Shown here piece by piece: positions 1 through 31,271 of a stretch of DNA of 31,271 nt (within the stretch, counting starts at the first letter, position 1; the number at the start of each line of letters is the position of its first letter). This DNA comes from Bacteroidales bacterium. Its GTDB lineage: Bacteria; Bacteroidota; Bacteroidia; Bacteroidales; JAADJA01. Made by a program: the position numbers and the translations under genes. The notes beneath the pieces are model-generated. The model did no database searches and was not told the origin of the DNA. It was given only the letters and a program-made list of their open reading frames with translations. Where the stretch lies: positions 1 through 31,271 of the forward strand of contig DAOVYU010000001.1 in the NCBI GenBank assembly GCA_030635465.1. Reading direction: 5' to 3'.

Positions 1-256
1 AATGAACAGCTGTTATTCGACCAGGTTTAGTAAGTCTTGAAATTTCTTTAATCAAATATTCATATTGATCTAAGAATTGTTCCCGAGTTTCACAATTTGA
101 AAAATCATTTTCTGAACTGGAATAGTTGTATAACCCGGCAAATGGAGGTGAATACACACTTAAATCAATACTCTCAGTTTCAAGAGTTGGTAATACATAC
201 ATACAATCACTATTATAAAGTGCGTAATTGTCTTTGATTAATTGTTCTTTTATCAT
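1..256 (-). CDS. Amino (N4-C/N6-A) DNA methyltransferase, N-terminal part; runs off the window edge
   Basis: Not in the ORF track. My translation: MIKEQLIKDNYALYNSDCMYVLPTLETESIDLSVYSPPFAGLYNYS...LIKEISRLTKPGRITAVH. It shows the beta-class pattern 'DC..VL..L...SIDL...SPPF' (motif IV) and 'E..R..KPG'. Starts 1 nt after the helicase stop. Confidence 0.88.
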   Translation of the reverse strand, partial: MIKEQLIKDNYALYNSDCMYVLPTLETESIDLSVYSPPFAGLYNYSSSENDFSNCETREQFLDQYEYLIKEISRLTKPGRITAVH

Positions 257-257
257 T

Positions 258-1622
258 TTATAAAAATTTAGGTAATATTATTTTTTTATCAAATTGTTGA
301 ATTCTCGATTTATAATCTGAATTTATTGAAACATTCAATTTACTGAATAGCTGATTTGATTTTTCTGCTTTTGCAATTAAGCTGTCTAATACCCTTTTTT
401 GACCATCAGAATATATCAGGTCCACTATAACTTCATTCGTTTGACCAAACCTCCAAAAACGTCTTATAGATTGATAATATTGTTCAAACGAAAAGGTAGG
501 AAAATAAGTTGTATGATTGCAATGCTGCCAATTTAAACCGAATGCAGTAATCTTTGGTTTTGTGATAAGCCTATTTATTTGTTTATTGTAAAAAGCTAAA
601 AGTATTTCTTCCTTTTTATCAATATTCATAGACCCTTTTATTTCATGAGCGTTTTTATCGAGTTGGTTTAATAAAGCACTTTCATCATTTCTATTGCACC
701 AATAAACTGAAGTTTTATGATTTTCAGATAATTTAATAGATTTAATACATCGTTCTTCAATAGTAGCTCTACTTTCGGCTAATATTTCTTTCATCGTTTT
801 AGCAACAATATTGAACATTTGATGTTGACCATTAATGATTAATTCTTTATTGTTTTTTATGGAATGATAATTCAAATGTAATTTTGGCAAAATAAATTCC
901 GTATCATCAAATCCTAAATCACTGGGTTTACGCATGGATATGGACCAACTACTAACCCACTCAAAAAAACTTTCGTTTGCATGTCCTTTTAATATCCACT
1001 TGGTGCCTATATTCATTGGGCTAATAGTATCTTCATTATTTGTGAAAAACTTTGTTAGCATGTCTGTATAACCCATATACCCCAATGCTTCTGAACTGGT
1101 CCCTAATTCAATAAAATCATTTGGTGAAGGTGTTGCCGTAAATAAATATCTATATTTTACTTTCTTTAAAAAAGTTGTTATATGCATTCGTATTGCTCCT
1201 TTGAAATTCTTTAAAATCGAACTTTCATCAAGCATAACACAATCAAAATCTGTGTAATCAAAATGTTCTAATCGTTCATAATTACAAACAACTATCTTAG
1301 ATTTGTATTTACCATTTTTAGAATATTCAATATCATCAATTCCAAATTTTTCAGCTTCTTTGATAAATTGAAAAGCAACGGCTAAAGGTGTTATTATCAG
1401 TACTGGCTTATTAAACTTTTCAATGTAATTTTTAGCAATCACCAATTCAATAATGGTTTTGCCTAGGCCGGTATCTAAAAAAACAGCACATCTACCCTTT
1501 TTTATAGCGTATTTTGTAACATATTTTTGAAAATCAAAAAGATAATCAGGAATAAATTTTGGTTCAATTCCGTAATTATTTGAAATGTGTTTTTTGTGTT
1601 CTAAAAATTCTGTGTATTCCAT
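258..1622 (-). CDS. SF2 / SNF2-like helicase (ATPase)
   Basis: Motif I DTGLGKT, motif II DESS, motif III TATP, motif V GLNWQ, motif VI QSIRRFWRFGQ. Confidence 0.9.
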   Translation of the reverse strand: MEYTEFLEHKKHISNNYGIEPKFIPDYLFDFQKYVTKYAIKKGRCAVFLDTGLGKTIIELVIAKNYIEKFNKPVLIITPLAVAFQFIKEAEKFGIDDIEYSKNGKYKSKIVVCNYERLEHFDYTDFDCVMLDESSILKNFKGAIRMHITTFLKKVKYRYLFTATPSPNDFIELGTSSEALGYMGYTDMLTKFFTNNEDTISPMNIGTKWILKGHANESFFEWVSSWSISMRKPSDLGFDDTEFILPKLHLNYHSIKNNKELIINGQHQMFNIVAKTMKEILAESRATIEERCIKSIKLSENHKTSVYWCNRNDESALLNQLDKNAHEIKGSMNIDKKEEILLAFYNKQINRLITKPKITAFGLNWQHCNHTTYFPTFSFEQYYQSIRRFWRFGQTNEVIVDLIYSDGQKRVLDSLIAKAEKSNQLFSKLNVSINSDYKSRIQQFDKKIILPKFL

Positions 1623-1640
1623 ATTTTAATTTAAGGTATT

Positions 1641-1723
1641 AAAAAACCGTACCCGGATTGGCTAAAGTGGAACTGCCTCCCCGAATACGGTAAAATGTTT
1701 TAAACGTTAAAGAGTTCCACGCC
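1641..1723 (-). promoter_or_regulatory. Structured 5' leader (pseudoknot or terminator/antiterminator switch) upstream of the helicase-MTase pair
   Basis: Minus-strand order A(GUGGAACU, 1720-1713), B(ACCGUAUUCGG, 1691-1681), A'(AGUUCCAC, 1674-1667), B'(CCGGGUACGGU, 1656-1646), then a U-run. A/A' is a perfect 8-bp helix; B/B' is 11 bp with two G-U pairs. Confidence 0.55.
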
Positions 1724-1733
1724 ATTAACTTTG

Positions 1734-1741
1734 CTAATTTA
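1734..1741 (-). promoter_or_regulatory. Possible Bacteroidota -7 box (TAAATTAG, one mismatch)
   Basis: Near-match to TAnnTTTG just upstream of the structured leader; no clear -33 TTTG. Confidence 0.3.
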
Positions 1742-1812
1742 ATAAATAATATTGAATCATAAAAACATTTATTTCAGTATTTTCAGCCATAGTCTTTTAG
1801 GTGTTGGTTGGG

Positions 1813-1944
1813 TTAATTTTTTTCTTTATACTTTGCATATTCTTCCATCATTTCAGCTACCCAATTATCATTAATTACTTCGTGTTCATTCCAATGATCT
1901 TTCATTGATGGATATTTGTTTTGTAAAAATTCTTTTGCAGTCAT
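1813..1944 (-). CDS. Small hypothetical protein (43 aa)
   Basis: My translation MTAKEFLQNKYPSMKDHWNEHEVINDNWVAEMMEEYAKYKEKN; tiles with neighbouring ORFs. Confidence 0.65.
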   Translation of the reverse strand: MTAKEFLQNKYPSMKDHWNEHEVINDNWVAEMMEEYAKYKEKN

Positions 1945-1955
1945 AATTCTAGTCT

Positions 1956-2135
1956 TTATTGTTGGTTAAATTTTAGTTTTTTCTTTAATTTTTTACAGTT
2001 GTGTTTTATATATTCCCAACGGATAAAAGTATCTCCACAAAAAGGAGGTTGCCATGATTCTTGTTTTCTATGAATAGCTTTTGCTATTGCCTTACCACAT
2101 CCCGGACAAGTTGGTGTTTTTCTATATTTTGCCAT
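1956..2135 (-). CDS. Small putative zinc-binding protein (59 aa)
   Basis: My translation MAKYRKTPTCPGCGKAIAK...HNCKK; CxxC plus distal HxC; tiles with neighbours. Confidence 0.65.
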   Translation of the reverse strand: MAKYRKTPTCPGCGKAIAKAIHRKQESWQPPFCGDTFIRWEYIKHNCKKLKKKLKFNQQ

Positions 2136-2158
2136 AATTGTATTGTTTGTTAGTTAAA

Positions 2159-2302
2159 TTAAGGTGTTTGATTTCTTTCCATTAAATATTCCTCTAGCTT
2201 TTCGTAGAAGTTTTCAGGATGTTTAGCTTGTATTTTTTCAACAACCCAAACAGGCATATCATAATCCTTTGCTGTTTGTTCTATAAAATTTTTATTTTCC
2301 AT
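2159..2302 (-). CDS. Small hypothetical protein (47 aa)
   Basis: My translation MENKNFIEQTAKDYDMPVWVVEKIQAKHPENFYEKLEEYLMERNQTP; tiles with neighbours. Confidence 0.65.
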   Translation of the reverse strand: MENKNFIEQTAKDYDMPVWVVEKIQAKHPENFYEKLEEYLMERNQTP

Positions 2303-2308
2303 AATGTA

Positions 2309-2515
2309 TTATATTAAAGTTGCCTCTATTTTTACATTTGTCATAGTCACGGGGATAGATTCTCCACTATCAGTTTTCATAAAATGACTTTCACAGCTTA
2401 TACTGAATTGCAGATATCCGTATTCGTTTATAATTTTTTGCAACATTTTGCTAATTTCTACTTCAGAATGCACAATGTCAATTCTTAATTCTCTTACACT
2501 TTTATTTTTACTCAT
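2309..2515 (-). CDS. Hypothetical protein (68 aa)
   Basis: ORF track; tiles in the minus-strand operon. Confidence 0.65.
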   Translation of the reverse strand: MSKNKSVRELRIDIVHSEVEISKMLQKIINEYGYLQFSISCESHFMKTDSGESIPVTMTNVKIEATLI

Positions 2516-2518
2516 AAC

Positions 2519-2713
2519 TTAAAGATTATTTACACATTCAGTTAAATTTCGATATTCCTTTTTCAGTTTCCGTAGCTCTTTTGCATCCATAAAATCATGC
2601 TCCATAAATATAAACAATTTTAATTGCTTTAAATACTCTTGAATCATGTATATATCATCAACATTTAATTCTGTACGTAGATTTCCATTCTGTATTGATG
2701 TGAAGTTTTTCAC
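2519..2713 (-). CDS. Hypothetical protein (64 aa, GTG start)
   Basis: ORF track; tiles in the operon. Confidence 0.6.
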   Translation of the reverse strand: MKNFTSIQNGNLRTELNVDDIYMIQEYLKQLKLFIFMEHDFMDAKELRKLKKEYRNLTECVNNL

Positions 2714-2719
2714 ACTGAT

Positions 2720-2866
2720 TTAATTACTTAATGTTATTATCATCATTCTAATTAGTACATAAATCCAAGCAAATAAAAGACCGAGTACGCACCAAAGGAA
2801 TATTGTAATCGGTAATGGATGTCCTAAAAACTCAATTTCAAATAATCTATCTAAAAATTTTCTCAT
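2720..2866 (-). CDS. Small single-TM membrane protein (48 aa)
   Basis: My translation MRKFLDRLFEIEFLGHPLPITIFLWCVLGLLFAWIYVLIRMMIITLSN; ATGA overlap with the upstream ORF. Confidence 0.65.
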   Translation of the reverse strand: MRKFLDRLFEIEFLGHPLPITIFLWCVLGLLFAWIYVLIRMMIITLSN

Positions 2867-3018
2867 GCAGATAATTTCTTATTATAACGCTTATCCAATA
2901 TCCTGTTTACCTGAGATAAATGTATTCCGCTTTCATTTGAGATATTAACATTTGAATTATTCTGCAAGATGTCATGCCAGTACAAAACCTCTTCTCTATG
3001 AATCCAGGAATATTTCAT
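2863..3018 (-). CDS. Small HTH-like protein (51 aa)
   Basis: My translation MKYSWIHREEVLYWHDILQNNSNVNISNESGIHLSQVNRILDKRYNKKLSA; 'IS.ESGI..SQV.RIL' resembles a helix-turn-helix. Confidence 0.55.
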   Translation of the reverse strand: MKYSWIHREEVLYWHDILQNNSNVNISNESGIHLSQVNRILDKRYNKKLSA

Positions 3019-3022
3019 TATT

Positions 3023-3286
3023 TTAATTATTGGGGTTTAGTTCTTGTAGATGATTAAGTAAAATTTTACCAATATGTTGAAAAACTGATTCAGGTCTTTT
3101 CCAATTTTTCTCTGCATAATCAACAACATAATCAAACCATTCTGCAAACCATGATGTGTCTTTAATGGATTCTGCTATTTCTATGTATGAATAAATATGA
3201 AATAATTCCCCATGTGAATTGCTATTCAATATTCTCTCAGAATACTTTTCAATTCCTAATTTTTTTAATGCTTCATTGAAGTTCAT
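3023..3286 (-). CDS. Hypothetical protein (87 aa)
   Basis: ORF track; tiles in the operon. Confidence 0.7.
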   Translation of the reverse strand: MNFNEALKKLGIEKYSERILNSNSHGELFHIYSYIEIAESIKDTSWFAEWFDYVVDYAEKNWKRPESVFQHIGKILLNHLQELNPNN

Positions 3287-3296
3287 GTCTTATTAT

Positions 3297-3470
3297 TTAC
3301 ACTTTAATTAGATTGTAATGTTTATCCCCGTTTCCCCAATTTCCACCTGTACAATTAATTTTACCATATAGAGCTAAACGTTTTGCAATTAAATAATCCA
3401 TTTGCCTAACCAACTTACTATTTTTGGTAATGAATGCTTTTTTTTCGGATTTAATTGTTATTTCTATCAT
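3297..3470 (-). CDS. Small hypothetical protein (57 aa)
   Basis: My translation MIEITIKSEKKAFITKNSKLVRQMDYLIAKRLALYGKINCTGGNWGNGDKHYNLIKV; ATGA overlap with the exonuclease stop. Confidence 0.6.
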   Translation of the reverse strand: MIEITIKSEKKAFITKNSKLVRQMDYLIAKRLALYGKINCTGGNWGNGDKHYNLIKV

Positions 3471-4219
3471 GATTTTATAATCTGTATTTCATTCAACAAT
3501 AAATTAGCCTTCTCCATTCGTTCTGTTAATAAGTTCTTGTCATGTTCCGGTACCTCAAAAGTAAACTTATTAACATTTTTGTAATAACCATCATCAGCAA
3601 TCCAATGTAGGTCATTTATTGGCTTTTCTGTAATGAATCTAAATTTCCATGGATCCAGATCATTGCGTTCAAGGATATTCGTATCTTCAATCAATTCCCG
3701 TATTTTTTCCAATTCAGATTTGTATGGCATGTACGTAATAGCCTCACCAATATCTACCTGGTGTATGATACAATTAGAAATTATCTGCCAGTATTCCTCA
3801 GCAAAATCCTTCCTGAATGCTTGTAAATCTCCTTTCAATAAACAATCTGTATATTGAGCAAACTTTTTACGTTCATAACATTTGGCTTCTGAAATCATAG
3901 TCCTAGCAACAATAAAATCAGTTGAACCACTCCAATACTTACCTATTTCGGGATCCGGATGTAAAAAGGTGTCTTTACATGCATGCTTATACTCAAACCC
4001 TAGATGAGCCTCAAACAAAATTATTTCCATAATAGAACCCCACGCAATAGACTGTGAATAGGCCCCAACATCCAAACAAGACCCAATACGTTTTTCAATC
4101 TTTTTTTCTTCAATGTAAGTAATCGCAGGAGCCCCAAACCCATACATACCTTTTCCGGTTTTTAATAGCTTAGAAGCCTTTGAAGAAGTGAAATGAGCCA
4201 TTCTTTTACCATTATTCAT
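3467..4219 (-). CDS. YqaJ-like / lambda-exonuclease-family alkaline exonuclease
   Basis: N-terminal R...FTSS; WG...E; PD-(D/E)XK-type 'GSTDF...SEAKC'; 'YWQI'; adjacent to an annealase gene. Confidence 0.8.
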   Translation of the reverse strand: MNNGKRMAHFTSSKASKLLKTGKGMYGFGAPAITYIEEKKIEKRIGSCLDVGAYSQSIAWGSIMEIILFEAHLGFEYKHACKDTFLHPDPEIGKYWSGSTDFIVARTMISEAKCYERKKFAQYTDCLLKGDLQAFRKDFAEEYWQIISNCIIHQVDIGEAITYMPYKSELEKIRELIEDTNILERNDLDPWKFRFITEKPINDLHWIADDGYYKNVNKFTFEVPEHDKNLLTERMEKANLLLNEIQIIKS

Positions 4220-4958
4220 CTTTTGGAAGTTTAGATTGTAAATGTCGTAATACCTTAGCGTATGAGGACGTTTCTTTTTGGTCTACAATCCTTTGAAAAT
4301 TTAAGCTATCTTCTTCTTCTATATGAACATTCTCATTTTCCAATAATTCATTGATTTCCTTTAATTGGCTTTCGTGAATGTTCTCATTGATATTTGAAAT
4401 GTCAATTATTTCCTCAACTGAATGCATGCCTTTTAGAATATCCGGGGCATACAATCTACCGAAAAATGATGCTGATCGATATTGGAACATTAATTCCGGC
4501 ATGGTTTTCCATTTAGAACCTAATTTATCCAACCATCCTTCAGCTTTTACCATGGTCCAGTTAACCAAAGGTCCAACTAACATTTCCCCGGATTCCAAAT
4601 CTTTTGCAATAGCTCTACAGCCGTATTCATTTGTTTTAGGCTCACCCTCAAATTTAAATCTCAAAGGACTAAATCTACCACATGAATTCAATACTGCTAT
4701 TATAAATGCAGATGACCAGGAAGGTTTCCCTTTGATCACATCTAAATTTTGCATTACCATGAATGCAGAAACGCCAATTCTATTAGCCATCTCAAGGGCA
4801 ATCATGGTATTAGGTATATTATTCCTATATGCTGTTGGCACCAATTCTGCTTTTGAAAGTGCAGAGGCTATTCTTTGACCATCTTCGAATGCTTTAATAT
4901 TTGAAAATATAGATGCACTACTCGGTGTTACTTTCTGTAACTTGTTTTCGTCTTCCAT
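4212..4958 (-). CDS. RecT/Redbeta-like single-strand annealing protein
   Basis: LVP..Y......IAL.MA.R.G..P/F..VMQN..VI.GKP and W..MPE.M..YR...F..R.Y.PD.L.G...EE pattern; paired with an exonuclease. Confidence 0.8.
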   Translation of the reverse strand: MEDENKLQKVTPSSASIFSNIKAFEDGQRIASALSKAELVPTAYRNNIPNTMIALEMANRIGVSAFMVMQNLDVIKGKPSWSSAFIIAVLNSCGRFSPLRFKFEGEPKTNEYGCRAIAKDLESGEMLVGPLVNWTMVKAEGWLDKLGSKWKTMPELMFQYRSASFFGRLYAPDILKGMHSVEEIIDISNINENIHESQLKEINELLENENVHIEEEDSLNFQRIVDQKETSSYAKVLRHLQSKLPKDE

Positions 4959-4981
4959 GTTTGTTACTTGTTTTAAAGTTG

Positions 4982-5338
4982 TTATTTGTTAGTAGGGGTT
5001 ATTAATTTTGACGCAATAGCACTACATTGTTCATCAATTTTACGCTCCAATAACCATTGAACTATTGCCACTCGTTTATTTTTTTCATCCAATCGTATAT
5101 GTTTTATAGGAAGCCACATATAATCAACATCATAATGTTCCATATTGAGTGGAGCTACTTGAATAGCTAATTTAATTAATATTGCTTTAGCGGTCCTTCG
5201 TTTTATATCATCATAAGGTAAAGAATTTAAAGGCACACCGTCTTTTACCGTTTGTTCAACACCATCATGTATAGATAATGTAGAATCTAAATGTTGTTCA
5301 AACATATCATTAGCGTGCATATTTGCATATTCTCCCAT
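4982..5338 (-). CDS. Hypothetical protein (118 aa)
   Basis: ORF track; tiles in the operon. Confidence 0.7.
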   Translation of the reverse strand: MGEYANMHANDMFEQHLDSTLSIHDGVEQTVKDGVPLNSLPYDDIKRRTAKAILIKLAIQVAPLNMEHYDVDYMWLPIKHIRLDEKNKRVAIVQWLLERKIDEQCSAIASKLITPTNK

Positions 5339-5340
5339 AA

Positions 5341-5556
5341 TTACTTATTTTTATTTATTAAATCCACCCATTGTTTATTACCGATTTCAACCATTAATTC
5401 AGAGAATGAAGGTGCTGTTATTTCTTCAACTGATTCACATCTCGTTCTATCTAAATAATGTGTTTTAACTGATAAAACTTTTTTAAGTAAACAAGTCCAA
5501 ACTCCTTCGGATTTAGTTATTGATATTATATGATCACCTTTATCCATCTTTTTCAA
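5341..5556 (-). CDS. Hypothetical protein (71 aa)
   Basis: ORF track; tiles in the operon. Confidence 0.6.
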   Translation of the reverse strand: MKKMDKGDHIISITKSEGVWTCLLKKVLSVKTHYLDRTRCESVEEITAPSFSELMVEIGNKQWVDLINKNK

Positions 5557-5785
5557 TTAAAAAGTCCTCAATTTGACAATCACCAATCTCAGCAAGTATC
5601 TTTAATTTATCAATAAGTTTTGGCGTTTTTCTACCTTTCCAATCACAAAGATTCTGTTTTGTAGACCCTACCATTTCAGCTATTCTTTTACGGTCCATGG
5701 GTAATAGTTCAGGATGATCAGCATTGTAAAAACCAATCACAATATCTACATCAATAATGTAGGTTTTTTCTGTATTGTCTGACAT
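5540..5785 (-). CDS. Cro/C1-type HTH transcription regulator
   Basis: DRKRIAEMVGSTKQNLCDWK...P....L..LAE....IEDF is an XRE-like HTH pattern; no C-terminal peptidase domain. Confidence 0.75.
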   Translation of the reverse strand: MSDNTEKTYIIDVDIVIGFYNADHPELLPMDRKRIAEMVGSTKQNLCDWKGRKTPKLIDKLKILAEIGDCQIEDFLIEKDG

Positions 5786-5991
5786 ATATTAATTTTTAAA
5801 TTATAATTCAATAAGTTTTCTTTAATGGAGTAGTACACAAAATAAATAATGATTACAGGTACCCCAAATATTAAAATTTGCAACCAATAAAAGTATAGTA
5901 ATACAGGAATAATACCATACATCAATACCCAGGCTGACAAAAAACCAGCCCAAAAACATATCAATAATATTTCCTTTAAATCGGTGTGCAA
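5746..5991 (-). CDS. Small two-TM membrane protein
   Basis: Two hydrophobic stretches; TTG start; 3' end overlaps the HTH gene. Confidence 0.55.
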   Translation of the reverse strand: MHTDLKEILLICFWAGFLSAWVLMYGIIPVLLYFYWLQILIFGVPVIIIYFVYYSIKENLLNYNLKINICQTIQKKPTLLM

Positions 5992-5992
5992 A

Positions 5993-6139
5993 TCAATTCA
6001 TTGATAGATAAAAGTACAATTCTTTACTCGTGTTTCTACATTCGAATTCAGCCCAAGAAACATTATCCATTTTAAATATCTCAAACCTCATTGGCTTTAG
6101 TATATTATGGTTGTTAATAAGTTCTTTTCGAGAGTACAT
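5993..6139 (-). CDS. First early-operon ORF, 48 aa (start revised from 6277)
   Basis: The ORF-track start at 6277 would read through a terminator and a promoter; the ATG at 6139 lies just downstream of the promoter at 6167-6197. Confidence 0.5.
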   Translation of the reverse strand: MYSRKELINNHNILKPMRFEIFKMDNVSWAEFECRNTSKELYFYLSMN

Positions 6140-6166
6140 ATCATTATTTTTAAACGTTTGTTGTGT

Positions 6167-6197
6167 CAAATGTACGTATTTTTTTTTACAATACAAA
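6167..6197 (-). promoter_or_regulatory. Bacteroidota housekeeping-sigma promoter for the early operon
   Basis: TTTG (6197-6194), 19-nt spacer, TACATTTG (6174-6167); exact -33/-7 consensus. Confidence 0.85.
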
Positions 6198-6217
6198 TTT
6201 ATTTGTTTTATTTTAAC

Positions 6218-6250
6218 AAAAAGAAACCCCCAATTGAGAGTTGAGGGTTT
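6218..6250 (-). terminator. Intrinsic terminator
   Basis: AAACCCUCAA-cucucaa-UUGGGGGUUU 10-bp stem followed by CUUUUU. Confidence 0.75.
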
Positions 6251-6290
6251 AAAATGTAACAAACATTTTGCATACAAAGTATGTATACCA
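6218..6290 (-). ncRNA. Candidate ~70-nt small RNA
   Basis: Bounded by a -7 box (6301-6294) and the terminator; contains hairpins CAUAC/GUAUG and AAAAUGU/ACAUUUU. Confidence 0.4.
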
Positions 6291-6293
6291 TTG

Positions 6294-6326
6294 CAAATAT
6301 AAGATTAAATTATTAAAGTTCGTAAA
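6294..6326 (-). promoter_or_regulatory. Bacteroidota promoter (-7 TATATTTG; weak -33 TTTA, 21-nt spacer)
   Basis: TATATTTGCA at 6301-6292. Confidence 0.65.
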
Positions 6327-6332
6327 TAAATG

Positions 6333-6500
6333 AAAAAACCCACCTACTTTAATTTAATTTACGCTTACTGTCTATTAATAAAGCAAAGAACTTTTAATTA
6401 AAATGGTAAGAGAACTCCCAATTACTTGGTGGGTAATTAATCCTGGGCTATGTTCTCCACTCCCCAACGACTTGTGTTTAAAAAAAACTACCATTTATAA
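6333..6500 (-). ncRNA. Candidate ~165-nt structured RNA
   Basis: Nested stems AAAUGGUAG/UUACCAUUU, GAGAAC/GUUCUC and AAUUAC/GUAAUU; the apical ACCCACC is complementary to GGUGGGU just before a U-run; no ORF. Confidence 0.45.
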
Positions 6501-6507
6501 ATCTATT

Positions 6508-6515
6508 CAAATGTA
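6508..6515 (-). promoter_or_regulatory. -7 box TACATTTG immediately after the lysis terminator
   Basis: Exact TAnnTTTG; the -33 position is a T-run only. Confidence 0.5.
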
Positions 6516-6531
6516 CAACTTTATTTGTAAT

Positions 6532-6552
6532 AAAAAAACCCTCCGGAGAGGG
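6532..6552 (-). terminator. Intrinsic terminator ending the late/lysis transcript
   Basis: CCCUC-uccg-GAGGG followed by U7, ~30 nt after the last lysis gene. Confidence 0.8.
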
Positions 6553-6580
6553 CCAGATAAGTAATTGGAGTATTTAGCAG

Positions 6581-6961
6581 TTATAACAGTAGTAGAATCC
6601 CTATTGCACCGACACCAACACCTTTCAGAAATCCATAAAAGCCTTTACGCCTACCTCGTTTCTTCTCATTGGTAATCATGACTTTTTGGTTATCGATAAC
6701 GGTATTTAACAGGGTTATTTGGTCGTCTTTTAAACTTAAATCTTGCTTCTGGATGCCGATTATTTCACCCTGGACACCAATAACAGAATCCTTGACAACA
6801 ATGCGTATATTTAGAATTTTATTGTTCTCAATCGCTTCATTTCCACGTGTTATTTTAGCAAAAATACTGTCCCGTTGGGTTTCAGTTATCAATCGCCCTT
6901 GTGAATATATCCCACTTGTCGTCAGAATTAGCAGTATTATAATCAGTTTTAAGTTTTTCAT
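6581..6961 (-). CDS. Spanin-like partner: SPI signal peptide, coiled coil and C-terminal TM
   Basis: MKNLKLIIILLILTTSGIYS|Q, heptad-like middle, C-terminal GFYGFLKGVGVGAIGILLLL; no Cys. Confidence 0.5.
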   Translation of the reverse strand: MKNLKLIIILLILTTSGIYSQGRLITETQRDSIFAKITRGNEAIENNKILNIRIVVKDSVIGVQGEIIGIQKQDLSLKDDQITLLNTVIDNQKVMITNEKKRGRRKGFYGFLKGVGVGAIGILLLL

Positions 6962-7265
6962 ACTTTCTGTTTACGTTGTATAGTTGTCTTAGGTGTTTTT
7001 GGTCTAACGAGATTAGGGAATCTATTGCTATTTGCTTTCTAACCATTAATAAGCTATCCTGCTCGACTTTCTGTTGTATTGCAGTGTTGGTGTCCAGTAG
7101 TTGTATGTTCGTGTCTCTAAGCTCTTTATTTTCCTTTCTAAACCTACCTGTAGAACTCCATTGCTTGATAGTTGTGAACCCTAAAAATACGATAATAACA
7201 ATAGGAATAACATAACTTAATTTCAAATCAAATGCCGGGATGTTTACGTTTACCTTGTCTTTCAT
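6882..7265 (-). CDS. i-spanin (Rz)-like protein
   Basis: N-terminal TM (YVIPIVIIVFLGFTTI) then a long coiled coil; downstream of the endolysin and overlapping the next gene. Confidence 0.6.
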   Translation of the reverse strand: MKDKVNVNIPAFDLKLSYVIPIVIIVFLGFTTIKQWSSTGRFRKENKELRDTNIQLLDTNTAIQQKVEQDSLLMVRKQIAIDSLISLDQKHLRQLYNVNRKYEKLKTDYNTANSDDKWDIFTRAIDN

Positions 7266-7588
7266 TTTGTTTTCTTGTGATCTTCTATTCTGTCAACCCG
7301 TTCTTTAAGTGCATCTAATTCAACATCGTGTTCAGCTCTCGGCACAAATGTTTCTATTTTTTTACTTAGAGGCATATGTACCCCTACATCATCTACGTGT
7401 TTATTCAATATAATCCAATCTGCATCGGTTTTCATAACTGCGTTTTTCTGTAATGCTTCTATATTATCATCTGTTTTTTGTTTCCAAAACAGACCATTCG
7501 CCCCTATTGTCAGTAACAAAATTAAATTTGCCAATCCAACATACTTAATAAAATTATTTTTAAAATATACTTGGGCTGATTCTTTCAT
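7262..7588 (-). CDS. Single-TM lysis-cassette membrane protein
   Basis: TM YVGLANLILLLTIGANGLFW with a C-terminal short coiled coil; ATGA-type overlap with the downstream gene. Confidence 0.6.
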   Translation of the reverse strand: MKESAQVYFKNNFIKYVGLANLILLLTIGANGLFWKQKTDDNIEALQKNAVMKTDADWIILNKHVDDVGVHMPLSKKIETFVPRAEHDVELDALKERVDRIEDHKKTK

Positions 7589-7989
7589 AAATTCTTATAT
7601 TCATGTTTAGCATTAAATGAAGGGCAATATTTCTGAACACCCGCAAAATCCCGATGGCCTAAAACCTTTGCTTTTCTGAATATTCTTTTAAGAGTTGCCA
7701 CTAAATAAACAAGCGATGCTTTTTGTTGTGTCGTACGTGTATCTAAACCGCCTTTTCCTCCAATGTAACACACTCCTACACTGTTTTGGTTGTGACCCTT
7801 GACATGAGCCCCAGCAGTGTTTAAATCACGCCCTAATTGAATCGTACCGTCTAATAAAATAACGTAGTGATAACCCACATCTTTCCAGTTATTTTCTTCA
7901 ATATGCCATTTACGAATATCATCAAGATCAAAATGCACATCCTTTGGGGTGTCCGCACAATGAATTACTATTTGATTTATTGTTCTCAT
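7585..7989 (-). CDS. Endolysin, N-acetylmuramoyl-L-alanine amidase (Amidase_2, T7 gp3.5-like)
   Basis: IVIHCA, GYHY, GAHVKGHN..SVGVCYIGG, GHRD and CPSF zinc-amidase motifs. Confidence 0.95.
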   Translation of the reverse strand: MRTINQIVIHCADTPKDVHFDLDDIRKWHIEENNWKDVGYHYVILLDGTIQLGRDLNTAGAHVKGHNQNSVGVCYIGGKGGLDTRTTQQKASLVYLVATLKRIFRKAKVLGHRDFAGVQKYCPSFNAKHEYKNL

Positions 7990-8015
7990 TTTAATGCTGT
8001 TTTTATATTAAATTA

Positions 8016-8089
8016 AGGGCAGTATCTCAACCATTTGTGTTTTCTTACTATCACAATTCTTACTGAAGAATGGCTAAAATATCTGCCCT
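8016..8089 (-). promoter_or_regulatory. Long RNA hairpin upstream of the endolysin
   Basis: AGGGCAG(A)UAUUUUAGCCAUU pairs with AAUGGUUGAGAUACUGCCCU: 20 bp including G-U pairs, one bulge. Confidence 0.6.
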
Positions 8090-8094
8090 ATTCC

Positions 8095-8343
8095 TCATAT
8101 CACTAACTTAAACAATCCTAACAATTTCATAATAATAACACCTAATGCAGCAAAAAAAGCCCCTGCAAAAGTAGCCTTACCAATGATAACCTTTTTATCA
8201 GTTTTAAAGTTTCCAATGTCCCTAGTATTGATTTCAACTTGTTTAACAATACCGTTTTGTCCTGTTTTATCATTATTTTCCAACAGACCTTTAATGTACT
8301 GTATCTCTGACATTATAACATCTAATTTTTCATCTTGTTTCAT
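8095..8343 (-). CDS. Holin-like protein (coiled coil plus C-terminal TM)
   Basis: Hydrophilic N-terminal two-thirds, TM ATFAGAFFAALGVIIMKLL; directly upstream of the endolysin. Confidence 0.55.
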   Translation of the reverse strand: MKQDEKLDVIMSEIQYIKGLLENNDKTGQNGIVKQVEINTRDIGNFKTDKKVIIGKATFAGAFFAALGVIIMKLLGLFKLVI

Positions 8344-8770
8344 TGAATTTATTTTTTGCTATTTTACTTAATCTTTTAAAATTATAATACGATGCTAAAA
8401 ATACCACCGTTACCATTACCAAGTCCATTATTCTGTACCCTCTTACATCATACAAACGTCTGTCTATAACATTAGATACAGCCAATCCTATTCCAACATC
8501 CATTATAAACCTTTCAATCAATTTCAACCTTACATTGTCATTTGGTTTTTGTGCTGCCAGTATAAAACACAAAGCAACTACAAAAGCATATATATCAATC
8601 TTCAACATCCACCAAAGCTCAATACTATTTTCATCATCCATAGGGTAGAAATAATTGCATATATGATAGTTCGATAAAAAAAATACAATTATTAATGATA
8701 TTAGAGCTATACGCTTATATAATTCAACCTTTTTTCTTAGGATATTTCGGATTGTCAGGATCCACCACAT
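8330..8770 (-). CDS. Four-TM membrane protein
   Basis: Four hydrophobic segments; start uncertain because it overlaps the peptide ORF 8724-8837. Confidence 0.7.
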   Translation of the reverse strand: MWWILTIRNILRKKVELYKRIALISLIIVFFLSNYHICNYFYPMDDENSIELWWMLKIDIYAFVVALCFILAAQKPNDNVRLKLIERFIMDVGIGLAVSNVIDRRLYDVRGYRIMDLVMVTVVFLASYYNFKRLSKIAKNKFNETR

Positions 8771-8837
8771 CTTCTTCTTGTGTTTGAATTACTTGTTCTT
8801 TTTTTTCTTCCTCTTCTTTTTTGTCCTTGTCCTTCAT
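8724..8837 (-). CDS. Charged 37-aa peptide missed by the ORF track
   Basis: MKDKDKKEEEEKKEQVIQTQEEDVVDPDNPKYPKKKG; starts 4 nt after the CAP gene stop. Confidence 0.65.
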   Translation of the reverse strand: MKDKDKKEEEEKKEQVIQTQEEDVVDPDNPKYPKKKG

Positions 8838-8841
8838 GGTT

Positions 8842-9360
8842 TTAAACTTTAGTTAAACTCTTTCTATTTGCGAATATCATACAGTTAAATATTTTGTTAT
8901 TTACAATAATCGTATGAGATCCAAAATGTGTATATTTTTTATCCTCAATCGTTTCTCTGTGGCCTTTACTCCTTAGATAAGCATCAAATGTTCGCTTTAT
9001 ACCACCTCGCCAGGTAGTTGTACATTCTCCAACTTTCTTAAAGCCATACTCCCGGATATCATCTGCTCTCTTTAAACCAAAATCATGACTTGCTTTATCC
9101 TTACTGACCATATATTTACAATGTTTAACCGCAAATTCAGTCAATATCCGATCTGAAATTACTTTCCCGGTATTGTCTCTTATTCTATGATCATTTACTC
9201 GATCATGAAATTCCTTATCGTTACCACTATATTCAATAGTTTCCGGGGTGTAAGGTTTTTGCTTGATAGTTTTTTTCTTTGGCTTTTTCTTATTTACCAA
9301 ATATCTTTGACCAAAAAATAACACCAAAGCTATTCCTACAACAATTATTATTGTTTTCAT
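8842..9360 (-). CDS. Membrane-anchored CAP/SCP-domain protein
   Basis: N-terminal TM; VN.HR, A..H..YM, SH, VGE, S.GHR..I and YTH.G CAP motifs. Confidence 0.85.
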   Translation of the reverse strand: MKTIIIVVGIALVLFFGQRYLVNKKKPKKKTIKQKPYTPETIEYSGNDKEFHDRVNDHRIRDNTGKVISDRILTEFAVKHCKYMVSKDKASHDFGLKRADDIREYGFKKVGECTTTWRGGIKRTFDAYLRSKGHRETIEDKKYTHFGSHTIIVNNKIFNCMIFANRKSLTKV

Positions 9361-9689
9361 GATTTATCAATTTTTTGTTTGATTTTTTTCTTGATGAAAA
9401 ACATTACAGTTGAGGGTGCATAACCTGTAATTATGTAAACAACATGCCCATTAATTTCAAACCCTGTAAGCTTTATTAATATCGGCAATAAAAACATCAA
9501 TCCAATTGCTAAAAAAATTGCAAGAAACAATCTTTGAGCATCCTTTTGAGTGAATGTTACCCCAATGAAGGAAAAATATATAGTTCCTCCTTTTTCTTGT
9601 TTGCCTACAAAAGCATTTTGAAATTCAGCAATTAAAAATCCCAAAAGAACCAATCCTAAAACCGTTAGTATCTGTAAAATAGTTTCCAT
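9357..9689 (-). CDS. Three-TM holin-like protein
   Basis: Three hydrophobic segments and a basic C-terminus (KKKIKQKIDKS). Confidence 0.55.
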   Translation of the reverse strand: METILQILTVLGLVLLGFLIAEFQNAFVGKQEKGGTIYFSFIGVTFTQKDAQRLFLAIFLAIGLMFLLPILIKLTGFEINGHVVYIITGYAPSTVMFFIKKKIKQKIDKS

Positions 9690-9705
9690 AATTTATCTAA
9701 TTTAA

Positions 9706-10308
9706 TTAATAATTTTCGTTAATATAATCATTTATAATTTGTTTTGCCTTGTCTAATATAGCCAACATCTTTGTATTTGTAGGCGGTGTAATCACATCTA
9801 ATCGACTTTTAGCAACTTTCCATAGTCCTAGTTCCAAAGGTAATAAAGCGTCAAATAACGTGTTGCTAATGCCCTCAAATTGGTTATTCGTTAGATTCCC
9901 GGAATCATATTCACGCATGACCCTATCCCAAATACGTTTATTCCATAACTGGCCATCTGATTTATAATCAAGTAATTTATTAGCAGAATTATCATTATCT
10001 AATTGGGTTTGATCGTAAGCATCAATTTCAGCTTGTGTAAAGTCTTTAATTGCATAAGTGAACACATCATTAACAGTATCCATATAAATAGTGTCACGCT
10101 TTTGATATTGAGTCAAATTGGGTTGTACAATATCCCTAAAACCAAGCGCATACAAATCGCTTTCAGTACTCGCTCTAAAATTGATTGTGTTATTCCAAAC
10201 TTTAGGAAGTGTGTTAAAAACTCTGATTTGTCCATTTATCTCAATGGCTTTCTGTCCGAATGCAATACCCGAAATCAGTAATGCAATTATTAAAAGTAGT
10301 TTTTTCAT
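9706..10308 (-). CDS. Signal-peptide protein with tail-fibre-assembly-chaperone-like N-domain (start revised from 10329)
   Basis: MKKLLLIIALLISGIAFG|Q; 'LGFRDIVQP...DVFTYAIKDFTQAEID'; ATG at 10308 leaves a 10-nt gap after the upstream stop. Confidence 0.65.
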   Translation of the reverse strand: MKKLLLIIALLISGIAFGQKAIEINGQIRVFNTLPKVWNNTINFRASTESDLYALGFRDIVQPNLTQYQKRDTIYMDTVNDVFTYAIKDFTQAEIDAYDQTQLDNDNSANKLLDYKSDGQLWNKRIWDRVMREYDSGNLTNNQFEGISNTLFDALLPLELGLWKVAKSRLDVITPPTNTKMLAILDKAKQIINDYINENY

Positions 10309-10318
10309 TTTATTTATT

Positions 10319-11200
10319 TTAAAGTCCATATTGATGCACTAAATCTATTGAAAATGATGTTGTATAAATTTTTGTACCATCAGGTTTAACATCCATTCCT
10401 CTCGGATTATTAGCTTCACTAGAAATGTCTAATAATTTAGAATCATAAGTCTTACTTGTAATATCCCACGGTGTAGATAATATCCATTGTTCCACGGCTT
10501 CAGTACTATTCATAATCACCCAAAATTTTAACCCTGTCGGTGAAATAGCACAATCAAAAGGGGTATCACCTGGGCTATCTGCCCACGCCCCACTATTTGA
10601 AGTTGATGATAAATCACTTATATCATACGGGGTGCCTGTTGAATGTCTATAAATTAAATTTGCGCTTGTGCCTGTCAAATATACATCAAGGCCACCATTA
10701 CCCCAAAACATCCCATACATCCATGTAACCCCGTGAGAATAACTTACACTATCATAAGTAGCTGTATCTAAATCTCCTGGTGTTGAACATGAAAATTGAT
10801 ATAATGTCGTCTGTGTAGCAAGTATAACATTAGAACCTCCATTATACCATGTTAAACTCGTAAATGCTGAAGCTCCGGTTATCGTTATTTCAGCATTATA
10901 GGTAACAGTTCCTAAATCATAATCGACAGTTGGTAAATTCTCATAGATTATTGCTCCACCGTTTTTAATTGTATTGAGTATCGATCCGTCAGGATTCCAT
11001 CTTGCACCAAATGGAGCCGTATTTGGACTTGTAGCAAATGATTTACTATCATAACTGAATAAATCAATATCAGGCCATTCAGTAACGCCATCTACTACTT
11101 GAGGTAATATTTTATTCCCTAAAACTTGTGAGTAACTTGTAAATGAAATTGACGTTATCAGTAATAACGATAATAATATATTTCTGAAAAGTGTTTTCAT
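10319..11200 (-). CDS. Signal-peptide beta-propeller protein (adhesin-like)
   Basis: MKTLFRNILLSLLLITSISFTSYS|Q; repeated blades (.PDG..., TPGDLDTATY, TPYDIS, TPWDITSKTY). Confidence 0.75.
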   Translation of the reverse strand: MKTLFRNILLSLLLITSISFTSYSQVLGNKILPQVVDGVTEWPDIDLFSYDSKSFATSPNTAPFGARWNPDGSILNTIKNGGAIIYENLPTVDYDLGTVTYNAEITITGASAFTSLTWYNGGSNVILATQTTLYQFSCSTPGDLDTATYDSVSYSHGVTWMYGMFWGNGGLDVYLTGTSANLIYRHSTGTPYDISDLSSTSNSGAWADSPGDTPFDCAISPTGLKFWVIMNSTEAVEQWILSTPWDITSKTYDSKLLDISSEANNPRGMDVKPDGTKIYTTSFSIDLVHQYGL

Positions 11201-11204
11201 AATC

Positions 11205-13619
11205 TTAATAGTTTATTAGTCCGGCCACGAATGTCGGAGTTGCCGAATCATGACAATATATTTGAATTACATTGGTTTTTGTGCCATCATAAGCACTCAG
11301 ATCACCTTTTACACCTGTTGGTAAAGTCAATGTATAGTCCCCGTCAATGATTAAACTGATTGTTTTGCCCTCCTGTACATCTGAGAATGTTAATGTGGTA
11401 TTTGCAACTAAGGTCTTTTCGAATTGTATTCCTAAATCCCAATCTACAACTGTACCAGATAAAGCAGAAGTTGCTTTTAATTCTGTTTTCAGTTCAGCAA
11501 CCCCAACGGCAAGAGCCTGCCATATTAACCCGGTAGTTTCTCCTGAAGCAGCAGTTAATATATAATCATTTGTGCCAACTGGCAAACGTGCATCAACAGT
11601 GCTGTATGTAAATAAGTCCCCTTTTGTTGTTAAAGGACTTGAAAATATATCACTTGTAAATGCTAATGTTCCGCTTCCATCCTGGAATGTATATGTCCTA
11701 TCTGCTGTATTTGTATTTGTAAATAACCCATTAAAAGTATCTGCAACATTTCTTAATTTGAAAGTCCCATCATCAAATGTTTTTGCTCCTGTGACGCTTT
11801 GTGCTCCATCCGTAAACATGACATTATCTACAAACTCAAGTGCATTTTCAGCACCGGCAACAGCAACAATTTTACCTCCTTGACTTGAATAAGATGAAGG
11901 TGTATCCGTATGAGCTGAAAATGTGGTGTGCCCACCGCCACCGCCACCACCACCGCCACCGGCAGATGTATTTGGAACTTGACCTCTTAAATCTTCAGTA
12001 TCATATAATTCCCAATCTGTACCATTGGCTTGTAGAACATAAGTGAATCTAGCTATTAGGAAACCTTTACCCTTAAAAGGTGCTGGTATATCATACACTG
12101 AATAATTTAATCCATCCGATACAGCATCATCAGGTGATGTTTTAGCATATGCATCTGTTGGTAAATTTATCATTAAATGGCTTGCTTCTCCTGTTTTATT
12201 TTGAACACCCCACAATACAAAACTAAAACTTGAATTAGCTAATGTAACACCTAAAGCATCTGATGTTTGAGCATTTAAATTAGTTACATCTACATATGGT
12301 GTTGTGAAGTGATTAGCAATATGTACATCATCGCTGACTTCGATATCCATTGCCGGAAATGTCTGTTTATGTAATTGATATATAACACCTGATGTATTTG
12401 AAACATAAACATTACTCGCTGTTGGAGAATCTACAGTACATGTTCCTACCGCCCCACTACTCCATGACGCAGGATCTTGTCTTAGACGTTCCCCAAGATG
12501 TAATATATGCCCATTGTCTCCTACTATTTTAATACGGTCATTCCAATTTCTATTTACTAAAGGGTCATCTTCTTGTACCTTTGAAGCACTTTGTACAAAT
12601 ACATCTGCTAATTTTATATGTTCTGCTACTGGAAATCCACTCGTGCTTACGGTCAATACTTTAGTAGATTCAGGAATGTAAATATAATTTATTTGTGGAT
12701 TTGTGTCAGTACCAGCGGTTAAAGAAATAGTTTCAGGTGGAGTACAATCTAAATTAGTGAATCCGTCACTAAATACCATTGTTAAATCACCGCCTCCTGT
12801 TTGCTCTAAAGATCCTGTAATAGTTGCACCGTCACTTGATACAGTAAAATCTACATTCTGTCTAAAAGACCCATCCCAGGCACTATTAAATGTATCTGCA
12901 ATTACATTTGTAAAATTAATAGCTACTTGCCCTTCTGTTGCATGAATTTTCAATGCTCCACCAATTAATAATGCATATGAAGGGAATTCAGGTCTTACAT
13001 CAGTAAAATCCCCAGCTACTGCATCTGATAGATATAAATCAGCCCCCGGTGCAATACCATCTGTATCAACATCACTGACCCGACCCATTCTAGTTCCCAT
13101 ACCTAAAGCTCCATTAGCCATAGTATTGGTTGCCATAAATAATGTGCCTTCACAAGTTGAGTGATCGTCTGCTTTGGCTAAAATAACAGTTGGTATTATT
13201 TCAGAACCTACAATCGTTGCTCCAGTTGGTTTTACTATTTTTCCATTTGGAATTTCAACACCAGTATCATTATATATGAGAAAATAAAACTCCTGTCCAA
13301 CTTGTAATATTGGCCCTAATCCTGTTGGAATATTCAATGTATGAAAATCAGTATTCCATGTTACGGATTCACCATCATTAAAAGTCACACTATCTAATGG
13401 GAAATCATTTATATCGGCTTTTAATTTATCAATAAAATCAGATGTTTTTATCCATTTCATTGCTTTATCGGACTCCATAACGAGTATGCTATCAATCTGC
13501 GTACCCTCTGTTATACCCGATAGTGTTGTAGGTAAACTAATATCATTTACTTGTGAAAATCCCGTAAACATTACGAGGATCATCGCTAAGGTTGTAAATA
13601 GTTTCTTAATTGTTTTCAT
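11205..13619 (-). CDS. Signal-peptide-bearing tail-fibre-like protein (804 aa)
   Basis: MKTIKKLFTTLAMILVMFTGFS|Q; fibre-type motifs WN..FHTLNI..G.ILQVGQE, TF...TDTPSSY..QGGKIVAV...ENALEF, AQSVTGAKTF, KGDLFTY....ARLPVGT; C-terminal adaptor-like domain. Confidence 0.7.
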   Translation of the reverse strand: MKTIKKLFTTLAMILVMFTGFSQVNDISLPTTLSGITEGTQIDSILVMESDKAMKWIKTSDFIDKLKADINDFPLDSVTFNDGESVTWNTDFHTLNIPTGLGPILQVGQEFYFLIYNDTGVEIPNGKIVKPTGATIVGSEIIPTVILAKADDHSTCEGTLFMATNTMANGALGMGTRMGRVSDVDTDGIAPGADLYLSDAVAGDFTDVRPEFPSYALLIGGALKIHATEGQVAINFTNVIADTFNSAWDGSFRQNVDFTVSSDGATITGSLEQTGGGDLTMVFSDGFTNLDCTPPETISLTAGTDTNPQINYIYIPESTKVLTVSTSGFPVAEHIKLADVFVQSASKVQEDDPLVNRNWNDRIKIVGDNGHILHLGERLRQDPASWSSGAVGTCTVDSPTASNVYVSNTSGVIYQLHKQTFPAMDIEVSDDVHIANHFTTPYVDVTNLNAQTSDALGVTLANSSFSFVLWGVQNKTGEASHLMINLPTDAYAKTSPDDAVSDGLNYSVYDIPAPFKGKGFLIARFTYVLQANGTDWELYDTEDLRGQVPNTSAGGGGGGGGGGHTTFSAHTDTPSSYSSQGGKIVAVAGAENALEFVDNVMFTDGAQSVTGAKTFDDGTFKLRNVADTFNGLFTNTNTADRTYTFQDGSGTLAFTSDIFSSPLTTKGDLFTYSTVDARLPVGTNDYILTAASGETTGLIWQALAVGVAELKTELKATSALSGTVVDWDLGIQFEKTLVANTTLTFSDVQEGKTISLIIDGDYTLTLPTGVKGDLSAYDGTKTNVIQIYCHDSATPTFVAGLINY
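11931..11960 (-). repeat. Ten tandem Gly codons (GGN)10
   Basis: Plus strand ccc acc gcc acc gcc acc acc acc gcc acc, encoding G10 in the 804-aa protein. Confidence 0.95.
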
Positions 13620-13629
13620 ATCTTATATT

Positions 13630-14985
13630 TTAAATTAATGCCAAACTTCCGATTGGGTTAAATGGTACCCAACTACCAACAAGGTCTTTATCACCAGCCT
13701 TTTTGAATGCTGCCGGCCACCAGGTCGTAGTATCCCAGAATCCACTATAAATTATATCATTATCTTCTATTGTCGATGCAAATGAAGGATTACTGTTATC
13801 AGGATGTTTCCTTAAACTAAAGCCATTTCCATTCACTGTTACTGTTGGGGCTGCACTGATAATTAAATCATTCAAAGTCTGGAAAGCAATCTGAGCGTTA
13901 ACATCTGCTGAACTTAAATTATTACCAAAACTGCTCACATCAAGTGAAACATCTTCACCTGTTATTCCTACAGGATCAGGAGTTTCTCCACCAATTTGTA
14001 CATAGATTTTATCGACTTGGTACAATATTTTGTTTGTTGATTTATTCCAGAATACAATTTTATCAAATGCGGTTCCACCAAAAATACCAAACATTTGTTT
14101 GAATAAATATACTTCCTGTTCAGTTACAAGATCATTGACATTTATCATGTTTTTATTTATGACAATCGTATCATTTATTAGTGTAACACCGCTAAATAAT
14201 TGTACTTGGATGTGATCATTACCCCAGGCTCTTAAACTCTGAATACTTAATTTAATAAAATCAAAAGTAGAGATTTGTACCGGTGTTGAGTTGAACAATG
14301 AGAATTCATCATTGGTATTTAGATCATCAATCGTTTTAATAGACACAGTTCCTTCAATTGGGGCATCTGTATTCGCTAAATCGATTCTTGCAGCACTTGT
14401 ATTTTCTGCTGTGTCAGATTCACCTCCTACTTCCTGTAGGTTTTCTAAATACCAGGTTTGAGTATCTATATTTGATGGTTCTGTTGATTGTCCTGGTATC
14501 TCAGCAAATGTTAATTCTACTTGTGAGCTAGTCTCAACGAGTGGCTTAATTGGAGCAGGGCCAACAGCGCTTTCTATAACGTCTATTAATCCTGCATCAT
14601 CGCCATATATTGTATCAATTCTGTTATTTGTTATTATTGGGTCAGAGTCCGATAAAACAATAGTAAATCCATGAGAATAAAATAAAATATTATTCAATCG
14701 ATATACTAAATTTACTGTTTTATATGTGAACCCACCTACATGAACAATATTACCACTTACTCTTCCATTCTTACCAACACTGTTTGCATCCAATACCGCT
14801 GCGTCTATTATCTGCTGAGCATTGATATACTGGCTTATTCCATTTACTTCAACCCGAATAGCAGATGAACTATTAAAATTTGTTTGAAAAGGGAAATCAG
14901 TTGTCTTTTTAATACTGGCTATGAGCGTATTGAGAGACAACGTTATGTCTGATAATTGCTGTAAAATTAATTTATACTCATCCAT
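13630..14985 (-). CDS. Tail/fibre-associated protein, possibly with a carbohydrate-binding jelly-roll domain
   Basis: Position among tail genes; beta-rich middle (FDFIKLSIQS...IQVQLFSG...FDKIVF); acidic. Confidence 0.55.
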   Translation of the reverse strand: MDEYKLILQQLSDITLSLNTLIASIKKTTDFPFQTNFNSSSAIRVEVNGISQYINAQQIIDAAVLDANSVGKNGRVSGNIVHVGGFTYKTVNLVYRLNNILFYSHGFTIVLSDSDPIITNNRIDTIYGDDAGLIDVIESAVGPAPIKPLVETSSQVELTFAEIPGQSTEPSNIDTQTWYLENLQEVGGESDTAENTSAARIDLANTDAPIEGTVSIKTIDDLNTNDEFSLFNSTPVQISTFDFIKLSIQSLRAWGNDHIQVQLFSGVTLINDTIVINKNMINVNDLVTEQEVYLFKQMFGIFGGTAFDKIVFWNKSTNKILYQVDKIYVQIGGETPDPVGITGEDVSLDVSSFGNNLSSADVNAQIAFQTLNDLIISAAPTVTVNGNGFSLRKHPDNSNPSFASTIEDNDIIYSGFWDTTTWWPAAFKKAGDKDLVGSWVPFNPIGSLALI

Positions 14986-14995
14986 GGCTTCTAAT

Positions 14996-15027
14996 ATTGT
15001 GTAAATTTAAATATATCATTACATTTG
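14996..15027 (+). promoter_or_regulatory. Promoter of the lone plus-strand gene
   Basis: ATTG (14996-14999), 20-nt spacer, TACATTTG (15020-15027). Confidence 0.7.
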
Positions 15028-15030
15028 TAT

Positions 15031-15228
15031 ATGATTTTGTTCAATCTCATGATTCTATTACCTTTAGTCGGTTTTTTTATCGGCAGATCAATCGGTAATT
15101 TACTAACTCCTAAATCTCAAAACTCTCAAAACAATGATTCAAATAACGTAGTCATTCATAATCATATCACTGAAAATCATCTTCATGTTACCGATGAACA
15201 AATAAAATCCATCGCTTCTAAAAATTAA
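15031..15228 (+). CDS. Small single-TM moron-like protein (65 aa), antisense to the tail operon
   Basis: TM ILFNLMILLPLVGFFIG; His-rich IHNHITENHLHV; fills an exact intergenic gap; own promoter; stop overlaps the convergent stop in TTAA. Confidence 0.75.
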   Translation: MILFNLMILLPLVGFFIGRSIGNLLTPKSQNSQNNDSNNVVIHNHITENHLHVTDEQIKSIASKN

Positions 15229-17216
15229 TACCCCACTATGTTATCACCTCCGGATATAATTCCTGGTAATTCAGCTGCTTCACTTTGTGGGACCTCTTGA
15301 GTCAACAAGTCAAATAACGTTCCTGATTTGGCCTGTATTGACTTGATATGATACAAATTAGTATCACCCAATGGTCCATCAACTTCAATTTCATCATTTT
15401 TGGTATATGCAACCCCGTCAAGAGTTAATACCTCACATGAAAGGGCTATCAATGCCTTTATCATCATTCCTGTGGCTATAGGTTCAAATTCGAATTCTTT
15501 TAACTCATATATTTTTGAATCCAGTAAAATGGTCCTTGTATCGCCTCGATTCACTTCACTTGGATCAATCTTATCGGCACCTTGTTTTATCAATTTCAAT
15601 CGCATTATGTGTTCGATTCCTGTTGAATAATTGATTTTTGTATTTCTTAAATTTTTATACTTCATTTCAAGAGTGCCGGTTTGTCTCGTCTTAACATTTA
15701 TACCTTCACTTATGAATGTAACAGTATCGAAATTACTGTCAGTTTCTACAATTTCAACACTGATATTCTGGTCTACATAAACACCCATATCAATATTGAA
15801 TTCATATTCATCATAATTTTCTTTGTTATAAACAGATGAAACAACTTTGACGGTATCCGGATCCGTAAAAGGATTCACAATAACTAATACCTCAGCTTTT
15901 TTATCTTCATCAAAAATAATCTGTTCAATTACAAACCATGTACCATCAAAACTTACCCATCCGCCTATTTTACCCCAAAATGGCAGATTCCCATTCAAAG
16001 CATAATCACCCGTTTCTAATCCGGTAGTGTAATCATATATCTTCCCTGTTTGGAAATAGATTCCTGTTTTACCGAATCCAACATCGTAAAGTATACCGTC
16101 TCTTTTATCATTTTGATTCAAGTAAGCTACTGTTTTAACTACCGGTATGACATCTTCGGTTTCATCTTCCTTGATCACTTTTGCGGTAATAGTTTCATAA
16201 TTAGATCGAAGTTGAGTTGTTACTTTGTTATCGCATGCCTGGAATAATTGTATTGTTTTTTCTGGTAGATCAACATCTTCCTGACAACTCAGTGTGTTAT
16301 CATCATTTTTATATTCACCACAATCACCGAATGTTGTTTCTCTTATGTATCGAATACTGTTTTCTTTTGCTGGTAATTCAGCATTTGGAATTGATACCCC
16401 AACAAAACCACCTTCAAAATCAGCTACACTAAAATCCTTTGTAAATGAACAACCCAAATCATCTTTGACATACATGGTATAATCACCGGTAGCAATACCA
16501 GGAAATACATTTGAAGTTTGATAGGTAATATCATCTAACGAATATTCTAATGTCAACCCTTGTATATTCGTAATCAAAACAGTTACAGTTGCGCCATCAG
16601 GTGAATTTAACACGTTAATGATCGTATTATCAACAGATAAGAATTGGGGTAAGCTAAAAGTTTCTGAATCGGTATTGTCGTCTGCATCTTTAACAATCAA
16701 ACTCAAATCAATATTGCGTACAGAATCATAATCGAATGGATTGTCGGCATTTGCTTCCTCCCCAGACCCTTTGTCTATAAAAACAGCCAAACGGCTTGTA
16801 GTGACGTTTATTTTAACGTTATTGCATGGATCAGTGTCTGCTTCACTGAATGAAATATCATCAATGGTAATGGCTTCTGTTTCAGTTTCATTAAAAACAT
16901 CAACGGTAATTCTCCCGGAACTGGTATTGATTTCTTCACTAAATACCATATTGGATTGTGTCGCTGTAATAGTTACTACATTCAAATTGAAAGTTATCAC
17001 ATACAAACTTGTGGCATTATAATCCAACCCCACGGCATCTTGATAAAAGAACGCACAATTGTTCAGATCACTACCGATAGTTGTCAAAAAATGCCCTAAT
17101 CTCAATTCAACAAATTCTTCATCAAGATTTGTAGCATTTAAACTATCACCTATTACCAAATTATCACTGACATTTGGTATTGATACGAACGTTATTTCTA
17201 TATAACTTTTAGCCAT
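15225..17216 (-). CDS. Tail structural protein (663 aa) with a SprB-like Ig repeat
   Basis: Acidic, beta-rich; LEYSLDDITYQTSNVFPGIATGDYTMYVKDDLGCS. Confidence 0.65.
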   Translation of the reverse strand: MAKSYIEITFVSIPNVSDNLVIGDSLNATNLDEEFVELRLGHFLTTIGSDLNNCAFFYQDAVGLDYNATSLYVITFNLNVVTITATQSNMVFSEEINTSSGRITVDVFNETETEAITIDDISFSEADTDPCNNVKINVTTSRLAVFIDKGSGEEANADNPFDYDSVRNIDLSLIVKDADDNTDSETFSLPQFLSVDNTIINVLNSPDGATVTVLITNIQGLTLEYSLDDITYQTSNVFPGIATGDYTMYVKDDLGCSFTKDFSVADFEGGFVGVSIPNAELPAKENSIRYIRETTFGDCGEYKNDDNTLSCQEDVDLPEKTIQLFQACDNKVTTQLRSNYETITAKVIKEDETEDVIPVVKTVAYLNQNDKRDGILYDVGFGKTGIYFQTGKIYDYTTGLETGDYALNGNLPFWGKIGGWVSFDGTWFVIEQIIFDEDKKAEVLVIVNPFTDPDTVKVVSSVYNKENYDEYEFNIDMGVYVDQNISVEIVETDSNFDTVTFISEGINVKTRQTGTLEMKYKNLRNTKINYSTGIEHIMRLKLIKQGADKIDPSEVNRGDTRTILLDSKIYELKEFEFEPIATGMMIKALIALSCEVLTLDGVAYTKNDEIEVDGPLGDTNLYHIKSIQAKSGTLFDLLTQEVPQSEAAELPGIISGGDNIVGY

Positions 17217-17217
17217 A

Positions 17218-17607
17218 TTATTTGATTTCTATTGTTGATAATTTACCATCATTGCCGATGATCACAGCGTAATCTTTAGTCCCATCAGGGGTTTTTACTA
17301 TCCCTACAGTACTATGAGATTGTAAATACACATTTACTTTGTCTTGTTTGGTTTTAATGTCTGCTTTTTCTGTTTTTTCCTGAGTGCTTAAATCCCTGAA
17401 TCTTTGTACTTTATAAATCTTTACATCGTCATCTGTTAAAGGAATTAACTCTTGATCTTCTGTAATTACAGGTACCTCAACATCCCAGTAACCTTCTTGA
17501 TTCCATAAATGTTCCATCGTTAAAAGATTAACCGATGTTTTACCAATCAAATGTCTTGTTGGTATACTTGTACTACGCCATATTTCGTTTTCTTTTTTTA
17601 CTATCAT
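17218..17607 (-). CDS. Tail-fibre-assembly-chaperone-like protein (129 aa)
   Basis: EGYWDVEVP motif resembles LGFRDIVQP of 9706-10308; C-terminal KTPDGTKDYAVIIGNDGKLST. Confidence 0.5.
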   Translation of the reverse strand: MIVKKENEIWRSTSIPTRHLIGKTSVNLLTMEHLWNQEGYWDVEVPVITEDQELIPLTDDDVKIYKVQRFRDLSTQEKTEKADIKTKQDKVNVYLQSHSTVGIVKTPDGTKDYAVIIGNDGKLSTIEIK

Positions 17608-18356
17608 AATCCAAATCTTGTTTTATAAAAATCGAAGTTTTGTTGCACTTCAGTTACATTAAATTCTTTATTGTCGTAAAAATTAAATATTGGTAATTTA
17701 CCATGTAGCACCTGACCGCCATTTAAACTGGCATTTGTATTTACTTGGCTAGTACCTCCAAAAGCAATACTATTAGTTTTTAATGTTTTATTAATATTAT
17801 TTACATATAGCTTAAAATTAGGTACACTTATTGCTGAACCTCCATTATAAGTAAATACGACCTGATACCAATTCCCCGAAGCAAAAGTACTATCATCGGT
17901 ATTCATATTAACCCATGAACCAAATTCAGTACCCGACCCAAATACAATATTATTAATGCCATAATTTACGTGTGATTGCGAAAGAAAACAAATATAAGAA
18001 AATGATGTATTCGTTTTAATCTCAAATAATGCAGGAAACCCCACAAATGTATCAAGATAAAACCATGTTTCTATTGTGAATTTAGTACTTAATGTTATGG
18101 AATAACCTGTATTCCCTAATACATCATCGTTGTTACCATCAAATGTCAATACTCCACCATTAGCAGCACTAAAGCCAACACCATTCCTTAATGTAGCATC
18201 GTAATTATTTGCAGTTAAATCAAACCAATTAGTACCACTCCCAGGATAGCTTGCAGCATTACCCGAATCAAGATTAACAGTTGCCCCTGCAACAATAACA
18301 GCTCCGTTGCCTTTTTTCTTTAACCATAATTTTTTCTTTCCTATTATATTTTTCAT
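17604..18356 (-). CDS. LamG / concanavalin-A-like lectin-domain adhesin
   Basis: LDSGNAASYPGSGTNWFDL...ATL.NG, LTFDG.ND, FTIETW, NWYQVVFTY, KLYVN, EVQQNF. Confidence 0.85.
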   Translation of the reverse strand: MKNIIGKKKLWLKKKGNGAVIVAGATVNLDSGNAASYPGSGTNWFDLTANNYDATLRNGVGFSAANGGVLTFDGNNDDVLGNTGYSITLSTKFTIETWFYLDTFVGFPALFEIKTNTSFSYICFLSQSHVNYGINNIVFGSGTEFGSWVNMNTDDSTFASGNWYQVVFTYNGGSAISVPNFKLYVNNINKTLKTNSIAFGGTSQVNTNASLNGGQVLHGKLPIFNFYDNKEFNVTEVQQNFDFYKTRFGL

Positions 18357-18889
18357 GTTGCAAGATTTTCGTTAGCAAATAAAACTGACTCACTTCCACT
18401 TGCTGAATTTTTAATAGATGCAATAATATGATTTGTAACTGCACCACTATAAGATTCTGAACTTGGAGTTTCCTCCCAATCAGGAGTGTTGAATGTTGGC
18501 ACAAAACTTCCGTCTAAATATATTTCGATAGTATTAGATTTACCCTCTACAAATCCTATATCTGAAAATACTGTATTAGCTGTCATTGTTAATATAAATA
18601 CTGCACCTAATTTACTCCAATCAATATCATAAGTGCCTGATACGTTAGCTATGATTATTTCAGAACCTTCTGCTATTTTATTATCAACATATTTTTTAGT
18701 TGCTGGTTCATAATCTTCTGTTGGTGTAAATGTTTCCGTTTGATCTTTTTGAAGTACATTTCCTGCTAACGCATTGTGCTTGGTTTTGATTTCAGTCACA
18801 TCAACAGCCCTAATTGTCTTTACTATTGGTAAACCCGATTCTTTTGCCTTTACTTTATTGTCGAATGTTATTAAATTACTTACTGCCAT
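18353..18889 (-). CDS. Short tail-fibre adaptor protein
   Basis: PATKKYVD fibre motif; C-domain IDWS....FILTMTANTVFS...EGK..I...DG. Confidence 0.65.
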   Translation of the reverse strand: MAVSNLITFDNKVKAKESGLPIVKTIRAVDVTEIKTKHNALAGNVLQKDQTETFTPTEDYEPATKKYVDNKIAEGSEIIIANVSGTYDIDWSKLGAVFILTMTANTVFSDIGFVEGKSNTIEIYLDGSFVPTFNTPDWEETPSSESYSGAVTNHIIASIKNSASGSESVLFANENLAT

Positions 18890-18892
18890 ATC

Positions 18893-21208
18893 TTAGTATA
18901 ATTCATTATCTAATACGTTATCCAATCCTTTTGATACATCTACAATACCAATAGGTTTTATCGTTTCACTGAGCGGTAAATTCGCTCTTCTTAATTTCCA
19001 TTTACCAGTTTCTTCAACTACTAAATTGTCAAAAAATCCTTTTTCTATTAGCCCATTCTCATTTTTAAATTCAATGATGCCTTGCAGATTTGGGATCTCT
19101 TTCCCTTGAACTATTGTTTTACCTTTAATCAGTTGCTTTAGATCATAGTCTACAGGAAACTCAAATTCTACATATTGATTTGTAAAAAGAGCAGTATCAA
19201 ATTGATCATTCTTAATATCTCCCGATTCATCAAATAATACCCCGTTTTGAATAGCTTTTAGTTTGTCATTTGCGCTCGATCCCCCATACCTGACAAATTC
19301 GTATGGGTACCGTATAAAGCTTGAAGAAATAACCGACCCGTGATTGCGTAGCATTTGGGTTTGTGTCAATCTTAAATTAGTAGCACTATCCGGACTATAG
19401 ATACCCGTTGGCTGTTCATCAAAGTCATCTTGCCAAAAACGTTCTTCAAATACCCCTGTATCTGGGTCACTTCGTTTTGCGTCTTTTACAAATATTTTCT
19501 TATCCCGTTTGGTATCAGTGGTACCAAATCCTGACTTCTGTTTTCGCCTGGTTAATTCTTCACCTAATGAATCCCGTCCATATTTACAAATTATTTCATA
19601 AGTGTTTTGTAGAATGTCCAGACATGTTGCAAAAGAACTTTTACCATTGTACTCATCAAGACCCATTACTTCATCATATTCTTCACCCTGTTGAGAACCT
19701 ACATCGACAGTCGAATAATATTGGTCAACTATTTTAGTTCTGTTTACATTTTTAACTTTAACATACTCAAAAACACCATTCTCATTGATTGTCCCCAAAC
19801 GTATAGTAGTATTCCGATTATAGAAATATGATTTTTTCTCAACAATAACCTTTTCAATCCCAACCCTTTTTTCAATTCCATAACCTAAATTTTTAAGGGC
19901 TGTATATGATTTTATGTAATCATTCCATGAAGTAGTTATTCCTTTATAACGTTCATCGCCTTGAGCAAATCCACGAATCCAGAATCCATGATAAGCAGGT
20001 ATTAATGATGAATCACCATCTGCATCATAACCGATATCTGTTCTTCCAAATTCATCGGATATCATCAAATCCTCTTCATCAGTGATTATCTCAAGTATTC
20101 TATTACCCATTTCAAAAGGTAGTAAACAGTTCGTTTGAGTAGCATCTATATTGCTGTCTTGCTGTACATCAATACTACATTCCACATTATTGAAATTCAC
20201 TTTTAAATCGCCATCATAATCAATAAATAAAATGGTGCCTCCAAATTTTGCTTGCCCATACCATCGTAATGATAAACTTTCCCCTGCCTGAACATACACT
20301 AAACTTGTCCACGTAAAACTAATTACATGATTATTCATATTATAAGGGTTTGGTACAGTATATAAAGTTTGTTCACTTACATGAGTAAAATTTAAACCAT
20401 CTCCAAATTTAACTAGATCGACTCTCATAATAGCATCCCTTAAATCATCTACCTTTATAACTTCAATAGTCGCTGTCATTGAAATAGTAAGATTTATTAT
20501 TTTAGTTATATCATTATTTTTATAAAACATTGTACTGGCAGAACCAACACCGACATCTGTGGTAAAAATATTCTTAAATGTAGATGTAATTCTTTCATCA
20601 GATGAATATGTTATTGTAGTCGGTACTCCCAATGATCCAAATCTTGTATTCCCACCTTGAAAATTCATTCTGAAAGCATCACTGTTACGATTGGCATCGG
20701 TAGTTTCTAGCAATGATTGTAAAAATATTTTTCTTCCGGATAATGCTAACCTTTTTAACACCAAAGGATCCATTGCATTACCATTCAAAGTCGTCAATCT
20801 CTCCAATTCTATTTGTTGGTTTAACCTTGACTTCATTACTTGCCCTATCCCACTTATATTAAGTTTTAGAGTCACATAAGTTTCAGCTATTTCCAGGGTA
20901 CTAAAATCCAAAAATCCTTCCTCATCACGTTCCCAATCTCTTGTTTCGGGATTACGAATATCGATCAGTAAGCGTAATCTCGCTTTAATATCATAATACT
21001 CATCAATCAATAAAATGAAAGCCTTGGCATTACCCACAAATTTTATCTCACGGCTTTGATTGAAAACAATTCCATCACTTTTTTTATGCCTGGAATACTC
21101 AAATCTAATCACATCATATTCTACCGGCTCATCTATAACCAAAGGAGTGTATGCGTTATGTTGTAACGTAAATCTGTGAGTATCGGTATATTCTAATAAT
21201 AAACTCAT
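18893..21208 (-). CDS. Tail tip / baseplate-hub-type protein (771 aa)
   Basis: Directly after the TMP; size and composition only. Confidence 0.6.
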   Translation of the reverse strand: MSLLLEYTDTHRFTLQHNAYTPLVIDEPVEYDVIRFEYSRHKKSDGIVFNQSREIKFVGNAKAFILLIDEYYDIKARLRLLIDIRNPETRDWERDEEGFLDFSTLEIAETYVTLKLNISGIGQVMKSRLNQQIELERLTTLNGNAMDPLVLKRLALSGRKIFLQSLLETTDANRNSDAFRMNFQGGNTRFGSLGVPTTITYSSDERITSTFKNIFTTDVGVGSASTMFYKNNDITKIINLTISMTATIEVIKVDDLRDAIMRVDLVKFGDGLNFTHVSEQTLYTVPNPYNMNNHVISFTWTSLVYVQAGESLSLRWYGQAKFGGTILFIDYDGDLKVNFNNVECSIDVQQDSNIDATQTNCLLPFEMGNRILEIITDEEDLMISDEFGRTDIGYDADGDSSLIPAYHGFWIRGFAQGDERYKGITTSWNDYIKSYTALKNLGYGIEKRVGIEKVIVEKKSYFYNRNTTIRLGTINENGVFEYVKVKNVNRTKIVDQYYSTVDVGSQQGEEYDEVMGLDEYNGKSSFATCLDILQNTYEIICKYGRDSLGEELTRRKQKSGFGTTDTKRDKKIFVKDAKRSDPDTGVFEERFWQDDFDEQPTGIYSPDSATNLRLTQTQMLRNHGSVISSSFIRYPYEFVRYGGSSANDKLKAIQNGVLFDESGDIKNDQFDTALFTNQYVEFEFPVDYDLKQLIKGKTIVQGKEIPNLQGIIEFKNENGLIEKGFFDNLVVEETGKWKLRRANLPLSETIKPIGIVDVSKGLDNVLDNELY

Positions 21209-24200
21209 TTAATCCCAATTAAGATTGTTATATCTGAATAATTCATGATTTATATCCGGTGGTGGTGTCTGATTATTGGTAACACTCAATTTTAATTTTT
21301 CAATTGATGACCTTGTTTTTCTTTGCTCGTTAATCATTGACATATAAGCGTCAAACGTTTCTCCTGATTCATGTATGCTTAAATTCCTGTCCTGTATCTC
21401 GAAATTAGCCATGATTGCAGCCGTTTTTACTTTCTCATATTCATCAACACTGGTATGAACTGTAGTACCTCTTGCTAAATTCAATACAGATGGCCTGTCA
21501 ACTATGTAAGGATTCTTATTTGGTTCTTCAATAACTTCCGGTCTTTTTTCAGAAACATACGCAGGGCCACCTTTAAAACCTTCAACACCTTTTTCAAAAC
21601 GAGGTATTGGAGAAGCTAATACAGCAGCTATTTGTGCAGCACCCAAAGCTGATACAAATGCCGTCAATAATCCGGCTGATATGCCAAAATCAAACTTAGG
21701 TACCTGAGCCCAGATACTAACTATTGCTTGGGCTGTGTTAATTGCTATCTCAGTGGCAGCTATTGCCTTATTGAATTTAGCTTGGCGTACCTGTTCCTCC
21801 CGTTTTTTAGCTTCTAATTCAGTCCTTTTTTGTTCCTGTTCAGCACGTATTGCATCTTGCTGTACGGAATCACCTTCAGCTAATTCAAATTGTCGGTCAT
21901 AGAATTCATCATTAGCCTCAATTTGTTCATCTATTTTCCTGATATTAGAATCAAAAATACTTGATTGAATATCACCCAACACACTGAATGCAGCACCAAT
22001 ACCCTGCAATGCATTATCGAAACCATCAACAAAACCGGTTATTAATGTCTCTAAGTTCTGAGCATCCAAATTCAATGCAGAGGCAATAGTCTGTGATGCT
22101 TCTCTGATCTTTGTAGTTTTAAATGCTTGTAGTCGCTCTTCTGCTTCTCTTTGTGTCTCTAAATCAGCTAAAATACCATCTGTTACAGTCTGAGATAACG
22201 CTAATTTTAAAGCAGCTAATTGCTGTTCTAATGATGCACGCTGTTCGAATGACAGATTAGCACTTAACAACTCCGTTCGTACTACACCAATCTGTATTTT
22301 GATCGTTTCCTCGGCTGCCTTTCTTTTTATGTCAATGATATCCTGTTCGAATTTCGCTATAATTCTAGCTCTTTCTTCCTGAGTTAATTCCTCATTCGCT
22401 ATTTCTTCCTGGAATTGCTTTTCACGGGCTGTCAATAATTTGTTTAATGACTCAGTACGTACCGCATTTACATTATCAAGATTCTCTTTTAACTTATCGA
22501 ATTCACTCTTCAGGATTGCTTCAACTCTTTTCTGTGAATCTTTAACCAATTGTTCACGTGCTTCATTGAACTCTTCATCGATAAGCAATAATTCATCTTT
22601 GCCTCCTTTGGATGTTGCTATTGCTTGATCACGTTCTAAAACCAATAATTTATGACCTTCAAATACTGATCTTCGATGGAACTCCAATCGTTCATTTAGA
22701 GATAATTCCTCATTTTCTGAAATCTCTTCATTACTATCAATCTCATTTTTTACCCTAAATTTAGCTAATTCAAATGCATCTTTACGTAATTTCTTTTGTG
22801 CTTTTTCATTAATCTTTTTCTGCTCATTCGTTACTCTTTCCTCTTCATCAATAATAAAATCTGAATTTGTTTTTATAATTCCTCGTAATGTTTGTGCATT
22901 GATAATAGCTGATCGGATGAATCTTTTTTGACCATCCGTGAACTGTGCAGCAACATCAATCTGTTTATCAAGACTAGCAATATCATCACCCCTTGCCGAT
23001 GTCAATAACCCAATTGCAACACGTACTTTAGTTGCATTTACGCCCTGGTCCTCCAATGTTTTGCGTAAGTCATCCTCACCACGTTGTAAAGCATCTGAAG
23101 CTATATTCAACCGATCATAACCCTTAGCAAACTCACCAATATCTTTAGTCAATTTATTTACTCTTAATTCCGTTCTTTCAGCTTCATCATTGAACTCACT
23201 CAATTCTTCAGTAGCTTCTTTGGCACCCACCCCAAATGCCACAAATATAGCAGCAGCAGCAGATAATACACCTAATAAGATACCCACCGGACTTGTTTTA
23301 GTTACTATACTGAATAATTTCATCGCTTTGGTGGCTTTAGCTATTCCCCCGGCCAGTGCTATCTTAGCGAATTTCAATGCAATTATCGATGCCGTATATG
23401 CTTTGGTTAATAAAGAAACTGAAATCATAATCAATTTATACAACACGAAAGCCTTGACTACTCTAAATACAAAAGTAATAACCGGTCTAAGATTCTCAGC
23501 CAGCAATCGAATATTTTCTTTTAGTGTAACTGTAATATCATTCGCCTCATCCTCTTCCAAAATGATTCCCTGCCATGCTGATCTCAATAACTGTAATGCA
23601 CCATCCAGGGTGTCCAGTTCTTTATCTGCCATACTTTGAGCAGTTCCGGCAGACCTTTGCAGTGATTCATCCAATTCATTCGTTAAATCGATGTTATTTG
23701 ATAATACAGCAGCAGATACAGCAGCCCGTTTTCCAAATTCATCATTGGCAGCCGTTAATTTGTCTTGACTGTCTTTTATAGTTTGGAGTATCTTTCCATA
23801 ATCATCACCTTTTTTTGCAGCCTCAATAAATATATTCCTTAATGCTGTTGATGAAGTTGATACATCAATACCGGAATCCGATAGTTTACCCATCAATGCA
23901 ACTAATTTCGTAAATGGTATTCCGGCAGCATTTGCAGCACCAGCAACAATAGGTAATCCTTTTTCCAGTTTCTCAAAAGTCAATGCACTCTTAGCAGTTG
24001 CCAATGATAGTACATCTAATATTTCCGGAGCATCTATTGTACTAAAATCATCAAACGTATTAACAATAGCTCCAACCAAATTAGCTGTTTGGGCTAAGTT
24101 AGCATTCAAAGCAATAGACCCCTGAATTGTAGCTTCGGTAAGATCAATAATCTCGGATTGGCTGAACCCTAAACGGGCATAAGCAATTTGTAATTCTGTG

Positions 24201-25060
24201 ACCTCACTGGCTGTTTTAACAGTAATGGCACCCAAACGCTTGGAATCATCTGTAAGTCCCTGCATCTGGTCCCTATTGACCTGTAGGATGCCTGATAACG
24301 TTGCATTTTGCTTTTCAAAATCCTTCATTATCTTGATGCTGTTCTTGAATACCTGTATGAAGGCAAATATACCACCGGTAAATCCTAAAGCAGATGTAAA
24401 TGTTCTTAGTGCTCCGGTGGCTGCCCGTAATTGTTGTGGGTAATTACCTACATTCTCCTGGAATTGACCTGTAGCTGTACGTATTTTAATGACTGCTGCA
24501 CCATATTTTTTCATTGCAGCAGTTGATTGAATCAATTCGGATTGTTCTTTATCACTCAATCTATTCCCTAAAGCTCTTTTAGCATTTAAATTCTGTACGC
24601 TTTCCCTGGCACGGTTCCTTAATCCAGTCAAACGACCCATGGCCGTTAAGTTCTGTTTTAATTCCAAAGTACTTTTACGTAGGCTTTCACGCTCTGATAT
24701 CAATGCTCTACTCGTACCCTCAGTAACTAACAGGTTTCTTCTTTTTGTGGAGATTAGATTTTTCTCAATTTGATTTTGCTCTTTCCAAACTACCTGGTTA
24801 TTTTTTAATGCTTTGTTTTGGTTAGCTAGTGCGGTACTGGCTTTTTTACTCGTCTCTGTAATCTTTTTTTGTGTTTCAACGAATTGTTTTTGTGTAGTTA
24901 CATTTGCCAGTTGTTTGTAGACTTCGAATAAGGACAATGCAGATTTCTTCAATGCCTCATTAGCATCGATGGCCACCTTTACATTTTTAGCGTACTTCCC
25001 TCCCCACTTTAGGGCCTCATCGGTGATTACTTCTTTCCTGGTAATTGTTCCGCTTGCCAT
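21209..25060 (-). CDS. Tape measure protein (TP901-like core)
   Basis: 1283 aa, Ala-rich helical; ELQIAYARLGFSQSEI motif, hydrophobic central segment, long coiled coil. Confidence 0.95.
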   Translation of the reverse strand: MASGTITRKEVITDEALKWGGKYAKNVKVAIDANEALKKSALSLFEVYKQLANVTTQKQFVETQKKITETSKKASTALANQNKALKNNQVVWKEQNQIEKNLISTKRRNLLVTEGTSRALISERESLRKSTLELKQNLTAMGRLTGLRNRARESVQNLNAKRALGNRLSDKEQSELIQSTAAMKKYGAAVIKIRTATGQFQENVGNYPQQLRAATGALRTFTSALGFTGGIFAFIQVFKNSIKIMKDFEKQNATLSGILQVNRDQMQGLTDDSKRLGAITVKTASEVTELQIAYARLGFSQSEIIDLTEATIQGSIALNANLAQTANLVGAIVNTFDDFSTIDAPEILDVLSLATAKSALTFEKLEKGLPIVAGAANAAGIPFTKLVALMGKLSDSGIDVSTSSTALRNIFIEAAKKGDDYGKILQTIKDSQDKLTAANDEFGKRAAVSAAVLSNNIDLTNELDESLQRSAGTAQSMADKELDTLDGALQLLRSAWQGIILEEDEANDITVTLKENIRLLAENLRPVITFVFRVVKAFVLYKLIMISVSLLTKAYTASIIALKFAKIALAGGIAKATKAMKLFSIVTKTSPVGILLGVLSAAAAIFVAFGVGAKEATEELSEFNDEAERTELRVNKLTKDIGEFAKGYDRLNIASDALQRGEDDLRKTLEDQGVNATKVRVAIGLLTSARGDDIASLDKQIDVAAQFTDGQKRFIRSAIINAQTLRGIIKTNSDFIIDEEERVTNEQKKINEKAQKKLRKDAFELAKFRVKNEIDSNEEISENEELSLNERLEFHRRSVFEGHKLLVLERDQAIATSKGGKDELLLIDEEFNEAREQLVKDSQKRVEAILKSEFDKLKENLDNVNAVRTESLNKLLTAREKQFQEEIANEELTQEERARIIAKFEQDIIDIKRKAAEETIKIQIGVVRTELLSANLSFEQRASLEQQLAALKLALSQTVTDGILADLETQREAEERLQAFKTTKIREASQTIASALNLDAQNLETLITGFVDGFDNALQGIGAAFSVLGDIQSSIFDSNIRKIDEQIEANDEFYDRQFELAEGDSVQQDAIRAEQEQKRTELEAKKREEQVRQAKFNKAIAATEIAINTAQAIVSIWAQVPKFDFGISAGLLTAFVSALGAAQIAAVLASPIPRFEKGVEGFKGGPAYVSEKRPEVIEEPNKNPYIVDRPSVLNLARGTTVHTSVDEYEKVKTAAIMANFEIQDRNLSIHESGETFDAYMSMINEQRKTRSSIEKLKLSVTNNQTPPPDINHELFRYNNLNWD

Positions 25061-25653
25061 TATCTACGTTTGTTTTTATTCTTAATCTTTGAATTTACCT
25101 CTTCCAATGCTTTCATTTTTTGTTCAGCAATATTTTTCAATGCATCGAATTGAATTGGACTGATCACATTTGTATCGTACATCAATCCGGTAATTGCACA
25201 ATATCCTAATATCACCCTATCAATAGTACTGGTCTTATCGCTTTTCTCGTATTTTGGTAATCGCTGTTCCAATCTTGCTATTTTAATCAATATCGATTCT
25301 GATTCACGGTCAATGTTATCCAAATCCTGATTGAAATTCTGCTCAGTTAATTTATACCGATAGGACCTGATCATATTTTCAAGATCAATATCCCGGTCAA
25401 ATCTTAATGCACTAATACCAATTTTTATAGAATTATATTTAGCTTTTAATGTTTCGATCCTTACAGATACATCGAATAATTTTTTCTCATTACCATCCGG
25501 TATTCGTTCATCATACTCATCTTTTAAATGGTTCCAAATCTCTTTTAATGTGCTCTCCGGAGTCTTTTCATTAGACAATAAATGTATCTCACCGGTCTGT
25601 CTGATCCGTAAGAATAATTTTAATGGTATTATGTCTAATGTATCATATATCAC
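25060..25653 (-). CDS. Pre-TMP protein, probable tail assembly chaperone
   Basis: Position immediately upstream of the TMP; helical and charged. Confidence 0.5.
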   Translation of the reverse strand: MIYDTLDIIPLKLFLRIRQTGEIHLLSNEKTPESTLKEIWNHLKDEYDERIPDGNEKKLFDVSVRIETLKAKYNSIKIGISALRFDRDIDLENMIRSYRYKLTEQNFNQDLDNIDRESESILIKIARLEQRLPKYEKSDKTSTIDRVILGYCAITGLMYDTNVISPIQFDALKNIAEQKMKALEEVNSKIKNKNKRR

Positions 25654-26126
25654 AATCCTAATTGTTTTCTTGCTGATTGTTGGTAGAATGGTAGTATTCT
25701 TTCTTTGATAACTTTATTCAGATTTGTATCAGTAATCCCAAAAATATCTTTACTCAATAAACTTGGGTTATCCAATATGTCATCTGTTTTTGGATCCGAT
25801 GCTCCAAAGGTTACAAAATCTCTTGATACAGTGGCAAATATGCTTGGTAAGAACACATTGGTATCTTTTAAGTCAAATGGTTCCCCTTCTCTTTTGATAC
25901 GGCCTGACCCACCTAATAATGCTTGCTGTGTTGTCAGTTTTTCGGTACCCTGGGAATAAAACCCCAAGGCATTGCCGAAAATATCTGAACTAAATTGAAA
26001 AATCTGATCCCGGTTTAAATCCGCTAACTGCTTTTCAATCGATCGTATAAAATTAAATAGTATGTTTATCTGACTTTGTGGTGTTACTGTCCTAGCTTTA
26101 TTTAGCTGTTGTTTTAGAGTTGCCAC
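25650..26126 (-). CDS. Virion morphogenesis / neck-like protein (GTG start)
   Basis: G.Y...T...K..EG.P.DL.DT..F pattern; position between the MTP and TMP genes. Confidence 0.5.
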   Translation of the reverse strand: MATLKQQLNKARTVTPQSQINILFNFIRSIEKQLADLNRDQIFQFSSDIFGNALGFYSQGTEKLTTQQALLGGSGRIKREGEPFDLKDTNVFLPSIFATVSRDFVTFGASDPKTDDILDNPSLLSKDIFGITDTNLNKVIKERILPFYQQSARKQLGL

Positions 26127-26322
26127 TTGTCTCAGGTTTCTTTTTTTTAGCCCATTTAGCAGTTTCTTTCAAAACCCTGGCATGAACTTTTTTCATTTCG
26201 GCATTACGTTTATTCGCAGGAATTGCCATAAAGACATGAGTTTTGCCAAACTCTTCTTTAAAATCTGCGAAGGAACGGTTATGTCCCTCCGCAAATGTTA
26301 TCCCTTTATAGGTACTTCTCAT
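26098..26322 (-). CDS. Small basic protein after the major tail protein
   Basis: ORF track; 4 nt after the MTP stop. Confidence 0.65.
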   Translation of the reverse strand: MRSTYKGITFAEGHNRSFADFKEEFGKTHVFMAIPANKRNAEMKKVHARVLKETAKWAKKKKPETSGNSKTTAK

Positions 26323-26326
26323 GATA

Positions 26327-27208
26327 TTACGTTACGGTAATTGACAATGCTTCAGGGATTTCATAATTGATGTCAACCTGTTCAATAACTCCTGTTCCAA
26401 CAACTGTAAATCCAGTTAAAAAGTCTACTCCTGTTAATTCATAAACACCATTGGCATCCGCTGCTACAAATGCGTGAGCATGTGTAGTTCCAGTTAAATC
26501 TAAAAGATCAATATCAGCAGTAACTAAATTAGTTACCAATGTACCACCGGCACAATGAGAAACTGCTGTAAACTTAATGGATGTAGCACTATTACCAGCT
26601 TCTTCAACTAATTCAAGATCGTAAATACCATCTAAATCATCTTTTACCAAGTCAGATTTAGTTAACACAGTATTCAATATCTCATCTTTGTCCTCGAATA
26701 TGATCTCAACAGTCACAAAAGGAACTTTCTCCTTAGTGGCCCGTTTTCGTTCAACTGTCAATGATTTGATTCTTCGACCTCGTACACGTACGCCATCAGT
26801 ATCATAAACACCGGAATAGTCAGCATCTTCATTGAATTCGAATAATTCCAGGTATTCATCATTGTCCTCATAGGATTTCAATGTCTCATAAGCGCAAACG
26901 CTCAAATACATTTCACCGGTTAATATATCGGCTCCTTTTATCGTTCTTTTCTTGAAATTACCACTTTCAAAGAACGTGTCCTCTGTACTTCCGTCTGCCA
27001 CCTCATAGATGTCAAACAATGGTACAAGATTCTTTGCTACAATAGCAGCTTTCCATGTTGCTACCGTTTCAAAAGCTGCTACGGTTGCAAATGCAAACTG
27101 TTTTGATATAATGGGAAGTGTCAGTAAGCTCTCTAAACAATCCGGTTTTCTAAACCCTGTGTTCTTGGCCTGATCTTCACTTACGCATATTTTATTATAT
27201 GTGCTCAT
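26327..27208 (-). CDS. Major tail (tube) protein with a C-terminal Ig-like extension
   Basis: Position and size (293 aa); N-terminal NTG...C pattern; beta-rich C-terminus. Confidence 0.75.
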   Translation of the reverse strand: MSTYNKICVSEDQAKNTGFRKPDCLESLLTLPIISKQFAFATVAAFETVATWKAAIVAKNLVPLFDIYEVADGSTEDTFFESGNFKKRTIKGADILTGEMYLSVCAYETLKSYEDNDEYLELFEFNEDADYSGVYDTDGVRVRGRRIKSLTVERKRATKEKVPFVTVEIIFEDKDEILNTVLTKSDLVKDDLDGIYDLELVEEAGNSATSIKFTAVSHCAGGTLVTNLVTADIDLLDLTGTTHAHAFVAADANGVYELTGVDFLTGFTVVGTGVIEQVDINYEIPEALSITVT

Positions 27209-27233
27209 TTTTTTATTTGTTTTTAATTATTTT

Positions 27234-27716
27234 TTATGGAATACATCCATCGTTAAATTTTACTTCAATTGTTAACGTTTTAGCGTCCCAAAGATCAATA
27301 GTGAAATTTTTATCTGTTTCCGAATAATTCGGATAGTTAAAAATAACCCAATTCAGATCCCGGACAGCAGAAAGTTTTGAATTGCGTAACTTCTGAATAA
27401 AAGTATCTGTCAAAGGATTCAACACAACATCAAAAGATCTTAAATATCTCTCATCGTTATACAAATCTTTATTAGATTCCCTGGTTGCAATAACAAAATT
27501 ACATGATTTAAGAACTGATGTCCCCCTATCCGTATGTGGATCTGGGGTAGGCAACAACCAAATTAATGGATATGCATCCGGTTTTTTCAGTAAATACCTT
27601 TTCAATTCGTGCTTATGCCCCCAACCGAAAAACGGTGTATTGGAAACATTATCATTCAATCGAATTTCATCAATGGTACCTACTATACTTCTTAAACTGT
27701 GTTCTACAACTATCAA
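27234..27716 (-). CDS. Tail completion / terminator-like protein
   Basis: Position upstream of the MTP; YPLIWL and acidic C-terminal beta strand. Confidence 0.55.
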   Translation of the reverse strand: MIVVEHSLRSIVGTIDEIRLNDNVSNTPFFGWGHKHELKRYLLKKPDAYPLIWLLPTPDPHTDRGTSVLKSCNFVIATRESNKDLYNDERYLRSFDVVLNPLTDTFIQKLRNSKLSAVRDLNWVIFNYPNYSETDKNFTIDLWDAKTLTIEVKFNDGCIP

Positions 27717-28372
27717 AATCCAAATCTGTTATAAGGTTGATAAACTTTGAATTCAAAATCAGGAAATGCAGTAGCATCCAATTCATTTTGATCTACCAAA
27801 TACTGATACAATGAAACTCTTATATCATCTTCCCGTGTGAAACTATCTGATGCTTCTATGAATCTATTATCAGTTAAATCATGAAGATTACCTTGATATT
27901 TATCCATAAACTCACCCCAATTCCTTACATATTTTGTAAGTGCATCGGCACTATCTGCTGTATCAGATGTACTTCTGATAACGCCAATAATGGTATAAGT
28001 CAATTCATCGTTTCTTTGATATTGGCAAGCTACAAAAAAAGCAATCAAACTTTGTTTTGAATAGCCTTGCAATCCATCCCATCGTTTAACTTTATCATCA
28101 ATTGTATAGTCCTTACCTAAAATTAAATCCTGCCATTTCTGAGCAGCTGTCTCTGCATGTTCAGGGTCAAATGGCTTTTTAGCAAATTCAGCTACTAACT
28201 CATTATAGAGTGTTACGCCTAAAGCATTTAATAATAAATCACGTTCATATTTATCAATAGTAGCATCTAATTCAGCCGTTACCGTTGGGGCTCCAACAGG
28301 TTGTGCGTTTATATCTGTCTTACCAGGAATCCTAGCTTCTAATACTTCAAAATATGTGGTGTCAATTATCAT
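27713..28372 (-). CDS. Head-tail connector/adaptor-like protein
   Basis: Position after the capsid gene; helical, 219 aa. Confidence 0.55.
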   Translation of the reverse strand: MIIDTTYFEVLEARIPGKTDINAQPVGAPTVTAELDATIDKYERDLLLNALGVTLYNELVAEFAKKPFDPEHAETAAQKWQDLILGKDYTIDDKVKRWDGLQGYSKQSLIAFFVACQYQRNDELTYTIIGVIRSTSDTADSADALTKYVRNWGEFMDKYQGNLHDLTDNRFIEASDSFTREDDIRVSLYQYLVDQNELDATAFPDFEFKVYQPYNRFGF

Positions 28373-28605
28373 TTTTTAGCTTTTCTTGAACCTTTTCCCC
28401 TCCCTTTTTTCTTGGGAGCAGGTTTTGGTTTCGTTTCCTTTTTAACAGGAGGTTTTGACGCCTCCTGCTCTTTATTTTCTATGATTTCTTCTGAAACCTT
28501 ATCTTCAGCAAATGATAATTTAAGCCTAGTACGCCTAGCCCTTACTTTGAGCTCCCGTGCTAATTGCTTAATCTTACCTTCACTTCCTTCGATTTTTAAA
28601 ATCAT
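28369..28605 (-). CDS. Small protein with a Lys/Pro-rich C-terminus
   Basis: ORF track; typical post-capsid small gene. Confidence 0.65.
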   Translation of the reverse strand: MILKIEGSEGKIKQLARELKVRARRTRLKLSFAEDKVSEEIIENKEQEASKPPVKKETKPKPAPKKKGRGKGSRKAKK

Positions 28606-28615
28606 AATTCAGCTA

Positions 28616-30316
28616 TTACGCAGTTTCTAATTGAGTTTTCGCAGTACTGAATTTACCAAATATAAACCAGTAAGGATTATAGATTGGGAAGATTATCTCT
28701 TCTTCAATAACCACTACGATCTCATTTTTCCTAACAGTTTCTACATCTTCAACGAATTGGATATTCAAAGGAGTAAATTCCTTTAATTCAACACCGTTTC
28801 TTGAGAAGTCCCCATTCAACCATTTACCGTAAGGCATGGCAGTAGTAAAGGCAACCGGTTTCCCGTTTACACCTGTAACTCTACCATTGGCATCTTTAGA
28901 AATATTAAGATAGTTACCTTGAGTATCCTTCAACAATCCCATTTGAGTACCTTGAGATGGATGTATTACATAACCTGTGTTAACATATTCACCAGCTTCC
29001 AACTGAGCATCTGCAACAGCCAATACATCATATTCCTGTGCTAAATCTATACCTAAATAGAATGGAGAAGTAGATGATCCAGTCCATGCACTTGTGTCAG
29101 CCTCAGTAACGAATGTAAGGTCAATAATTACCTGAGTAGTATTGATTACTTCAATTGAACTATGAGTGGCATTATACGTACCCTCAGAAGCGTTTGCAAT
29201 TGTCAGGTTATCACCATTTCTTAAATTGTGAACTGCTGCAAATGTGATCAATGCTTGAGTACCTGCATTGTAAGTTGCAACACTTGAAATTGCACCAGCT
29301 GTATAGGTATTAGGTGCTAAATCAAATGCCTGGGCATCATTAGCCAAACCTTTTACATTATTCCCTGCACCGTCACCAAACAGTAACTGAACATCCTCCA
29401 CGAATAAAGTAGCGTCCGGTAATTTGGCCAATACTTTATTTATAACAAATTGAAGTCCATTAGTTTTAATTTCTCTTTTGGAAATTCTCATTGAGTTCGC
29501 AATACGTTTCAATCCCCAGGTGTTTTCTTTAGATTTGAATACACTTTCTGCAGCTTCTGCGTTCTCTGCCAACATAGTAGCTCCTAAAGTTAATGCATCC
29601 GTATAATCATATACCTGACCAGAAACAATCTGAGCCTGATCTGTCATACTTACATTCAATAAGTCTCTAACATGAGTCATCCTGGTAGGAGCATCATCCC
29701 GTACAATATCTGAAATCTCGCTAATCATTACGGTACCCGTATGACTTGACGTATCAACTGTTGCTTTGGTGGCAACATCTTTCAAGGATACTTCACCCTT
29801 TACTGAATCAAGACACATTTTATTTGATGCCCCTTTAAAGCCACGTCCTTCAAATTCTGTAAAGGCCTCAGAATTAAATGCTAATTTAATCAATCCTTCA
29901 ATCTGATTTCTTCGGCTTATTTTCCTACGAACATCCGGGATTTGATATTGCCCGTCTTTCATTTTTGTGATTTCAGTACCTTGTATTTTAGCAATATCCT
30001 TAATTTCCTTTGCTAAATCCGTCACTGTTTTTACTTCCTTTTTAAGATCATCAATCGTTTGGACATATTTAGTCAACGCCTCTACCGGCATATCCTTAAT
30101 AGTCTTATTGAAATCTGATTTAACTGTTTCGATTTCCTCTTTTGTAAGGAAATTTTTAGTTGCTTTTTCCAGCTTCCCATCAAAATCAGCTATCATTTCA
30201 GCTCTTTGATGTTCTGATTTGTCTGCAGTATATTGTGCCAATTCCTCAACAGTCAGAGCTTCTTTTTGCTCTTTTGTGATATCGACAAACTTACCGTCTT
30301 TCATCCAAATTTTCAT
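28616..30316 (-). CDS. HK97-fold major capsid protein with long delta domain and inserted domain
   Basis: N-terminal coiled coil; ENAEAAES, ED.QLLFGDGAGNNVKGL, VIHPS..LLKDTQGNYL, GKWL.GDF, NEIVVVIEEE. Confidence 0.93.
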   Translation of the reverse strand: MKIWMKDGKFVDITKEQKEALTVEELAQYTADKSEHQRAEMIADFDGKLEKATKNFLTKEEIETVKSDFNKTIKDMPVEALTKYVQTIDDLKKEVKTVTDLAKEIKDIAKIQGTEITKMKDGQYQIPDVRRKISRRNQIEGLIKLAFNSEAFTEFEGRGFKGASNKMCLDSVKGEVSLKDVATKATVDTSSHTGTVMISEISDIVRDDAPTRMTHVRDLLNVSMTDQAQIVSGQVYDYTDALTLGATMLAENAEAAESVFKSKENTWGLKRIANSMRISKREIKTNGLQFVINKVLAKLPDATLFVEDVQLLFGDGAGNNVKGLANDAQAFDLAPNTYTAGAISSVATYNAGTQALITFAAVHNLRNGDNLTIANASEGTYNATHSSIEVINTTQVIIDLTFVTEADTSAWTGSSTSPFYLGIDLAQEYDVLAVADAQLEAGEYVNTGYVIHPSQGTQMGLLKDTQGNYLNISKDANGRVTGVNGKPVAFTTAMPYGKWLNGDFSRNGVELKEFTPLNIQFVEDVETVRKNEIVVVIEEEIIFPIYNPYWFIFGKFSTAKTQLETA

Positions 30317-30327
30317 AAGTGTAAATT

Positions 30328-31176
30328 TTAATTTGTTAAATGTTTATAAAATTCCTTTTTACTTTCCTGAAGTGCCTGTTCAGCGGCCTCAGTCTTTTCA
30401 AGAAGTGCTTGTTCAGCGGCTTCTTTTGTTTCCTTTGAGTCTGTAATTGGCCCGGTAGCTGCATTGCTACCAAATATAACCAAACTACTCTCATGTATGT
30501 TTTTAGCCTCGGATACTGCCCAGAAAAAGAATATTTCTTCGAAGTCATCCTTATTGGCTATTATTTTTATGTATTTATCATACCTTTTTTTGTAGGTAAT
30601 GTCATCTTCATCATCGCTATTCAAAGCTAATTCGATGGTTACATATTGCATTCTCACACTAGCTTCGATATCATCACCACTTTCTAACCAATCTTTAGCC
30701 GTTTTGTTAATTACTTTATTTTTGGCCACCTTGTAAATTAATACTTGAGTTTTACCTTCATATGTTTTCCCAATCATACTGAATGGAATCATAGCGATCA
30801 ACATTTTCACATATTCTTTCTTAACAATTACCTTGTCCAACTCAAGCATGTGATCGGCCACTAAATAATTTTTACCTTGTTGGGCCGGTACAGTAATATC
30901 CCAAATACCATTAAGATGTAAATCATCATGGTGATCTAAAATTCTAGTGGAATTAACTGCTATGTAATAGTGATGATCATCTATTTTTAATCCTTTGATT
31001 TGATCGGATAATTTAGAGGAGTCAAGGGCTTTAGCAATCACACCGGCCCCTTTTTCACAAGACTTTTGAATCTTAGACTTTTTAAAAGCAATGATTTGAT
31101 TTTCATTAGCCTTTAATTCTTTAAACATTTCCTCTTTATTAACGAAATCCCGATTAAGTGCTTTACAATGTATCAT
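30328..31176 (-). CDS. HK97-type prohead maturation protease
   Basis: N.T.ILD.H.D.H, ADH (catalytic His), EASVRMQYV (Ser), IHESSLVIFGSN.AT; upstream of the capsid gene. Confidence 0.85.
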   Translation of the reverse strand: MIHCKALNRDFVNKEEMFKELKANENQIIAFKKSKIQKSCEKGAGVIAKALDSSKLSDQIKGLKIDDHHYYIAVNSTRILDHHDDLHLNGIWDITVPAQQGKNYLVADHMLELDKVIVKKEYVKMLIAMIPFSMIGKTYEGKTQVLIYKVAKNKVINKTAKDWLESGDDIEASVRMQYVTIELALNSDDEDDITYKKRYDKYIKIIANKDDFEEIFFFWAVSEAKNIHESSLVIFGSNAATGPITDSKETKEAAEQALLEKTEAAEQALQESKKEFYKHLTN

Positions 31177-31271
31177 TTCAAGACTGTTTTATTTCCTTTC
31201 AAAATATCCAATTTCTTCCTAATGGATTCTTTTAATTTAGGATCGTTAGTATTCTTTTTTATTTTTTCTAT
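31173..31271 (-). CDS. 3' end of an upstream ORF (partial)
   Basis: My translation ...IEKIKKNTNDPKLKESIRKKLDILKGNKTVLK*; ATGA overlap with the protease start. Confidence 0.65.
   Translation of the reverse strand: MEKIKKNTNDPKLKESIRKKLDILKGNKTVLK

Follow-up and report, generated by a model that had tools for sequence, protein, structure and literature searches.

The window, the whole 31,271-nucleotide stretch analysed, carries three consecutive genes on the minus strand, hereafter the triad. P0001 (11205..13619, minus strand, from translation) encodes an 804-residue protein resembling tail fibers and receptor-binding proteins (RBPs) and starting with a Sec/signal peptidase I (SPI) leader. P0002 (10319..11200, minus strand, from translation) encodes a 293-residue probable β-propeller adhesin, and P0003 (9706..10308, minus strand, delimited by homologue alignment) a 200-residue protein resembling tail-fiber assembly chaperones. 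The P0003 ORF is open to position 10329, giving 207 residues from the first ATG (9706-10329); since its homologues start at MKK, translation almost certainly begins from Met8 (position 10308). From sequence and hydrophobicity, the P0001 signal peptide covers residues 1-22 (13554..13619, minus strand) and ends in TGFS|Q, reading MKTIKKLFTTLAMILVMFTGFS before the cleavage site and QVND after it. The P0002 leader comprises residues 1-24 (MKTLFRNILLSLLLITSISFTSYS, then QVLG) and ends in SYS|Q, followed by VLGNKIL, while that of P0003 comprises residues 1-18 (MKKLLLIIALLISGIAFG, then QKAI) and ends in AFG|Q. All three leaders contain K/R in the n-region, an uncharged hydrophobic core of 12-14 residues, G/S/A at position -3, S/G at -1 and Gln at +1 (FS|Q, YS|Q and FG|Q). 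This is the architecture of Q-rule Sec/SPI substrates (basic n-region, uncharged core of 7-15 residues, small residues at -3 and -1, Gln at +1), as described for Bacteroidota (PMC5837995; PMC10653852).

Leaders were called with a crude hand-written heuristic together with a hydrophobicity scan. The heuristic flags 8 of the 38 window ORFs as leader-bearing, none of them among the head genes or the tail genes upstream of 17604. Gln occupies position +1 in four of the eight, namely the triad and a 126-residue lysis-region protein at 6581-6961. No other large window protein equals the triad proteins in N-terminal hydrophobicity, P0001 reaching a maximum of 2.46 over 11 residues. The preliminary description of three successive genes whose Sec-type leaders end in small residues (-3/-1) and are followed by Gln (+1) is thus confirmed by both sequence and scan. 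The mature N-termini of the triad proteins, P0001 included, do not coincide with any start codon, and therefore no cytoplasmic isoform is expected. No Cys lies near the cleavage sites of the 804-, 293- and 200-residue proteins that could form a lipobox. Pfam and NCBIfam searches of the triad proteins return no type IX secretion system (T9SS) C-terminal domain (CTD) of type A (PF18962/TIGR04183) or type B (PF13585/TIGR04131). Searched in six frames, the complete MAG does contain such domains, 88 of type A scoring above the cut-off and others of type B, but none of either type is located on the triad's own contig. Sequence, both profile libraries and the six-frame search therefore agree with the earlier statement that neither signal is present.

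P0001 is a true tail-fiber/RBP homologue by sequence and fold. Among its 329 homologues, many possess C-terminal tail-fiber Pfam domains (collar, S74, C1q, collagen, gp9/10), and tblastn matches include annotated tail fiber proteins. In the AF2 model (pLDDT 79.6), residues 102-243 (12891..13316, minus strand, assigned by fold match) form a β-tulip-like domain that resembles trimeric capsid decoration proteins and the C-terminal fragment of phi29 gp12 (VIA-align Z 10.4-7.7 to 8qsy, 8hdt, 8saj and 3gqh; Foldseek probability 1.00). The ensuing residues 246-380 (12480..12884, minus strand, likewise by fold match) resemble the "shoulder" domain of siphophage RBPs, with a Z of 8.8 and 24% identity to the tail fiber of cyanophage A-1(L), and a Z of 6.5-5.5 to the RBPs of lactococcal phages p2 and 1358, Mtd, the HFTV1 tail fiber and TssK. 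The fiber-like label given earlier to this protein is upheld by these Pfam domains in its homologues and by the shoulder fold. Sequence comparison delineates a C-terminal docking-type domain (residues 704-804; 11208..11510, minus strand) that shares 65% identity with the C-terminal half of a leaderless 205-residue protein of locus L010 and 54-84% identity with the C-termini of otherwise unlike fibers (L007, L011, L012, L014 and L002), and that is weakly related to window ORF 18353-18889. In every locus with this domain, the next gene begins with an LGNK-type peptide, located after the leader if there is one. P0001 would comprise an N-terminal attachment-type segment, the β-tulip, the RBP shoulder, a Gly run and the docking-type domain. 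Mature P0001 retains the N-terminal segment found at the start of leaderless fibers, and equals the leaderless P0113-type fibers in length. Leader and Gln +1 are kept in P0006, P0007, P0008, P0009, P0012, P0019, P0020 and P0024, and are missing from the other ~110 homologues among those listed.

P0002 itself returns no Pfam match at E<=0.1. Its homologues, most of them leaderless, carry SGL (PF08450) or lactonase (PF10282) propeller domains, and it matches viral propeller clusters with an Atlas feature score of 0.97; the propeller assignment proposed from the sequence is supported on both grounds. The LGNKIL peptide is found at Met1 of the leaderless L010 adhesin (MILGNKIL), and a peptide of the same type lies near the start of the leaderless L006 adhesin (MRKKKKMLIGNKQ). 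Behind the conserved leader and LGNKIL, the adhesin part is exchanged (propeller, DUF285, LamG, fn3/LRR). The LGNKIL peptide of P0002 probably docks on the P0001 C-terminal domain; prediction of the P0001-P0002 complex gave no verdict on this contact.

P0003 matches no family in Pfam, PHROG or NCBIfam. Its AF2 model (pLDDT 87.6) has viral fold neighbors in BFVD, Atlas and AFDB, including members of PF16778 (Phage_tail_APC) and DUF4376 (TM 0.3-0.55, probability up to 1.00), and no specific neighbor in the PDB. The chaperone-like label has weak support from the fold, and P0003 has no profile match to PF16778 or DUF4376. Its gene type lies directly downstream of a fiber or adhesin gene in 9/10 loci seen, an 83-residue ORF lying in between in L003/L004. 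A profile search returned 438 clusters, with a leader in 20 of 164 sampled (19 of the 20 with Gln +1), and the first residue of leaderless homologues coincides exactly with the mature N-terminus predicted for P0003 (alignment A1).

Directly upstream of the triad, P0004 (13630..14985, minus strand) is a leaderless 451-residue distal tail protein, as indicated by the hydrophobicity scan and BLAST/HMM searches. Its ~65 C-terminal residues (379-446) are common to the gene upstream of every leader-bearing fiber in siphophage-type relatives (BLAST/HMM links to L003_448, L002_131, L013_135, L011_203 and L019_206), and P0004 is a candidate virion-side partner of the fiber. Immediately downstream, a 110-residue holin-like protein with two hydrophobic spans (9357..9689, minus strand) starts the membrane/lysis cluster, which includes an amidase endolysin (7585-7989). 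This two-transmembrane ORF bears out the placement of the block between tail genes and a holin-like gene, and a holin-like gene also adjoins the triad in L011 and L013. The window phage also encodes a leaderless RBP-type set, composed of P0004, P0005 and a counterpart pair at 17604..18889 (minus strand; Pfam and sequence) consisting of a 178-residue docking-type-domain protein and a 250-residue LamG adhesin (PF13385 Laminin_G_3, E 7.6e-8; N-terminus MKNIIGKKKL). The 178-residue protein is related to the C-terminus of the L006 fiber (E 1e-8) and weakly to P0001 residues 704-797 (E 0.013). As anticipated in the preliminary description, the hydrophobicity scan detects no leader on the genes at 17218-18889. 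Judged by tail genes, the closest relatives in culture are phages of the Flavobacteriaceae Tenacibaculum, Cellulophaga, Polaribacter and Leeuwenhoekiella, which, together with the T9SS-rich MAG, assigns the host to the phylum Bacteroidota. Tenacibaculum phage JQ, the closest of them, is devoid of the entire cassette, which is therefore not needed for tail building.

The triad is a recurrent phage module made up of a fiber or adaptor with a docking-type domain, an LGNKIL adhesin and a chaperone-like protein of ~185 residues. Eleven loci were compared: six have a complete leader-bearing triad (the window, L002, L003/4, L011, L018 and L019), three a partial leader-bearing set (L007/8, L012 and L014) and two a complete leaderless triad (L006 and L010), and none mixes leader-bearing and leaderless members. 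Signal status in these loci is thereby all or none. Leaders with Gln +1 are conserved on at least nine independent metagenomic contigs, in 9/9 leader-bearing fibers and in all leader-bearing adhesins seen. For the adhesin, the leaderless homologue of L010 begins at Met1 and that of L006 within ~6 residues of the cleavage site, and Foldseek matches align from query residue 26-28 onward. Judged on sequence, these leaders exceed chance, as they are kept in homologues and the leaderless forms start at or near the cleavage sites. The L006 and L010 triads share with the window the gene order, the docking domain (65% identity), an LGNKIL-type adhesin and a P0003 homologue (42-44%), and sit in the tail-fiber region; they differ by the absence of signal peptides and by their adhesin domains (LRR+fn3, LamG).

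Several known systems resemble the triad in part. The p2 and 1358 RBPs, the A-1(L) tail fiber and Mtd share the shoulder fold of P0001 (Z 8.8-6.2) and a distal gene position within the tail module, but are devoid of a signal peptide. Such shoulder-domain siphophage RBPs assemble in the cytoplasm. In Cellulophaga phage phi19:1 (KC821607), gp101-gp104 bear leaders (A|Q, A|Q, A|Q and G|K, respectively), and the GenBank record annotates 4/4 as "structural protein, experimental MS/MS proteomics". Like the triad, these consecutive genes follow a P0005 homologue and precede membrane/lysis genes; unlike it, they number four, have no detectable sequence similarity to it and include neither an LGNKIL adhesin nor a P0003-like gene. 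Cellulophaga phage Nekkels_1 has the same layout as phi19:1, some of its slot proteins being annotated as pectate lyases. GenBank records of cultured phages of flavobacteria already list leader-bearing "structural proteins" without remarking on the leaders, and our literature search found no paper commenting on the leaders of the phi19:1 or Nekkels_1 slot proteins. Porphyromonas gingivalis phages encode Q-rule proteins of unknown function with the same leader architecture and Gln +1 (PMC10367356); these were not recognized as fiber modules, whereas here a whole fiber/adhesin/chaperone set is concerned. No paper describing an exported fiber module of this kind was found.

Export of all three triad proteins is very likely, as judged from their leaders. 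That the hydrophobic N-termini are instead uncleaved membrane anchors, or segments kept on a cytoplasmically assembled virion fiber and acting during infection, is the least probable of the readings considered. Hydrophobic N-termini can serve as signal anchors, and the neighboring CAP protein has an anchor-like N-terminus. However, cores of 12-14 residues are too short for a typical transmembrane helix; 19/20 leader-bearing chaperone-like proteins, 9/9 fibers and all adhesins seen respect the -3/-1 rule and have Gln at +1; and leaderless homologues start at, or a few residues from, the predicted cleavage sites. It is also improbable, if slightly less so, that the triad is a periplasmic egress or envelope factor, whose complex would bind or modify peptidoglycan, outer-membrane or capsule parts from inside and aid lysis and release; its working together with the adjacent non-canonical lysis genes is to be given equally little credence. 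The triad does adjoin holin-like, CAP-domain, amidase and spanin-like genes in the same orientation, leaders or anchors of the Gln +1 type occur on two of the adjacent lysis genes as well, and the pectate lyase annotations of Nekkels_1 concern leader-bearing proteins of the same slot. Against this, P0001-P0003 contain no detectable enzymatic domain, and leaderless triads occupy the tail-fiber gene position in other phages, so that the ancestral role would be host recognition and not lysis.

If the triad is exported, it may also never become part of the virion. A free periplasmic fiber-adhesin complex could intercept a receptor or its precursor, such as T9SS cargo or a glycan in transit, which we consider rather unlikely. 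Its purpose would be superinfection exclusion or receptor masking, or else that of a lysis-released decoy coating debris and sparing the progeny, and we hold this to be doubtful to the same degree. The junction of tail and lysis genes is the usual site of accessory genes, the cassette is missing from JQ, and leaderless proteins of RBP type are encoded elsewhere in the window phage. There is also precedent in T5 Llp and in Cor of phi80 and N15, phage-encoded exported receptor blockers that, like the triad, are encoded beside receptor-binding genes. These known exclusion proteins are nonetheless small lipobox lipoproteins or membrane proteins that are not fiber homologues and have no chaperone, as opposed to a full set of fiber, adhesin and chaperone. 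Furthermore, the mature triad proteins retain attachment-type N-termini, and the positional analogues in phi19:1 are annotated as found in the virion. A surface adhesin of the lysogen, also raised in the preliminary description, is disfavored: lacking a lipobox or T9SS domain, the triad has no access to the cell surface with its exposed receptors, a point that also counts against receptor masking. No P0003-type copy, and hence no prophage copy, was found in 185,579 species-representative genomes, which makes a lysogen-protective role unlikely.

At somewhat less than even confidence, we read the triad as a receptor-binding cassette of modular build, belonging to a marine siphophage of the Flavobacteriaceae type, that matures in the periplasm and joins virions at lysis; such periplasm-matured accessory fibers rank ahead of an exported device for decoy or exclusion. 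As genuine-looking leaders are present on 3/3 proteins of the fiber kit, maturation probably takes place outside the compartment of virion assembly, the cytoplasm. P0001, P0002 and P0003 would very likely cross the inner membrane via Sec, signal peptidase I very likely cutting before the Gln, which would then be cyclized to pyroglutamate, and the three proteins very likely fold together in the periplasm. More tentatively, the assembled accessory fiber would join otherwise complete virions only after lesions made by the holin have connected the cytoplasm with the periplasm, and P0004, the leaderless protein encoded upstream, may be its docking site. Attachment to the virion is indirectly backed by the mature proteins, which are full copies of leaderless virion-type counterparts. 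By analogy, the MS/MS-annotated leader-bearing proteins in the phi19:1 slot also lend it indirect backing, their detection in a virion preparation being compatible with co-purifying periplasmic proteins or vesicles as well. Neither O-glycosylation sequons nor cysteines are enriched in the triad proteins, mature P0003 having no cysteine at all, and these two analyses and the complex prediction yielded no reason for export. Other phages make such a host-recognition fiber kit without export signals; if the favored reading is true, part of a tailed phage would mature by a route not previously described.

The window represents one entire contig (C363, 31,271 bp) of a 2.0-Mb MAG that is 65% complete. 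Its gene order is that of a siphophage, and every convincing gene lies on the minus strand. PHROGs analysis assigns, all on this strand, the tape-measure protein (21209-25060), a large 'virion structural protein' (18893-21208), a second one, P0005 (15225-17216), an amidase endolysin (7585-7989), and, at low coordinates of the window, RecT and helicase genes. The nearest cultured phages, compared by P0005, infect Tenacibaculum, Cellulophaga, Polaribacter, and Leeuwenhoekiella, and the MAG encodes 88 T9SS type-A sorting domains. Both facts make the phage host a marine Bacteroidota, with high probability one of the Flavobacteriaceae.

Three adjacent minus-strand genes encode the fibre-like P0001 (804 residues, 11205-13619), the propeller adhesin P0002 (293 residues, 10319-11200), and the chaperone-like P0003 (9706-10329). 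The P0003 ORF comprises 207 codons, and since its homologues begin with MKK, the real start is most likely Met8 at 10308, yielding 200 residues. Each N-terminus of this triad displays Lys/Arg, an uncharged hydrophobic core of 12-14 residues, G/S/A at position -3, S/G at -1, and then Gln, as in predicted signal peptides following the Bacteroidota Q-rule (hereafter leaders). Leaders were assigned with a simple heuristic and comparative evidence. Among the window ORFs, the heuristic reports no such N-terminus in the head genes or in the tail genes upstream of 17604, and the remaining hydrophobic N-termini all belong to the downstream lysis cluster. No Cys is found near the three cleavage sites, and no T9SS C-terminal domain is found in the triad proteins or, in a six-frame search, anywhere on C363; many such domains occur elsewhere in the MAG. 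Lipoprotein or T9SS sorting was therefore rejected, and no surface-sorting signal was found on the triad. There is also no ATG, GTG, or TTG codon at the mature N-termini; triad proteins without a leader therefore cannot also be made, and cytoplasmic isoforms arising from internal starts were discarded. The signal-peptide-type N-termini of the three genes, reported in the preliminary description together with the lack of a lipobox Cys and of a T9SS domain, are thus confirmed and, through the comparisons below, strengthened. Export of the whole triad is highly likely.

The position of the triad between the tail genes and a holin-like gene also holds, its neighbors being the leaderless 451-residue P0004 on one side and a two-TM holin-like gene on the other. 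The holin-like gene is followed by one for an N-terminally anchored CAP-domain protein and then by genes for more small membrane proteins, for the amidase, and for spanin-like proteins. The CAP/SCP-domain protein (PF00188, E 1e-4; 8842-9360), with holin-like genes as neighbors, has a hydrophobic N-terminal anchor running to FFG/Q (slash, cleavage site) and then a very basic linker; such a protein also stands beside the triad of a related contig (L018:4396-4896). A 126-residue protein (6581-6961) combines a Gln +1 leader (IYS/Q) with a C-terminal TM segment, and its gene overlaps that of an N-terminally anchored 127-residue protein, forming a spanin-like pair without lipobox. It carries two O-glycosylation sequons where 0.2 would be expected (p 0.013, on small numbers). 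In Tenacibaculum phage JQ, the isolate nearest to this phage in P0005, the gene at the P0004 position, without detectable similarity to P0004, is followed almost directly by lysis genes, and the cassette is missing.

P0001 is a fibre or receptor-binding protein (RBP), and its earlier designation as fibre-like is borne out by the domains of its homologues, tblastn matches, and structural likeness to RBPs. A protein search returned 329 homologues sharing residues ~75-600, with varied C-termini that include collar, S74 chaperone, C1q, collagen, and T4 gp9/10-like domains, while tblastn matches annotated tail fibre proteins from Pseudomonas, Roseobacter, and Nitrincola phages. The AlphaFold model (pLDDT 79.6) exhibits three recognisable parts: a β-tulip-like domain (residues 102-243) that resembles phi29 gp12 and the trimeric decoration proteins of capsids (Z up to 10.4), a 'shoulder' domain of the siphophage RBP type identified by fold matches (residues 246-380), and a small β domain (residues 704-804). 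The shoulder best matches the cyanophage A-1(L) tail fibre (Z 8.8, 24% identity), followed by the lactococcal p2/1358 RBPs, Mtd, and TssK (Z 6.5-5.5). A Gly run, GGGGGGGGGGG, follows the central domain (residues 553-563; window 11931-11963); this Gly-rich linker and the subsequent TTF..LTDTPS.Y motif are kept throughout the fibre family, with or without leader. Only nine of the ~120 listed fibre homologues possess a leader (P0001, P0006, P0007, P0008, P0009, P0012, P0019, P0020, and P0024), all nine with Gln at +1, and the remaining listed ones have ordinary fibre N-termini. Mature P0001 retains an N-terminal segment of ~55 residues equal in length and pattern to the very start of leaderless fibres, P0113 among them. 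A single origin of the leader-bearing fibres was rejected, the label requiring at least four changes on the central-domain tree. The central domain nearest to that of P0001 (67% identity) comes from the leaderless fibre P0010. P0001-type proteins are therefore mosaics, in which leader and N-terminus form a module that recombines with other parts.

P0002 has no direct Pfam match, its homologues contain SGL/lactonase β-propeller domains, and its Atlas neighbors are viral propeller clusters (score 0.97). The peptide right after the adhesin leader is (V/I/L)LGNKIL. The same peptide directly follows the initiator Met of the leaderless adhesin of locus L010 (MILGNKIL) and lies inside the first dozen residues of that of L006 (MRKKKKMLIGNKQ); a leader-bearing fn3/LRR adhesin aligns from residue 28 onward to residue 6 of a leaderless one. 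The P0003 model (pLDDT 87.6) comprises a small β sheet and a helical bundle. Its fold neighbors come from BFVD, the ESM Atlas, and AFDB and comprise uncharacterised viral proteins as well as members of DUF4376 and of PF16778, the phage tail assembly chaperone family. 'Chaperone-like' is hence a reasonable but weak label, since these neighbors reach TM scores of 0.3-0.55 and PDB searches returned generic helical matches only. In the P0003 alignment, the start of the leaderless members coincides with the predicted cleavage site (MKAININ... versus ...FG/QKAIEIN...). A profile search of 1.84 billion representatives collected 438 P0003 clusters; a leader is present in 20 of the 164 sampled, with Gln at +1 in 19 of these 20. 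By these comparisons, the leaders are add-ons to phage proteins that are in other respects ordinary.

The three genes recur as a module. The ~100 C-terminal residues of P0001, a docking-type domain, share 65% identity with the C-terminal half of a leaderless 205-residue L010 protein and 54-84% with the C-termini of fibres that otherwise differ. At every locus with this domain, the next gene has an LGNK-type start, after the leader where present, and a P0003 homologue then follows wherever the contig reaches far enough. The binding domain of the adhesin is freely exchanged: a propeller in the window, L018, and L014, DUF285 in L003 and L019, a propeller-like region plus LamG in L011, LamG in L010, and fn3 in L012, the leaderless homologue in L006 having LRR and fn3. 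Leader-bearing triads are complete in the window, L002, L003/L004, L011, L018, and L019, and partial, at contig ends, in L007/L008, L012, and L014; complete leaderless triads occur in L006 and L010. None of these 11 loci has a mixed leader status. Because all three proteins always share one targeting state, they probably act together in one compartment, and this is the strongest argument for it. L014 and L006, related-looking phages not of the siphophage type, both with DUF6712 and head-protease genes, nevertheless have opposite leader status. In both, the fibre comes right after the neck genes, and in L014 the exported fibre is preceded by a separate leaderless protein of 159 residues whose N-terminus (...TPNDGLGDPLR...) resembles a fibre anchor. 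L010 is an IMG/VR viral contig (360 kb, 32% GC) in which a leaderless 893-residue homologue of the P0001 central domain adjoins the triad as its own gene, so that central and docking domains reside on separate proteins. L011 encodes two more Gln +1 leader proteins (344 and 169 residues; 128-1673) within the tail module itself, upstream of the gene for its P0005 homologue. The IMG/VR search yielded only two loci.

Earlier in the tail module of the window lies a leaderless pair (17604-18889), a 178-residue protein with a docking-type domain and a 250-residue LamG adhesin (PF13385) whose N-terminus, MKNIIGKKKL, includes an IIGKKKL stretch resembling the LGNKIL peptide. A companion description of 17218-18889 stands in part: a docking-type domain, weakly, and the LamG adhesin architecture are shared, but direct paralogy of 17218-17607 (129 residues) with P0003 and of 17604-18356 with P0002 was rejected for lack of significant similarity. 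Since the same phage encodes this leaderless pair, this adhesin system does not generally depend on export. The leader-bearing fibre of all six siphophage-type loci is directly preceded by a gene whose product has one common C-terminal domain of ~65 residues (...F.L.KH..N....LE.ND.I.GY....A.YLGGD...). Its carriers are leaderless and 131 to 451 residues long (window 13630-14985, residues 379-446; L002:4176-4571; L013:8580-8987; L011:3756-4367; L019:6769-7389; L003:8644-9990). This domain is a possible candidate for a virion-side docking partner of the exported fibre. HMM analysis gave no support to gp99 of Cellulophaga phage phi19:1 as a further carrier. Complex prediction of P0001 residues 690-804 with mature P0002 scored 0.00, which is no answer, neither for nor against.

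In phi19:1, the P0005 homologue gp98 is followed by a small protein, a TM peptide, gp101-gp104, and then membrane proteins. All four of gp101-gp104 are leader-type (...INA/Q, ...VSA/Q, ...LNA/Q, and ...SFG/K) and, according to the GenBank note alone, are each a 'structural protein; annotation based on experimental MS/MS proteomics analysis'. Nekkels_1 shares this gene arrangement, and two of the corresponding proteins carry a pectate lyase annotation. Homology between gp101-gp104 and the triad is not detectable. The MS/MS annotation, the sole empirical hint, points to virion association, though MS may also detect co-purifying material.

In the textbook view, tailed phages assemble wholly in the cytoplasm. 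Regarding what export is for, the triad shows no excess of the Bacteroidota O-glycosylation sequon D-(S/T)-(A/I/L/V/M/T) (observed/expected 3/5.6, 2/2.0, and 2/0.8), and leader-bearing fibres are as low in Cys as leaderless homologues, mature P0003 having none; O-glycosylation and disulfide formation were therefore both rejected as reasons. The preliminary description had also proposed a lysogen surface adhesin, against which argues a profile search of 185,579 species-representative genomes that found no prophage copy of the P0003 family. Accessory fibres matured in the periplasm and added to virions at lysis have a little under an even chance of being the purpose, and the phi19:1 annotation may bear on this reading. 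An exported non-virion decoy or exclusion complex is less likely but still a substantial alternative. Another envelope or egress role for genes standing beside the lysis cluster is improbable, and leaders that are non-functional or uncleaved, at cleavage sites carrying Gln in all nine fibres, are more improbable still. If the accessory fibres are matured in the periplasm, the fibre-adhesin-chaperone set would go out via Sec, be processed to pyroGlu N-termini, assemble in the periplasm, and join finished particles only between holin triggering and outer-membrane rupture. More generally, we tentatively suggest that some Bacteroidota tailed phages may make part of their host-recognition apparatus outside the compartment of the virion, with a lysis-coupled final morphogenesis step.

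No description of exported tail-fibre modules was found in the literature, and such a module is apparently undescribed; Q-rule phage proteins of unknown function are reported in P. gingivalis phages (PMC10367356). The present case adds a leaderless homologue of the module as a whole, the rule that leader status is all or none, and the negative sequon result. The question is directly testable, since matched leader-bearing and leaderless triads exist, as do cultured Cellulophaga phages that encode leader-bearing proteins at the same position. An entire receptor-binding module has come, as one block, under secretion signals of the host type, and other phages still encode its leaderless counterpart. 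Periplasmic maturation with addition at lysis, if true, would be a new step in morphogenesis, and a free copy of the recognition gear inside the envelope, if true, would constitute a decoy or exclusion mechanism of a new kind. Both readings bear on how virion proteomes and 'structural' annotations are interpreted, on the calling of fibre genes in metagenomes, and on how host range is set in abundant marine flavobacterial phages.

Follow-up and report, generated by a model that had tools for sequence, protein, structure and literature searches.

The window, that is, the whole 31,271-nt stretch of DNA analysed here, is a siphovirus-like contig of an uncultured, marine-type phage. No terminal repeats were found on the contig, and its fibre region (9700-21300) had no megablast match among GenBank phages. 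The six genes that the first-pass annotation had described as two matching trios were found at the positions given there, every one on the minus strand (Table 1).

Table 1. Genes and domains of the two fibre gene sets in the window
Feature	Coordinates	Strand	Remarks
178-aa adaptor protein	18353..18889	minus	Residues 1-70, N-terminal anchor; residues 79-178, C-terminal "socket" (putative roles)
Socket domain, copy 1	18356..18655	minus	Residues 79-178 of the 178-aa protein; predicted beta-sandwich; net charge -9
250-aa LamG-type adhesin	17604..18356	minus	Start overlaps the stop of the 178-aa gene (ATGA)
129-aa third gene	17218..17607	minus	Coupled by ATGA overlap; GYWDVEVP in the N-terminal half
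451-aa protein	13630..14985	minus	Likely proximal portion of the long fibre
804-aa long fibre protein	11205..13619	minus	Sec signal peptide, poly-Gly hinge, C-terminal socket
Socket domain, copy 2	11238..11471	minus	Residues 717-794 of the 804-aa protein; net charge -6
293-aa variable second protein, exported trio	10319..11200	minus	Starts 4 nt past the stop of the 804-aa gene
207-aa third protein, exported trio	9706..10329	minus	Likely start Met8; signal peptide

The likeness of the C-termini of the 178-aa and 804-aa proteins, which had been aligned by eye, proved real: judged by profile comparison, both fibre proteins carry one homologous C-terminal domain, formed by the last ~100 residues of the former and residues 717-794 of the latter. 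The 804-aa segment was matched at E 2.9e-13 (43.6 bits) by an HMM of 28 C-domains built without the 804-aa family, a pairwise HMM comparison of the two C-termini with hhalign gave 97.8% probability (E 1.2e-12), and an independent profile search of the assembly returned the 804-aa C-terminus at E 1.8e-13. Pairwise BLASTP of the two proteins was weak, with E 4.1 for the alignment originally proposed and E 0.013 in another register; in a six-frame search, the 804-aa C-terminus was the sole non-self match in the 2-Mb assembly (E 0.023, 39% identity). The domain is located at the extreme C-terminus of proteins 89-1411 aa long, and the 178-aa protein has 783 matches among metagenomic proteins at E<=0.001, some of them through the N-terminal fibre motif only. 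A scan of the 178-aa protein found no Pfam or PHROG family for the socket, a search of PDB sequences with the socket profile gave no match to any solved chain, and the domain was absent from 300 genomes of the same class. Against 50,697 GenBank phage records (tblastn), the 178-aa protein matched via its N-terminal fibre motif only and a consensus-like socket protein had no match, while IMG/VR scans gave nothing with single proteins as query and 4 + 2 loci with alignments. A complete relative (L082, a 50-kb record) has one socket only, and the twin arrangement is therefore not a fixed feature. Both sockets of the window are acidic; however, an electrostatic lock was rejected as a general rule because sockets across the family carry an ordinary net charge (-2.0, against a background of -1.8).

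Residues 1-70 of the 178-aa protein include the fibre motif PATKKYVD and are 83% identical to the N-terminus of a 594-aa protein (P0126), which beyond this shared part has an unrelated, LRR-like distal part. From this pair of sequences, the putative N-terminal anchor is conserved separately from the distal part and is in that sense modular.

Domains of CpaA and StcE with the same fold as the socket are glycan binders. The best fold match of the socket was the C-terminal knob of Pa223 gp52, which is distal and was termed TNF-like by its authors (10.1101/2025.06.11.659172). The structure model (pLDDT >90 over residues 78-178 of the 178-aa protein) confidently predicts a beta-sandwich like those of T4 gp9/gp10, the CBA120 TSP4 XD1 domains and a phage spike knob. 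T4 gp9 was among the Foldseek matches, the best alignment to TSP4 (chain 7rej_A) covers 79-180, corresponding to XD1 and not to XD2/XD3, and the socket protein of one locus (L076) contains a T4_gp9_10_N domain (E 2.1e-9). The socket has no detectable sequence similarity to the T4 gp9 middle domain, T4 gp10 D1 or CBA120 TSP4 XD1. In gp9, gp10 and TSP4, the XD1-type domain lies inside the chain and is taken for a spacer, whereas the socket ends the chain; in print, XD1 is a "spacer" and not a docking site (PMC8825819).

The gene that follows the socket carries a recurrent N-terminal peptide. An ORF with a basic N-terminus lies within 12 nt of 61 of the 74 socket genes with enough downstream DNA, and ORFs starting with an MRRRG-type peptide have a socket gene upstream in 57 of 57 cases, most of these counts stemming from one brine clade and not being independent. 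The junction is TAATGA (1-nt overlap) in 51 cases, and the window has an ATGA overlap. Across the 44 complete pairs of the brine clade, identity is 90.6% between socket domains and 89.5% over the partner's first 9 residues, while beyond these residues the partners are unrelated in 86% of pairs; at the population level, a nearly constant socket that precedes at least eight unrelated families of adhesin is a striking pattern. Exchange of the adhesin gene among relatives, which the first-pass annotation proposed to look for, was found in both sets: in the brine clade, and in the second set, where the middle gene is swapped between the window and L082 and the flanking genes are 47-48% identical. 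Taken together, the sequences of ~70 loci support an arrangement in which a socket-ending gene precedes an exchangeable adhesin gene that is coupled to it in translation and carries a short, conserved N-terminal peptide. Twin-arginine export was considered for the peptide MRRRGSRL and rejected, because no hydrophobic region follows it.

In the window, the proposed plug candidate is the N-terminal basic/hydrophobic peptide MKNIIGKKKLWLKKKG of the 250-aa protein. Basic-then-hydrophobic N-termini also occur in independent lineages (GKKKLW, GKKKMFM, KKKKMFM, GGKKMFF, SRGRITWF), plug-like N-termini are found in L009, L074, L075 and L069, and the next gene has no plug in L004, the first copy of L009 and L076, where it encodes a 207-like protein or another fibre. 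Natural fusions join the parts in one chain, as socket, KTKGLIFPP and LamG in L073 and as socket and 225 further residues in L076. The abrupt stop of the constant region at codon 9-10 of the second gene, the nearly invariant TAATGA junction in the brine clade and the purine-rich start region would suit a recombination boundary or a translation re-initiation signal where gene 1 ends and gene 2 begins, with no protein docking. This is considered very unlikely, since plug codons 5, 7 and 8 vary synonymously with the residue kept, distant lineages with different DNA also have a basic-then-hydrophobic N-terminus, and a similar linker, KTKGLIF, is kept in fused forms.

The LamG assignment of the 250-aa protein was upheld (PF13385, E 7.6e-8, 33.1 bits against a cut-off of 27.6, residues 75-237), and the protein also matches the C-terminal end (659-892) of the 892-position profile phrog_24074. 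LamG lectins are likewise the partners in L009, L074 and L045. BLASTP of the 250-aa against the 293-aa protein found nothing, and the latter, a conjectural beta-propeller in the first-pass annotation, had no Pfam or PHROG match. The similarity of their short peptides, IIGKKKL and VLGNKIL, that had been put forward is at chance level when taken alone, as 31% of control pairs (N-terminal 40-mers of window proteins) contain a 7-mer scoring as well, but receives partial support from the family-level data.

Here it is proposed that the domain and the peptide form a socket-and-plug adaptor for exchangeable receptor-binding proteins, present on two fibres, a reading considered probable and in which we infer the binding. 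The 178-aa protein would be a short, presumably trimeric adaptor, with its first ~70 residues anchored to the tail tip and its ~100-residue beta-sandwich end domain exposed distally as a docking platform for the product of the next gene. The 250-aa LamG lectin, with translation coupled via the ATGA overlap, would attach physically to the socket by its basic/hydrophobic N-terminal peptide (MKNIIGKKKLWL...) and provide host binding, putatively to glycans. The 129-aa protein, also coupled and probably a distant relative of the 207-aa family, may aid assembly. The second set would repeat the plan on a long fibre, with the 451-aa and 804-aa proteins as the stalk with its socket, the 293-aa protein as the variable element and the 207-aa protein third; its three distal proteins (804, 293 and 207 aa) all bear predicted Sec signal peptides. 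By analogy, the socket domain could itself bind a receptor, because of the distal position of the Pa223 gp52 knob and the glycan-binding precedents of CpaA and StcE. It is rather unlikely that the shared domain is the distal receptor-binding knob of both fibres, with the downstream genes encoding separate receptor-binding or accessory proteins attached elsewhere on the tail and the peptide binding another baseplate component: a receptor-binding tip is expected to vary, yet here it is the next gene that is exchanged and the domain that stays ~91% conserved; the domain is internal in L073 and L076, where LamG or another domain follows in the same chain, and its adjacency and coupling with plug-bearing genes are strict.

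The socket-and-plug arrangement appears to be a new form of the "dock and peptide" exchange by which phages are known to swap host-recognition proteins. Phage host range is set by exchangeable receptor-binding proteins, and the docking rules are understood in just a few enterobacterial phage groups. An adaptor or branching domain with a conserved N-terminal docking peptide has been described in K1-5/SP6 gp37, which works with 7- and 11-residue peptides, in G7C gp66/gp63.1, in Klebsiella KP32/KP34 and in CBA120 TSP1-4 (PMC6872550; PMC13352976; PMC8825819), the principle having been established by experiment in other phages (PMC6872550; PMC13352976). As in these branched systems, an anchor-bearing protein would offer a small beta-domain to a neighbouring, exchangeable receptor-binding protein with a short conserved N-terminal peptide, and the anchor, dock and peptide would be reused while the binding part is swapped. 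Unlike in these systems, the putative dock forms a sequence family of its own, unmatched in Pfam, PHROG and PDB sequences, its best fold match within TSP4 is XD1, whereas TSP4 docks by XD2/XD3 (T4 gp10 D2/D3), the phage is an uncultured, siphovirus-like one, its peptide is strongly basic, and one of the two dock copies is on an exported protein. The dock is also C-terminal, and end-on extension is therefore suggested instead of side branching.

The analogy first drawn was with T2/S16 gp37-gp38. In T2, T6 and S16, as here, the adhesin gene follows the fibre gene, and the separately encoded adhesin sits on the fibre tip and sets host range. The sequence and fold comparisons gave no evidence of kinship, and the adhesin here is a LamG lectin or has some other, unrelated domain (Pfam scans gave only LamG for the 250-aa protein and nothing for the 293-aa protein), whereas gp38 binds by a folded N-terminal domain and not by a short peptide. 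The analogy holds for the separate adhesin gene after the fibre gene, but K1-5, G7C, KP32 and CBA120 are the closer analogues (PMC6872550, PMC13352976). The BppU-BppL tripod of lactococcal TP901-1/Tuc2009 has a similar order of tape measure, distal tail proteins, adaptor and receptor-binding protein; however, no similarity was detected, and BppU is larger and holds three BppL trimers (PMC4742702).

These results define, in uncultured, mostly marine and brine phages, a docking-type domain of ~100 residues that lacks annotation, together with its partner peptide. If the binding is true, they would offer a simple rule for picking out, in metagenomic phages of this group, the genes that truly determine host binding, as well as a possible docking role for the XD1-type fold and a natural, compact pair of plug and socket.

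The third genes of the two sets had been paired through EGYWDVEVP and LGFRDIVQP, and by motif alone this pairing is chance (100% of shuffles hold an equal or better 9-mer); a family HMM supports it in part. Built without the window's own 207-aa protein, the 207-family HMM scores the 129-aa protein at 9.2 bits, a score reached by 3 of 2000 shuffles (P about 0.0015), and ranks it first among 26 other window proteins (9.2 against 3.5 bits), with the aligned segment equally far from the N-terminus in the 129-aa protein and the 207-aa family. The hhalign probability was 11% (P 0.0028) and BLASTP of the two proteins gave E 43; the kinship of the 129-aa and 207-aa proteins is suggestive only. That the twin trio is largely an over-reading, in which a common C-domain is all that the sets share and their second and third genes are unrelated, is doubtful, though it keeps some weight through the lack of BLASTP matches for 250-aa/293-aa and 129-aa/207-aa, the chance level of the short motifs and the low hhalign probability. 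The HMM ranking and shuffles and the equal distance of the aligned segment stand against it, and so does the order of domain protein, variable protein and 207-like protein, which recurs in L045, L072, L075 and L082.

The 207-aa family has conserved GF[YR][DE][VI][VI]xP and FTY motifs, and its members adjoin socket genes in L004, L007, L010, L045, L072, L075, L076 and L082; the C-terminal half of the 129-aa protein (75-129) is common to P0272-P0274. The 129-aa and 207-aa proteins had no Pfam or PHROG match and none in 50,697 GenBank phages (tblastn), 7 members of the 207-aa family had no Pfam match at E<=1, and a comparison with lambda Tfa gave nothing. The segment EGFSVVEVPDIT of P2 gpG agrees with EGYWDVEVPVIT of the 129-aa protein at 8 of 12 positions, but the profile comparison by hhalign was not significant (P 0.1), and the likeness to gpG was rejected. 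The earlier "chaperone" reading has a weak structural lead: the 207-aa model (pLDDT 85.6) matches BFVD entries auto-named "Phage tail assembly chaperone protein" in Foldseek (E 2e-3 to 4e-3, probability 0.98-1.0, TM only 0.31-0.39), and one family member matches phrog_4912, "tail fiber assembly" (E 0.0033). It found no match among chaperone family profiles, with Caudo_TAP PF02413, DUF4376 PF14301 and Phage_tail_APC PF16778 unmatched in the assembly at E<=10. ESM Atlas leads for a chaperone-like fold score <0.9, the 129-aa result being uninformative, the family profile found nothing in PDB sequences, and the model gave generic helical-bundle matches only among PDB folds. A chaperone role would be a conjecture for these proteins.

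The claim that the second set is exported was borne out as a putative assignment. Signal peptides were read directly off the sequence from a basic n-region, a hydrophobic h-region, small residues ahead of the cleavage site and Gln at +1, the last being a feature of Bacteroidota-type signal peptidase I. They are predicted at 1-23 of the 804-aa protein (...GFS|QV), at 1-25 of the 293-aa protein (...SYS|QV, mature N-terminus QVLGNKILPQ) and in the 207-aa protein (...AFG|QK), and are kept in P0004, P0005 and P0028, homologues of the 804-aa protein, and in all three L082 proteins, while homologues in L004, L072 and L076 are without them. Within the 207-aa homologues at socket loci, the window and L082 copies only have signal peptides. 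The L082 protein in the 293-aa slot is unrelated (E 2.7), yet it has a signal peptide and the mature N-terminus QLLGD. The N-terminus of the partner in the exported set is the signal peptide, and two sequences (QVLGN, QLLGD) underlie the proposed mature plug.

The duplicate socket ties the docking module to the export of a fibre kit. That the exported trio forms a second socket-and-plug fibre outside the cytoplasm, as an envelope decoy or receptor mask or as a fibre that joins the particles once exported, is a speculative and improbable suggestion. Such a fibre would reuse the docking module of the virion adaptor, and a decoy or mask could consist of the parts with which the phage itself recognises its host. 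The signal peptide of the second protein may have evolved out of the basic/hydrophobic plug.

The 804-aa protein has a (GGY)10 poly-Gly hinge and a widespread motif, TTKGDLFTYS..RLPVGTNDYILTA, at 655-717. Its matches in 50,697 GenBank phages (tblastn) run only through N-proximal and hinge motifs, and the 804-aa family alignment found nothing when prokaryote genome contigs were scanned with it. In L072, a single 1137-aa protein matches the 451-aa protein (residues 76-379) and then the 804-aa protein (residues 104-788).

The window, an entire contig of 31,271 bases, belongs to a siphovirus-like phage, from a parent metagenome assembly of 2.0 Mb (65% complete). It has a low G+C content (~0.33), all its long genes are on the minus strand, and no terminal repeat was found on the contig.

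Features of the fibre region and neighbouring genes, in transcription order
Feature	Position	Strand	Remark
Tail protein			phrog_6195; first listed
Tape measure protein			1283 aa
Virion structural protein			771 aa; phrog_15220
Adaptor candidate, first set	18353-18889	minus	178 aa
LamG protein, first set	17604-18356	minus	250 aa
Third protein, first set	17218-17607	minus	129 aa
C-half of 129-aa protein	17218-17442	minus	residues 75-129
Virion structural protein			663 aa; phrog_26672
451-aa protein			451 aa
Fibre protein, second set	11205-13619	minus	804 aa
Poly-Gly hinge of 804-aa protein	11930-11962	minus	residues 553-563
TTKGDLFTYS-type motif of 804-aa protein	11513-11656	minus	residues 655-702
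Middle protein, second set	10319-11200	minus	293 aa
Third protein, second set	9706-10329	minus	207 aa
Start region of 207-aa ORF	10308-10329	minus	listed start overlaps 293-aa gene end by 11 nt
Small membrane proteins and amidase endolysin			
RecT and helicase			end of listed order

The first-pass annotation had read the two sets as twin triads of adaptor, adhesin and third protein, one cytoplasmic and one exported. The likeness it claimed between the C-termini of the 178-aa and 804-aa proteins is weak by pairwise BLASTP (E 4.1 in its register, E 0.013 in another) and is upheld by profiles: one built from 28 C-domains, with the 804 family excluded, matches residues 717-794 of the 804-aa protein (E 2.9e-13), profile-profile comparison of the two C-domains gives 97.8% probability (E 1.2e-12), and a second, separate profile tool gives E 1.8e-13 at the 804-aa C-end. 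Judged by these profiles, the two domains, here called sockets, are homologous. When all six frames of the assembly were searched with the 178-aa protein, the sole other match was the 804-aa C-end (E 0.023, 39% identity), and a profile search of the assembly found no third socket copy. Taken as observed, the two short likenesses of the triads are at chance level, since a 7-mer as similar as IIGKKKL/VLGNKIL occurs in 31% of control N-terminal segment pairs, and every shuffle of the 129-aa protein has a 9-mer that resembles the 207-aa protein as well as EGYWDVEVP/LGFRDIVQP does; BLASTP gave no match between the 250-aa and 293-aa proteins, nor between the 129-aa and 207-aa proteins.

Among 1.8 billion representative proteins, searched exhaustively, 783 relatives of the 178-aa protein were found; they show two modules: residues ~30-78, with a fibre motif (PATKKYVD) that recurs in many long fibre proteins, and residues 79-178, which among those relatives are always at the extreme C-terminus of proteins of 89 to 1411 aa. 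The socket is a new sequence family, with no match in Pfam, PHROG or PDB sequences, and neither tblastn against 50,697 GenBank phage records nor a search of 300 same-class genomes detected it. The AlphaFold2 model (36-sequence alignment) is poorly defined in the N-terminal part and predicts an all-beta sandwich for residues 78-178 (pLDDT >90), with look-alikes in the Pa223 spike C-terminal knob, called TNF-like by its authors (10.1101/2025.06.11.659172), a baseplate protein of Klebsiella phage KP1, residues 79-180 of CBA120 TSP4 (in two crystal forms), an Acinetobacter phage tailspike (C-end), and CpaA. The model points to an XD1-type sandwich or knob; XD1 has been viewed as a spacer (PMC8825819), and its cellular look-alikes bind glycans.

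The strongest evidence is the genomic behaviour of the socket domain, sampled in 74 loci from a metagenome scan and a few more from IMG/VR. Of the 74 socket genes whose downstream sequence reaches 200 nt or more, 61 have an ORF with a basic start (net charge of at least +2 over residues 2-13) no more than 12 nt downstream. All 57 MRRRG-type ORFs have an upstream socket gene, directly upstream in 53; the commonest junction is TAATGA, a one-base overlap, and the 178/250 and 250/129 junctions of the window are ATGA overlaps. In 44 complete pairs of a brine-type metagenome clade, the socket domains are 90.6% identical and residues 1-9 of the partner (MRRRGSRLR) 89.5% identical, while past residue 12 the partners have nothing in common in 86% of pairs and form at least eight unrelated families by single linkage. 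Codons 5, 7 and 8 of this peptide, the plug, vary synonymously with the residue constant (e.g. Arg7: AGA, AGG, CGA), and all codons from 10 onward are variable; this codon pattern shows that the peptide as such is under selection. Similar though not identical N-ends are found in other lineages (MIGKKKLWF, MGKKKMFM, MKKKKMFM, MGGKKMFF, MSRGRITWF), and that of the 250-aa protein is MKNIIGKKKLWL. LamG lectins are common among plug-bearing proteins (window, L009, L074 with four copies, L045), and in locus L073 one chain contains the socket, the linker KTKGLIFPP and a LamG domain. In L076, 225 further residues follow the socket. The N-terminal 70 residues of the 178-aa protein recur in the metagenomic protein P0126 (83% identity), with a 500-residue LRR-like part instead of the socket.

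The pairing of a constant socket with a variable plug-bearing adhesin is well supported. Here it is proposed, as a fairly probable reading, that the 178-aa protein is a putative adaptor with an N-terminal anchor and a C-terminal socket, which would hold an exchangeable adhesin through the N-terminal peptide of the latter. Such a module would be a variation on the known principle of adaptor and docking peptide, experimentally demonstrated for K1-5, G7C and KP32 (PMC6872550; PMC13352976). Its proposed function resembles that of the adaptor/branching-domain and conserved-peptide systems of enterobacterial phages, and lactococcal BppU-BppL has a similar gene order (PMC4742702); the socket cannot be shown to belong to the T4 gp10 D2/D3 docking family, given the XD1-type or knob fold suggested by its model, its new sequence family and its terminal position.

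The brine-type group (L007-L070; LV_Brine..., JGI1221J..., Ga0209414...) spans more than 50 different contigs with sockets ~91% identical, borne by stalks between 112 and 761 aa long. As a natural collection of host-binding cassettes that share one docking module, the group is unusually rich. Downstream of many of its partner genes lies a gene for a conserved protein of 106 aa that bears a signal peptide (MKHLLLLIALISFSANA|QEKF...).

The first-pass annotation took the second set to be exported and proposed a check for adhesin swapping among relatives; conserved signal peptides support the former, and swapping is seen in this set as well as in the brine clade. Canonical signal peptides can be read in all three proteins (804-aa ...GFS|Q, 293-aa ...SYS|Q, 207-aa ...AFG|Q), and such peptides are retained in three 804-aa homologues (45-95% identity) and in the whole trio of L082, an IMG/VR phage that is related and complete (50 kb). 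None is present in the homologues from L004, L072 and L076: the mature 207-aa protein starts QKAIEING and its L004 counterpart MKAIEING, and in L072 the 451-aa and 804-aa parts form a single 1137-aa protein. The middle proteins of the window and L082 are unrelated (E 2.7) between flanking proteins 47-48% identical, so the exported set is also modular. Their mature N-ends both start Q[VL]LG[ND], and these two sequences, with FLGNGG in L072, suggest a conserved plug here too. The L082 genome has a single socket, which argues that the duplication is specific to the lineage of the window. Two socket-ending proteins per fibre region were also seen in L072 (Ga0102814_10004457, 2514-8279; 1137 aa and 112 aa), L009 (5496-8294) and L011 (1079-4792), so several sockets per phage recur beyond the window.

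Members of the 207-aa family, with conserved motifs GF[YR][DE][VI][VI]xP and FTY, adjoin socket genes in nine loci (L004, L007, L010, L045, L067, L072, L075, L076, L082). The order socket, plug-bearing variable gene, 207-like gene recurs in L045, L067, L072 and L075, whereas L007 and L010 have the 207-like gene between the other two. The 129-aa gene occupies this slot in the first set, and its product is probably related to the family: a family profile that leaves out the window's copy gives it 9.2 bits, reached by only 3 of 2000 shuffles, and ranks it first of 26 other window proteins (next 3.5 bits), and hhalign pairs its residues 36-89 with mature 207-aa residues 35-88 (P 0.0028, only 11% probability). 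Its detectable homologues have in common the C-half only (KQDKVNVYLQSHSTV..KTPDGTKDYAVIIGNDGKLSTIEIK); three small metagenomic proteins, whose N-halves differ, share it at 68-75% identity, so that the 129-aa protein is itself made of two modules. In the 207-aa model (pLDDT 85.6), the N-terminal part is a beta domain and the C-terminal part a bundle of four helices. A chaperone role of the third proteins is only a lead: PDB searches with the model were uninformative, its best named matches among predicted viral structures carry the automatic label 'Phage tail assembly chaperone protein' (E 2e-3 to 4e-3), weak ESM Atlas leads and one weak PHROG match agree in direction, and three relevant chaperone Pfam profiles gave no match. 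A 207-aa start at the second Met (residue 8) is more likely than the listed one; it gives MKKLLLIIALLISGIAFG|Q and is the same as in the L082 homologue.

The codons of the poly-Gly hinge in the 804-aa protein form a trinucleotide run, (GGY)10, and the hinges of its homologues differ in length and composition (GGGGGGGGG, GGAGAGGGG, GGGIGGVG); hence, hinge length may shift through in-frame slippage. Further along, the motif TTKGDLFTYS..RLPVGTNDYILTA..GL.W recurs in hundreds of fibre proteins (60-80% identity), after which the tip domains differ markedly (LamG, NHL, F5/8-C, peptidase S74, pectate lyase), and it looks like a widespread joint ahead of exchangeable tips.
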